From Octopus sinensis (Eukaryota): a stretch of 64,000 bases of DNA. Location: assembly GCF_006345805.1 (NCBI RefSeq), contig NC_043004.1, forward strand, positions 17,422,001 to 17,486,000, given 5' to 3'. A program made the position numbers and the translations under genes. Shown here one piece after another: positions 1 to 64,000 of this stretch; position 1 is the stretch's first letter, and each line of letters starts with the position of its first letter. Under the pieces are notes generated by a model. That model was not told the origin of the DNA and did not search any database. It worked only from the letters and a program-made list of their open reading frames with translations.

Positions 1-389
1 GTTATTACTCTGATGGACCGCTTTGTTAATGCATAAAATGTCCAATTAGAGGGAAACTTTTAATTCTATAAGTGTTCGTTGCTGCTGTTCTTGTTGACAA
101 TAGCAATATTAGTATTATCATCGTTATTAATATTAATGTTGATGTTTTTTTTTGGTTTATAACGATATAATTCTTGTTATAATGATTCTGTTATGTGGTG
201 AAAAGTGTCTGTTTGAGAAACGTATCACTTTATGCTTTAATGCACTTGAGAGTGAGCGAAAGACGCACCAATATATTTTCAGTAAAACGTAACATTTGAT
301 TAAGAAACGGAAAAAAGTATATTGAGATCGATTATGATGGTGTTGATGATGATGACGATGATGAGAATGATAATATATAATAATAATGA

Positions 390-427
<38 letters not shown>

Positions 428-1295
428 TCACGAAAAAGAATGATCTTTAATTGCCACATGGAAACCAATAACTTAACAACATCGAATGCATTGTTCTAAA
501 TTAAAACTAAAACGTAGTACAGTTATAATACGATATAAGAAAACAAGCGAGTTACATCATATACAAATTATACAAAAAATAGCGAAGAGAAATTACTGAG
601 AATGATTAGTGACACACATAGGAACAACATAGACAAATACAGGTATATCATATACCATAAAACATATAATTCTTGATTTATTAAAATTATTTCCACCTCT
701 AGAGGATTTGTCACAATTACCAAATGATAACTGAGACCAGCTCCACCTAACAAAGGGACATAACCGCAAGTTTCAGGAGGAAGGAAAAGTGCTGCCTTAT
801 TGACGCTTCAGACAATAATCCTGTACTTTTCCAAAGAAAAACCAACGAATTTATGTAATATGGTATGTAACATATCATGTAACAGCGAAAAGTCTTTACA
901 CTTTTTACACTTTTTTCTCTTTTCCTGGTTTCAGTCATTAGACTGCAGCCATGCTGAGGCACCGCCTAGGAGTATTTTAGTCGAATAAATCGACCTCTGT
1001 AGTTTTATTTTTTTAAGCCTAGTACTTACTCTATCGATCTCTCTAGCCGAACAGCTATGTTACGGGGATATAAACACACCAACACCTGTTGTCAAGCGGT
1101 GGTGGGGGACAGACACGCGGATATACACTTACATACACGACGGGGCTTTTAATTTCCGTCTATCAAATCCACTCACTAGGCTTTGATTGGCCCGAGGCTA
1201 TAGTAGAAGACAGCAGCCCAAAGTGCCACGCGAAGGGATTGAATCAAGTACCATATGGTTGGAAGCAAGCTCCTAACCACACCCCCACTCCTGCG

Positions 1296-1367
<72 letters not shown>

Positions 1368-1811
1368 CACACACATATACTTACATATATATATGTGTGT
1401 GTGAGTGTATGTGTGTGTATGCTTGTGTGTGTGCGTCAGTATGTGTTAGTCCTGAAGTCGTTGGTTTGTTTATGTTTCCCTAATTTAACGGTCCGACAAT
1501 AGGGATCATTAGAATAAATCCAGACTTAAATAAGTTTTAGAGTCGATTTATTTGACTAAACCTCACCACCGGAGCAGTCCGATGACTGAAACAAGGAACA
1601 AATATCGCTAAATTGCTCATAAAATACCACACAAATATACACAAACAATTCCATTACTGGATCATTTAGTTGTTTTATTGCTACAGTAATTTCCTGTTAC
1701 AGCCTAAGACTACTTCATAATTACTTCTGGCAACATAAGTTTTATCTCATTAAAAGCGCTGAGAGTCGTTCTCACCGACTGTATTGTCCTGTCCATAAGG
1801 TTTCTCTAGTC

Positions 1812-2030
1812 CAGTGCTTTTCAACCTTTTTGCTGGAGCGGAACCCCAAGAAGACATTTCACTGGCTCGAGGAACCCCTGTGCAATAATTTAATTGTCTT
1901 ATGCACACATATCTGCACAGGAGAATTAAAAATTACTGTCGATTTTAGCATTTTTGTAACTTCTTGCGGAACCCCTGGACTGTACTGGTGGAACCCTAAG
2001 GTTCCGCGGAGCCCTGGTTGAAAACCACTG
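1812..2030. mobile_element. hAT-type MITE (219 bp)
   Basis: TIRs CAGTGCTTTCAACC / GGTTGAAAACCACTG; perfect 8-bp TSD CTCTAGTC at 1804-1811 and 2031-2038. Confidence 0.9.
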
Positions 2031-2206
2031 CTCTAGTCTAACTTCGAGTTTCATTTCTATTATTCGTTTGTGTTATTCTTTATGACGGACTCCTAACCAG
2101 TTAACCACTATTATTATTTTTCTCATCCTCTCGAAGTCGATAAAATGAGTACCATTTGAGCAATGGGGTCGATCTTTTTATTATTATTATTATTATTATT
2201 GTTATT

Positions 2207-2795
2207 TTCATTTACTCACAACAGATTAGACTGTTGGAAAAGAAAAAAATCCTAACATCGGGCTACAGCAAGTAACCTTAGATGCCAAGAACCTTTCTAA
2301 GTATCCTAGCTCTCTCCCTAATAACACTGTTGTCTGCAGCTGTACTAAACTGGGTTTTATGCCTATTTTCTCTATCCATCTCTTCAGATTTTTAAGGATA
2401 GTTCTCAATGCACCTATAACTACTGGAATACATTTTACCCGCACTTTCCATAGTCTCTGTAATTCAATGGCTAGGTCCTGGTACTTTGCTATTTTTTTTC
2501 TATACCTCCCATATTGATTTTTTCATCATTTGGGACTGTCAAGTCAATTATCTGGCACTTTCTATTCTCTTTATCTAATACTACTAAATCAGGTCTTGTA
2601 GCTTCTATTACTCTCTCAGTCTGAATGTTAAAGTCCTACAGCATCTTATATTTCTTACTTTCTAGTACTTTACCAGGTTCATGTTCATACCATTTATCAG
2701 TATGTTCAAATCCTAGATTTCTACATAACTCCCAGTGGATTGCTCTCCCTAGGTTGTATTCTTTCTGTGCCAGCATGCTACATTCACTTACTATA
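2207..2795 (-). mobile_element. R4/Dong-like RLE non-LTR retrotransposon, 3' fragment (lineage A)
   Basis: MRVKCIPVVIGALRTILKNLKRWIEKIGIKPSLVQLQ..LLG is a typical RLE C-terminus. Flanked by (TAA)n on both sides. Confidence 0.85.
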
Positions 2796-2804
2796 TGAGT
2801 AACA

Positions 2805-2945
<141 letters not shown>

Positions 2946-2949
2946 CATC

Positions 2950-3398
2950 ATTCAGTAGTTTTGTGTGCCTTGGGTATGTGCTGTGATTTGTTGTGATGCT
3001 CTGATGGTTACTGTATTGAAAGTGTTCTGCGTAAGATGTGTGCAGTGCCTCATAGTGCAATTTTCTGTATATAATATGTGTTTGTAAGTCCTGGTGTTTT
3101 TGTTATGTATTTGTCTGAATATTTTTTTATCATGCCTAATGCACCTACTATGATAGGAATTGTTTCTGTTTTTAGATTCCACATTCTAGTTACCTCTATT
3201 TCCAGGTCTTTGTATTTTGAAAGTTTCTCCATTTCTTTTAGAGACACGTTGTCATCTGCTGGTATTGATGCATCAATTAGAAAGCATTTAAAATTAAAAA
3301 AAAAATTTATAGCGTGCTTTCACTTCACTACCGAGCGCAGCTCTGTGTGCCTTGGGTATGTGCTGTGATTTATTGTGATGCTCTGATGGTTACTGTAT
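2950..3398 (-). mobile_element. R4/Dong-like 3' fragment (lineage B) plus a duplicated 3' tip
   Basis: KEMEKLSKYKDLEIEVTRMWNLKTETIPIIVGALG..QKIALLGTAHILR. 3341-3398 repeats ~2960-3018. The 3' end abuts (TAA)n. Confidence 0.85.
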
Positions 3399-3417
3399 TA
3401 TTATTATTATTATTATT

Positions 3418-3918
3418 GAGTGAGAGAGCAGTGCATGCCATCAAAGTGACACTGGGGTAAAATATACGAAGCCCAATATACCCATCATGACTACCCGTCT
3501 GATAAGGGTACACCAGGCACATGCATCACAACCATATGTGCGCGACATGGTGATCTCATATCAAGATAAACAGCACATGACCTTGCAGGTGGGGCCCAGT
3601 TAGAATTTTCTTCAGGTTGAGTAGCCCATCCCGCTCAAAAGGTCCCTGAATAAGGGTTGTTTAAGGATGTTGAAAGAACCACCCATGTTTCCAGAGGTGA
3701 ATTATTCAAACCCCAAAGAATCCCTCTCAACACATGGCTATGATGCTCCCCACTACTTCTGCTCGTGATCAGAGATGCACATATCGTCAGCCACTAAGGG
3801 ACATGCTCAACTGGTTAAGGTCAAAAAACTGACAAGCAAATCTGTGGTATTGAGCAGAATATTTGCTGTAGCCCATCTTTTATACCAAGACAAAACAATG
3901 TACATGATAACACTTCCA

Positions 3919-3920
<2 letters not shown>
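3418..3920 (-). mobile_element. Uncharacterised non-coding retroposon 'X' inserted in (TAA)n, copy 1 (5'-truncated)
   Basis: Near-identical to 22697-23392. Same left end (att|GAGTGAGAGAGCAG), bounded by (ATT)n on both sides. Strand inferred from the truncation pattern. Confidence 0.7.
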
Positions 3921-3949
<29 letters not shown>

Positions 3950-3975
3950 TATTATTATTATTATTATTATTATTA

Positions 3976-4084
<109 letters not shown>

Positions 4085-4085
4085 T

Positions 4086-4172
4086 GAGTGAGAGAGCAGT
4101 GCATGCCATCAAAGTGACACTGGGGTAAAATATACGAAACCCAGTATACCCATCATGACTACTCGTCTGATA
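4086..4172 (-). mobile_element. Element X, short copy
   Basis: Same left end following (ATT)n; truncated after ~87 bp. Confidence 0.7.
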
Positions 4173-5184
4173 CTTATTCTAGCGATCCTACAAGGATGAA
4201 AGACGCGAATGTCAACTGTGCCTATCATCCTTTCAGGGTGGATAAAACAAGTAACAGATGAGCCAAGGCGTGGGTGTAATTGATTATCCACCTCCCCACA
4301 AAATTTTAGACTCAGTGTCTAAAATAGATAGAATTATTTAATCAATTAGAATTTCCGATTTGTTTCCCTTTATTTTTGTCAAGAATTAATACTTCCGCTA
4401 TTGGTTATTTCCATTACGAACGGAAGTTTAATTGATTAATATCTTTTGGACTCCCTGCAATATGTATGTTGGCCCCCACTTAATATAATGTAATATCCAT
4501 TAGTCTCCAGCTAGCTTCATTCCATTCTGCAGAATCCCATCATGTGCCTGATATGTTGCTCAATAGGCAATCTTTTTCAAACTTGGTTTTTAGTACTGTA
4601 ACTATTCCAGTTATTCATTAAATGTTCTAATATGATGAAGCGTCATGCTTTGTTAGCAGCTTTGTTAATTGCTTGATATAATATTTTAATAATTCCAATA
4701 AACTTTTGTTGTTAGTTTTATTCTGTTAATGTAAGCATTCCGTATTTATTTTAGCGAAATCGGACCTTCCATTTTATCAATGCGCGAGCATTCATAAGAT
4801 ATAAAACTATCCAATCATTTATTAATCTCCAGTGACTTGAAGTTTCAAATATTGTGTATGAATAAAACCTAGATTTTATTCATTGTTTCAGCATATAACT
4901 AGCGAGAGAATGATTCGTGTCACCATAAACACATGACATACATACACTGGCTGTAATCTTCTAGACCATAAGTGTTCGGAAAGAAATATTCTGTTTACGC
5001 CAGGGAAAATACGTAAATAAGTAGATATGTTGACAAATGCAGTTTTTGAATAGGTGTACGAACTAGTGTAGGAGGTCGACTTTTGATTGTCTGTCTGTGA
5101 TGTTAATACCGTTGGAAATTGTTGTTTTCTAGCAGGAGGGATTAAAGAACCTATGTGTGTGTATGTTTATGTGTATGTGTATGC

Positions 5185-5224
<40 letters not shown>

Positions 5225-5493
5225 ATATAAATGCGACAAGGATGTGTGGTAAGTAGCTTGCTTACCAGCCACATAGTTCTGGGTTCAATCCCACTGCGTG
5301 GCACCTTGGGCAGGTACCTTCTACTATAGCCTCGGGCCGACAAAAGCATTGTGAGTGGATTTGGTATACGGAAACTGAAAGAAGCCCGTCGTATATATAT
5401 ATATATATATAGGGAGAAAAAAACAAAAGACGAAGACAGGTGGTGTACAAAACAAACAGATGTATTAGTATAACGCTCAGGAATAGAAAAAGT

Positions 5494-5529
5494 CTTTTAC
5501 GTTTCGAGCCTACGCTCTTCTACAGAAAG
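5494..5529 (-). ncRNA. Minimal type I hammerhead variant in a PLE terminal-repeat-like sequence
   Basis: Minus strand reads CTTT-CTGTAGA-A-GAGC(GTAG)GCTC-GAAACGTA-AAAG: stems I and II intact, ACGT palindromic stem III, non-canonical U at core position 6. Confidence 0.55.
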
Positions 5530-5679
5530 GGACACAGTAAAAACAAGGAGAGAAAAAATGTGTTTAGTGGCTAACGATCTATCATGGTGACTGACTCGGA
5601 CAGAAGGGTCACACACGAAAAGGAAAGTAGGGAAGATAACAAAGTAAAGATGACCCCCAACACGAAGGTGCGTGTGTGT

Positions 5680-6300
5680 ATAAGAGAGTATGTATGTGTG
5701 TGTGAAAAAGGGCTGGTGGTCTGGACGTGTGCATGTATGTATGTGTAGGTGTGAGAATGTGGGGATGGGTGTGTGGGTAGTGTGCTGTGATGTGATGTGT
5801 AATGTTGTATGGTGTAGTGTGGTGTGTGTGATGTTGTTGGGAGGTGGGGAGGCAAGAGTGGGGAAAGCATGGGAGGGGTGTGGGTTCGGCTAAGGATTGG
5901 GGTAGTGTTGGTGTTTGTGGGTAGGCAGAGGGTGGGGATAGACGTGGGTATGTGGGAGAGGGTGTGTGGGATAGGATGGGGGATGGAATGGGGGATGGGA
6001 AGAATAGGGAAGGTGGAGTAGGAATGTGTAGGGGTGGGTGGAATTATGGGGAAGGGGAAGGTGGGTATGTGAAGAGAGAGAGGAAGAGAGAAGAGAGAGG
6101 AGGAGAGAAGAGAGAAAGAGAGTAAGAGAAAAGAGAGAAAGAGAGTAAGAGAAAAGAGAGAAAGAGAGGGTGAAAGAGTAAGAGAGAAGAGAGAAAGAGA
6201 ATAAGAGAGAAGAGAGAAAGAGAGTAAGAGAGAAGAGGGAAAGAGAGTAGGAGTGAAGAGAAGTAGGAGTGAAGAGAAGTAGGAGCGAAGAGAAACCGCA
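5680..6300. repeat. GT-rich then GA-rich low-complexity tract
   Basis: Strongly G/purine-skewed plus strand, including AGAGAAGAGAGAAAG units. Similar tracts at 34440-34730 and 53330-54610. Confidence 0.9.
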
Positions 6301-7116
6301 TCTCCACTGTGCCAAATTTTCTTCCTCTGGTAAGGTAGGAAACGCCAGATTTGAGGCGCCGTCATAATTTCAGTCTTCCTGGCTGCTAACGAGTATGTTC
6401 TGTGAATTATTGTTTTCTAATCTCTTTCCTTTAACACTTCTTTGGGGAGAACACCTTCAATTCGTTCCCCACCCTTTTAATAATTTCCTTGAATCTATAT
6501 ATATCGTCGCCTCTGCATAATTTTTTATTTCCATTCCTTCATCAATCCTCTTCAAACACCCTACCATTTCTTCCTCAGACGACATAAAGTCTGAAGAAGG
6601 ATAATTCAAATCTTCACAACTCCTCGCCTGACGCCCCTCCATTAAACAAGAGGGAAAACGTCGCACCGCTAAGACAGCACCCCCCCCCAAAAAAAAAACA
6701 ACACGTTTGTTATTCACAAAGACAACAGTCGAACTAACCAAAACGCTATACCGGAAGTAAGCTTCTATTCTAGTACTTATTCTATCGGTCTTTTGCCGGA
6801 CCGCTAAGTGACGGGGAAATAAACACACCAACATCGGTTGTCAAGCAATACTTGGGGGACAAACACAGACACACACACATACACGCACACACACACATAT
6901 ATATATATATATACTTATATACGACGGGCTTCTTTCAGTTTCCGTCTACCAAATCCACTCACAAGGCTTTGGTCGGCCCGAGGCTATAGTAGAAGACACT
7001 TGCCCAAGGTGCCACGCAATGGTACTGAACCCGGAACCATGTGGTTGGTAAGCAAGCTACTTACCGCACAGCCGCTCCTGTATATACATATACACACATA
7101 CATACATGCATATATA

Positions 7117-7180
<64 letters not shown>

Positions 7181-7526
7181 GGAGGTGCAATGGCCCAGTG
7201 GTTAGGGCAGCGGACTCGCGGTCGTAGGGCATCGATTCCCAGGCCGGGCGTTGAGAGTGTTTATTGAGCGAAAACACCTAAAAGCTCCACGAGGCACCGG
7301 CAGGGGGTGGTTGTGATCCCTGCTGTACTCTTTCAACTTTCTCTCACTCTTTCTTCTGTTGGCCTACTCGCATAGCCAGCGGCGTGGCGTCATTCGAAGG
7401 CTAAAACAATGCGAACGCATTGTGGCCAGCGATGTGTATTGAATGGTCTGGTCGGTCACATGAATATATATATTTAACCGTGTGTCTATATATATATATG
7501 TGCATATATATATACATTTGCGTATG

Positions 7527-7594
<68 letters not shown>

Positions 7595-7802
7595 GTGTAT
7601 ATATATACATAGATGTGTATATTTAGGGATAAATCACTAGGTGGATAACCATACGCTAGAAGATCACATACGATCTAACTACAAAGAAAAAAAAAGATAT
7701 ACACATCTATTGAAATTTTTTCTGATTTTTCAGATTTTTTATATATGCTAGGCTACTGGTTTTAAATTGATATTAATTAAATTAATATTCAATTTATCTC
7801 CC

Positions 7803-7964
7803 TCAGGAGTGGCTGTGTGGTAAGTAGCTTGCTTACCAACCACATTGTTCCGGGTTCAGTCCCACTCCGTGGCATCTTGGGCAAGTGTCTTCTGCTATAG
7901 CCCCGGTCCGACCAATGCATTGTGAGTGGATTTGGTAGACGGAAACTGAAAGAAGCCTGTCGTA

Positions 7965-8003
<39 letters not shown>

Positions 8004-8223
8004 ATGTGTGTGTGTTTGTGTGTGTGTGTTTGTCCCCCCTAGCATTGCTTCACAACCGATGCTGGTGTGTTTACGTCCCCGTAACTTAGCGGTTCGGCAA
8101 AAGAGACCGATAGAATAAGTACTGGGCTTACAAAGAATAAGTCCCGGGGTCGATTTGCTCGACTAAAGGCGGTGCTCCAGCATGGCCGCTGTCAAATGAC
8201 TGAAACAAGTAAAAGAGTAAAAG
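7803..8223 (+). mobile_element. tRNA-derived SINE family A with internal microsatellite (representative full copy)
   Basis: Head GGAGTGGCTGTGTGGTAAG (A box) ..GGTTCAGTCCC (B box), then CTTGGGCAAGTGTCTT, an internal (TA)n(TG)n tract, and tail ..GACTGAAACAAGTAAAAGAG. Other copies at about 921-1297(-), 5238-5393(+), 6750-7080(-), 8990-9481(-), 12617-12772(-), 12855-13210(-), 27560-27745(+), 29190-29490(-), 31890-32225(+), 36895-37210(+), 50818-51238(+), 51750-52152(-), 57792-58190(+). Confidence 0.9.
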
Positions 8224-8224
8224 A

Positions 8225-8285
<61 letters not shown>

Positions 8286-8989
8286 ATACATGCATGCATA
8301 CATACATGCAAACACACATATATATATGAATATATAGAATATATATTTATCTACTCAAGCATACACAACCAAGCACATATACTACACGCAGAAACATATA
8401 TATAATCTTATGTACGTATCCGGATATAGCCATAAATCTGCTTTCATAAGTTTGATTTACGTCATTGTAGTTTTAGACGACAACTGCATATGTCTTAAAT
8501 TGATCGAAACATATTTGTTCACAGAAATGTTTGCCAGAAGCTAATCATTGGATTAGCTTTCTCCTATATATTTTAACCAAATGAAGTTAATTTGAGAGAA
8601 ATATATCTATTACTTCTTATAACATATTGTTTTTCTATTGAAATTTGCGATATTTAGATACTTATGTAATACGTTTGTGCAAAATATCGTTTGAATGTGT
8701 GTTGAGACATATGTATTGTTGAAAAAGAAAACTATTCTCTATGTTAAATGTTTCATTTTAAAGAAAATGATGGAAGTTATAAAAGTTGATTCCATTTTCC
8801 ATTTGATATTTTAGCTAGACTGTTGTTATTATTGATGTGATAGTTCAGCCAAAGATCAGCTCACTCATGTAGAGTTATGGATCAAAAATGTTCTAACTTC
8901 TACACTATCGCCAAACATTAAGGGATAGTTGACAATTGTCTATAAAGAAATACATTATTCAGTATGTCATTCTATTTTGTGTGATATCT

Positions 8990-9264
8990 CTTTTACTCTT
9001 TACTCTTTTACTGGTTTCGGTCATTTGACTGTGGCTATGCTGGAGCACCACTTTTAGTCGAACAAATCGACCCCAAGATTTATTCTTTGTTTGCCTAGTA
9101 TTTTTTCTATCGGTCTCTTTTGCCGAACCGCTAAGTTACGGGGACGTAAACACACCAGCATCGGTTGTCAAGCGATGTTGGGAGGACAAACACAGACACA
9201 CAAACATATACACGCATACATACATACATACATACATACATACATACATACATACATACATACA

Positions 9265-9300
<36 letters not shown>

Positions 9301-9481
9301 TATATATACATATTACATATATACAACGGGCTTTCAGATTCCGTCTACCAAATCCACTCACAAGGCTTTGGTCGGCCCGAGGCTACAGTAGAAGAAACTT
9401 GCCCAAGGTACCACGCAGTAGGACTGAAACCGGAACCATGTGGTTGGTAAGCAAGCTACTTACCACACAACCACTCCTACG
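8990..9481 (-). mobile_element. SINE family A copy with internal (TACA)n
   Basis: Reverse complement of the family A pattern. Confidence 0.9.
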
Positions 9482-11727
9482 TCTATATGAAGGTTATTTG
9501 GTTGCTATTTCTAGTTGGTCGTGCTATCATGCAGAAGATCTCTCTTTGGCTCGTATTTTTGATTGAATGTTGTATACGAATAATGTCGTTTGAGGTTTCT
9601 TTGTAAAAAAAAAAGTTTTAATATGTAAATCAGGATTATCTGCAAATAGAACAGGATTGAAGTGTATTTTGTTATATTTGGAATTGGGGATGTTTTTCTG
9701 CCAATTAAACAGACGCACTGTTTCTTTGATCTTCATTTTAGCTTTGTTACGGCAACGAGGGTTCCAGATGATCCTATTTCTTTATTACCCACAAGGGGCT
9801 AAACATGGAGGAGACAAACATGGACAGACATAGGTATTAAGTCGATTATATCGACCCCAGTGCTTAACTGGTACTTAATTTATCGACCCTGAAAGGATGA
9901 AAAGCAAAGTCGACCTCGGCGGAATTTGAACTCACAACGTAACGGCAGCCGAAATACCGCTAAGCATTTCGCCCGACGTGCTAACGATTCTGCCAGCTCG
10001 CCGCCTTGTTCCAGATGATCCGATCAACAGAACAACCTGCTCGTGAAACGAACGTGCAAGTGGCTTAGCAATCCACAGACACGTGTACCCTTAACATAGT
10101 TCTCAGGGAGATTCAACGTGACAGAAAATGTGACGAGGCTGGCCATTTTAAATTACAAGTACTACTCATTTTTGTCAGGTGAGTGGACTGAAGCAACTTG
10201 AAATAAAGTGTCTTGCTCAAGGACACAACACACCGCCGTAAATCGAACTCGAGATCTTACGATCGTGAGCCGAATACCTTAACCACTAAAGCACGCTTCG
10301 TTCACAGATTTTGTTATTATTATTAGCTTAATTGCGTAAGACGACGAGCTGGTAGAGTCGTTAGCAGGCCGGGCAAAATGCTTGGTGGCGGTTCATCCGT
10401 CTTCACGTTCTGAGTTCAAATTCCGCCGTGGTCGACTTTACCTTTCATTCTGTCGGGGTCGGTAAATCGAGTACTGGGGTCGATGTAATCGACTTAGCCA
10501 CCCATCCAAATTTTTGGTCTTGTGCCTAAGTATTATTAGTTTATTTGTCAGAGTTCTTTCGCCTCTCATTCTGTGACCCCTTCAATGACATTCTATTCCT
10601 CGTGTCCCCTCTGATCTTGTCCATTCTATTTCATTTTGCATTTCTGTGATATGCATTCCTCTCTGCGAATGCGTTCGCTTCTGTATCTGCATGCGTCTAT
10701 GTGCTTCGTATGTGCATGTGCGTCTTGTGTGCGTGTATATGGGTTTGTGTATTACGCTGTTTGTACCCATGTATTTATTTTATTCTGTCTTTAGTCGTCG
10801 GGTTGCAGGGGTGTACAGGAATGGAGGGTGAGGACGGAGTGAGGTGTTATTAACCCATTCACGTTTTCTCATGAGGCTCGATCTATTCTCTGTTATCTGT
10901 GTGTCCTCCTAAATTTGTCTGAGTGTCGTGTCTGTTCTGTGTCGATGAGTTCCTAACATCTATGTTACCTACCGGACGCCATGTTCTCGTTTACCATGTT
11001 GGTATAGAAATTACTATAACAGAAACTACACACTTCTAGGTTTCATTCCAGAAATATATAACTATATAAATATCATTTTGACCTGATCGTTATTCATTCT
11101 TGTAGAATAAGAAAACATTAGTTTTCTTAAACTAGGCTTCCGCTATAAATCTGTAGGGATGAAACACCTCGATATCTTTTGTTGTGGATACTGCATTTTT
11201 TTCAGGGAGCCAGAGACATCAGCTGTTCTACCTTATCCCTATTGAGTACTTTCTACTTTCCACCTATCCTCCCCTTAAAATTCACCGTTCTCCGTATCTT
11301 TCTCTTTCAACTCCCCGACTATTAAAGTTTACTAATCTTTCCCACACCTCTTTTTCTTCTTCGTTAGAAGTTGATTGGTTCTAGTCACATTTTGCTTGAT
11401 TCTTACATATAAATGAACGTTCACTTGTCCGTTCACTACAAATAAAGCAACAAGAATAATCAGCCAAAAATTTCAGTACATCGACAGTCGAAATGTCAAC
11501 CGGACTTATGTCAGCTCCGTCTTTTGTGTTACCCGTAAACTTTTCATTGTACGACGACACATTGATACGTGGCACAACATGTCAACTCAGCTGGTCATTC
11601 CATTGATCGTCACTACATTCCTTTTATACATAAAAACAAACAACAACTTCATATTCGGCACAGACTCTCACTAATACGTCTTAACAAAGGACATTCAATC
11701 TTCATAAAATATCGGGTCGTCAAGTAT

Positions 11728-12270
11728 GAAATTTGTGGAAAAAAAAAAGTTCGCTAATGTTTTATAAATACAAGGAATAGTTTTATTCATCAACGTATGT
11801 ACCCATATTGTCAATACACATTTGCCATTTCAGTGGTAGCATGTCCAAGTGTCAATAAAACTTTGGAAGGCCTGTTTTACAGCATTGCCGAAATTAAATT
11901 TTTTTCATATCAAAAAGTTATCCAAATTCTGGAAGAAGGGGTAGTCAGTTAGGGCAAGATCAGGTGAGTATGGTGGTTGATGAAGTGTAGTTTCACCAAT
12001 GTGGTTTTTGCGATGTGTGGTCTGGAGTTGTCGTGCAATAAAATAGGACTGGATCTGTTGATTAATCTAGGCTGTTTTTCTGTAAGTTTCTGCATCATTT
12101 GGTCCAGTTGGCTGCAGTATAGATACTTCGGCCGTGATTGATGAGCCAGGTTTAATGGAATCGTAATGGATCACACCTGCATCCGACCACCATACATACA
12201 CCATCAGCTTCTTTTGATGAATTTTGCTTTTTGGACTGTGTTTTGGTGACACGTCTTGGTCTGTGATTTG
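11728..12270 (-). mobile_element. Mariner transposase relic (catalytic C-terminal half)
   Basis: HQKKLMVYVWWSDAGVIHYD, LLHDNSRPH and PYSPDLALTDY on the minus strand, with frameshifts. Confidence 0.8.
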
Positions 12271-12555
12271 GCTTGTCAAAATATTACAATGGTGCAAAAT
12301 ACGCAGCTGTCAAAGTTTACCATATACCTCACTACAAATTTCATACTTGACGTCCTAATATTACTAACACACACACACGCGCTCGTGCGCGCGCACACAC
12401 ACACACGCACGAATGCACATCCACATCCACACCCACACACACATATGTTGGTATAACTGTAGAAATTACTATAACAGAAACCACACACTATATATAACTA
12501 CATAAATATTATTTTGACCTGAACATTATTAATATATATATACAGTATATATATA

Positions 12556-12617
<62 letters not shown>

Positions 12618-12768
12618 GACGGGCTTCTTTCAGTTTTCGTCTGCCAAATTCAGTCACAAGGCTTTGGTCGCGAGGCTATTGTAGAAGACATTTGCTCTAG
12701 GTGCCATGCAGTGGGACTGAACCCAGAACCATGTCGTAGGTAACCAAGCTACTTACCATACAATCACT

Positions 12769-12816
<48 letters not shown>

Positions 12817-13827
12817 TATATATGTATGTATATAAATTTTTAATTTCTCTACATGTTTTGCCTTTTACTTGTTTCAGTTATTGGACAGCAGTCATGAAGG
12901 GTTTTAGTCGAAGAAACCAACCCTAGTACTTATTTTTAAAATTTAGTACTTATTCTATCCCTCTCTTTTACTAAACAGCTAAGTTACGACGGGAACGTGA
13001 ACAAACCAACGCAATGTTGGAGGAGAAACACACACACATACATATGGCTAACGGGCTTCCATACACTTACCGTTTAACAAATTCACTCACAAGGCATGGA
13101 TCTGCCTGGCGCTATCGTACAAGACATTTGCCCAAGGCACCACGCAGTAGAATTGAACCCCAAGCCACTTGATTGCAAAGCGAGTTCCTAACCACACAGC
13201 CACACCTACGCTTATGAAAAGCAATGTTTTGAAACTATGACCACTCTTGTAGCGCTCTTGTACCTTCAGAGAGTGCAGTTTATTGGATGTGAGATGGTCA
13301 TGGAGACGAGGAAAACAATTTCCCTTAATTCATGAACAAAAGCATAATTGATTAGATAATAATTAGATTTTCATGATCGAAAGTGACGTTTTTGTAATAA
13401 GACAGATGACAGATACTCTTTCGACAATTCGTACAAGAATCGGTAATAGGTCTGAAAAGAGATTTTTATAGAGACTAGGTGGAAAGTTTTAATCATCGTA
13501 TCTTTTTGAATTAGACATAGTGATAAAGACCTTCAGTTTTTAATCAGTTGTTGGTGTAAATGATCATAAAAAAAGAAACAACACTCAAAAGTTTCCGTAT
13601 TTGGCTCCATTTCAGACCTGGGCTAAGATGTAAGGTCGTCAGAAAATGTAATCATATTTGTTTCTTTTACAAATATATTTTATCTCGGAATACACTATCC
13701 AAAGTATCTGTCCATTTTAAGGCAGTAGAGTGTAATTTGACTGCAATTTCTAGTATAGAGTTTTCATAATTAGCTAGTTCAGAGATGATTTCGTTTTACG
13801 GTAGCAAGAGAGAAGATATCCAAGCGC

Positions 13828-14375
13828 GTTCGTGCTGATTTATAGTAGCTTACATTTCGACTTATTTTAGAACATGGTTGATCCATAAAATAGGATTTAA
13901 CTGCAACTCCATTTAGAGCACAGTTTAAGCTATCTTTTCGTGGAAGAAGGTTTATGTTCCTATAACCTGTGTTAATTCTGTAACCCTTTAAAATGGAAGA
14001 TAAGAAAGTTCATTTTCGGCACTTGATGCTTTGGGAACCAGACAAAAATTGCTGCAGCTCGGCTGGGATGTGTTACTCCACCCGTCATATTCACCAGATA
14101 TTCCTTCAGATTTCCACTTATTCAGGTTTCTGCAGAATAGTCTTAATGGTAAACATTTCAATTCCTTGGATAACGTAAAAAGACACCTTGATGAATTCTT
14201 TGCCATGAAACCACGTCAATTCTGGGAAGAGGGTATTTTCAAGTTAAAGGAAAGATGGAGACGCATTGTGCAACAAAATGGTTCATATTTTGTTGATTAA
14301 AAATTTAATGGCAAGTATTTATTGACTTTTTCCTTACCTTTAAAAATCGGCATGAACTTTCCGGACAACCCAATA
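13828..14375 (+). mobile_element. Internally deleted mariner element
   Basis: N-terminal MEDKKVHFRHLMLWE joined directly to C-terminal RQKLLQLGWDVLLHPSYSPDI.PSDFHLF..KLKERWRRIVQQNGSYF. Right TIR AATCGGCATGAACTTTCCGGACAACCCAA|TA; partial left TIR GTTCGTGCTGATTT. Confidence 0.85.
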
Positions 14376-14499
14376 TGTTGCTAGTCTGTAATGAGTTCAC
14401 GCTAGAGAAAGGTATATCTTGCTTTGTTGAGACTCTACCAGTGAAACATTATTTTACACTATATTTTATCCCAAATAAGGCTTGAGGCCATTGTAGCAT

Positions 14500-15200
14500 A
14501 AGGGACTACAAAAAACGAAAAGAAGGGGCTTATAAATCGAAAAGTTGCTGATTGAAAGTAAACTTATAGGACTGAATATCATAGTCCAGAGGAAAACAAG
14601 ATGATTGTAATGAATTCCAGAGAGCTGTAGCTCGAGGAAAGAAGCTACTGGAATAAAAGGACATATGACTTACAGGAAACTCTTCAGAGAAGCGATACGC
14701 CTAGAAAGAGAAGCGGGTGTCACGTTTAACCCTTTCGTTACTGTATTTGTTTTGAGATGCTCTGTGTTTCTTTCAATTAGTTTAGATATAACAAAGAATT
14801 TAGTAAAAATAACTTCGTTATCATTAGGAACATAAATTGTGACTAAGGTCTGGTGGAAAATTTTAATTCAAAACTTATGAAAACAAGACATTTGTATTAC
14901 AAAGCCAGAGCCGGTTTCAGCCGGGTAGGTAATGAAAGGGTTAAATGTCTTGACAAAGGGTACTAGACCGTAAATTTTATCAAAGTAATGTCCATGGAAA
15001 TACTTATTGAAAAGATATAACAAAGATATATTTTGGCGATGAGTCAAAAGTTCCAGCCTAGTAGAAAGAAGAGGACTAAACAAGGATTCTTGACTCGGTT
15101 TAGGTAATTTGTGACAGTCGTATGGTTGGTTTTTCCACAATCACCTAGTCAAGGAGTTCACTTCTAGACGATTCGTTCTTTTGATAGCTTTTCTCACCTA
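14500..15200 (-). mobile_element. Jockey/CR1-group LINE, C-terminal relic
   Basis: LTHRQNISLLYLFNKYFHGH and YSSSFFPRATALWNSL are typical post-RT motifs. Interrupted by a TTAA MITE. Confidence 0.75.
14730..14940. mobile_element. piggyBac-type MITE
   Basis: TTAA|CCCTTTCGTTAC...GTAATGAAAGGG|TTAA. Confidence 0.8.
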
Positions 15201-16879
15201 ACCCATTTTTGTATAGTTTAACTTTTCTTAATCCATTTAATCTCAAGGAAGTTTCCTTTTATCTTCTTTGCTCTTGCTATTCAAGGATGCACATACATGC
15301 ATACATGCATATAACGCACATACATGCATGCATAAATACGTACACACATACGTTATACATAGATACCTAATTCATGCATAATATACTCACATTATATGTC
15401 CATACACAATACAACATGCAACGTTGCTATTGGGGTATTTTCATGCAATTACTTTTGTAAAACGGTTTCATGAATATCTAGATTTGCTTCCTGCGCCATG
15501 AGAAACTAATAATAAAGGATGAAATACCCGAGAAATTGAAGTAATTTAATTTCGATATAAATCTGGATGTTCATCTGTATTTCTACAGTCACGAATATTG
15601 ATATATTTTGAGGAACGAAGAAGATTTCTGTTGTGTAGCTGTAGCATATTCGCCGCAGTCAGTGTCAGATGGGTCTATTAATTCGATGCAATTGAAGGAA
15701 AATCTGAAAGCTGTTAAATAAACATATATGTTGTTAACCATCTTATTGGTAGATTTGTCGGTTACTTGTAGCAGGAAGAGATCTTTCAACTTGTCAATAA
15801 GTGTTAGAGTGTTATTTTAATAAATGTTGATGTGACTGAAGATAATGATCGTATGTTAGAGTGGAAACGAAGTCGAATAAGTTGTTGAATTCATGATGGA
15901 GATTGCTAATGCTACAAGATTTGTAAGTGTAACATACTATCGAATTTTTTGCTTGATAAAAATGCTACCTTGCAAACAACACATCCAAAACATGAAAAGA
16001 ATTGAGATTTATCGATTAGTTTATTTCGGAATAAAATTTCATAGGTGATTTTCCAAAATATATGATAAAAATGAAAGCTTATCAACTATTGAGTGTTGCC
16101 GTGTAAAAGTGTTTCGTTTGAAGTGAATCAAGTTTCTAGGATGAAAGCAACACCTACAACATTGTCTTCTAACATTGATACAACGATTGCTATTTTAGTA
16201 TGGATCAATCGAGCATTTCATATCATCAATGTTATTAAATCCTGATTAGTTGTTGCAGCTTTAGCTGTTCCTGTTTGCTCATAATTATACTACCAACAAA
16301 TGATGACATCTGTTAGATGTATATTAGTTTACCACTACTATACTTCATACTCTTGACTCTTATTTTAACATTTTTGGTATTGGATTTCATCAACACATGG
16401 GGCAGCAGGAGATTGTTTCTTTCCTTTCCTTCGATGTAAGACAACCTCTGACATTTATGATATCTTTTAACAGAATATCGATTATAGACACAGCAGGTAA
16501 TTATACTGATATAAACTAGATCACTTATTCCTTGGAACTGTTCGTGTTATTTCTGCTGGTGTTGACATTTTAATGGAAATATAATCCCCTTGTTATTTAT
16601 ACGGTTTATTGTGAAAACTCGACCTGTTCGTTAGTGGGGCGAAATTCTGACTTCTGATCTGACTATATATCTATCAACTCATGTTGATGCAAGCAATCTA
16701 GTAACTTTTTGTCAGTATAAGGCTCCAAACAAGATTTGGCATTTAAATAGAACACTTTTCTCGCTTTTGAAGCATTATACTATAGTTTTCGCTACTGTCT
16801 GCTATGCTTCATGTATGCGCGACACAAGGGCGACACATGCGCATGCACGCACACATATGTTTGTATCTTCTATTTTTTA

Positions 16880-18505
16880 ATTATTATAAATCTTCCACTG
16901 AGGAGGGAGCCGGTTTCCAACAATAATACAAGGTTCCATTTTTGGGATGTAGTTAACACAAAAAAATTCACATTTAGAACTTGAGAAAAATCTTGCATAT
17001 TTTTACTGTTCCAATCACAAATTGCACTTGTGTGAATCAGCCGGTTGATTTCTCTTTCTGAAAATCCCAGTTTATCTAGATTCTCCTTTAAGCATTTACT
17101 AGCAAAACCTAGTGCTCCGATTATTATTGGAACGAATATGAATTCATAATCTGGATATAGAAGCTGGAGGTTTCGAAGCAGTTGTCCATAGATATCCGCT
17201 TCTTCTTTGATTTTCAAACATATATTTTTATCTGCAGGGCAGCTGACCTCTATGATGGTACATAGCTTTGCATCTCTGTCCCAAACAGCAATATCCGCCC
17301 TGTTATGTTTACATTTGACAGAAGTTTTGATAGGAATGTTCCTTCAGTATTCCTTGAGTTGGTGTTTATGAATGTTTTCCATAACAGAGGGATTTCCTAA
17401 GTTTATTTCAGGAGAGTCTTTTTTGCGGATGACATTATAAATTGTTTTAGCAACAACACCGTGCCGCATAGGGAGGTAGTACCGTAACGGCAGCTGCTAA
17501 TCACATGCATGATGTCTTCCACAGAAACATGACATAGCCTACGCATGAGCTTGCATCTTGGGATTACAAGACTGTCATTGTCTCTCTTGTTCACCAGGTA
17601 CTTTGTGGTAATCTCCAGTTTCTGGATTGCAAACGCATATCCCTCAGTGTGATGTGATGTAGTGGTCTTGTGTCCAAGAGTGGCTATGCTTCGTGTCAAT
17701 TCTACTGTCTTTTTCAAGCTTCCGGGAAACATACCCATGCGTAGTCTTTTTCTTGTATGCTGAGTGCTTTCCATCCAGGTCTTCTGTGAGGTAAGTGAGC
17801 TCAAATGTTTTGGGGTTGTATAGGAGATAATCAGGAAGAGAGTGCTTCTTGAGGAGCTCACTACCAACTCGTACAATGTTGCTGAATTCACTTTTCAGCA
17901 CTTCAGTTATATATTTATTTTTGCTGCTGTTGTTTAGCAGGTGCTGCCTGAATGATACCATACGGCATTCGAAGGCCGTCTGCACTAATCTCACGCCTCT
18001 ATCACCTCCATTTCTTCTTAGGTAGAGCCTATCAACATCACTGTTTCTGTGGAAGTTGCTAGTTGTTGTCAGGATTTTGCGGGTTTTGATATCTATGGAG
18101 TGGATTTCCTCTACAGACCAACCAAGTGTCCCAAATGTTCGGATCAGCACTGGTACTGTAAATGCATTGTTGGATATATTTTTGTTGTAAGAGGAGAGTT
18201 CCGACTGTCATATTTTCCTAAGTCTGATGTATTATTCTCGGGTCACTCTATCTTTATTCACAGTTCCTTCATATGATACATTTTCGACTATGCCTAGGTA
18301 CATGTAACAATCTATGTGTGGAATGGGGAGATAGAGAGATCGTTGATGCACAGGTTTTGGGTTTGGGAGACTGACTTTCCTTGCTCTATAACCAAATATG
18401 AACATTCCTTTTGGCCAAATTCCATGCCTATATCAGCTGAAAATGTTATTAATTCCAGTTGTTTTTTGGTATTGTTAAAATTCTTTGTGGAATGGGGGCA
18501 ATAGA
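16880..18505 (-). mobile_element. R4-like RLE retrotransposon (lineage E): RT thumb, CCHC knuckle and RLE; pseudogenised
   Basis: EFG..KC, DIKTRKILT..FHRNSDVDRLYLRRNGGDRG, CKLMRRLCHVSVEDIMHVISSC, and VPIIIGALG, spread across frameshifted ORFs 17644-18150, 17403-17891 and 16870-17217. Confidence 0.88.
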
Positions 18506-18559
18506 GAGACTGTTGTGTATGTATGAATGTATGTATGTGTGCGCTTTTCTTCTGTTTGT

Positions 18560-19335
18560 AATTATTTGAAAACTTCCTCTAAGAAAGCAGATGGTTTCTA
18601 ACAAATATACAAAGCCCCATCGTTAGAATGTAGATAACAAAAACAATGTCACCTCTTAAACTTGAGAAAAATCTTGCATATTTGTACTGTTCCACTTACA
18701 GATTGTATTCGTAATGTCCGTGTAAGCTGGTTGGTTACTTTACCTGAAAACCCTATCTTTTCTAGATTGTTACTAAACCAAGTGTAGCAATTATTATTGA
18801 CGTAATTGTGAATTTATAATCTAGGTTAGTGGTTCTCAGCCATTTTTACCTTTGGACCCTTTCATTTCTGTCTTACTCTGTTGGATCCCCACAACCATTC
18901 GATGTTCAAAAAATTCTATTATATTTCTGTAATTAAATATCATTAGGAATTGTATTAAAATATTGTTAAAATATACATAAATAATTTATTCTCAAACGCA
19001 TGATAATGCTTATACAACACATTATCATGTGTTTGAGAATAAATTATTTCTGTATATTTCAATACATCTCAACGTTTCTATAGCAAACATTGCTTGTTTA
19101 CTTTCATCGTAAGTTGAATTTATTGTTAAAATATTTTATGTATTGGAATAAAACTAATTAATTGCAGATAAGCTTTAACAACAAAATCTTATATGCACCT
19201 CCAAGGGCTATATGGGTCTCGGTTGAAAAACCGCTGATCTAGTTATAGAAGCTGAAAGTTTCGAAGCAGATGTCTGTAGTTATCCTCTTTCTCTTTAATT
19301 ATTAAAGAGATATTCACATGCACATTAGACGGCAG
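18560..19335 (-). mobile_element. Lineage E 3' fragment, split by a hAT MITE and cut by a SINE
   Basis: 18600-18826 and 19237-19335 align by eye with ~16920-17240. Confidence 0.75.
18827..19236. mobile_element. hAT-type MITE (410 bp)
   Basis: TIRs TAGTGGTTCTCAGCC / GGTTGAAAAACCGCTG; 8-bp TSD ATCTAGGT / ATCTAGTT. Confidence 0.8.
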
Positions 19336-19337
19336 CT

Positions 19338-19718
19338 GTGGAGGCGCAGTGGCCCAGTGGTTAGAGCAGCGGACTCGCGGTCGGAGGATCGCGGTTTCGA
19401 TTCCCTGACCGGGAGTTGAGTGTTTATTGAGCGAAGACACCTAAAGCTCCGCGAGGCTCCGACCGGGGGTGGTGGCGAATCCTGCTGAAACTCTTTCACC
19501 ACATCTTTCTCTAACTCTCTCTTTCTGTTTCTGTTGTACCTGTCTTTCAAAGGGGCTAGCCTTGTCACATTCTGTGTTACGCTGAATCTCCCCGAGAACT
19601 ACGTTAAGAGTACACGTGTCTGTGGAGTGCTCAACCTCTTGCAATGTTCATTCCACAAGCCGGCTGTTCCGTTGATCGGATCAATTGGACCCCTCGTCGT
19701 CGTAACCGACGGAGCGCC
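19338..19718 (+). mobile_element. tRNA-derived SINE family B
   Basis: Head GTGGAGGCGCAGTGGCCCAGTGGTTAGAGCAGCGGACTCGCGG..GGTTTCGATTCCC; tail ..CGTCGTCGTAACCGACGGAG.GC. Fragments also at 7177-7455, 42348-42408 (and its mirror) and 47990-48150. Confidence 0.9.
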
Positions 19719-19870
19719 ACAACTGAGACGGCAATTGACGTCTATGAAGGTGCATACTTTTAATTGTCTGCTCCAAACGAGAATATCCTGCATCTTATGT
19801 TTACACTAAGCAGAAGTTTTCTTAGAAATGATCCACCAATATTCAATGTTTGTGTATGCATTCAATGTTT

Positions 19871-20252
19871 GTGGAGGTGCAATGGCCCAGTGGTTAGGGC
19901 AGCGGACTCGCGGTCGGAGGATCGCGGTTTCGATTCCCAGACCGGGCATTGTGAGTGTTTATTGAGCGAAAACACCTAAAACTCCACGAGGCTCCGGCAG
20001 GGGGTGGTGGTGAACCCTGCTGTACTCTTTCACTACAACTTTCTCTCGCTCTTTCTTCCTGTTTCTCTTGTACCTGTATTTCAAAGGGCCAGCCTTGTCA
20101 CATTCTGTGTGTCACGCTGAATCTTCTCGAGAACTACGTTAAGGGTACACGTGTCTGTGGAGTGCTCAGCCACTTGCACGTTAATATCACGAGCAAGCTG
20201 TTCCGTTGATCGTATCAGCTGGGACCCTCATCGTCGTAACCGACGGAGTGCT
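19871..20252 (+). mobile_element. SINE family B, second nearby copy
   Basis: Near-identical to 19338-19718. Confidence 0.9.
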
Positions 20253-20329
20253 CCTCCTATATGCATTCAATAACAGTGTAATTCTCTATATTAATTTCAA
20301 TGTAAGTACTTTGATGATATTTTTGGGCA

Positions 20330-21050
20330 GCATTCAGCGTTGGTGCTTTCTTTTCCGCTGCGTAGCTGATTTACATGGTTTCCCGTTGCGTCCCCAAATC
20401 ACTATGTCCAGTCCATTATGTTTGCATTTTATTTAGGTTTCCACTTGTAATATTTCATATTAAAAGTGGCTATGACCTCTAACATATCGCGGATCTTATC
20501 TCTTTGGCCTTCTTCTATTTTTGGACAGCTGTTTGTCGCGTGTGATGTCGTCCAAGAAATATGACATTATTTACATTTTCGATTCCATATTGAGGTTCCA
20601 AGGGCTGCATTGCTTTCTGTGATGTAGCCGTTACAAGTTCAAGAAAGGTTTCGCTTCATATCGATATTACTGTATTCTTACAGTCAGTCTGCAGAGTTTT
20701 TTTAGTATGCTGAGCGCTTCACATTTCTGTCTTCTTTAAAGTATGTGTTGTCTGGCTGTCTTCCTCATGACTTTCCATAAAAACCCCAAATATTTTGGGA
20801 TTTTATCGGAAGTTATCAGAAAGAAAATGCTTCCTGAGTAACTTACTACTGACACATAGGATGTTGTTCACTTCGCTTTTCAGCACAAAGTTTATGTATT
20901 TATTTTTGCTAATGTTTTTTAGCAGGTTTAGTCAGAAAGACAGTCATCGACATTCGAAGGTTGCCTGCACTGATCTCACAGCTCTACTTCCTTCATCTCG
21001 ACGGTCTCATAGCAAATCAATGCCATGTTGAAGTTGCCATTAAAAACTGG
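20330..21050 (-). mobile_element. Lineage E fragment, heavily decayed
   Basis: Reverse complement aligns by eye with ~46860-47560 (GTGAGATCAGTGCAG.CA.CCTTCG; AAATAAATA.ATAAACTT.GTGCTGAAAAGCGA). Confidence 0.7.
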
Positions 21051-22459
21051 GTTAAATTTCGGACTCTGAAACCTCGGATTCACGACAAACTATGTAAGCC
21101 ATATCAGTTAATTATTTTTTCCACTCAACACTAGATCTTCTAGTTATTACGCGTTCTTGTAGCTGTGTTTTAACTAGTTCTAGCTAGAAAAAGTCTAATA
21201 GGATCGAAATATGACCAGGATACTCACCATAGCTACCAAAGATTAAAATCATGCATTCACCTCCAGTATGATTTCATTTACGTTTTCTGGTCAGTTGAAC
21301 ATTTGGAGAATTATCTCCCTTACCTCTTTAGAGAGTAATTATGACTTTCCATCTCATTACAGTTATAATTTCGAGTGCTTAAGATTTAAATTCGGTTTAC
21401 CACATTATGTTCGTCTGAATGTCCTTGCAGAAGGCACTCTTTCGGATCATTTCTAATGTATCATACTAACCAGTAGAGCCAATTCATTCACTGATTATCG
21501 ACACAAATGTACTTATAGTCTGTGTATTGCAGGTTTCGACGCTGTTGGCTGTATCTTGGTTTTCCTCATTAATTTTGAATAAAATTTATTTGGCGGCTGA
21601 CCTCAACAAAAGTATGCAGCTTTCCATTATTATCGCAAACCACTGTATCAAGTGTGTTATATTTGTATTTAGAGGCAGTTTGGATGGCCATGTTCTTACA
21701 GAATTACTTATGTATGAATGTATAAGTTATTATTTTTATTTCCGCCATAAGGAATTTCGGGAGACGGAAATAACTCGATTTCAATAGCTGGAACTCGAAG
21801 TAGATAAATCTATAAATAATAGCATGTATATATCGGTTTCAAATTTTAGCACAAAGCCAACAATTTTGGGGCAGCGGGTAAGTCGATTACATCGACCACG
21901 GTGTTCAACTGTTACTTATTTTATCGACCCTGAAAAGACGAAAGGCAAGTCTACTTCAACGGAATTTGAACACTGAATGTAAAGTCGGATGAAATGCTGT
22001 TTGGAATTTTGCCTAGCATGCTAGCGATTCTGCCAGCTTGTCACGTTAATAATATGTAATTATTGAATTAAAAGACCCTTTAGATAGAAAAAGACATAGT
22101 CTGCTTAGGTGATGTTTACAGAAAAATGTGGGTTCTAGTCCGACGGGCAGCCTTCGACTATTTCTATCCTAAGGTTTTCAAACCCGATATTTATTTAATA
22201 TTATTTATAGCTTTATCTACTTCGAGTTGCACTGTTAAAAATGAATTATATTTTTATATTTCTTCCGGCAGTGATTTCTTCCTCTATATGGTTTTATATA
22301 TCGTTTTAGCAACACACCTGCGACACTTTAATGTTATAGATATGCAGGTCAGCAACGATCAGAATTATTATTACAAATGAAAATTTATTTTGTAATGCAA
22401 CTCAAAGTCATAAAATATTTAAAGAAAAGGAAACAAATACAACTGAATTATGTATTTTG

Positions 22460-22524
<65 letters not shown>

Positions 22525-22573
22525 CATCATCATCATTATCATTATCATCATTATCATTATTATCATTATCATT

Positions 22574-22696
<123 letters not shown>

Positions 22697-23392
22697 GAGT
22701 GAGAGAGCAGTTCATGCCATCAAAGTGACACTGGGGTAAAATATACGAAGCCCAGTATACCCATCATGACTACCCGTCTGATAAAGGTACACCAGGCACA
22801 TGCATCACAACCATATGTGCGCGACATGGTGATCTCATATCAAGATAAACAGCACATGACCTTGCAGGTGGAGCCCAGTTAGAATTTTATTCAGATCGAG
22901 TAACCCATCCCGCTCAAAAGGTCCCTGAATAAGGGTTGTTTAAGGACGTTGAACGAAACACCCATGTTTCCAGAGGTGAATTATTCAAACCCCAAAGAAT
23001 CCTTCTCAACACATGGCTATGATGCTCCCCCACTACTTCTGCTCGTGATCAGAGATGCACACATCGTCAGCCACTAAGGGACATGCTCAACTGGTTAAGG
23101 TCAAACAACTGACAAGCAAATCTGTGGCATTGAGCAGAATATTTGATGTAGCCCATCTTTTATACCAAGACAAAACAATGTACATGATAACACTTCCAAT
23201 CAGTTAAGATCAGAAGCCATGAGAGCCACTGCCTGGTACTGCATCAGGGCATAGCAAATCTGTGGCATTGAGCAGAATATTTGATGTAGCCCATCTTTTA
23301 TACCAAGACAAAACAATGTACATGATAACACTTCCAATCAGTTAAGATCAGAAGCCATGAGAGCCACTGCCTGGTACTGCATCAGGGCATTT
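22697..23392 (-). mobile_element. Element X, longest copy, with a 138-bp tandem duplication
   Basis: Flanked by (ATT)n/(ATC)n tracts. Units 23115-23252 and 23253-23390 are direct repeats. Confidence 0.75.
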
Positions 23393-23578
23393 ATTATTAT
23401 TATTCTTATTCTTATTATTATTATTTTATTATTATTATTATTATCATTATTATCATTATTATCATTATTATCATTATTATTATCATTATTATCATTATTA
23501 TCATTATTATCATTATTATTATTATTATCATTATTATCATTATTATCATTATTATTATTATTATCATTATTATCATTA

Positions 23579-23618
<40 letters not shown>

Positions 23619-23631
23619 TATTATTATTATT

Positions 23632-24052
23632 CTATGTTTGACTTTTGCTTTATATTTGTACAAGTTGGCTCCAAGTCTCACCCAGTGACCTCAAGAGACA
23701 ACAGGGTTGGAAGTTCATGTTGTTGTTATGCCTAGTGTGCCATATATTTGGGGGGTGGGGATGTTGTACTAATGAATGTCTAAAAAAAAAAGTTTTTTTT
23801 TTTTTTTTTTTTTTTTAAACCGAAAATTATGGTTGTTTTAAACCTTGAGGTTACATAGAGAGTATTTTGCGTAGGATATGAGCAGTTCCCATGAGCACTA
23901 TCTTTTGAACTTCTGCCATTTTGGGGTTTCCTGGTATCTGAGTTAGGTAGCTATCAGCCCCTTTTGCTATCATTCCCAGGGCACCTATGACAACAGGTAT
24001 TGTTTTAGTCTTCAGCTTCCACATTTTGCTGATTTCTATTTCAAGATCTTTA
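23632..24052 (-). mobile_element. R4/Dong-like 3' fragment (lineage C)
   Basis: KDLEIEISKMWKLKTKTIPVVIGALGMIAKG..VQKIVLMGTAHILRKILSM* plus 3' UTR, lying between (TAA)n tracts. Confidence 0.85.
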
Positions 24053-24081
24053 TATTATTATTATTATTATTATTATTATTA

Positions 24082-24149
<68 letters not shown>

Positions 24150-24465
24150 TCTCTTTATCACAGGATTTGTTGGTGCTCCTGGAGTCTTACATGTGTAGAG
24201 GGCTTGCTGTCTGCAGCCCACGGTACCATGTTATCCATTCATTTCAGTAAACCTAATACTTTCCAGATTATTCTGGCGGTGCCAAGGATGCAAACCTTTT
24301 TAACAGTTCTACTGGGTACTCTATTCCAATTTCCTTTATATTCCCCTTGATGCCCTTGATATTGTTCCCAAGAGCCCTATGATAATTGGTACTGTCTTCA
24401 CCTTCATTTTCCACAGCCAGGCTAATTCTAACTTAAGAGGGTTGCATTTATCTATCTTTTCGCCT
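24150..24465 (-). mobile_element. R4/Dong-like 3' fragment (lineage D)
   Basis: WLWKMKVKTVPIIIGLLGTI../..ELLKKVCILGTARIIWKVLG (frameshifted). The 3' end abuts (TAA)n. Confidence 0.8.
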
Positions 24466-24725
24466 AAGGTCTATCTGCTCGACTAATGGCGGTGCTCCAA
24501 CATGGCCACAGTCAAATGACTGAAACAAGTAAAAGAGTACAAGAGAAGGCTTAAACACGCTTCCATACGAGAACACTGCTTGCAATTACGCATAGAATAT
24601 ACGCGCACAAGTGTAACCACAGGTGTACAGACACCCAATCACATGCACACACCTATGGTGGCGAACGTAGAAAGCTTCAGTCTGCTAGGCCTATACTACG
24701 GCCAGTTCATACACACAATATAGGA

Positions 24726-25036
24726 GCACTCCGTCGGTTGCGACGACGAGGGTCCCAGCTGGTACGATCAACGGAACAGCCTGCTCGTGAAATTAACGTG
24801 CAAGTGGCTGAGCACTCCACAGACACCTGTACCCTTAACGTAGTTCTCAGGGAAATTGAGCGTGACACAGAGTGTGACCTTTGAAATACAGGTACTACTC
24901 ATTTTTGTATGCTGAGTGGACTGGAGCAACATGAAATAAAGTGTCTTGCTCAAGGACACAACGCGTCGCCGGGAATTGAACTCACGGCCTTACGATCATG
25001 CGCCGAATGCCTTAGCCACTAAGTCACGCACCTTCA
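24726..25036 (-). mobile_element. SINE family B2 (different tRNA-like head, family B tail)
   Basis: Head ..GTGACTTAGTGGCTAAGGCATTCGG..GAGTTCAATTCCCGG..GTCCTTGAGCAAGACACTT; tail shared with B. Another copy at 10008-10305(-). Confidence 0.85.
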
Positions 25037-26157
25037 ATTACATACAATATAATAAATACATGTTTATGCACATATACAGTAATTCCTCGATTATCGCGGT
25101 TGTGACGTAAACAATCTAATATAGTCTTCATGCATCAAGGTCACCGCAGTAATACATAATCACGCGATGGGTAAGCCAAAACACACTCAAACACACAACT
25201 GACCGACGTTCACTGGTCTCACAATATGTATTATATTTGCTCATACACAATGCGTTTTCTCGCGAATTCTCAAAGTTTATTGGCAGCCATGTTGTGCTCC
25301 CAAAGGCCTATAAGCTACCTCTTTTCAATGCTTCTTCTTATCATTTGTTTGCTTATTTAGACATTTATATATATTTTTTATATACCTCATTGCTTTCATC
25401 AAACACACACGCACACACATCAAAAGTTGAACCGAACACATAACAAAACATTTCCATTCGCTAACATTTACACGCGATGCATAAATTGTCCCTGTACATT
25501 CGCTCGTAACATAGCCGCAGACTATAACTGAAACAAGTAGAAAATAAAAGACACATACATATATATTTCTTTATTGCCCACAAGGTGCTAAACACAGAGG
25601 GGAAAAACAAGGACAGGCAAAGGGATTAAGTCGATTGCTCGACCCCAGTCCGTAACTGGTACTTACTTATTCGACCCCGAAAGGATGAAAGGCAAAGTCG
25701 ACCTCGGCGGAACTTGAACTCAGAATGTAAAGACAGACGAAATACTGCTAAGCATTCCGCCCGGTGTGGTAACGATTCTGCCAGCTCGCCGCCCTTAACA
25801 TACATATGTGTAGCTGACACATACATATATAAATAACTGCGAACATACATACGTACACACACGCAGACACGCACACACACGCATACATGATGGCCGTTCA
25901 CTCGTGACCGAGGAAGACCATTGCTGACCTTCAGGAACATTGTGCGCTCTTGGAGTGGGGTGCGGTAGAAAGCAGTACATATCGAGCAGAGGTCAGCAAT
26001 GCCTGTGTAGTGTTTTAGGTTCAATAAGGCTTGCGCGACACCTCGTAGGCCCTCTCCACTTTATTGACATTATCCAGAGACAAGCTGGAGCAACATGTCT
26101 GGTGCCGATATGAGTTGCAGGATCAGGGATGTGGGAGCATACATATATGCATACATG

Positions 26158-26229
<72 letters not shown>

Positions 26230-26890
26230 CATACATATATACATATAAAAATACCTAATACTTAAATACGTACATAAACACTTATATGTATGTAGGTATG
26301 TATGCATGCATGCATGCATACATACCTACATATTTAAATACATACATACACACATATGCATAGATAAATACATAGTACATACATACATATATACATGCAT
26401 ACACACGAAACTACATAATACTTAAATACATACATTTAAACACAGATGCACACACATATATACATAGACACATACATACATGCATACATACATACCTGCA
26501 TACTTAAATACATACATGCACACATACATGCACACAAACATAGACACATACATACACATACATACACATACATACATACATACATACATCATTACATACA
26601 TACATATGCAACGAGATAAACTAGTTTCTTTTCAAACTGTTATCGATTATGTATCATTTTAAAATTGTATATATACATATTCTTTCATTTTTTTTACCTC
26701 TTTTACGTGATTGTTTTTCTTTGGAGTCTGTCTGCTCTTCTTGACACTAATCCTTCATTCTTTTTCGAAGTAAAGGATAATATATTTCACACATCTACGA
26801 AACCAGAAGTTTCAGGCGTGAAGTTCTCCACAACACCATTTTCAGCGATTTTTCAAAACCATTTAAACGAACATGCCTGCGCGAGCACGA

Positions 26891-26935
<45 letters not shown>

Positions 26936-27231
26936 TGCACACACGTACACACACACACACGCGCTTATGTTTGTAAGTATCTGTATATATAAGCATGGGT
27001 GTGTATGTATGAATACATATGAATGTGTACCTGAATACATATGTATGTGTACCTGTGTGTGTGTGTCTGATGCATAATTTTTGCGCCTTTTTTCAATAAA
27101 TTTTATTCAACAAAAGCAATAACAACATTCAACAAAAACATCTTTAAATGATTATTCCGGCGCATATTCACATATTTACTTCAATTTCTGGTTGGCGTTT
27201 TGTTGAATAAGACTTACTGAAAAAAATTCGT

Positions 27232-27323
<92 letters not shown>

Positions 27324-27427
27324 TTATAGTTAATCCAAACATGAAAACACAAAGAGAAAACAACAACGCGAGGACGTGGAACAAGTATAGTATTATTGGA
27401 CGCCCAGGAAAGAAGGAAAGAAGGAGG

Positions 27428-27462
27428 GTTTAACGTTTCGAGCGAAGCTCTTTGTCAGAAAC
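27428..27462 (-). ncRNA. Minimal type I hammerhead variant (degenerate core)
   Basis: Minus strand reads GTTT-CTGACAA-A-GAGC(TTC)GCTC-GAAACGTT-AAAC. Stems intact; G8 is changed to A. Confidence 0.5.
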
Positions 27463-27779
27463 ATAGGAAAAGGAAAGATCCATGAAGGGAAGACGAAGGA
27501 AAAATATCGCCAACGGTACACACGCGGTCACAATATATATACATATATATATATGTATATATATATGTTTGTGTTTATCCCCACCATCGATTGACAACCG
27601 ATGTTAGTGCGTTTACATCACGTAACCTAGCGGTTCGGCAAAATACACCGATAGAATAAGTACTAGGCTTACAAAGAATAAGTCCGGGGGTCGATTCGTT
27701 CGACTAAAGGCATGGCTGCAGTCAAATGACTGAAAAAAGTAAAAGAATATTTTGTTTACAAGACAGTTATAATGACCTA

Positions 27780-28600
27780 GTGAGTAACTTCTGACTTTTC
27801 GTTATTTTCTCTCTTCGTGTTTGAAACCGTTACATTGCAAGTATAGCATCATCATTTCGTACTGTTGCACCATCTTTAGGAGTTAATATTGGCCAGCATT
27901 GGTATTATTGTTGAAGTTGAGAGGGTTTGAAACGGGTGACAGGTATTTTTTTTTCAAGAAATTTTTTCTCAGCTTTCAGTCGATTGTAGTTGAGATTACT
28001 AAGTTATCTGGATAAATTTTAGTCTTTAACAACCAATATTCTTTTCTCTGTTGGATTCCAAGCCAATTTTTTTTTACCACAATAATGTCTGATTTGATAG
28101 TTTTCTATTTTCAAAATGTGATGTCTAAACTGGGACAAAATGAGAAATGACTAATTTCAATAATTTCTTCTCTTTAATTGCATTTTGCGTAGAAACATCA
28201 AGGAGATGGCTATTCCAGCAGACCGTGAAGAAGCTAAAGAGAATGTTTTATGTTGGGTTTTTATGATTTGGTCGAATTTTGTTAATTTCATTTCATGTGC
28301 TATCTATCGTGATCCTCTTTCATTTGACCTAGGTATTTAAAAGTTTTGTTGCATTTCTGATCTTTCTGATGTAGGAGTCTTTTCTCAAATGTAATTCTGG
28401 ATAACTGAGTACACAAATTTACCTTATCACTACTTAATCATTTTACCCCATCTAAATTTCTCTTTTATATGTTCAAAAAGAACAGAGATTTTCTGAAATA
28501 GTTTTCTAAATATGTTAAAGAGTTTTTAAGGCATTTAGGGAAGGTTATTTGCTTAGCTGGTATTTTTGTGAAGTAGTGAACATTCGTGGAAAATATATTT
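27780..28600 (-). mobile_element. Possible very old RTE-like RT relic
   Basis: RITFEK...TFKYLG spacing resembles late RT motifs; many stops. Confidence 0.3.
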
Positions 28601-29406
28601 TCTCCCAAAGTAAAAAAAATGCTGTAAATATTACTCCTTGTACCCTGCCCCTATAACCATTGTTTGCCTTAAAAGGGTGCGGTCAGTTAACATCAAGGCA
28701 CGGAGATAAATGACGGCTCTGGAATTTACAACGTACAATAATATTTAATGCTGTAGCTATGTCGGTTCTGCAGATAAGTCACATGCTGGTTTTTACGACG
28801 TATTTTCATGGAAATAAGTTATATTCTATATATACTTATACTATATATACTTATTCTATATATACTTATAGAATTCATGTTACTTAATAAGGGAATAAAT
28901 AAATATTTCTGCATGTTAAGAAAATATAGCCTTAGTTATGTTAACTCCAGTAGAGAATTCAAAAGAAAAAAAATTATATCTGAGTAAATAAAGCAAAAAC
29001 AGCAAACTCTGTAAAATATTAACACATCTCACATATTCGTTGAAATAAATATGCAGAATATTCTAGATGTCTATGTCATTAAGCAATATAGAGATTGCAG
29101 ATTATTGTTATGTAACATACATTTCCGACAAGAGGTGAATCTTATAAAAATAATGATTGGAAATGAAATGCTGTTTTGTATTTCTTTATTTTTATTTGTT
29201 TCAGTCATTAAACTGAGACCATGCTGGGGCACTGCTCTGAAGAGTTTTAGTGAAACAAATCAGCACCAGCACTTGCGTTTCTTTTAAAGTTTGGTACTTA
29301 TTCTATCGAAATCTTTTGCTGAATTGACAGGTTACCGTGATGTAAACAAACCAATCCCAATTAAGCGGTGTGGGAGACAAACACAGACACGATATCACAC
29401 ACACAC

Positions 29407-29439
<33 letters not shown>

Positions 29440-29672
29440 CACACACACATGCGGCGGGCTTCCACACAGCTTCAATCTGCCAGATTCACTCGCAAGGTAT
29501 CGTAAAATCACCATTTTAGTACCAGCTAAAAAAGGAAGATATATATTTGAATTTTTCTTGTTATTTTCCTACTTTTCTTAACATGAAACCAATGGTACCT
29601 TTAATTCACAAGTAAAGAAATTATATCCACCAATGCGGTGTTGAGCACTCATTTTCATCGTTTGACATTTGC

Positions 29673-29711
<39 letters not shown>

Positions 29712-30387
29712 CATATGCACATATGCACATAAATTTTTATGCACGTGTGTGCATATGCATACACACACATATATGCATATATGTGTGCGCATTTATATAT
29801 TTATGTGTGTGCGTGCGTATAGGTATATGTATATACATGTATTGCAAAAAAATTTTGGCTTTATATAGTCACTATTACACGTGTTTCATTTACTAACAGA
29901 AGTTAGAAAATTGTGCATGTAATGTAAATCATGTTAGATATCTCGTATTAGAAATTCTTCAGATAGAGAATCAAATACATATAATATTTGCTAATAAAAT
30001 TATTTGATTCTCAGTCTGAAGAATTTCTGATAGGAGTTATCTTAATGCCTTACCTACATGTACAGTTTTCTACCTCCTATTAGCAAATGGAACACATGTA
30101 ATGGAGAACAAATAACATCAAAATGTTTTTCCAGTTTTCTTTTTTGATATGTAATTACTTTGCAGAAACTAGTTTCCAGTATTTTTCAACTCTTATACAT
30201 TTTCCACACAATTATGACATCTACATACAATTTTGAAGCACTGGAAAATACAAATATGCTTCACGAGGGCACAGATTGGATTATAGCTCAATCTACGTAG
30301 TATATATAGACATATATATATATATTATATAATATTATGTTTATATACTTATATATTGCATATGAATATTATATATATCTATATCTA

Positions 30388-30470
<83 letters not shown>

Positions 30471-32865
30471 ATATATATATATATATATATATGAAGGAGA
30501 GAGAGTAAACACAAATACCATTATATGTATATGTTTAGATCAATACAAATGCTACTACAACTGACGAAAGTTAAATGACTCCTGCAAGAAGTAATATTTG
30601 CAAATATATTCGAAAAAGGGGAGAAAAAAGAAAACTGTGAGCTAGTATTAACAAGTGTCACTTCGAAATATTGAACGCTCAAAACCCAGTACACTAACAC
30701 ATTAATACTAACATATTGATGCGGACACATCTATCTACGATAAAAAGTGATTATAAAAGTAATTAAGTCATTATTAAAGATCAAGTCCTGGGAGTCATAT
30801 AAATGAATGTGTGTGAGTGTGTGTGCATATGTGTGCGTATATTACTACACGTAAATGCCCTTAATATAATAAATGTGTTTAAAGGGAATAACTTAATTAT
30901 ATATTTTGTATAAATTTTTCCCTTAACTGGAAATTTACGCTGACTACTTGATAAATTCTTATATAGATTTTATCCTTATATCTAATTATATATATATAAT
31001 ATATATATATATATAATATATATATATATAATATATATATGTATATGTATGTATGTGTATACACACATATACATGCTTCAAATCTGTTGACTCACATAGT
31101 AGCATAAGATTACTCATTCATATTCAAGCGGTAAGAAGAAGAACGCATATAGAAATGTACAAAAATTTCCTTTTATAGTAATAGAAACGTCTAAAACACT
31201 TTACCATGCTTATACGTATGTGCAAACAAAATTGCTGATAAATTGACACACACACAAACACACACACACACTCACACACACATAATAAGAAAATTACATA
31301 TCTCAATGCATTCAGTGATAAATATGAAAATTATTCGTAAGGTGACGTCAGAATGTTTATATAGAAACATGTATGAAACATTAAAAAGGATACAAATACT
31401 TTATACTATTATAATAAACGCGAAATTTTTTCCGTCCGTCCGCGACCCCTGTGTCTCCGACTAAATTCTCTTTACATTGACATATATCATTTTGGAACCA
31501 TGATCCCTGGATTAAAAATCTGCCCTTTATTTGGTTCTTGAACATCTAGCATTGGGATCAGGTCTGGATGAGGAGTGGTTGTATGCTAACAGTTGAAAAT
31601 TCAAATTTTAAAAGAACTCCGAAAATTTGTTAACTTGTAAGTTTTTCATGTAAACTGAATTTAAAGTAATACCAAAATATTGTGAATTAAAAAAATTTTT
31701 GCAATGCAGCTAATTTAAAACTAAATCCATATTAGAGAGAGGGGTTTCATGTTCGTGAGGTTTCGAAGTTCCTCGGAATTTGTGAATTGGAGCGCTCGGA
31801 AGGAAATATTCAACAACTCAAAGTTTCGGCACAAATCTGAATTTCGGCAAGATCGGGCTTCCGCCTGATCGAACTTCAGCGGAGTCAGTTTATTCGGAGA
31901 TTTGGATGCCGTAAGATTTGTGAGTGAGTGAATTTGGTAGAATGAAACTGCGAGGAAGCCCGTCGTATACACACACATATATATATATATATATGTCTAG
32001 GTGATTATATGTCTTTGTGTTTGCATTTGTTACCCCCACCGTATACCGCTTGACAACTTGTGTTGGTTTGTTTACGTTTCCGTAAACAGCAGTTTGGCAA
32101 AAGTTATCAATAGAATAAGTAACAGATTTAAAACTAATAAATACTAGCATTGATTTGTTCGACTAAAACCTTTCAAGGTGGTGCCCCAGCATGGCCACAA
32201 TCGAATGCCTGAAGTAAACGACAAAAACAAAACAATAATTCCTAACCAGTTTCACTTCCAGTTACCTAATCAATTACGATATAAACGAACAAAGCTGCTT
32301 TTCCATTTTTTTTTCTCTTTCACTAACGCATAATTTGTTTAACAGTAACTTTCATTTCAGCAAGTATAAATCTTGGCTGTGACTTCTTCACTGACACTCA
32401 TTTCTTGTTATTACGACTTTGAATATAATATTCACGCTATCATATCTTTTGTTCTCTATTAATATTTTTCTCTTTGGTGTAGTTTTTTTTTATTTTTACC
32501 TATCCTTGTTCATAAGGTGTCTGAATGTTTTAATATTTGTACAAACATCACCTTTGATCGTGTCCGGAAAATTCTTCGTAAGAAACTTAACCGTATTGGA
32601 AAATTCGCCTGAATGAACAATGATAAAGCGTATTATATTAGCATTTTAAAAAATAAAAATAAAAGTCAATGATAAACGGTTTATATAAAAGTATTAAACA
32701 GGCGAATTTTTATTCAGCGTCAGACATTAAAAAAAAAAACATGAAGAGGTTATTTGAAACGAAATTTCTGGCGGCGAATTTTCCTACGGCAAAAACATTA
32801 ATGACCTGTAGGAATACCCTATTTCCTTATGCAACCATAATATACTACAAAGTCAATGTGTTTAA

Positions 32866-33368
32866 TCCATTGCCTGTCATGAGCCCCATTTGGGGATCTG
32901 ATAAAAATAGTTTCACTGCCGGTTGTTCGTTGTATTGCTTATGTACATCGCATTTGCAGAGGTGTGTTTAACAAAATTTAATAATTAAAGTTTCTCATTA
33001 TTAGCTCAGGCTAATCCTAAAGGACATTTTGTCATAAGTCGCAATTTTTGAACTACAAAAATATTGACTATTTTGAAAAGGGTTTTTTTTTTGTTTTTGT
33101 ATTTCCCATCTATATCATTCACTCATATTTCATACACATTCGCATTTGATACTATCGTTTCTAAAAACTAAAATGTTTATTATTGCTATTGAAAAGGATA
33201 AGTATGCTTTTTTTTCCAACGATCCTCATTGGGGCTTTTCGAAAAATTTATCATAATTTCCAAAATAATTCTCATATGAAGAAAATTTAAATGCTATATA
33301 TTATTTTAACTCCTAAGACACCTGGCAAAACCAAAAACTCTGAATAAAAAAATTTGGCAATTAATGGG
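32866..33368. mobile_element. Possible piggyBac-type MITE (decayed)
   Basis: TTAA-TCCATTG... and ...AATGGG-TTAA ends; imperfect TIRs. Confidence 0.35.
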
Positions 33369-33409
33369 TTAATATATAAAATTGATACACCGTTATATTT
33401 AGTGGATAT

Positions 33410-33676
33410 TTAAGTAATGAGTTCGTCGATGATAAACGGGTTGGACGGGTGCTGATGACGGAGCAAAAACTCATGAAATATGGAATATACAGCCATTACC
33501 CATTTTTCCTCTTCGATCTCATTGTTGCTTATATCAAGCGTCTCGGATACGAAACGTAACAAAATCAATGCTGGCGATAATTTCTGTTGAAAATCTGTAG
33601 ACATGACCTTAGCAAGTACTGCAAAAATATTTACTGCAACATTTTGTATAACCACCTTCGATGTGATACGTATCTA
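33410..33676 (-). other. Candidate coding exon of unknown gene
   Basis: Pyrimidine-rich acceptor TTTTTTAATTACATAG followed by ~88 stop-free, non-repetitive codons (IRITSKVVIQNVAVNIFAVLAKVMSTDFQQKLSPALILLRF..); possible internal donor TGG|GTAATG. No recognisable family. Confidence 0.25.
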
Positions 33677-33953
33677 TGTAATTAAAAAATTATCTTATCC
33701 TTCAACTACAAATTATGATATATTAGTGTTCTGTATTTAGGATACAATGGGTATGTTTAACCGTGATACTTGATAATATTACTCGCTTGCATGCTTACAG
33801 TAACTATTTCGAGATTTCCAACAACCATCCTGCGAATTTAAAAAATTCTCTAAACCTATTTGTGCGACAGGTTTTTGCACTTACATTTGTACATATATAC
33901 GTGATGCTATACCCGTTCGCTTATATGTATATACATATGTATGTATGTGTGTA

Positions 33954-33991
<38 letters not shown>

Positions 33992-34030
33992 CATTAGAGA
34001 ACAAGATGTACGTTACGCCGCAATAATATA

Positions 34031-34844
34031 TGTATAAAAATTGTATATAAAAAAATACAAAATGGGACAAGAACGCAAAACACACAAAGAGACGACACAA
34101 AAAACGGACGGGTCATTCGAAGCCTCTAATCTTCAGTCAGGAACCGGATCATCCTCGCAATTTCGGCTGATTAATCCTGAAATCGCTCCGATCCGGCCGG
34201 CCCCAAGGAAAAACTAAGCTACGAGCATTAGATTTCTTGGAAAAAGGATCGAATGTATACGAAACAAGGACAGAAAAACGGACGATGCCACACGAATATA
34301 AATACAAAAAACAAAAATAAAAGACAAGAATAGTAATAACAGGAGAAAAACCACGGGTGTCTTACGACTTTAGACAGTTCAACTTATCTTAGCTGGCGTA
34401 TTTGGAAATAAATGCCTTTGCGGCAGACAAAGAAAACGGTGTTGTCGTGGCGGCGGTCAAAGACCGAAAGGCTAGTTGACCAGCGGTCACGTGAGAGGAG
34501 AGAAGAAGAGAGAGAAAAACAGGGGGCAAAGGAATCAAAGAGAGAGAAAAAGAGGGACAAAGGCACCAAGGGGGGAATGAGAGAGAAAGAAGGAATTAAA
34601 GAGGGGAGAAGAAACAGAGCGTGCCAAGGATTGGCTTGGCAACAGAATCAGTGGTGCAAAGTGAGAAAGACAGAGAAATGTGAGAGAGTGGGGGAAGAGG
34701 AGACCAAAGAATCAGAGGCAAGAAAAGAATCGTTTTCTTCGTCTGCCGCAAAGGCATTTATTTCCAAATACGCCAGCTAAGATAAGTTGAACTGTCTAAA
34801 GTTCTTGTCCCATTTTGTATTTTTTTATATATAATTTTTATACA
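34031..34844. repeat. Two-part inverted repeat around a purine-rich spacer
   Basis: Inner arms 34367-34438 / 34731-34802 and outer arms 34031-34074 / 34801-34844. The right side is a fused reverse complement of both left segments, lacking the ~290 bp between them. Confidence 0.88.
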
Positions 34845-34848
34845 GACA

Positions 34849-34938
<90 letters not shown>

Positions 34939-35034
34939 AAATTTATATAAATAAGGATAAGAGCGTTGATTTAATTATCGATCTTATCAAGTGGCCAGCA
35001 TGGTAATAAAAACCTTCAAAGGTAATAATTATTG

Positions 35035-35217
35035 TTAAAATTATAGTTTAGGGTATGTAAGAGATAGCTCCATGCTGGAAATAGCAGCCAAAGCTTGACT
35101 CTAAAACCACATTAAATGTTCATGCGGTATGAACATTTAATGCGGTTTTAGAGTCAAGTTTTGGCTACTTTTTCCAGAGTGGAGGTATCTCTTAGATACC
35201 CTAATTATAATTTTAAT
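35035..35217. repeat. Fold-back hairpin, ~89-bp arms, 5-nt loop GCGGT
   Basis: ..CTTGACTCTAAAACCACATTAAATGTTCAT-GCGGT-ATGAACATTTAATGCGGTTTTAGAGTCAAG..; the outer arms are more diverged. Confidence 0.9.
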
Positions 35218-35242
35218 ATGTACGTATGTATATATATGTATT

Positions 35243-35328
<86 letters not shown>

Positions 35329-36126
35329 GGGGCTTAGTTCACTAGTGATCTAGATGAATAGGTTAGGTTCCAAATTCACAGCTGAGGCTGGAGCCAGGGA
35401 TCTGTAGTAGGCTTTTGGGTTAGCAGGTATATATTAGAGGAAAAAAGGGACAAAAAACCGATTTTGCGTGACGACTTAAGGAAGACAAAATGAAGTATAA
35501 CATAACTTGGTCGAGCAAACCTTATAATAGCATTTCCAAGAGATGCCGTCTCAGCTCCGGGGAACCCCTATTTATTCAGTGGACCCATGAAAATATCATT
35601 AATAGAATTTCTGAAGGACTCCCAAGATGCTTGCATGCATATAAATGTACATTCGCACAATGCAGTGGGATTGAATTTGAATAACTGTTAACACAATTTG
35701 CTTTAAGGTGTGGTTGAATTAAGTTTAGCTTTAACCTCCACCTTCTTATAAACACAAAGTAGCTATTTAACTCGCTATATTAACGTACGTGTGCCGAATA
35801 CGCTTGAGTTTTTGTGGATGTTTGTATGAGCGAGTTTACATGCGTCATACAACCTACGCGAAGGTGTTTATACATCCATATCCGTTAACGTTTATTTTTA
35901 ATACTTTTTTCGCTGTATTGCTTGTTCGTTTCTATTTTGCATCTGTTGTTTTATTATTGATCTTCTATATAAATAAAGCTATATCCTTTAATTTTCCGCA
36001 TTTATTTGAACGAAATCAGAAGATTCATTACGGAACTGTTATTTAAACGAGTTATAACTATCGATTTATCACCCGGAAAGACATCTGCACCACCAGATTC
36101 TCCTGAACCAGTTGTTAAACATTCCA

Positions 36127-36165
36127 CTGGTGAGGGATCGATGCTAGATCCTCGAAACAATTGTA
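36127..36165 (+). ncRNA. Degenerate hammerhead motif
   Basis: CTGGTGA-GGGATC(GATGCTA)GATCCTC-GAA-ACAATTGT-A. Palindromic stem III; A6 changed to G; stem I poor. Confidence 0.45.
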
Positions 36166-36213
36166 ATGATTAATAAAAATTCTCATGTCTTCCATCTTCC
36201 GTCTCTCATTTAC

Positions 36214-36286
<73 letters not shown>

Positions 36287-36464
36287 ATGAGAGGTAATGA
36301 TGTCAATGAGACCCAAATGTGTCAGGTAATGCTGAATAAGTGCTATGGATAGACCATAATTAAGTTCCAGATTCGATCATTACGAGAATAAGGGGTCCAA
36401 CTTAGGTCATACATCAGCGTGTGTATATAAAATCTTTTCGTAATTAGATAAAAAAAACAAGACT

Positions 36465-36576
36465 GTGTAGATTTTAGAACATTTATAAATAGGTCTTACA
36501 GTCTCCCATGAAGGGAGATAATAAATATCCTAGAAACAGCTGTAAGACCTATTTATAAATGTTCTAAAATCTACAC
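36465..36576. repeat. Short inverted repeat, ~37-bp arms
   Basis: GTGTAGATTTTAGAACATTTATAAATAGGTCTTACAG mirrored by CTGTAAGACCTATTTATAAATGTTCTAAAATCTACAC. Confidence 0.9.
36501..36548 (+). ncRNA. Degenerate hammerhead motif inside a short inverted repeat
   Basis: GTCT-CCCATGA-..GATA(ATAAA)TATC..-GAA-ACAGCTGT-A-AGAC. Stems I and III intact; two core substitutions. Confidence 0.45.
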
Positions 36577-36603
36577 GGCCTTGGTTATTTGTCTCATTAC
36601 GAA

Positions 36604-36779
<176 letters not shown>

Positions 36780-36818
36780 CATATATATATATATATATAT
36801 AATATATATATATAATAT

Positions 36819-36864
<46 letters not shown>

Positions 36865-38432
36865 ATATATATATATATTATATATATGTGTATATAGGTG
36901 CAGTCTTGGCTGTGTGTTAAGAAGCTGGCTTCCAAACCGCATGGTTTCGGGCTCAGTCCCACTGCGTGACACCTTGGGCGAGTGTCTTTTACTATATCCT
37001 CGGGCCGACCAAAGCCTTGTGAGTGGATTTATATGTGTGTGTGTCTCTGTGTTTGTGTTTGCCCCTCACCACTGCTTAACAACCGGTGGTGATGTGTTTA
37101 CGTCCCCGTAAAAAAGTCCTAGGGTTGATTTGCTCGATTAAAGCCCTTCAAGGTGGTGCCCCAGCATCGTTGCAGTCAAATGACTGAAACAAGTAAAGAG
37201 TAAAAGATAAAAGTTATGTACACACACACACACATATGTATGTATATATGTACGCATGTATGTATACACGCACACGCACACACACATATATATATATACA
37301 TTATAAAAAAAGATGAATGGATTATCTAGTATTATTGCTACAATTGCTTCAGTAGGAGTCTTTATTGTAGTATAAACATAATACAGTTAGATGCGTAACA
37401 TGTTACATAATCAACAGATCATCAATAAACAAAATTTCAAATAAGAAATATAAAGATTTAAGAAATTTAATGTAGGGTGTGTCTCCAACCTGTCGATTTA
37501 GACGGGTAGATAGTGGAATAAGGTCGTAAATATAAGGGTAGGTAAATGCATTTATATCCTAATGAAGTAACTAAGAGTAGCGACCTCATCAGCAAAGGCC
37601 AATAGTAGCAGGATTTACTAGAATACACCAAGCAATAGGTGCCAAGCATGACATTTGACCATGTCAAAATGTTCGAAGTCATCTGCCAACGCAGCTCTGA
37701 GAGTCATTTATTGTACTATAATACTTTAAAGTCAGCGTTAGTTGTTTTTACTAACTTAATTAATCATGATAAGAGCGTTCCAAAAGAATATTACCGAACT
37801 AAGATAATATTAGCATAATTTAACGAAGATCGAGCTACTTATAAGACGGGGGAATAATTTAAGGTAGAACCGCTGATTAGCTACGTTTTTATAAGAAATT
37901 CTAGGGGAGAGGGAGGGAAAAGAAAGACGGAGAAGAAAAGAAGAAAATGTAATAAAACAAAAGAAAAATCAAGTAGAGAGAAAAAATTAGAGGGAAAGTG
38001 GTCCACGTGCTGACAGGAAGATGGCATTAGCATAAACAATTAAAGAAATGAGCATTCTAGAATAATGAAATTTGTACAAGTAATAAACAGTATTAACATA
38101 AAGATAAAAATGTATAAATTTATGAATTTACGTGGTTTGAAAAATGAAATATGTAGATATCAGTTAATTAGCTGTAAAGAATCAGTTGAAAGACTAAAGT
38201 GTGTTTGAGAAATAAAAGCAGAACAGTTACACGCGAGAAATAAGTCGAAAGACGTTAACCCAACTTTTATATCAACAAAGCATTTAATTTAAATGACTAT
38301 TTACTATAAATTTAAGTCTAAATAATAAGTAATTAAATCAAATAAATATATATTATGTTGAAATCAATTTATATTACTATAATAAATATATATTTAAAAA
38401 CAATATAATTATTTATTTATTAGCTAAATCTA

Positions 38433-39159
38433 TTATAAAGGTACTTTAATTTGTTTACATTTAATTTTACGTTTCTCCAATGAGTTTACCAACGCATAAT
38501 TGTTATTAAATAATATTTCTTTAAATTCGTTATTAAAAAGAGAACAATTATCACTCCCTATAGTATATGATTTAGCCCTACAAATAATATCCCAATTTAT
38601 TTATATTTAATAGATCTTGATTTAAGGTCCCAAATATATTTACTGAGACCTGTTGAATTTATAAGATTTTTATTCCTAAAAGATTACATATGTTGAGAAA
38701 TTCTAGATTTAATTTTATTCATAGTGGACCCTATATAAATAGTATTTAAATTAAGATAATTCAAATTCTTATCATCTATTATAGTTACCATACACTTATA
38801 GACTACATTATCTAAATTACAATAATTATTAAATTTAAATCCAGACTTATCTCTACATGTACAATAAATTAACTCTTGGTCTTTATTATTATTATTGGAA
38901 TCATTATTTAATCTATCTTTATAGAATTTCTTTAATTTAAAAATATTACATGAATAAATAATATTACCAACATTATTAGTAGTTGAATAACCAACTCCAA
39001 AATTATCTTTAGAAAAAATATAATATTTTTTTATTATCCCTAATAAATACTTCAATTATATTTAAAAATCTCTTTAATAAGATTTGTTTTAACCTGAGCC
39101 CCAAAAGGAATGATTAACCATATTTTATTTTTATTTTTATCTTTTATATTATGATTATA

Positions 39160-39235
<76 letters not shown>

Positions 39236-39680
39236 CTATCATTATTATTACTATCATTATTATTATTATTATTATTATTGTTATTATTACTATCATTATT
39301 ATTACTATAATTATTTGTAATATTATTAAATTTATTATCTTCATTAATTGAAAAAAATTTTATCTTATTTTTATTATGATTACTATTCTTTTTATTTTTT
39401 TTATTCTAATATTAAATTTATGATTTACATCATCAAAATTCCTATTATTCTTAAGACGATAAATACCTAAATAAAATTTATCATAATAAAAATCATTAAA
39501 ACTATTATCTTTTAAATTATAACTATGTTAACAAATATTAAAGAATTTAATATTATTATTGTATCCTGCCTCATTCAGGGCTTTATTATAATAAGGTGCA
39601 TGTTTATTAAAAGTCTCAAAATCATAAGAAAGTAATAATTTAAGCATTGTTTTTAGTTTTCCCTTAATGCATATTTAGTA
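38433..39680 (-). mobile_element. Penelope-like element relic (end of RT thumb, linker, GIY-YIG endonuclease)
   Basis: Translations FNKHAPYYNKALNEAGY; VKTNL; YSTTNNVGNII; CTCRDK..YCNLDNVVYKC..IYIGSTMNKIKSRISQH; SFRN..STGLSKYIWDLK..WDII..C match the PLE thumb, CxC-C-H and GIY-YIG layout. Contains stops and frameshifts; the RT core is missing. Confidence 0.85.
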
Positions 39681-39692
39681 TCTTATATATAT

Positions 39693-39739
<47 letters not shown>

Positions 39740-39964
39740 TAAAACTAATGTAGGATAAATTTTTTTTTTCGGGAAAATTTTTTTATCAATGGCCAGCATA
39801 TCAAAAAACACCTTCAAATGTTAAATTTATTAATAATTTACAAGATAAGGGCAAAAGAAAAATTCAAATGCCAAATTTGCCGAAAGAAAGACAAAAATTG
39901 TCAATCACCATTATAATTTATGCGTCTCGAAACAAACCGATAGAAATTTCTAAAAAATTCGTTA

Positions 39965-40023
39965 TTACCGTATTGGTCCAATTTCGGGGTTAATTCATAG
40001 AATTTTCCCCTCTTCAGCGGCAA
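39965..40023 (-). ncRNA. Type I hammerhead ribozyme, mirror copy of 40068-40125
   Basis: Reverse-complement copy in the left arm of the palindrome, with a GGGG/CCCC stem II. Same sense as the PLE ORF. Confidence 0.85.
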
Positions 40024-40067
40024 ATACTTGAGATATAAGTGAAATACTTACTCATACCCATGGGTAT

Positions 40068-40125
40068 TTGCCGCTGAAGAGGGGAAAATTCTATGAATTA
40101 ACCCGAAATTGGACCAATACGGTAA
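40068..40125 (+). ncRNA. Type I hammerhead ribozyme (PLE-associated)
   Basis: Stem I TTGCCG/CGGTAA, core CTGAAGA, stem II GGG..AATTC-TAT-GAATT..CCC, GAAA, near-palindromic stem III ATTGGACCAAT, cleavage triplet AUA after 40119. Confidence 0.85.
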
Positions 40126-40354
40126 TAACGAATTTTTTAGAAATTTCTATCGGTTTGTTTCGAGACGCATAAATTATAATGGTGATTGACAATTTTTGTA
40201 TTTCTTTCGGCATATTTGGCATTTGAATTTTTCTTTTGCCCTTATGTTGTAAATTATATATATATATATTTTTTTTTTAAGAATATATTTATATTTTAAA
40301 AGACTTTTTACGTATATTTATTAATTAATTATTTTATTATTCTAGTTTATCTTT

Positions 40355-40457
40355 AACCTGATGAGTGACTATATTTATATCGAAGTGATTTTACTACTAC
40401 TATTAATTTTTTTACTATAATCATTTCTTAAATATATCCACGAAACACGTGTCTTTA
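40355..40457 (+). ncRNA. Hammerhead-like motif with extended stem II
   Basis: CTGATGA at 40358; stem II GTG..TATATTTA..GAAGTGATT / AATCATTTC..TAAATATA..CAC; GAAA at 40442; palindromic stem III ACACGTGT; GUC triplet at 40451-40453. Stem I is weak (3 bp plus a mismatch). Confidence 0.65.
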
Positions 40458-40636
40458 TTCTACCAAATATATACGTTTTTATTATTATTTTGCAATTTAC
40501 TTAATAATCGGTATATTATTGTTATTTTATTTGAAATATTTCTATTATATGTAATTTTCTAGATCGTGTAATTTAATTGTTCATTTTGACTTGGTAAAAG
40601 GTGTTTTTTTCTAATTTATATATATATATATATATA

Positions 40637-40815
40637 CTGTTGTGTCTGGTTACAGTCATTTTCTTTTTGTGCCTTATAATTTAACACACGTACCGGCAAA
40701 ATTTTCCACTTATCCACTTATTTCTTATATTTATAAGAAATAAGTAGAAAGTTTACCGGTGAGTGAGTTAAATTATAAGGCACAAAAAGAAAATGACTCT
40801 CCCCAGACACAACAG
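40637..40815. repeat. Fold-back hairpin, ~85-bp arms
   Basis: CTGTTGTGTCTGG..CATTTTCTTTTTGTGCCTTATAATTTAAC mirrored by GTTAAATTATAAGGCACAAAAAGAAAATG..CCAGACACAACAG; centre CTTATA-TT-TATAAG. Confidence 0.9.
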
Positions 40816-41040
40816 ATTATGCTTCAACACACGAACTCACATAAAGAATCTTGCAAACCAAATCTATAAACGATACACACACACACACACACACACACAT
40901 ACAATAATATGAGGGAGTAATTCATTTTTTGTACTTTTTGTGATCTAGTTATATGTTTTATAATATATTTATTTTTTTCTTTATGATTTGGTTTATGTCT
41001 ATCATTGCTTAAATTACATAATATTGATTTTTCTCTAATT

Positions 41041-41092
<52 letters not shown>

Positions 41093-41766
41093 ATCATACA
41101 TATATATAATATAATATATATATAATATATATATAGTGTGTGTCTGTGTTGTGCGTGTGTGTGCGTGTGTGTCTATGTATGTATATATGTATATATATAT
41201 GTAGGTCCTGGGTTGAGTCGGGGTTAACCACAGTAAATAAGGTACTCAATACATAGCAGAGTAAAGTAATTTATTTTATAGCTTCCTGAAGATTTCATCT
41301 GAATGAAACAGTTCTAGTCCTGTAGAAACTCCTTCTATAAAATAAAAAATATATGTATATATATATATAGAGAGAGAGATTCTTCATATTGAATTAGTAC
41401 CTTACTCTTGTAAGTATTTAAAAAAATACGAAAATGTTACAAGTATAAGGTGTGTTATGAGCATTTATAGAACATGTATCCTATGTAAACTCAACAAACG
41501 ATTAAAGAGGGAGAAAAGAAGATAAAAGTTTTATAAAATTTTAATCCATGCATACATCGCTTTGAATGGTAACACCAATATGTAAGAAACATAGAAAAAA
41601 TTAAATTAATTATATAATATATATAGTTGAAATTTAAAGAAAAAGAAAAAACACGGGTATATGAAGAACAACCATGTGTATTAGTTTGGGAAACATGAAA
41701 AAGTCTTTTACGTTTCTAGCCTACGCTTTTTAACGGAATGGAATAGAGAAGACACAGACACACATG

Positions 41767-41825
<59 letters not shown>

Positions 41826-42089
41826 TGTATGTATGCATGCATGTGTGTGATTTCGCCTCATAGGTAATTTTTCAATATATTTCAGGTGGTCTGAATAGTC
41901 TTAATTATTTCTGTTTTCATCAATTATCCTTCTACATATTTAACAGACACCATTAAACTTTTGACGAATTCGTTTTGATTACTACTTCTATTTCTTAATT
42001 TTTATGCTCCCACCTACGCCTTTCCTCACGTCAACAGATATGTAGATAATTTTAACTATATATTTCTTACATACCCTGCTATAACGCTA

Positions 42090-42128
<39 letters not shown>

Positions 42129-42540
42129 ACACACATACGAACACACATAAACACACAGACACTCACACACACGCACATAGATACACACATGCACGCGCAC
42201 ACACACATACGCACACACACAAATAGAATAAAAAAAACTGAAAATGGACTGAGAGACATTTAGTAATTTACGGTAAAATATTGTAAACAGCTGTTTTTAT
42301 TTATTAATTTTCTGTATACACATTAGCAATCTGCTAGATCATCCAGGTGGGGGCGCAATGGCCCAGTGGCTAGAGCGGCGGACTCGCGTTGGAGGATCAC
42401 GGTTTCATATGCCTTAGAAACCGGGAAACCGGGCCCATGAACCTGGCTAGGCTTGAAAAGGGCGCATAAAAATTTAAAAAATGAATCACCATTTATATAT
42501 ATACTCTGATAGGCGAGCTAGCACGGAATGAACTGAACGA

Positions 42541-42591
42541 GCTGACCTTACTGAAGATGGCTACCGAAATAGCCGAAACTGGCGGGTCAGC
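42541..42591 (+). ncRNA. Hammerhead-like motif in the left arm of the giant palindrome
   Basis: CTGAAGA-T-GGCTA(CCGAAA)TAGCC-GAAAC-TGGCGG-GTC. Extra U after A9; stem I is imperfect. Confidence 0.55.
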
Positions 42592-42857
42592 TATATATAT
42601 ACTTTATTTAAAGCAGCAGAAAATTCAACAAAACCCGTTACAAAACAGGTTTTGTTGAATTTTCTGCTGCTTTAAATAAAGCATATTACTCTACCACTGG
42701 TATTTGAATACTCTTTTTTCCACCTTGTTTCACATTTATGTGTTTACTCCGTGGTAGAGTAATATGCTTTATTTAAAGCAGCAGAAAATTCAACAAAACC
42801 TGTTTTGTAACGGGTTTTGTTGAATTTTCTGCTGCTTTAAATAAAGTATATATATAT

Positions 42858-42910
42858 AGCCTGACCCGCCAGTTTCGGCTATTTCGGTAGCCATCTTCAG
42901 TAAGGTCAGC
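42858..42910 (-). ncRNA. Hammerhead-like motif, mirror of 42541-42591
   Basis: Reverse-complement copy in the right arm, with one extra G after GTCAG. Confidence 0.55.
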
Positions 42911-43323
42911 TCGTTCAGTTCATTCCGTGCTAGCTCGCCTATCAGAGTATATATATAAATGGTGATTCATTTTTTAAATTTTTATGCGCCCTTTTCAAGC
43001 CTAGCCAGGTTCATGGGCCCGGTTTCCCGGTTTCTAAGGCATATGAAACCGTGATCCTCCAACCGCGAGTCCGCCGCTCTAGCCACTGGGCCATTGCGCC
43101 CCCACCTGGATGATCTAGCAGATTGCTAATGTGTATACAGAAAATTAATAAATAAAAACAGCTGTTTACAATATTTTACCGTAAATTACTAAATGTCTCT
43201 CAGTCCATTTTCAGTTTTTTTTATTCTATTTGTGTGTGTGCGTATGTGTGTGTGCGCGTGCATGTGTGTATCTATGTGCGTGTGTGTGAGTGTCTGTGTG
43301 TTTATGTGTGTTCGTATGTGTGT

Positions 43324-43356
<33 letters not shown>

Positions 43357-43872
43357 TAGCGTTATAGCAGGGTATGTAAGAAATATATAGTTAAAATTAT
43401 CTACATATCTGTTGACGTGAGGAAAGGCGTAGGTGGGAGCATAAAAATTAAGAAATAGAAGTAGTAATCAAAACGAATTCGTCAAAAGTTTAATGGTGTC
43501 TGTTAAATATGTAGAAGGATAATTGATGAAAACAGAAATAATTAAGACTATTCAGACCACCTGAAATATATTGAAAATTTAGATACATATAAAATTTAGA
43601 TACAGTTGAATATGGTACTGAGGTTAAAGGTACCAGAATTTAGTATGGTATTATCCATATAATTTAAAATGGGGTGATTACAATCAAAATAAGCAACAAG
43701 AATATCCAGAGGTAATGCCGTACGATCGTTTCATGCGCATCCATTTAATTGAACAATGCAAATATTACATCAATTTGTTACAAATTGATGTAATATTTGT
43801 ATTGTTCAATTAAATGGAGTCGCATGAAACGATCGTACTGCATTACCTCTGGATATCCTTGTTGCTTATTTT

Positions 43873-43903
<31 letters not shown>

Positions 43904-43917
43904 TACACACACACACA

Positions 43918-43993
<76 letters not shown>

Positions 43994-45113
43994 TATACTG
44001 TTAGGAAATTATATAAAACGGCAGATTTTCATGCTGCACTGTAAGGTCATGATGACGTCCATTGTCAAAATGGGGGAAGCTAAGTGTTATGAGCCAAACT
44101 GTGAATCTATAACAAATTGGCTAGACCTTAGCAAACCTTTATAAGCAGAGATAATTGTACACCCAGATTTTTTTTTTTTGTGAGACAAGGTTCAATTGGA
44201 TTCCGGAATCTATGATTGCCTGTTTAATTTATGCATCTTGTGCTTTGTTAGGCATTTATGGAATTATTTTATGCTCGCGGAATTCGCCAGAACTTTTTGC
44301 TTGTCAGTTTTAAAATAATTTCTGTGTCACATTTGGGTGAGTACAAAAATTTCTTAAGTTATGTTACTGTAATACTTATGTGAATTTTGAACCCTGCATT
44401 TGTGGCAGGTTGTGTAGTAACTTTGCTAGCTATTTTCTGTTAAGATAAATGTTGAAAAATTTGCATAAATAGCTAGAGGGTATATGAATTAAAATTTCAT
44501 GTAGCCAAGGTTTTTGTATTAAACAACTGACTATAAAGTTTGTATAATGGTTACTCACAAGCTTGTATGAAGCAGTTTTGTGTGAATTTAAAGCGAACTG
44601 GATTTTTTTGTTTGATTATTTAATTTTTTAAACTATAATTATTGATGTAGTCCGGCAGCTGTTTTGTGTTATGAACTTTTAGTTTAAATGGTTGCTTTGA
44701 CATTAGATTTATTTATGTTTAGGTCCAAGGTTCGAAAACCGAATTTGTGAATCCAAATTTTCGGAATCGATATTTTTTTGAAAACCAAATTTGTGAATCC
44801 AAGTTTGTGAAATCAATTTGGTGAAGCCAGGTTTCTGAGTCCCAATTTCTGAACTATATATATTTTACCCTTATAAATATTTTGACCGCACGTCTAATGT
44901 TGCAGTAATTTATTTTGTTCGTATATATTTGTTTTGTATGTAGGGTGTTTGTGTATGCTGACACCTAATTGTTTAATTGTTAATAATATGAAGAAAAAAA
45001 CTTCATGGTGTGTTGTTGTTTTGGATTCACCCCATCATTGTTGGTTGTATAAATTCGGGTTATAGGCACCAGGTCGTAAAAATACATACATACATTTATG
45101 TATATATATATAT

Positions 45114-45910
45114 ACAGGGTGAGGTAAATGAATTGTCTAAATTGCGCAAAAGCGAAAATAACACTGACATCTCATTTTAACAGATATATTTACCAAAATT
45201 ACATAAACATATCTTGAAATATTAAAGAGTAAATTTATTCAAGAAAATCCATATTAGCTTCAACCACGGACTCCAGACGAATTCGGAATCTACTGCAAAT
45301 CTTTTGGAAGGTCTCCTTTAAGTTGGTGATTGCTGCTATACTTTTTGTCTTCAGTTCATCTTGGCTGTCACAAGGAATTTTGTTGGTCTCTCACACAACT
45401 GCACTCTGCACATAATAACCAAGGGTGTTGCAGTCTGGGGATTTAGGTGGCTAGATGTTAGGGGTGATGTGGTCGCAGAAATTGTCTGACAGCCATGACT
45501 CGGTTCTCCTGCTTGTATGACATGGTGCAGAGTCCTATTGCCAGACATAGGGTTTTCCAACAGCTACCCTCTTGACCCAGGGCAGCACTACCTCCGTGTG
45601 AGAAGATGAACGGAGGTATAGCGTCGCCATCACTAGTGATCACTACAAACACCATGAAGTTGACTGGATGTTTGATTTTTATTACTCTCGGTACTTCTTT
45701 TAGGGACTCAGATTGACACCGAACACTGAAATGTTCGTATTCGAGCTTCCGGTGCGAATGCCAAACTGTACAATGCGTCGTTTCCAAATTTCTGGTTGAC
45801 TGAATTGCGTCATGGTGCTGTTTTTCTGATCCTACTATACTGTGTAGTCGACAAAACCAAAAACAATGCGCAAAATTGAAAATGTATAATGTCAACAATT
45901 TACCTATCGC
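45114..45910 (-). mobile_element. Tc1/mariner-superfamily relic, maT (Bmmar1-like) type
   Basis: KIKHPVNFMVFVVITSDGDAIPPFIF and PPKSPDCNTLGYY..RLESVVEAN; terminus TA|CAGGGTG. Confidence 0.75.
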
Positions 45911-46399
45911 ACACACATACGCGCACATGCGCGCCCGCACATGCGCGCCCGCACACGCACATGCGCGCCCGCACACGCACACAAACACACTCACGTATAG
46001 ACATATTTTGAATATTAGATTTAAAGTATAATATCAAATCAATGGAGGGTTAAAGTAGGTTAAATCGTAGTTCTCACTTGTTTTCTCACGTTTCAACAAT
46101 GGCTTCTTTACCATGTGAAATCGATGAAGAAATTTGTTTATTGAATTCCATATTCACTCACCTGAAATCTATTATACAACTACAATGTTGCATTGTTGCA
46201 CGAGGCCATCAGGTTTAAGTCATGTCTCTCTAATGAAGAGACTCTTCATTATCGAGTCTATCAAAATTGATATCAACCAGCATGCGATGTTCCGTCTGAA
46301 GGAATGTGCACGACCTATGTGCCTATATAATTCTGTCCAAATTCTTCTTTAACAGATGTTAAACAAATGTTTTAATTGGAAATCATTTCCTGGCTGAAG

Positions 46400-47745
46400 C
46401 TGGAAACCACATCATACATACATACATGCACATATACATACATGCACATATACATACATGCACACATACATAGGAAAATAATTTGGCCACAAGAAACGTT
46501 CATATTTGGTTGTTGATCGTGGAAAATCAGTGTCCCAGACCCAATACTGACCATCCTGTCCCGTACAAAGAATGCTACAAGTAACTAGGCATTGATGAAA
46601 ATATATCACACGATGGTACAGTGAATAAAAATCGAGTGACTCGAGACTTCTATGCCAGACTTGGAAAAATATGGCAGACGTAACTCTCCTCTTACAAGAA
46701 GACAATATCCCATAATGCATTTGCAGTACCAGTGCCGATCCCAGCATTTGGCAAACTTAGCTGTTGTTCAGAGTAAATCCACTCTATAGATTTTAAAACC
46801 CGCAAGATACTGACATCAACAGGAAATCTTCACAGAAATAGTGATATCGACAAACTAAGAATAAATGAAGGAGGTATAACAGTGAGATCAGTGCAGACAG
46901 CCTTCGCAGACATCACTTGTTAAATAACAGCGACAAAAATAAATATATAAACTTAGTGCTGAAAAGCGAGGAGGACAGCAGTGAGCTGCACAGGAAGCAC
47001 TCTCTTCCTGATGACCTCCCATACAGCCCCCTCCCCCAAATAACATACCTCAGAGAAGGCCTGGATGTGAAACAGTCAGCATATATAAAAAAAAGAAACA
47101 AGAAAAGAATAACAGGACCATGCATGGATATGCTTGAAGACTTGGAAGAAGACAGTGATATCAACATGAAGCGAAACCTCTCTTGAATCGTGACCGCTAC
47201 GTCACATCACGCTTGCGATCCAAAAACAGCAGATTGCTACGAAATACCTTATGAACAAAAGGGACAGTGAAGTCCTTGGAGCTCCAAGATGCAAACGCAA
47301 AATTTAGAAAATGTCATGTTTTTTGTGGAAGATACTACACATGTGATTAGTAGCTGTCCAAATATGTAATCAAGGTACTATCGCCCTATGCGATACACCG
47401 TTGTCGCAGAAACAATATAAAATGCCATCCTGATAAAAGAGTGTCCTGGAATAAATATAAAAAAATTCCCGTCATTGACTACATGCACAAATATCAACAC
47501 GAGGAATACTGATGGAACATTCTCACCAAAACATTTATTAAGTGTAAACATAACGGACCGGATATTGTTGTTTGGAACTGAGAAAAATAGTATGTGTGGT
47601 CATAGAGGTCAGCTGTCCTGTTGACTTGAATATCTCTTTGAAAATCAAAGAGAAAGAAGATATTATGGGCATCTACTTCGCAACTCACTGCTTCTATATC
47701 GAGGTGATAAATTTATATACATTTGTACCAATAATCCTTTCTATT
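46400..47745 (+). mobile_element. Lineage E copy, decayed
   Basis: Similar to the reverse complement of 16880-18505; includes KHNGPDIVVW, IEVSCPVDLNISLKIKEKED and FVPIILSIG. Confidence 0.8.
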
Positions 47746-50081
47746 GGAAGTACAAGGCCCCAAAATTTGTGGGGAGGGATTAAGTCGTTTACATCGACTC
47801 CGGTGCATAACTGGTACTTATTTAATCGACACCGAAAGGATGAAAGGCAAAGTCGACTACTGCGGAATTTGAACTCAGAACATAGCAACGGACGAAATGT
47901 TGTTGTTTGTTCCTTCTCGAGCCATGCCTGGCTCACAAGGGCCGGTCCCCGGTTTCATGCTGTTAGATGCAGGAGAAAAGAGTGAAAATTGTCGCGAAAG
48001 AGTCAGCAGAAGTTCGCCATTACCTTCTGCCCCAGCCTCGCGGAGCTTAGGTGTTTCGCTCATAAACACACACATAGCCTGATCTGAGATTCGAACCGCG
48101 ATCCCTCAACCGCGAGTCTGCTGCTCTAACCACTAGGCCATGTGCTTCCACAAACAGACGAAATACCTATTTCTTTACTACCCACAAGGGGCTAAACACT
48201 GAGAGGACAAACAAGGACAGACAAACGAATTTAGTCGATTATATCGACCCCAGTGCGTAAATGGTACTTATTTAATCGACCCCGAAAGGATGAAAGGCAA
48301 ACTCGACCTCGGTCGGAATTTGAACTCAGAACGTAATGGCATACGAAATACTTATTTCTTTACTACCCACAAGGGGCTAAACACAGAGGAGATAAACAAG
48401 GACAGACGGACAGATTAGGTTAATTATATCGACCCCAGTGCGGTAGATGGTCGCATAGAGGCATAACAGTAAGACCGGCTTACTTCATCAGGAAGAAAAC
48501 TTGGCAAATAGTTATGGAACGGAATTCAGAACCACACATTTTAGAAGAACATCTATTTTTCATGCGGTAGTAATTTTAAACAGAATTGTTATAAGATTCT
48601 CGCTTTGAAACTGTAAAACTGTAAATTTAGAAAATGTTTATTGATTAGAATGAAATTATGCAACGAGTTTGTCTCAATTTCGCATGACATACTAAATTCC
48701 TGATTTTAGGCTATAAATCAATCACGTTGAATAACCTATATTCTAACCTTTAACTTAGACAAACAAAAGTAAATGAGTTGTTAGATCCTTAAGCACCAGT
48801 TATAGTATCAAAAACTAAGATCTCATTAAACAAGCGACATAAATCTCATTAATCAAATCCTAGCTTAGATTCTTTAAAAAAGCCACTTCCTACTTCATCT
48901 AATTCCATTAATATACCAAGAAAGTGCAAAATAATTACGCAATAAGAAAAACCATATTCACCCTTACAATTCCCCTCAGCAAGACAGAAGTCATCATACA
49001 TCTATCAAAAGCCACAATTACACTATCACGTATTTCCGTTCCAGACAATAAGTCCGCCATATTAGCAACTAAATCATAAGTATCATCTCATTTTCCATCA
49101 AGAAATAAAAATTCACACCTTCCCAACCTACGCTAATTTGCTTACCATTTTCACACTATCACCCTCACAAAATCACACACATTACCCGATTTCCGTGAAG
49201 AAATCCTATTCTCTCTCTCTCTTATAACATCAAAACCTACGCACAATTTTTTTCATATGCAAACGATTGAACTGTCCATCCATATATTCCAATACCTCAC
49301 TGTCAGCTGAGTAATTCTCGGAAATGTCAGTCGCGAACACCAGGTTAGAAATATTTCACCTATTTCTTGCCAAGTCGTTTGTATCTATTTTGCCATATGT
49401 ACATGTGTGTGTGTGTGTCTCAGTGTGGTTCCGTCTAGTAATGGCCGTGAATACAAGGGAGGTAGCTGTTCTTTTACAAAATGAAACAGTACAAATAAGT
49501 TGAATTTGAAATTAAGGAATACGTCATGCACAGAAACACAGAAATCACATATTTAATTTGATTTAGCTTTTTATCGTTTTTTATCCTTTTGTTTTTATTT
49601 TTATACACAAACTCACATACGCATACACGCCTATTCACACGCATCTGATTTTCGTCTTACGTCTTACTTTACGTCACTACAACATTCAAGTGACAGTTGC
49701 CCTCTCTTGATATTCGGGTTTCTTAACAAATGAAAGAGCGGCATTTTTATACAACATTCTAATAACAACAACAGGAAGAGGCCAAGGAAAAATAATTATA
49801 GACAAAAGAATTAACTTGTTTCATTCTACATAAAACCAGGTGAATATCGAACGAAGATAGTTCTCGCCTGAACATCGAAATGGCGTGAAATCTGAGGCAA
49901 GAAAGAAAAATTACACTTAATATAGGTAGATATGATATAATATGTATTGAATACTTTCTTCGACATTCGTTGCTATAAATTGGTTTATAATCATGAGAGG
50001 CATTTTTCCAGCCCACACAGCCTCGCATACACGCGCGCACTCGCACCTCAAATGTTAAAAACAAATCATTATGTATTTCTT

Positions 50082-50202
50082 GGAAAGTGAACTTCCTGTT
50101 GCAACTTCCTATTTGCCAAAGCCGCTTCCAACTTAAAGTATCGGAATATATATGTGTGCTGTACTTTATGATGCATTTGCATGAATGACATCCTTGACGT
50201 CA
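50082..50202. promoter_or_regulatory. Candidate cis-regulatory motif cluster
   Basis: Within 120 bp of repeat-poor DNA: two ACTTCCT (ETS-like), GAAAGTGAA (IRF-like), ATTTGCAT (octamer, 50175-50182) and TGACGTCA (CRE, 50195-50202). Confidence 0.3.
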
Positions 50203-50817
50203 TCAAACAGATCTAAGAGTAACTGTCGACAACAACTTAAACTGAAATGCTTACGGAAATAGCAAAGTTGACGTAACCTGGATCCTCAAAATTTTTCGGT
50301 CTAGAGACACTCTCACCGTTATCCTTAGTTATCCTGAGTTAGTTGGAATCGATCAAGAGTTCCATTTTTCTTCAGTTTTGGTAAAAGGATGTTTTGTGAC
50401 TGGCTATTTGAGATGCTGTTTTTTTTTTCATTTTGAATCTGTATGCCTGTGTATGTGTGTCCCCGTAAGTGTGTGTGTATGTGTTGCATTTTTAAACAAA
50501 GCATATGTGAGACAGTGTTTCGAGAAGAAAGGCTAAAAAAATAATAAAGGGATGTATGCTGATTGTTTAATAAATAACTTTCCAGTAATTGTAATAACAG
50601 TAACAAGAGCATCATTAATAATATCCAGTAATTATTTGGTTTGGTTTAACTAGAAAAGTAATTATTTTAATATTTCTTCATATTCTTTAAATATGCTTTT
50701 TACATTAAGTCTTGAGAGATACAAAGGTGGAAAGGCACCAGGGACTTAAGAAGACTCAGAACGGCGCGCACGCACGCACGCACGCAAACACACATATGTA
50801 CATATATATATATGTAT

Positions 50818-51238
50818 AGGCGTAGGAGTGGCTGTGTGGTAAGTAGCTTGCTTACGAACCACATGGTTCCAGCTTCAGCCCCATTGCGTGGCACCTTGGG
50901 CAAGTGTCTTCTATAGCCTCGGGCAAACCAAAGCCTTGTGAGTGGATTTGGTAGACGGAAACTGAAAGAAGCCCGTCGTATTTATGTATGTGTATATATA
51001 TATATATGTATATATATATATGTGTATATGTTTGATTGTCTATGTTTCTCCCCCCCCCCCCTAACATCGCTTGACAACCTATGCTGGTGTGTTTACGTCC
51101 CCGTAAATTAGCGGTTCGGCAAAATATACGATAGAATAAGTACTAGGCTTACAAAGAATAAGTCCTGGGGTCGATTTGCTCGACTAAAGGCGGTGCTCAG
51201 CATGGCCACAGTCACTTGAGTGAAACAAGTAAAAGCGT
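50818..51238 (+). mobile_element. SINE family A copy
   Basis: Full head, microsatellite and tail. Confidence 0.9.
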
Positions 51239-51707
51239 ATGTATATATATATATAATATACACACACACACATATATATACATAGATATATACATGTATG
51301 TATATATATATACACTCAAACATACCTACATATACACACATATTTATATGAAATGACACACACCATACAGTATCATTTCAGCTTATTTTTCCTTTTCCTA
51401 TCAACTTTCAGGTATTCCCTCGAAATATTTATTTTCCTTCCTACAAATACATCCTTTTCTGGGGAAACATTAAAGATCCTTCTGCAAACATAGCAGATAA
51501 AACTGATAAATACTATGAGGCGTAGTGTTATCCAATCTTAATGGAAGAAAATATTCTTATATGGTCTCCCGAAAAGTTTGTGCAGGCCGTAACATCTAGT
51601 GTAAGAGCAGGGAACTCAAAAGTAGTTACGATTGGAGCTATAACTGTGGTATATACATACATATTTATGAATATGTATGTATGTATGTATGTATACATGC
51701 ACACACA

Positions 51708-51739
<32 letters not shown>

Positions 51740-51895
51740 TATATTATTTTATTCATTTACTTGTTTCAGTCATATAACTGCGGCCATGGTGGAGTACCGT
51801 CTTGAAGGGGTTTAGTCGAATAAATTGACTCCAGAACTTATTCTTTGTAAGCCTTGTTACAGGGACATAAACACCAGCATCGGTTGTCAAGCGAG

Positions 51896-51933
<38 letters not shown>

Positions 51934-52448
51934 GTAGATAAATACATGCATACACTCACACACGCACACACACACACACACACTCATATATATTTATATA
52001 TATATACGACGAGCTTTTTTCAGTTTCCGTGTACCGAATCCATCCATAAAGTTTTTGGTCAGCCCGAGGATATAGTAAAAAATACATGCCAAGGTGCCAA
52101 GCAGTGGAACTGAACCCGGAACCATGTGGTTGATAAGCAAGCTACTTACCACATATATGTATGTGTGAGTTTAGGTGCATAATTGAGAATAATAACTTTG
52201 GCCTGCAAGCTCGTTTCACAATTTACTTCGTAGAATATCTTTAAAGTATCACTTTAACTGGCACACCGCCGCAAGATATCGTGATTATAACATGCTCTAC
52301 TTTCCAAAAGTATTGAGTCCTTCCTGCGAAATACGCTGTCCCATTTCTTATACTCAGATATAACTTTGTGTGTGTGTGTGAGTGTACTGTATCTGCTTGT
52401 GAGTGTGCCTGTATGTGTAGAAATAGGAAGAGAGAAGGTGTGAAAAAA

Positions 52449-52501
<53 letters not shown>

Positions 52502-52807
52502 ACATATGAGATCGAGAGAGAATAAAAGAAAATGATGTCCCGAAAGAAAAGAAGAAATTAATAGAAGGACAAGATAAGTAAAAGATATTTACGAAAGAAA
52601 CAACAGCAAAACAGCTTAACTCGGGTTTGGAATTTGTTTGGAAAAATATTTCTATAAGGCTTTCTAAAAACAAATTTGAACAAGTATTGTTGTTTCTTTT
52701 TAGTTTTTCTCTCTCTAACGCTGTAATGCGAAAGTCTTCAGTGGAGTGAAAACATGCTGATGTATAAATAGATCAACAATATAGTAAGGAAATACATACG
52801 TGCATGT

Positions 52808-53197
<390 letters not shown>

Positions 53198-53436
53198 AAA
53201 ATATATATGTATCTGCATGTGTGTGCGTATCTGCTTGTCTACCTTTGTATATTTATGAGAGCCCTTACACGCGCGCGCGCGCACACACACACACACATAC
53301 ATACATACATATATATATATTAATTTATTTAAGGTGAGAGACAGAGGGAGAGAGAAATAAGGAGAGAGTAATAGATAGAATGACGAAGGGGTACATAAGG
53401 AGATGAACTGGCAAGAATATAGGTATATAGACACAC

Positions 53437-53482
<46 letters not shown>

Positions 53483-54533
53483 AGTGAGAGCATCATAAGG
53501 GAAGAGAGAGAGGAATAAATAGATAGGCAGATGGATAGATAGATGGATAGATATATAGATAGATAGATTGCAAGAAGACTGATTGCAAGAAGATAGATTG
53601 CAGGAAGCAATATATATATATAATATATTATATATATATATAATATATCAGGTGTAGGTAGGTGAAATTGGTGAAGAATGAAGAGTAGGAATAGTCCAAA
53701 AGATAGTGAAAGTAAAACAAGAAAGTAGTTTCGGCGTGTTTCTTTGTGTGTGTGTGTGTGATAGAGTGGGAGTGTGTGTGTGTGATAGAGTGGGAGTGTG
53801 TGTGTGTGATAGAGTGGGAGTGTGTGTGTGTGTGTAGATTAATAAAGAAGCCAGTGAAAGATAAAGAGTGCGTGTGTGAGAGAAATATCAAAATAGGATA
53901 GAATGGAAGTAAGGCGGTGTCAGTGGGTCCTGTGTGCATGGAGAGAGAAAGAGAGATAGGGGAGGGAAAGCGAGAGAAAGAGGGGCGTGTGTGAAAGAGA
54001 GAGAGACACACACACAGAAAGAGAGAGTGTGATTGAGAGAGGTATTAAGCTAAGAAACAGTTTAAGAGAAGGAGAAAGAAAATTTGCAAGGGGGACGCAA
54101 CAGAGTTAATGCTGTATCAAAATAGAATTAGGAACATACACACAATACACACACACACACACTGTGTATGCATATGTATATATATATTCCTTCTTCCCTT
54201 CTTTCCTGAGCGTCCAATAATACTTTATTTGTTCCACGTCCTCGCGTTGTTGTGTTTTTTTGTTGTTTTTTTTTGTGTTTTCTTGTTTGGATTAACTATA
54301 TATATATATATATTATATATATATATATGTACGTATATACACGCACGCACATATACGTGAAGAATGGTGTAACATGTAGAAAGAAGTGAAGAGGGAGAGA
54401 CGAAAGTAAGAAAGTTGAAGGAGAGGGAATAATACATCAGATAAATAAATAGAAAAAGTGAAGGAGAGAGGGAGAGAGAGAACGAAAGAAGACAGAGAAA
54501 AAGAGAAAATGAGAATAACAGAGAGGCAAAGTG

Positions 54534-54568
<35 letters not shown>

Positions 54569-55105
54569 AAAAATCGTAGAGACAAATACTGCGATGAAGA
54601 GATAAACAGATAGACAGACAAATAAAGAGGAAAAGTTGGAGGAGAACTGAGCAGACGGTAGTCATGAGGGACGTGTAAAGTTAAGTCGCGAGGTTGCAGG
54701 AAAGACAAAAAAAAAAAAAAAAAAGAAGGAAACTTATATTTATACTTGGGAGCAAAGAAATTCGAAAGGAAAGCAACACGTACGCACAAGAATAATAATA
54801 ATAATAATAAAAAAAAGCAAACCATCTGAAATTTGCCACTCAAGAGAATTATCCACAATTATTGTTATTGTTATAATAGACGCCACACGGTATACAGTAT
54901 CGCGAGGTTTTTGATTGAAGATATTGTATCTACCGGGGGTTTGTACTTTTTAATCAAGTAGCAGCAACAAGGGACCTCAGACAGGATAAAATAAGTACCA
55001 GTTGAACACTGAGGTCGATGTAATCGACTTACCCCCCTCCCCGCAAAAGTGCTGGCCTTGTGCCTACAGCAGAAATATAAAAACGAATTATAATTATAGT
55101 CATCA

Positions 55106-55157
<52 letters not shown>

Positions 55158-55440
55158 ATTTTCATCACCGCTATCGTTATCATCATCATCGTCGTCGTCG
55201 GCATCATCATGATCATCACTACCATCATATATTAATATCACAAACCGCTTACTTTTACGAAAATAACTTGACGTTTTGAAATTAAAAAAAAAAAATCTAT
55301 ACGGATATAAATATATATATATATATCAAATATACCTCTATCTCAAGTTAAAATACAACAGAAAGATCAACAAAACAAAATTGATATCTATTATTAATTA
55401 AAAAAATAAACAATTTCAAAAAGTAACGACCGTTTGGAAC

Positions 55441-55543
55441 ATGGAAAATGTCAGTGAAATATCGTCTGCTAACAGCAGTAACATGGAGTACGTATGGACA
55501 GCTCGTGAAAGTTACGTTGTTGGTGGTTACTTTATTATAACAG
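55441..55543 (+). CDS. First coding exon of an opsin-like class A GPCR (peropsin/group-4 opsin-like)
   Basis: ATG in AACATGG context with an upstream in-frame TAA at 55399. Encodes MENVSEISSANSSNMEYVWTARESYVVGGYFIIT plus 1 nt of Gly, then a consensus donor CAG|GTAAGT. Two N-glycosylation sequons (NVS, NSS) and a TM1-like start. The Y-x4-G| phase-1 junction matches my recollection of exon 1 in peropsin (VATYLIMAG) and Opn5 (FYLTIIG). No exon 2 was recognisable in the window. Confidence 0.65.
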
Positions 55544-56364
55544 GTAAGTGTAGTTCTTGTTTTAAACGAATGAAGAATACCTTTCTTCTTATTCGCTTAG
55601 TTAGCTGTCCTGCTTTCTAATCAACTGGAAAATTTCTTTGTACGTTACTCTGCAATTATGTGTGTGATATGCGCACACAGCAATGCGTACGTGTGTTTGC
55701 CTGCTTACAAAATAAACCGTTGATGCTTACGTGCTTACATACGTGTGCGCGTGTGTTGGAGGTCGTGTAAAAGTGCGTGCTTATGTACGTGTGTGTGTGT
55801 GTGTGTGTATACGCGCGTGTGTGTTTATGTGTCGGTGTGTGCATGTGTGTGAATTTATGCGTATATGTTTATGTACGAATGAATGCATGTGACTATGGTT
55901 GCGTGTGTGCCAGAGTTTTGTTATTCGGTTTATATTAGTTAGTTTGTATTTCTTCATATCTCTTGCTAAACGTAAGCAAATGTGCACGCCGCTTGTGTGC
56001 GTGTGCGTGCAATCGAAAACGTGTGTGCGTATTAGTGTATATGAATACGTGTATGTATATATATATATACACACACACATTCATACATACTTCTATACCA
56101 GTACGTATCTAAAAAAAGAAATAGATTCAGACGTGTGCGCGCACAAACTCACGCCCGCACACAAACGCGTGGGTATGTGTGTGTGTGTGTGTGGTGTGTG
56201 TGTATATATATTATATATATATATATCTATATATTATATATATATATATATATACATACATATATTATATATATATGTTACAGAGTAAGCGCATAAATTG
56301 TGAAACAAGGTGGAGAAAGGTGGTGCTCCAGCATGGCCACATCAATGACTGAAACAAAAAGAAT

Positions 56365-56398
<34 letters not shown>

Positions 56399-56706
56399 CC
56401 GCGTACACACACATATATGCATGCATACGTACATTTCTACTCTCACTCACACATATAACATGTGCGTTTATGTGTACACTGTATCTGCATCACAGGTGGC
56501 AAGAGTGTGTATGTGTGCTTACACATACGCATATATATATGTGTGGTGTATCTGAGACAGTGCGTGCGTGTGTGGTGTGAGTGTGTATGTCTGTGCGCGT
56601 ATATATATATCACACACACATATGTTTTTTGTCTACACCACCTGTCTTCGTCTTTTGTTTTTTTTTCGTGAATTCTCCGTATACACACACACACACACAT
56701 ACCTAT

Positions 56707-56769
<63 letters not shown>

Positions 56770-56884
56770 TTATTATTATTATTACAGCTGCAGACATTAC
56801 AGAGTGATTCAAGGAACGAGAGTTTGGTGTTTCTGCACTTATCAAATGAACACAAACGTACGCACACATGCTCTCTCTCTCTCT

Positions 56885-56948
<64 letters not shown>

Positions 56949-57095
56949 TGTATATGTATCTTTTAGTCCGTGAAGTATTGTTTTCAATTATGCATGTGTA
57001 TATAACTGCATACAGATAGTAACGGGCACGTTAAAGTGCAAATGTGAAGGCACATACAGTAAAGCGTGGATGAAATTGTATGCAAACGCTTCGAA

Positions 57096-57460
57096 GCACT
57101 CCGTCGGTTACGACGACGAGGGTTCCGGTTGATCCGAATCAACGGAACAGCCTGCTCGTGAAATTAACGTGTAAGTGGCTGGGCACTCCACAGACACGTG
57201 TACCCTTTACGTAGTTCTCGGGGATATTCAGCGTGACACAGAAAGTGACAAGGCCGGCCCTTTGAAATACAGGTACAACAGAAACATGAAGAAAGAGTGA
57301 GAGAAAGTTGTGGTGAAAGAGTACAGCAGAGATCACCACCATCCGCTGCCGGAGGCGCGTGGAGCTTTTTAGGTGTTTTCGCTCAATAAACACTCACAAC
57401 ACCCGGTCTGGGAATCGAAACCGCGATCCTATGACCGCGAGTCCGCTGCCCTAACCACTG
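57096..57460 (-). mobile_element. SINE family B copy
   Basis: Reverse complement of the family B pattern. Confidence 0.9.
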
Positions 57461-57791
57461 CGTGCATATGTATACATTGTAGAAAGGCCTGCATGATGTA
57501 TGTTTGCATGCAAGTGTATATATATATACATATATATAAATGTTCCTTACCGAGCTATGCCTGGCTCATAAGGGCCGGTTTCCCGGTTTCAGTGGCGTAG
57601 AAATTCCCCACCTGGACGGGACGCCAGTCCATCGCTGCATTACTCATTTTTGCTAGTTGAGTGGACTGGAGCAACGTGGAATGAAGTGTTTTGCATCACT
57701 CGGTCCAGGAATCGAAACCACAACCATACGATCATGTGTTCAACACCCTAACCACTAAGCCACGCGCCTCCATATATAAATATATATATAT

Positions 57792-58190
57792 AGGCGCAGG
57801 AGTGGCTGTGTGGTAAGTAGCTTGCTAACCAACCACATAGTTCCGGGTTCAGTCCCACTGCGTGGCATCTTGGGCAAGTGTCTTCTGCTATAGCCCCGGG
57901 CCGACCAATGCCTTCTGAGTGGATTTGGTAGACGGAAACTGAAGAAGCCCGTCGTATATATGTATATATATGTGTGTGTGTGTATGTGTCTGTGTGTCTG
58001 TGTTTGTCCCCCTAGCATTGCTTGACAACCGATGCTGGTGTGTTTACGTCCCCGTCACTTAGCGGTTCGGCAAAAAGAGATCGATAGAATAAGTACTAGG
58101 CTTACAAAGAATAAGTCCCGGCGTCGATTTGCTCGACTAAAGGCGGTGCTCCAGCATGGCCGCAGTCAAATGACTGAAACAAGTAAAGAG
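57792..58190 (+). mobile_element. SINE family A copy, within the putative opsin intron
   Basis: Full head GGCGCAGGAGTGGCTGTGTGG through tail ..GAAACAAGTAAAGAG. Confidence 0.9.
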
Positions 58191-58819
58191 TATATACACG
58201 AACTTCCTGGGATGAGAAAGAATATTGTTATTGGGAAAGTGAATGTGAAAGTAGAGTTAAGAGTTAAACGAATGTAACGATGTGTCTACCTGCTGTGTAC
58301 GTATGTGCTCTTTAAGCATGATGTGTGTGTGTTTACATCTTTAATTATTAGTGTTTGATGTGCACATGTCCATATATGTATTTGTATGTGTACACACGCA
58401 CACACACCACACACACACACACACACACATATACACATATACATACACACGCACAAACACAGACACACAGACACACTAGTACACATTCTTACATACGTTT
58501 GCATCAAAGCAAAGTGTTGTCGTAAATAAGTGCAGTGTGTGTGTGTGTTCACGTGTATGTGTTTTGGTCCTCTATGTTTGCCTATGTGTGTGCACAAATA
58601 TGCGTGTATATATATGTGTGTCATATATACATATATACGTTCTCGCGTTGTTGTGTTTTTTTGTGTGCTTTCAAGTTTGGATTAACTTTATATATGTATG
58701 TATGTATCTATCTATCTATCTATCTATCTGCCCGTCTGTCTGTCTTCTGTCTCTATCTATCTATCTATCTGTCTGTATGTCTGTCTGTCTGTCTGTCACT
58801 CTGTCTCTATCTATCTATC

Positions 58820-58959
<140 letters not shown>

Positions 58960-59194
58960 GTGGTTTGAGTTACTTTGTTATTGTGTTTATGATCGAATGC
59001 ATGTATCTAATTATATGTGTTTATTTACATATGAAACAATACTATCAAGTGAATAATTCACGTATATATAACTGCGATTGATAAGCCTGCGTATATATAT
59101 ATTTCTTTAGTACATCCGTCACATGCCTTTCTATATTTGACATCCATCATTTTGTAAACATGTGCATTTCTGTGTTGAATATTTATCTGTTTTT

Positions 59195-59790
59195 TAGGCG
59201 GCGAACTGGCAGAATTTTAGCACGCCGGGCGAAATACTTGGCGGTTCAAATTCCGCCGAGATCGACTTTGCCTTTCATCCTTTTGGGGTCGATAAATTAA
59301 GTACCAGTTACGCACTGGGGTCGATATAATTGACTTAATCCGTTTGTCTGTCCTTGTTCGTCCTCTCTGTGTTTAGCCCCTTGTGGGTAGTAAAGAAATA
59401 GGTATTTCATCTGCCGCTACGTTCTGAGTCCAAATTCCGCCGAGGTCGATTTTGCCTTCCATCCTTTCGTGGTCGATAAATTAAGTACCAGTTACGCACT
59501 GGGGTCAATGCAATCGACTTAATACCTTTGTCTGTCCTTGTTTGTCTCCTCTATGTTTAGCCCCTTGTGGGCAATAAAGAAATAAGACACGTTAGCACGC
59601 CAGGCGAAATGGTTATCGGTATTTCGCTTGTTTTTATGTTCTAGGTTCAAATTCCGCCGAGGTTGACTTTGCCTTTCATCTTTCCGGGGTCGGTAAATTA
59701 AGTACCAGTTCGCGTACTGGGGTCGATCTAATTGACTGGTCGCCTCCCCCAAAATTTCGGGTCTTGTGCCTAGAGTAGAAAAGAACGTAT
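59195..59790 (+). mobile_element. SINE family C, head plus tandem ~190-bp body repeats
   Basis: GGCGGCGAACTGGCAGAA.. head and three GCCTTTCATCCTTT.GGGGTCGATAAATTAAGTACCAG bodies. Related copies at about 9760-10005(-), 10335-10530(+), 21835-22050(-), 25565-25797(-), 47745-48440(-), 54905-55080. Confidence 0.85.
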
Positions 59791-59825
59791 ATCTGTTTCT
59801 AACTAAGTCTGTATGTTGGTAAACA

Positions 59826-59975
59826 TACGAGGGGTTCTGGTTTTAAGGTGACGCGAAAGACCTGGATGGAGGCCCAAACCTCCGAGTTTTTTTTTTTACA
59901 GGGCTTAGAAAAACTAAAGGACCACCGCAATAACCGTGTGAACCTGAGAGGGGAATATGCTGAATAAAATCAAAA
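59826..59975 (+). mobile_element. Short mariner-derived fragment
   Basis: TACGAGGG-type start followed by FFLQGLEKLKDH..VNLRGEYAE*, resembling a mariner C-terminus. Confidence 0.5.
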
Positions 59976-60581
59976 TCAACTGAATAAGTACGAACATAAG
60001 AACAGGGGGAGATTTGTTTGACTAAAAACTTCAGCCCGGTGCTCCAGCATGGCTACAATCCAACAAAACAAACAAGTAAAAGACAAAAGATGATATACAT
60101 CTACTTCGAACTTGCAATGTATATCTCGCTGTAAACATGTTTTTATATTACATATGTACACCGGCGAGTCAACAAACGTGTTTTAATTTTATGTGCGTAT
60201 ATGTTTAGAAACAAACGTGTGTACTTTTAATGTACACAAATGTGTGTTTGTGTTTTGTCTATTTAAAAAAAAATGTGTTTGTATTTTGTATATAAACCCC
60301 GAAAAACAAAAGCAGATACTGTATTTCTATTTTGTTATTCTGTTCGTATATCTATTCATGAAATAGTGTTTAAATTTTGATAGGATATTTATTTGTTTAT
60401 AAGTCTGAATGTTGAATGCATATCTAATGGTAAACATAAGTATTTCTATGTTGAACACACATACACAAACAAAATATACAAACACACATACATACACATA
60501 CACAAACACACACATATATCGGCCTGGTGTACCAGCACAACCTCAGCCCTGGGCTGAAACCAGTAAAAGATGATATATATA

Positions 60582-60614
<33 letters not shown>

Positions 60615-60626
60615 ATAATAATAATA

Positions 60627-60680
<54 letters not shown>

Positions 60681-60793
60681 GTGACAACAAAAGAATGAGA
60701 CCTCGATATTAGGTAAGTAGGGGATTATCTATATATGTATAGTTTAAGACAGTCAGTTGTCATAACAGTACTCGGAGTTTCAAATTATCGTCT

Positions 60794-60827
<34 letters not shown>

Positions 60828-60836
60828 GTAATAATT

Positions 60837-61172
60837 GTGAAGGTGCATGGCTAAGTGGTTAGAGCGTCAAGCTTACGATCGTGAGGTTGTGAGTTCGATT
60901 CCCGGACCGGGCTGCGTCTTGTGTTCTTGAGCAAAACACTTTATTTCACGTTGCTCCAGTACACTCAACTGTAGAAATGAGTTGCGATATCACTGGTGCC
61001 AAACGCATTGGCCTTTGCCATTCAATTGGATAACACTGGTGGCATGGAGAGGGGAGGCCGGTATGCATAGGCGACTGCTGGTCTTCCATGAAAACAACCT
61101 TGCCCGGACTTGTGCCTCAGAGGGTAACTTTGTAGGTGCAATCCCATGGTCATTCATGACCGAAGGGGATCT
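60837..61172 (+). mobile_element. SINE with a B2-type head and an unrelated tail
   Basis: GTGAAGGTGCATGGCTAAGTGGTTAGAGCG..GAGTTCGATTCCC..CTTGAGCAAAACACTTTATTTCAC, then a different 3' half ending CATTCATGACCGAAGGGG. Confidence 0.8.
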
Positions 61173-61364
61173 CCCCCTCCTCCTCTTCCTCCTCCAATTA
61201 ATGCATATACATGCATGTGTGCGTGTTTATGTGTATATGTATGTATGTATGGTTCTTGACTGATGACTGAGGGCTTCGAATGTCCCGTCCTGTGGTTCTT
61301 GTGTCGTCTCTGTGGTGTTTCGTGTTCTTGTCCATGTCTGTAATTATTTTTACTGTTTACCTAT

Positions 61365-61419
<55 letters not shown>

Positions 61420-61554
61420 TATATATGTAAACATTAATGTTATATATAAATTGAAGTATAAGAACGTTGAGGTATGCCCTCAAAGTTCTGGCGTTCTCTG
61501 TCTGCTCTGCACTGTAAATTTTTGTTTATAGATTCTTGATAAATACACAGCAAT

Positions 61555-61573
61555 GAGTGTATATATATATATA

Positions 61574-61632
<59 letters not shown>

Positions 61633-61822
61633 TATATATAGATATATATATATATATATATGTACACATATATATGCACATACATATACGTATATATGTG
61701 TAAGTATATATATATATATGTATACACATATATATGCACATACATATATGTATATATATGTAAGTATATATATATATATGTATACACATATATATGCACA
61801 TACATATATGTATATATATATG

Positions 61823-61853
<31 letters not shown>

Positions 61854-62317
61854 TATATATAATATATATATATATATATGTGTGTGTATAGATGTACATA
61901 TAAACTTCACTCAAGCATTTGTTTTTAATATTTTCGTCGCACCAACAGCGACCTGGTCGCTGATACGGCTCTAATGCACTTGTAGTGGAATCGTGTGAGT
62001 GATGTTAACCATTTTTGTGTGTTTTTTGAAATGCTAATATTTGTCTTCCCAACTGCAATCGTTTTAGTTTCAACACAATGTATCAAATGAAATCACTTGC
62101 CAAGCATATAATCTCCGATATATATAAACAAAAACATGATAATTTGGTACATTCTTGATATACTTTGCAAACATGCTTCAACAGGACGTTCAAGTAGTAT
62201 GTATGCATTTGTCTTTCAAAATAAACCATCTGCATACTTATGCTGAGTACTGGAATGTGTTGGTGTGTTTTATGCTTGAGAGAACAGCTAGAATTATTAC
62301 ACCCCCACACATGTATG

Positions 62318-62363
<46 letters not shown>

Positions 62364-62620
62364 ATATATATATATATATATAATATATATATGTATGTGT
62401 ATATATATGTGTATATATATATATATATATGTGTGTGTATATATATATATATATATGTGTATATAATATATATGTATGTATATATATATATGTATGTGTA
62501 TATATGTATGTATGTATATATAATATATGTATGTGTATATATATATATATGTATATATATATGATATATATATATGTATATATATATGTGTATATATATA
62601 TATGTATATATATATATATG

Positions 62621-62679
<59 letters not shown>

Positions 62680-62710
62680 TATATATATATATGTATGTAT
62701 ATATATGTAT
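61555..62710. repeat. Two long (TA)n-rich compound tracts (61555-61890, 62315-62710)
   Basis: Direct reading. 61660-61810 shows a ~60-bp higher-order period. Another long (TA)n tract at 36605-36895. Confidence 0.95.
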
Positions 62711-62711
62711 A

Positions 62712-64000
62712 CTTTGATACTTTGATAGGTTTCGGCCATTATTGGCCCAGGCCATGTCTAACTTAATAGCACCACCTGGTGAAATCTTTCAAGTCAGAAT
62801 TTGGGCACTATGGCCCACTCAAGTAGAGAGTTATTGTTTACAGAGACATATCCGGGTGTAGGGGGTTTATCCAGAATTTCTTGAAGGAATCTGTCCAAAG
62901 ACTTCTTGAACCCTATAGGGTCTGTTTCTGTTTTAATGTGTTTTGGTGTAATGTTAAAGAGAGCAGGGCCAATTGAGGTGAAATAATTGTTATGAGATGA
63001 GAGTGCGATTTTTGTTGTGGGTGGATGGCACGGGGCCCAAGCCTTGGATGTACCTAAAGGTGATGCCAACATCATTTGGGCAATGCTGATGGAATATTTT
63101 CCACTCATGCAGATGCATGATGTAGCGCTCACGGCGACGTTGGAGAGAATAAAGTTTTAGCTTTTCTAGTCGACCCCAATAGTCGAGGCCTGTCATGCCA
63201 TCTATCTTTCTTGTGATTGACCTTTGAGGTGCTTCAACTTTTATGCTATTTGTTTTTGTGTGGGGAGACCACAGTGGACAACAGTATTCAAGGTGGGGTC
63301 GGGCAAAAGTGGAGAAGAGAAGGATAATGGTGTGGATATCTCTCGACTGGAAAGTTCTGAGAATCCAGGAACACATTCTGCGGGCCATGTCAACTTTGGT
63401 GTTTATATGAGTGGCCCAGCTTATGTTGTTGTCCACAATTACTCCCAAGTCTCTGATGTTGTTGGATGCCACGAGTGTTTCACCTGAAAGAAGGGAGTAT
63501 GGGAGTTTCAGGGGATCCACTTTTCCAAAGTGGATTAACTCGAATTTATGCTCGTTCAGCAGCATATTGTTCTTTTCTGCCCATTGGATAACAGCCAGTA
63601 GATCTGACTGAAGGCATGTCCGGTCACTCGCCTCATTTACGACCTTCTGGAGCTTGGAATCATCTGCAAAGATTTTTATGTTGCTGTGCTTGATGATGTC
63701 ATTAATGTCATTAATGTAGATGATGAAAAGAAGTGGGCCCAGCACAGTGCCTTGCGGAACGCCACTACTGACTTTGGCTGGGCTTGATTTTACTCCTTCA
63801 ACTACAACATGTTGAGATCTGTCTGTCAGGAAATACTTGATCCATTTCAGTAACTTTCCAGAGACACCAATGTTGGATAGTTTTTTCAATAGGATCTTGT
63901 GATCAACCCTGTCGAAGGCCTTGCTGAAATCAAGGTAGATGACATCGGTGTTGGAGCCCTCTCCCAAAGCTCTCAAAATGTCATCAAAGTGATGCAGGAG
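62712..64000 (-). mobile_element. CR1/Jockey-group LINE, 3' part of RT ORF2, running off the window end
   Basis: ORF 62990-63976 has the RT motifs YLDFSKAFDRVDH, GVPQGTVLGPLLFIIYIND, FADD, DLGV and RPHLEYCCPLWSP. The C-terminus continues in ORF 62794-63132 after a frameshift near 63130. The 3' end carries an ATCAAAGT doublet next to a TA-rich tract. Confidence 0.92.

What the first reader, a model, noticed from the sequence alone, without database searches (positions are those of the whole stretch)
41866..43579. 1.7-kb near-perfect palindrome of ordinary genomic DNA, with nested hairpins
Seen: the ~830-bp arms duplicate a mixture of unique DNA, microsatellites, a SINE head and a hammerhead, so this is not a TIR transposon. 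Each arm contains an inner hairpin next to the centre. The arms differ by only a few indels. Inference: a recent fold-back inverted duplication nucleated at PLE-type terminal sequence; potentially cruciform-forming and unstable. Caveat: fold-back artefacts from long-read or amplified libraries can look like this, although arm differences argue modestly against that.
Basis: partly seen in the sequence, partly recalled or inferred. Interest (0 to 1): 0.72.

Follow-up and report, generated by a model that had tools for sequence, protein, structure and literature searches.

The report
Young 1.7-kb palindrome of ordinary DNA
A 1.7-kb stretch of repeat-rich, non-coding animal DNA is followed by its own mirror-image copy; this is most likely a very recent repair or replication accident rather than a mobile element, and only the raw sequencing reads can exclude an assembly error.

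Summary
Window 41865-43581 is a 1,717-bp palindrome: arms of 833 and 831 nt around a 53-nt non-palindromic spacer. The arms differ by one mismatch at the outer edge and four length differences. Each arm carries microsatellites, a 60-nt tRNA-like SINE head, a hammerhead-like motif and a perfect 34-bp-stem hairpin beside the centre.

It is not a TIR transposon: there is no target-site duplication, no ORF and no other copy in the window. The link to Penelope-like elements (PLEs) fails. The hammerhead core matches PLE-type minimal hammerheads, but it lacks a cleavage triplet in register with helix I. The two motifs converge on the centre, whereas real PLE inverted pairs diverge.

The arm differences do not argue against an artefact. 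All four are run or microsatellite length changes, unlike the substitution-dominated divergence of seven older palindromes in the same window (p=0.001). Three other things argue against a simple fold-back read. The right arm is followed by an unrelated flank. The spacer is genomic sequence. Diverged palindromes nearby show that palindromes exist naturally in this DNA.

Best reading: a very young fold-back (template-switch) inverted duplication, confidence about 0.55. Assembly artefact: about 0.25. Ordinary kind of event; modest interest.

The parts
41865..42697 (+). Left arm of the palindrome (833 nt)
   Evidence: Global alignment to the reverse complement of 42751-43581: 826 aligned positions, 1 mismatch, 4 indel events
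42698..42750 (.). Asymmetric 53-nt spacer at the centre. Genomic sequence, not an adapter.
   Evidence: No fold of its own (z = +0.4). Its right 36-37 nt match 56283-56318 (-) at about 88%; in that copy the shared segment ends against (TA)n
42751..43581 (-). Right arm of the palindrome (831 nt), the reverse complement of the left arm
42602..42681 (.). Inner hairpin of the left arm: perfect 34-bp stem, 12-nt loop, ending 16 nt before the spacer
   Evidence: RNA fold -53.3 kcal/mol, z = -16; stem coordinates
42767..42846 (.). Inner hairpin of the right arm (mirror copy)
42541..42591 (+). Hammerhead-like motif, left arm: GCUGACC-UUA-CUGAAGA-U-GGCUA(CCGAAA)UAGCC-GAAAC-UG-GCG-GGUCAGC
   Evidence: The core descriptor occurs only here and in the mirror copy, and in 0 of 200 random windows. 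The same core and helix II occur in more than 120 metagenome contigs, where they carry GUH and helix I in register. Here either GUH is missing in the helix I register, or helix I is missing in the GUC register. No Rfam hit
42859..42910 (-). Hammerhead-like motif, right arm. One extra G breaks the 7-bp outer stem.
42349..42407 (+). tRNA-like SINE head, left arm. It lacks one G present in the other SINE copies of the window.
   Evidence: ARAGORN calls no tRNA
43044..43103 (-). tRNA-like SINE head, right arm
42085..42240 (.). Microsatellite block (CT)n (CTAT)n imperfect (CA)n in the left arm. Its mirror is at 43212-43361. The (CT)n tract is 6 bp longer in the left arm.
43574..43604 (+). Direct repeat AAAATTTAGATACA twice, 17 bp apart, starting in the last 8 nt of the right arm. 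Possible microhomology or templated-insertion footprint at the outer junction.
   Evidence: The footprint reading is inference.

Best explanation
This is a real, very young inverted duplication made at the DNA level and not by transposition.

Proposed course of events. A break or stalled fork arose just right of a pre-existing hairpin-forming sequence (the 34-bp-stem quasi-palindrome at 42602-42681). The free 3' end, near 42750, folded back onto its own or the sister strand with almost no homology and copied about 830 nt backwards. The new end was then joined to the other side of the break at 43577-43582, through a short A/T microhomology.

The product is L - arm - 53-nt spacer - inverted arm - R. 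The arms carry whatever lay there: unique DNA, microsatellites, a SINE head and a decayed PLE-type hammerhead relic. The single strand folds into one long hairpin, so the locus should be a replication obstacle and prone to central deletion.

Shown: the structure, its near-identity, the absence of transposon hallmarks, and the distinct flanks. Inferred: the break, the fold-back priming, which arm is the copy, and the role of the inner hairpin.
For: 1. The arms are essentially identical over 826 aligned nt and are separated by a 53-nt asymmetric spacer. This is the geometry of fold-back inversions described in yeast and human cells (abstracts of PMC7467729 and PMC10622511).

2. At the centre the arms end cleanly, with at most a 2-nt GG overlap if one base is bulged. 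At the outer right junction, AAAATTTAGATACA occurs twice 17 bp apart, and the first copy overlaps the arm's last 8 nt.

3. No target-site duplication, no ORF of 60 aa or more, and no other copy of the unique arm segments in 64 kb.

4. The arms hold fragments of unrelated repeats: a SINE head shared with three SINE copies elsewhere, and a hammerhead-like relic.

5. The right arm is followed by an unrelated flank, not by the reverse complement of the left flank. The spacer is genomic.

6. Seven other single-locus palindromes of 97-447 bp lie in the window, three of them within 2 kb of this one, with arm identities of 80-97%. Palindromes therefore exist and persist naturally in this DNA.

7. Weak hint on direction: joining the spacer directly to the right flank extends the match to the 56283 copy by 8 of 10 nt.
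Against: No independent read, haplotype or related genome could be consulted, so the structure rests on one assembled sequence.

The differences between arms are all length differences of the kind that long-read consensus errors produce. They give no independent proof that two arms exist in the DNA.

Microhomology at the centre is minimal. The junction 'footprint' lies in A/T-rich low-complexity sequence.

An 830-nt snap-back tract is long for polymerase-theta-type end joining (my own knowledge). A break-induced or fork-switch type of synthesis would have to be invoked.

The older palindromes could be single copies of MITE families and not products of the same process.
Confidence: 0.55

Rival explanations
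1. Sequencing or assembly artefact. A fold-back or chimeric long read (or an amplified molecule) was built into the consensus, perhaps at a former contig end or closed gap. The real genome has only one arm.
For: The arms differ only by length changes in short runs and microsatellites. This spectrum differs from the natural divergence seen in older palindromes of the same window (p = 0.001) and is typical of under-polished long-read consensus. Fold-back reads make up about 0.55-0.6% of ONT genomic reads (PMC12870357), and whole-genome amplification makes palindromic chimeras (abstract of PMC6218980). The region is dense in microsatellites and hard to assemble.
Against: A read-through of the two strands of one molecule would continue from the right arm into the reverse complement of the left flank. 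Here an unrelated flank follows after exactly one arm length, and the contig runs on for 20 kb. There are no Ns in the window. The centre holds 53 nt of genomic sequence and no symmetric junction. Fold-back reads are individually random, and assemblers screen for them (PMC12870357). No other near-identical inverted duplicate is in the window.
Confidence: 0.25
2. A non-autonomous DNA transposon with very long terminal inverted repeats (Foldback- or Galileo-like), present here as one copy.
For: Almost the whole unit is inverted repeat with a short middle, as in foldback-type elements (my own knowledge). The window also holds several short palindromes that could be MITEs.
Against: No target-site duplication of any length at the ends. 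No second copy of any unique arm segment in the window. No transposase remnant. The arms contain a SINE head and a retroelement ribozyme relic at mirrored positions. The termini share nothing with the termini of the other palindromes.
Confidence: 0.08
3. A reverse-transcriptase-mediated inverted double insertion of the Penelope-like kind, or snap-back of a cDNA.
For: The hammerhead-like core is of the PLE minimal type, with the extra nucleotide after A9, the G10.1-C11.1 pair, and GAAAC (PMC4209133). PLE insertions are known to form inverted repeats and to prefer microsatellites (PMC8557442). Both arms end at the same outer nucleotide and differ by 53 nt at the inner end, as two differently 5'-truncated cDNAs would.
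Against: The orientation is wrong. PLE inverted pairs are head-to-head with diverging hammerheads (L019, L064; PMC8557442), and here they converge. The motif lacks a GUH triplet in register with helix I, which 74 of 87 relatives have within 6 nt. There is no RT or endonuclease ORF next to it. The arms consist mostly of non-PLE sequence. No poly(A) or repeat tail at the outer ends.
Confidence: 0.07

Closest known systems
Fold-back inversions / inverted duplications formed at breaks or stalled forks (yeast GCR systems, human inverted copy-number variants, cancer genomes)
   Same: Two adjacent inverted copies of ordinary local DNA, a short asymmetric spacer, little or no homology at the turn-around, and no transposon hallmarks (abstracts of PMC7467729, PMC10622511 and PMC10766186).
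   Different: Those events usually yield hairpin-capped or dicentric chromosomes, or duplications of many kb. Here the copy is only 0.83 kb and is interstitial, rejoined to a normal flank. No ancestral allele is available to prove the event.
Palindromic AT-rich repeats (PATRRs) of human chromosomes 11, 17 and 22 (from my own knowledge)
   Same: Near-perfect, non-coding palindromes several hundred bp long that form hairpins or cruciforms and are unstable and polymorphic.
   Different: PATRRs are far more AT-rich and have almost no spacer. This one is 37% GC, has a 53-nt spacer that should slow cruciform extrusion, and is built from recognisable repeats.
Head-to-head inverted insertions of Penelope-like elements
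   Same: Inverted copies carrying a minimal hammerhead-type motif, with the inner ends unequal in length and microsatellites nearby (PMC8557442).
   Different: The orientation is opposite: the motifs converge instead of diverging. The arms are mostly non-PLE DNA. The motif is not a canonical hammerhead. There is no RT/EN ORF.
Fold-back chimeric reads of long-read or amplified libraries
   Same: Perfect or near-perfect palindrome, with arm differences limited to length errors (PMC12870357).
   Different: Bounded arm, distinct right flank, internal position in a gap-free 64-kb stretch, genomic spacer.

Membership tests
DNA-level fold-back inverted duplication | Two adjacent copies in inverted orientation with near-identical sequence | tested here: met
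   833/831-nt arms, 1 mismatch and 4 indel events in 826 aligned nt
DNA-level fold-back inverted duplication | Asymmetric spacer with no or minimal homology at the turn-around | tested here: met
   53-nt spacer; at most 2 nt (GG) of extra complementarity if one base is bulged
DNA-level fold-back inverted duplication | A single-arm ancestral allele (L-arm-spacer-R) exists in relatives or the other haplotype | not testable with these tools
   No eukaryotic genome or read collection is reachable. Protein-based look-ups of ORFs from the window found nothing. The only hint is an 8/10-nt extension of homology across a spacer-R join.
TIR DNA transposon / Foldback element / MITE | Target-site duplication flanking the inverted repeats | tested here: not met
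   Left flank ...CCTCATAGG, right flank GATACATAT...; no direct repeat of any length at either candidate boundary
TIR DNA transposon / Foldback element / MITE | Multiple dispersed copies | tested here: inconclusive
   None in the 64-kb window. The genome could not be searched.
TIR DNA transposon / Foldback element / MITE | Transposase gene or remnant (autonomous members) | tested here: not met
   Longest ORF inside is 46 aa and is microsatellite-encoded
Penelope-like element inverted insertion | Head-to-head orientation (5' ends at the centre, hammerheads diverging) | tested here: not met
   Motifs at 42541-42591 (+) and 42859-42910 (-) converge. L019 and L064 show the diverging arrangement.
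Penelope-like element inverted insertion | RT / GIY-YIG endonuclease ORF or element body adjoining the repeat | tested here: not met
   No such ORF within several kb. One ORF at 38684-39055 looked GIY-YIG-like by eye but has no Pfam support.
Hammerhead ribozyme (PLE-type minimal, type I) | Core boxes CUGANGA and GAAA around helix II, with a G10.1-C11.1 pair and an extra nucleotide after A9 | tested here: met
   CUGAAGA-U-GGCUA...UAGCC-GAAAC. Only these two sites in the window; 0 in 200 random windows. Same features as listed in PMC4209133.
Hammerhead ribozyme (PLE-type minimal, type I) | GUH cleavage triplet directly followed by the 3' strand of helix I, which pairs with the bases just 5' of CUGANGA | tested here: not met
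   In the GUC register there are 0 contiguous helix I pairs. In the register of the 7-bp stem GCUGACC/GGUCAGC the triplet is GCG, and 3 extra nt precede C3. Of 87 relatives, 74 have GUH within 6 nt, and 53 of those have at least 3 helix I pairs.
Hammerhead ribozyme (PLE-type minimal, type I) | Match to a curated hammerhead covariance model | tested here: not met
   No Rfam hammerhead family at gathering score or at E<=10
Fold-back read / assembly artefact | The palindrome continues into the reverse complement of the flank, or ends a contig | tested here: not met
   The right arm stops after 831 nt and unrelated sequence follows. No Ns, and 20 kb more of contig.
Fold-back read / assembly artefact | Symmetric junction or adapter sequence at the centre | tested here: not met
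   The 53-nt spacer shares 36-37 nt with another locus of the window. It was not compared with adapter sequences.
Fold-back read / assembly artefact | No support from independent reads; single-copy depth on the arms | not testable with these tools
   No reads are available

The most novel reading that the evidence does not exclude
The 1.7-kb palindrome is the youngest product of a recurrent, local process of palindrome birth in this genome. In this reading, hairpin-forming sequence provokes breaks whose fold-back repair makes a larger palindrome around it, which would explain the nesting of a 34-bp-stem hairpin inside 830-nt arms. The other single-locus palindromes of the window (76-100% self-complementary by BLAST; three within 2 kb) would be older products. 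If so, birth, stabilisation by asymmetric centres and decay of palindromes could be measured in a metazoan germ line. Such loci would also be a steady source of long double-stranded RNA if transcribed.
Probability: 0.2. Interest if true: 0.55.

Novelty: new member of a known kind. Interest (0 to 1): 0.3.

Why it matters
If real, this is a clean, datable example of a germ-line fold-back duplication. Under a TE clock published for Octopus vulgaris, which I borrowed and did not test for this organism, it is under about 0.5-0.8 million years old. Both junctions are preserved, so the repair pathway can be read from the sequence and the fate of a long palindrome followed in a population.

In practice it is also a site to flag in the assembly. 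Short-read polishing and variant calling will fail on the arms. The locus may be structurally polymorphic or unstable in cloning and PCR.

If it is an artefact, it marks a local misassembly. Either way the kind of event is known, so the general interest is modest.

Tried and rejected
1. Independent copies through proteins. A composite query of all non-low-complexity stop-to-stop translations across the centre, the arms and both junctions found nothing at E<=10. Exact look-ups of two long window ORFs were not on record.

2. Species identification. The RT fragment at 62990-63976 has no relative above 59% identity at full coverage, or 77% over about half of the query, and no informative names. 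Searching three repeat strings in the paper library gave nothing. From memory the SINE and the GGCCATGCTGGAGCACCGCC repeat look like octopus repeats. This is not tested.

3. Rfam and ARAGORN found no hammerhead and no tRNA. The Rfam E-value hits are generic long-hairpin matches to plant miRNA families, all far below gathering scores.

4. I tested whether 'hammerhead followed by a strong hairpin' is a general PLE feature, which would have tied the inner hairpin to the PLE relic. It is not: in 87 loci the median z downstream is -0.57 and upstream -0.58.

5. Target-site duplications of 2-10 bp at either candidate boundary: none.

6. An ORF at 38684-39055 looked like a GIY-YIG endonuclease by eye. 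Pfam gives no such hit even at E<=10.

7. Which arm is the copy. The SINE head points to a derived 1-nt loss in the left arm and the hammerhead-like stem to a derived 1-nt gain in the right arm, so there is no polarity.

8. The 37-nt segment shared between the spacer and 56283-56318 has different neighbours on both sides. It gave only a weak hint that the spacer and the right flank were once adjacent.

Full report
WHAT IS THERE. The window is gap-free eukaryotic DNA with about 35% GC, crowded with microsatellites and decayed retroelements. At 41865-43581 it holds a 1,717-bp palindrome. The left arm is 41865-42697 (833 nt). A 53-nt spacer at 42698-42750 has no self-complementarity. The right arm is 42751-43581 (831 nt). 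Over 826 aligned positions the arms show one mismatch, four bases in from the outer edge (41868/43578), and four length differences. These are a (CT)n tract 6 bp longer on the left, G versus GG in the SINE head, and G versus GG next to (TA)4 versus (TA)5 just after the hammerhead-like motif. It is the only inverted repeat in the window above 99% identity. The central 791 nt fold as single-stranded DNA into one continuous hairpin of -479 kcal/mol, 81 standard deviations below shuffles.

WHAT THE ARMS ARE MADE OF. From the outside inwards, in left-arm coordinates:
- about 220 nt with no other copy in the window;
- a compound microsatellite at 42085-42240;
- about 105 nt of unique A/T-rich sequence;
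- a tRNA-like SINE head at 42349-42407, 87-89% identical over about 60 nt to the heads of SINE copies at 19338, 19871 and 7179, diverging after that;
- a hammerhead-like motif at 42541-42591;
- (TA)5;
- a perfect 34-bp-stem hairpin with a 12-nt loop at 42602-42681;
- 16 more nucleotides up to the spacer.
There is no ORF of note, no tRNA, and no Rfam family at gathering score.

THE 'HAMMERHEAD'. The core CUGAAGA-U-GGCUA(CCGAAA)UAGCC-GAAAC is not a chance match. A descriptor asking for CUGANGA, an optional extra base, a G-C-closed stem of at least 4 bp and GAAA finds only these two sites in the window, and none in 200 random windows of the same composition. I take these to be animal host DNA, judging from the hammerhead and repeat content; this was not verified. 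Aligned, they show the published PLE minimal-hammerhead layout: helix I 5' strand, CUGANGA, one extra base, helix II, GAAAC, usually AU, then GUC or GUA, then the helix I 3' strand (PMC4209133). Of 87 distinct relatives, 74 have GUH within 6 nt of GAAAC, and 53 of those have three or more helix I pairs in register. The window's motif has neither. In the GUC register there is no helix I. In the register of its strong 7-bp stem (GCUGACC/GGUCAGC) the triplet is GCG, and three extra bases precede the core. Rfam finds no hammerhead even at E<=10. I therefore call it a relic or variant of a PLE-type hammerhead and predict that it is inactive. That prediction is inference.

IS IT A PLE STRUCTURE? PLE insertions do form inverted repeats, but head-to-head: a 5'-truncated inverted copy abuts the 5' end (PMC8557442). 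Two metagenome contigs show this with the same hammerhead family. L064 has arms of at least 194 nt at 97% with no spacer. L019 has 123-nt arms at 90% with a 13-nt spacer. In both the left motif is on the minus strand and the right motif on the plus strand, so the ribozymes point away from the centre. In the window they point towards it. The centre lies 107 nt beyond the motif, and about 680 nt of each arm lie upstream of it and are not PLE sequence. A strong hairpin downstream of the hammerhead is not a general PLE feature either. The PLE relic is a passenger, not the cause.

IS IT A TRANSPOSON? There is no target-site duplication at either possible boundary, no transposase remnant, and no second copy of the unique arm segments in 64 kb. 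The termini are unlike those of the other palindromes in the window. A SINE head and a ribozyme relic sit at mirrored positions, which means the arms were copied from one another after those elements had arrived. A single-copy foldback-type element cannot be excluded without the genome, but nothing points to one.

REAL OR ARTEFACT? They do not. Seven older palindromes in this same window differ between their arms by 65 substitutions and 7 indel events. The 1.7-kb palindrome shows 1 and 4 (Fisher p = 0.001; p = 0.0003 if the edge mismatch is left out). Two of the four differences are single G versus GG, which are not slippage hot spots. This is the signature of residual length errors in a long-read consensus. 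Such errors are to be expected where short-read polishing cannot place reads on identical arms (inference). The true arms are therefore probably identical, and the differences say nothing either way.

Other evidence does bear on the question. First, a read that runs through both strands of one molecule would continue from the right arm into the reverse complement of the left flank. Here the arm stops after 831 nt, unrelated sequence follows, and the contig continues for another 20 kb without Ns. Second, the centre is 53 nt of genomic sequence. Its right 36-37 nt recur at 56283-56318 on the other strand at about 88% identity. Third, fold-back reads are about 0.55-0.6% of ONT genomic reads and virtually absent from HiFi reads, and assemblers screen for them (PMC12870357). 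Fourth, the window holds other single-locus self-palindromes: 18966-19062, 29843-30133, 35035-35216, 36437-36603, 39822-40268, 40637-40815 and 43686-43872, plus a 44-bp low-complexity one at 26289-26332. Their arm identities are 80-97%, and three of them lie within 2 kb of this one. Diverged palindromes cannot be artefacts, so this DNA tolerates palindromes. I put a real structure at about 0.7 in all and an artefact at about 0.25.

HOW IT MOST LIKELY AROSE. The geometry is two inverted copies of local DNA with a short asymmetric spacer and essentially no homology at the turn. At most a GG overlap exists there, and only if one base is bulged. This is the geometry of fold-back inversions formed when a resected or stalled 3' end pairs back on its own or the sister strand and is extended (abstracts of PMC7467729 and PMC10622511). 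Because the duplication is interstitial, the extended end must have been released after about 830 nt and joined to the other side. At that outer junction AAAATTTAGATACA occurs twice, 17 bp apart, and the first copy overlaps the arm's last eight bases. That fits microhomology-guided joining with a short templated insertion, but the sequence is A/T-rich and this remains inference. The perfect 34-bp-stem hairpin 16 nt from the spacer is a plausible cause of the initial break or stall, again by inference. It is not the fold-back primer, since each arm contains it whole. Which arm is the copy cannot be decided. Each arm carries one derived single-base length change, and joining the spacer directly to the right flank extends homology to the 56283 copy by only 8 of 10 nt.

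AGE AND CONSEQUENCES. With 0-1 substitutions in 826 sites, the arm divergence is below 0.36-0.57% at 95% confidence. Under the TE clock used for Octopus vulgaris (a JC distance of 0.065 for 18 My; PMC13282606), that gives under 0.5-0.8 My, or older if the arms convert one another. The organism was not identified, so this clock is borrowed. By the same clock the five less diverged of the older palindromes would be about 5-15 My old and the most diverged about 30 My. A 53-nt spacer should hinder cruciform extrusion from duplex DNA. It does not hinder hairpin formation on single strands during replication (my own knowledge), so instability and central deletions are to be expected.

VERDICT. It is worth a check against the reads, both as a possible polymorphic unstable site and as a possible local misassembly, but it is not a new kind of element.

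Noticed in passing
window 18966-19062, 26289-26332, 29843-30133, 35035-35216, 36437-36603, 39822-40268, 40637-40815, 43686-43872; also 34367-34438 / 34731-34802: Eight further single-locus self-palindromes of 44-452 bp, 76-100% self-complementary by BLAST, several abutting microsatellites. Three lie within 2 kb of the 1.7-kb palindrome. There is also a pair of 72-nt inverted arms at 98.6% separated by 292 nt. The three self-palindromes nearest the finding have no other copy in the window; the others were not searched. They may be MITEs of different families or older local inverted duplications.
   Followed up: partly
metagenome loci L001-L120 (e.g. L019 2120-2248, L064 354-669, L036 67-95): More than 120 metagenome contigs carry a minimal hammerhead with the same helix II (GGCUA...UAGCC). 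I presume these are animal host DNA, which was not verified. Several carry head-to-head inverted pairs, and some abut (TA)n. Helix II appears strongly conserved across unrelated hosts.
   Followed up: partly
window 42715-42750 and 56283-56318 (-): A 36-37-nt segment (TCCACCTTGTTTCACATTTATGTGTTTACTC-like) is shared at about 88% identity, with different neighbours on both sides. At 56283 it joins a fragment of the abundant GGCCATGCTGGAGCACC repeat to a (TA)n tract.
   Followed up: partly
window 947, 8168, 9033, 24488, 32177, 51782, 56319, 58142, 60035: Nine copies of a repeat family containing GGCCATGCTGGAGCACCGCC...GTTACGGGGACGTAAACACACCAGCATC, often next to microsatellites. From memory this resembles octopus repeats. 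The organism could not be confirmed.
   Followed up: partly
window 23115-23252 / 23253-23390: A perfect (100%) tandem duplication of a 138-bp unit. It is the only other duplicate of at least 99% identity in the window.
   Followed up: no
window 38000-42000, ORF 38684-39055 (-): A very A/T-rich stretch (20-26% GC against about 35% elsewhere) with poly-Ile/Asn pseudo-ORFs. One 123-aa ORF ends in a pattern that looks like GIY-YIG by eye (VVYK...YIGST...R..QH), but Pfam gives no such match.
   Followed up: partly
window 62990-63976 (-) and 16870-18150 (-): Retroelement remnants. One is a 328-aa ORF with an RVT_1 domain; its best database relatives are 59% identical at full coverage (77% over about half of the query). 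The other is a set of broken ORFs that look like another RT-bearing element by eye, without Pfam hits.
   Followed up: partly
window 41750-41850 and 43873-43990: The microsatellites on the two sides of the locus are mirror images: (TA)n then (TG)n on the left, (CA)n then (TA)n on the right, 81-82% complementary over 62 nt. This may be chance in such microsatellite-rich DNA, or the trace of an older and larger inverted structure.
   Followed up: no

What the first reader, a model, noticed from the sequence alone, without database searches (positions are those of the whole stretch)
55441..55549. Tiny opsin-like first exon hidden among repeats and missed by the ORF track
Seen: a 35-codon exon with strong start context, two sequons, a TM1 start and a perfect donor. 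Recalled knowledge: peropsin and Opn5 genes have a phase-1 intron at the same Y-x4-G position. Inference: a non-visual or photoisomerase-type opsin, relevant to extraocular light sensing in cephalopods, with a first intron over 8.4 kb containing SINEs and an antisense LINE. Another class A GPCR cannot be excluded from 35 residues.
Basis: partly seen in the sequence, partly recalled or inferred. Interest (0 to 1): 0.7.

Follow-up and report, generated by a model that had tools for sequence, protein, structure and literature searches.

The report
First exon of octopus peropsin gene

Summary
An ATG at 55441 sits in a strong start context (A at -3, G at +4). It opens 34 codons plus one base, with two N-glycosylation sequons and a hydrophobic tail, and ends at CAG|GTAAGT (55544-55549).

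The 34-residue peptide is identical to residues 1-34 of a 325-aa NCBI protein, "visual pigment-like receptor peropsin". The same protein is annotated in Octopus vulgaris (CAI9726855.1) and O. sinensis (XP_029640189.1). The O. bimaculoides orthologue keeps 30 of the 34 residues and both sequons.

The full protein has every opsin hallmark tested:
- a full-length 7tm_1 match;
- Lys280 aligned to bovine K296, and Glu168 to E181;
- the Cys97/Cys174 pair, DRY and NPxxY.

No other exon of the gene lies in the window, and the annotated gene spans about 357-359 kb. Intron 1 therefore exceeds 8.45 kb, and it holds SINE-like copies and an antisense LINE reverse transcriptase.

The phase-1 intron, 7 residues before the TM1 Asn, recurs in octopus retinochrome, a scorpion peropsin and a Xenopus Opn5-family gene.

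A neighbour-joining tree and the literature place the protein in the mollusc peropsin-like clade. Published work already records that octopuses have a peropsin. Verdict: reader supported, gene already known, low interest.

The parts
55441..55543 (+). Coding exon 1 of the octopus peropsin gene: 103 nt, 34 codons plus the first base of codon 35, followed by a phase-1 intron.
   Evidence: 100% identical to residues 1-34 of P0001 (phmmer E 1e-12). tblastn of P0001 against the window gives residues 1-35 at 55441-55545, 100% identity, E 2e-16.
55441..55443 (+). Start codon in the context gaacaATGg (A at -3, G at +4).
   Evidence: Read. It is the first in-frame ATG after the stop at 55399-55401 and is Met1 of the annotated protein.
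55447..55455 (+). N-glycosylation sequon 1 (N3-V4-S5) in the extracellular N-terminal tail.
   Evidence: Conserved in the O. bimaculoides orthologue P0104. Glycosylation itself is inferred.
55471..55479 (+). N-glycosylation sequon 2 (N11-S12-S13).
   Evidence: Conserved in P0104. Glycosylation itself is inferred.
55510..55543 (+). Codons 24-34 (SYVVGGYFIIT), the extracellular-side start of transmembrane helix 1.
   Evidence: The HMMER alignment to bovine rhodopsin runs from residue 26 to bovine residue 39 with no gap through TM1. Asn42 of the GN motif follows in exon 2.
55544..55549 (+). Splice donor GTAAGT, preceded by CAG, a full match to the MAG|GTRAGT consensus.
   Evidence: Read. The annotated protein continues ...IITG|LIGVFGNG rather than the read-through ...ITGKCSS. 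The partial model P0003 starts exactly at residue 36.
55544..64000 (+). The first 8,457 nt of intron 1, which runs off the window. It consists of microsatellites, SINE-like copies and a LINE fragment.
   Evidence: No other part of P0001 matches the window; all other tblastn hits have E>3 and contain stops. The annotated gene spans 359,187 bp in O. vulgaris and 356,961 bp in O. sinensis. Microsatellites are listed.
57236..59587 (.). Interspersed SINE-like repeat copies within intron 1: 57236-57368, 57773-57975, 58073-58187 and 59244-59587.
   Evidence: These copies are 74-97% identical to copies elsewhere in the window (D18, D19, D20, I6, I10-I13, I16, I20, I22). A 184-bp unit is repeated 1.8 times at 59247-59584.
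62993..64000 (-). LINE reverse-transcriptase open frame, antisense to the opsin gene and cut off by the end of the window.
   Evidence: Pfam RVT_1, E 4.2e-21. Open frame of 336 aa.

Best explanation
Window 55441-55543 (+) is the first coding exon of the peropsin gene of Octopus vulgaris or O. sinensis, which encode the identical protein.

The exon encodes Met1, an extracellular N-terminal tail with two N-glycosylation sequons, and the outer part of transmembrane helix 1. It ends in a phase-1 GTAAGT donor. The donor is spliced to exon 2 (LIGVFGNG...), which lies more than 8.45 kb downstream and outside the window, in a gene of about 357-359 kb with very long, repeat-filled introns.

Shown here:
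- The complete 325-aa product is a class-A GPCR of the opsin family.
- It has the retinal-binding Lys (K280, aligned to bovine K296) and an E181-type counterion (E168), with Tyr at position 113.
- It has the C110/C187 disulfide pair (C97/C174), DRY and NPxxY.

Inferred from spider, amphioxus and other peropsins:
- It binds retinal, probably the all-trans form, through a Schiff base, and light isomerises it to 11-cis.
- It therefore acts either as a photoisomerase that resupplies 11-cis-retinal, or as a bistable or dark-active G-protein-coupled light sensor. Because DRY and NPxxY are kept, the signalling role remains possible.
For: Identity of the exon:
- An HMMER search of 1.84 billion representatives with the 34-aa peptide found P0001 (325 aa), 100% identical over residues 1-34, E 1e-12.
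- P0001 is NCBI CAI9726855.1 (O. vulgaris) and XP_029640189.1 (O. sinensis), both named "visual pigment-like receptor peropsin".
- The O. bimaculoides orthologue XP_052825979.1 keeps the open frame, 30 of 34 residues and both sequons.

Splicing:
- The protein continues past the donor with LIGVFGNG, not with the read-through sequence.
- Only residues 1-35 map to the window.
- The gene ranges are 359 kb, 357 kb and 183 kb in the three species.

Opsin features:
- Pfam 7tm_1, E 2.9e-46, covering the whole profile.
- The best solved structures are rhodopsins at E 1e-43, against 1e-27 for the best non-opsin GPCR. The alignment puts K280 on K296, E168 on E181, Y100 on E113, and C97/C174 on C110/C187.

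Family placement:
- The nearest named relatives are peropsins from Mercenaria (45%), spiders and Limulus (40-42%).
- In a neighbour-joining tree it joins Mercenaria peropsin (88.5% bootstrap) inside a peropsin-plus-retinochrome clade (79%), apart from the Opn5/8, Opn6, Opn3/TMT and pteropsin groups.
- The same phase-1 intron, 7 residues before N1.50, is present in octopus retinochrome, scorpion peropsin and Xenopus opsin-5.

Literature:
- Peropsin transcripts were detected at low level in retina and optic lobe of several octopods (bioRxiv 10.64898/2026.07.15.738692).
- Peropsins bind all-trans-retinal and photoisomerise it to 11-cis (PMC5824942).
Against: - I could not see a transcript that joins this exon to exon 2. 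The support is gene models from three annotated genomes plus conservation. The published expression data are for other octopod species and do not resolve this exon.
- Older or partial models lack exon 1 (P0106, P0003 and the Argonauta model P0105).
- The Mercenaria peropsin model has its first intron 10 codons further upstream and in phase 2.
- No verified vertebrate RRH or RGR sequence was retrieved, so orthology to vertebrate peropsin was not tested here. The literature says "peropsin" is probably not monophyletic.
- Chromophore binding, photochemistry and G-protein coupling are inferences.
Confidence: 0.95

Rival explanations
1. The open frame plus donor is a chance configuration in repeat-rich non-coding DNA. 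Gene predictors then attached it to a true opsin gene that really starts elsewhere.
For: - ATG, at least 30 open codons and then GTRAGT occurs 22 times in the window.
- My tools gave no direct transcript evidence.
- Several models of the same gene lack this exon (P0003, P0105, P0106).
- The word-index search with the read-through ORF found nothing.
Against: - The exon keeps its open frame, 30 of 34 residues and both sequons in O. bimaculoides.
- Without it the protein would have no start, no N-terminal tail and only half of TM1.
- Intron position and phase match those of octopus retinochrome, scorpion peropsin and Xenopus opsin-5.
- It is the only one of the 22 candidates with the full feature combination, and 0 of 100 shuffles produced it.
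- The island 55240-55650 belongs to no repeat family.
Confidence: 0.03
2. The exon belongs to an opsin of a different type (retinochrome, xenopsin or neuropsin/Opn5) that NCBI has mislabelled as peropsin.
For: - NCBI's automatic name "visual pigment-like receptor peropsin" is unreliable. Several bird and amphibian proteins with that name share exon sequences with Xenopus opsin-5.
- The intron position is shared with Opn5 and retinochrome.
- No xenopsin and no verified vertebrate RRH was in my comparison set.
Against: - Octopus has a separate retinochrome gene (P0119), only about 25% identical to this protein.
- The tree separates the protein from the retinochrome, Opn5/8, Opn6 and Opn3 groups and joins it to Mercenaria peropsin at 88.5%.
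- Its best matches are chelicerate peropsins, including Limulus Peropsin 1.
- Published phylogenies list xenopsin and peropsin as different octopus genes.
Confidence: 0.03
3. It is the first exon of a non-opsin class-A GPCR, the caveat the reader raised.
For: The 34 residues alone hit nothing in the PDB, and they lie upstream of the Pfam 7tm_1 match (residues 41-290).
Against: - The full protein that starts with this peptide has the TM7 Lys in FAKSSxxYNP aligned to K296.
- It scores 1e-43 against rhodopsins, versus 1e-27 or worse against peptide receptors.
Confidence: 0.01

Closest known systems
Octopus peropsin: NCBI "visual pigment-like receptor peropsin", O. vulgaris CAI9726855.1, O. sinensis XP_029640189.1, O. 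bimaculoides XP_052825979.1
   Same: The window peptide is identical to residues 1-34, and the splice junction lies at residue 35. This is the same gene.
   Different: Nothing differs. The O. bimaculoides orthologue has 4 substitutions in the exon-1 peptide (N14D, M15L, R22G, I33L).
Chelicerate peropsins (Limulus Peropsin 1, Argiope, Centruroides) and Mercenaria peropsin
   Same: - 40-45% identity across the whole protein.
- Same Y-x4-G...GNG layout of TM1.
- Same phase-1 intron in the scorpion gene.
- K296, E181, DRY and NPxxY are aligned across the family.
   Different: - The arthropod sequences form their own clade, which my tree puts beside the retinochromes.
- Mercenaria has its first intron elsewhere.
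- The N-terminal tails do not align.
Cephalopod retinochrome (Todarodes REIS_TODPA; O. vulgaris retinochrome-like P0119)
   Same: - Same tetraopsin subgroup.
- Same phase-1 intron, 7 residues before the TM1 Asn.
- A presumed photoisomerase-type function.
   Different: - Only about 25% identity.
- Retinochrome is a separate gene in the same genome.
- In alignment A2 retinochrome lacks NPxxY, whereas the peropsin keeps it. The literature notes the same difference.
Vertebrate Opn5-family opsins (Xenopus laevis opsin-5 X1, P0024)
   Same: Exon 1 ends in ...Y-x4-G with a phase-1 GTAAGT donor at the homologous codon.
   Different: 30-34% identity, and a separate clade in the tree.
Vertebrate peropsin (RRH)
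   Same: Shares the name. My remembered human sequence aligns at about 38% with the same motifs, but that sequence is unverified.
   Different: No verified RRH was retrieved, so orthology is untested here. Published trees do not recover peropsins as one clade.

Membership tests
Opsins (retinal-binding class-A GPCRs) | Seven-transmembrane rhodopsin-family domain. | tested here: met
   Pfam 7tm_1, E 2.9e-46, residues 41-290, covering profile positions 1-260 of 260. This was tested on the full annotated protein P0001. Only residues 1-35 are encoded in the window.
Opsins (retinal-binding class-A GPCRs) | Schiff-base lysine in TM7 (bovine K296). | tested here: met
   K280, in LFAKSSASYNPLIY, aligns to K296 in FFAKTSAVYNPVIY. 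It is invariant in alignment A2.
Opsins (retinal-binding class-A GPCRs) | Counterion glutamate (E181 or E113) and the C110-C187 disulfide pair. | tested here: met
   E168 aligns to E181, Y100 to position 113, and C97/C174 to C110/C187, read from the alignment.
Opsins (retinal-binding class-A GPCRs) | Closer to opsins than to other GPCRs. | tested here: met
   The PDB search gives rhodopsins and cone opsins at E 1e-43 to 1e-31, and the best non-opsin (galanin receptor) at 4e-27.
Opsins (retinal-binding class-A GPCRs) | Actually binds retinal and responds to light. | not testable with these tools
   This needs expression with all-trans or 11-cis retinal followed by spectroscopy.
RGR/retinochrome/peropsin group; mollusc peropsin-like clade | Phylogenetic placement inside the group and with other mollusc peropsin-like sequences. 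| tested here: met
   Neighbour-joining tree, 39 sequences, 299 columns, 200 bootstraps: 88.5% with Mercenaria peropsin, and 79% with arthropod peropsins plus retinochromes. Limits: distance method only; no vertebrate RRH/RGR, Go-opsin or xenopsin included. It agrees with PMC10733189 and PMC5521729.
RGR/retinochrome/peropsin group; mollusc peropsin-like clade | Shared phase-1 intron in TM1, 7 codons before N1.50. | tested here: met
   - Octopus peropsin: G35 to N42, CAG|GTAAGT.
- Octopus retinochrome: G32 to N39.
- Centruroides peropsin: G40 to N47.
- Xenopus opsin-5: G41 to N48.
- Not shared by the Mercenaria peropsin model.
The feature is not exclusive to peropsins.
RGR/retinochrome/peropsin group; mollusc peropsin-like clade | Binds all-trans-retinal and photoisomerises it to 11-cis. 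| not testable with these tools
   Known for spider and amphioxus peropsins (PMC5824942). Not measured for any mollusc peropsin.
Vertebrate peropsin (RRH) orthologue | One-to-one orthology with RRH. | not tested
   No verified RRH sequence came back. The literature reports that peropsins are not monophyletic.
Retinochrome | Membership of the retinochrome clade. | tested here: not met
   About 25% identity to retinochromes, a separate clade in the tree, and a separate octopus retinochrome gene on another contig.
Neuropsin/Opn5 | Membership of the Opn5 clade. | tested here: not met
   30-36% identity. The Opn5/8 and Opn6 groups fall outside the 79% clade.

The most novel reading that the evidence does not exclude
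The octopus peropsin keeps DRY, NPxxY and the E181 counterion, and squids and cuttlefish have lost it. It may be a signalling opsin, either a dark-active, light-inactivated receptor or a bistable one, used in non-image-forming or extraocular light sensing, rather than a simple photoisomerase. In that case this exon and its upstream region would be the handle for mapping where octopods deploy it. Nothing in the window tests this.
Probability: 0.2. Interest if true: 0.45.

Novelty: already known. Interest (0 to 1): 0.1.

Why it matters
The result confirms that a tool-less reading of raw sequence can pick a true 103-nt first exon out of microsatellite and SINE clutter and name its family correctly.

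Biologically it adds nothing new. The gene is annotated in three Octopus genomes and discussed in published opsin surveys.

Two side results may be useful. First, the phase-1 TM1 intron is shared by octopus peropsin, octopus retinochrome, a scorpion peropsin and a vertebrate Opn5-family gene. Second, several partial gene models (an older one in O. bimaculoides and one in Argonauta) lack this exon, so opsin surveys built on them may carry N-terminally truncated peropsins.

Tried and rejected
- **Word-index search.** The 59-aa read-through ORF found no candidate, although an exact match exists. A negative from that tool on a short query is not evidence of absence.
- **PDB search with the 35-aa peptide.** No hit at E up to 10. 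The N-terminal tail alone is uninformative.
- **Search for exon 2 in the window.** Stop-to-stop frames downstream are microsatellite or repeat translations, and tblastn finds only exon 1.
- **Fetching the gene's DNA.** I therefore could not see exon 2, measure intron 1, or compare exon and flank conservation between species.
- **Retrieving vertebrate RRH.** No RRH came back, so that sequence is unverified and is not used as evidence.
- **Gene look-ups.** Limulus, Stegodyphus, Panonychus and Centruroides isoform X3 were not on record. The Argiope gene was too long.
- **Supplementary files.** Those of two papers held no sequences. Albertin et al. 2015 is not held.
- **P0002.** This second hit is a repetitive 791-aa protein that matches only YxWTAR-like repeats. 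I dismissed it as a low-complexity or repeat coincidence.

Full report
**1. What is in the sequence**

The window is AT-rich (about 35% GC). It is full of microsatellites and interspersed repeats.

At 55441 there is an ATG in the context gaacaATGg, with A at -3 and G at +4. It is the first in-frame ATG after a stop at 55399-55401. The frame stays open for 34 codons plus one base and then meets aCAG|GTAAGT, with the donor at 55544-55549.

The peptide is MENVSEISSANSSNMEYVWTARESYVVGGYFIIT. It has two N-x-S/T sequons, NVS at residues 3-5 and NSS at 11-13, and a hydrophobic end. Read through the donor, the ORF is 59 aa. That explains why a 60-aa ORF track would not show it.

Two refinements apply. 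The exon is 103 nt, that is 34 codons plus 1 base. And the window supplies only the first base (G) of codon 35.

**2. Is it more than chance?**

The bare pattern is not. ATG, at least 30 open codons and then GTRAGT occurs 22 times on the two strands of this window, mostly inside microsatellites and SINEs.

Only the candidate at 55441 adds a purine at -3 and G at +4, at least two sequons, a hydrophobic tail and CAG before the donor. No shuffle out of 100 that preserved local composition produced that combination. That test is post hoc, so I do not lean on it. The island 55240-55650 belongs to none of the window's repeat families.

**3. Identification**

A word-index search with the read-through ORF found nothing, and the PDB gave nothing for the peptide alone.

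A full HMMER scan of 1.84 billion representative proteins with the 34-aa peptide found P0001. It is 325 aa and 100% identical over residues 1-34, with E 1e-12. The only other hit, P0002, is a repetitive protein that matches a short YxWTAR-like motif, and I dismissed it.

P0001 is recorded as "visual pigment-like receptor peropsin". It is CAI9726855.1 in Octopus vulgaris and XP_029640189.1 in O. sinensis. Its 90% cluster also holds O. bimaculoides XP_052825979.1, a shorter Argonauta hians model and an old partial O. bimaculoides entry. The window therefore comes from O. vulgaris or O. sinensis. Their proteins are identical, so I cannot say which.

**4. The splice junction**

P0001 continues ...YFIITG|LIGVFGNGIVL..., whereas read-through would give ...ITGKCSS. 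The junction therefore falls at the GTAAGT donor, and only phase 1 gives a canonical GT.

A partial database model (P0003) begins exactly at residue 36. tblastn of P0001 against the window finds residues 1-35 at 55441-55545 (100%, E 2e-16). Nothing else is credible.

The annotated gene ranges are:

| Species | Gene range |
|---|---|
| O. vulgaris | 359,187 bp |
| O. sinensis | 356,961 bp |
| O. bimaculoides | 182,775 bp |

These are very long for a 325-codon product. Intron 1 is therefore longer than 8,457 nt. The part in the window holds microsatellites. It also holds SINE-like copies at 57236-57368, 57773-57975, 58073-58187 and 59244-59587. An antisense reverse-transcriptase frame lies at 62993-64000 (Pfam RVT_1, 4e-21).

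**5. Conservation**

In O. bimaculoides the exon-1 peptide is MENVSEISSANSSDLEYVWTAGESYVVGGYFILT. That is 30 of 34 residues identical, with the frame open and both sequons kept. The whole protein is 97% identical. A faster-evolving N-terminal tail is normal for GPCRs.

**6. The protein is an opsin**

- Pfam 7tm_1 matches residues 41-290 over the whole profile (E 2.9e-46).
- The best solved structures are bovine and squid rhodopsins, jumping-spider Kumopsin1 and cone opsins (E 1e-43 to 1e-31). The best non-opsin GPCR reaches 4e-27.
- Reading the printed alignment to bovine rhodopsin gives the correspondences below.

| Octopus peropsin | Bovine rhodopsin |
|---|---|
| N42 | N55 |
| D70 | D83 |
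| C97 | C110 |
| Y100 | E113 |
| D121-R-Y | E134-R-Y |
| E168 | E181 |
| C174 | C187 |
| K280 | K296 |
| N286-P-L-I-Y | NPVIY |
| N294-R-R | N310-K-Q |

**7. Which opsin**

The nearest named relatives are "peropsins" from the clam Mercenaria (45%), spiders (40-42%) and Limulus Peropsin 1 (40%). Vertebrate Opn3, Opn5-like and Opn6 sequences are 30-34% identical.

Octopus has a separate retinochrome gene (P0119) that is only about 25% identical.

I built a neighbour-joining tree of 39 sequences over 299 columns with 200 bootstraps:
- The octopus protein joins Mercenaria peropsin (88.5%).
- Both sit in a clade with arthropod peropsins and molluscan retinochromes (79%).
- That clade is apart from the Opn5/8, Opn6, Opn3/TMT and pteropsin groups and from the two non-opsin outgroups.

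This agrees with published work. McElroy et al. 2023 state that octopus species have one retinochrome and a peropsin that squids lack. [quoted passage not shown] Ramirez et al. 2016 place an O. bimaculoides sequence in a small protostome clade beside the retinochromes (PMC5521729).

Caveat: my tree has no verified vertebrate RRH or RGR, no xenopsin and no Go-opsin.

**8. The recalled intron**

I mapped annotated proteins onto their loci.

| Gene | Exon 1 ends | Position | Phase |
|---|---|---|---|
| Octopus peropsin | ...GYFIIT-G, CAG|GTAAGT | G35, 7 residues before N42 | 1 |
| Xenopus laevis opsin-5 X1 | ...FYLLTL-G, CTGG|GTAAGT | G41, 7 residues before N48 | 1 |
| Centruroides peropsin | ...VYLLVI-G, ATAG|GTAAGA | G40, 7 residues before N47 | 1 |
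| O. vulgaris retinochrome | ...LYLII-G, ATTG|GTAAGT | G32, 7 residues before N39 | 1 |
| Mercenaria peropsin model | codon L12 | 17 residues before N1.50 | 2 |

It also extends to retinochrome. It is not universal, as the Mercenaria model shows. Vertebrate RRH could not be tested.

**9. How it most likely works**

Shown: the exon supplies the start codon, an extracellular tail with two sequons, and the outer part of TM1. It splices in phase 1 to the rest of a complete opsin.

Inferred: the sequons are glycosylated, as in other opsins. The protein binds retinal at K280 with E168 as counterion. By analogy with spider and amphioxus peropsins, which bind all-trans-retinal and convert it to 11-cis in light (PMC5824942), it acts either as a photoisomerase or as a dark-active or bistable receptor. 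Because DRY and NPxxY are retained, G-protein signalling remains possible, as McElroy et al. also note.

On expression, a 2026 preprint reports low-level peropsin transcripts in retina and optic lobe of several octopods. I found no data for skin or suckers.

**10. What is not shown**

I saw no read or cDNA that joins this exon to exon 2. The evidence is gene models from three annotated genomes, conservation, and the intron-position homology. Several partial models lack the exon. I rate the chance-artefact rival at about 3%.

**11. Verdict**

The feature is the first coding exon of a gene that is already annotated and discussed in the literature. Its novelty is "already known" and its interest is low.

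Noticed in passing
window 41865-43581: A large, nearly perfect palindrome. The arms at 42088-42590 and 42861-43364 are 99-100% complementary, with a 270-nt spacer, and the outer arm parts are 86% complementary. It could be a foldback element or an assembly artefact.
   Followed up: no
window 38000-42000; hairpin at 39822-39988 / 40102-40268: A very AT-rich stretch (GC 0.20-0.26) that contains a second inverted repeat, 96% complementary with a 113-nt spacer.
   Followed up: no
window 11908-12309 (-) and 14004-14297 (+): Frames that look like mariner/Tc1-type transposase remnants (…HDNSRPH…, …SYSPDI…). Only a weak Pfam Transposase_1 match at 11952-12170, E 0.009 and below the cut-off.
   Followed up: partly
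window 16873-18207 (-) and 46415-47982 (+): Two inverted, diverged copies (78% over 286 nt) of an element with long open frames (…IIEVSCP.D.N…VPIIIGALG…). Similar fragments lie at 2229-3319 (-). None has a Pfam match.
   Followed up: partly
window 62993-64000 (-): A LINE reverse-transcriptase frame (RVT_1, E 4e-21) that runs off the window end, antisense inside intron 1 of the opsin gene.
   Followed up: yes
proteins P0044, P0053, P0065, P0019, P0025 and others: Bird and amphibian proteins named "visual pigment-like receptor peropsin" or "OPSX" in NCBI share exon sequences with Xenopus opsin-5. They look like Opn5-family members, so the automatic name is unreliable.
   Followed up: partly
L001 2001-3111 (Mercenaria mercenaria peropsin locus): The clam peropsin model has its first intron in codon 12 in phase 2. 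That is 10 codons upstream of the position conserved in octopus peropsin, octopus retinochrome, scorpion peropsin and Xenopus opsin-5. It may be a moved intron or a doubtful first exon.
   Followed up: partly
(tool behaviour): The word-index protein search missed an exact 34-residue N-terminal match that the exhaustive HMMER search found. Negative results from the word-index tool on short queries should not be trusted.
   Followed up: yes
proteins P0105 (Argonauta hians), P0106 and P0003 (O. bimaculoides-type partial models): These database models of the same peropsin lack exon 1, and some lack further exons. Surveys that rely on them would carry truncated sequences.
   Followed up: partly
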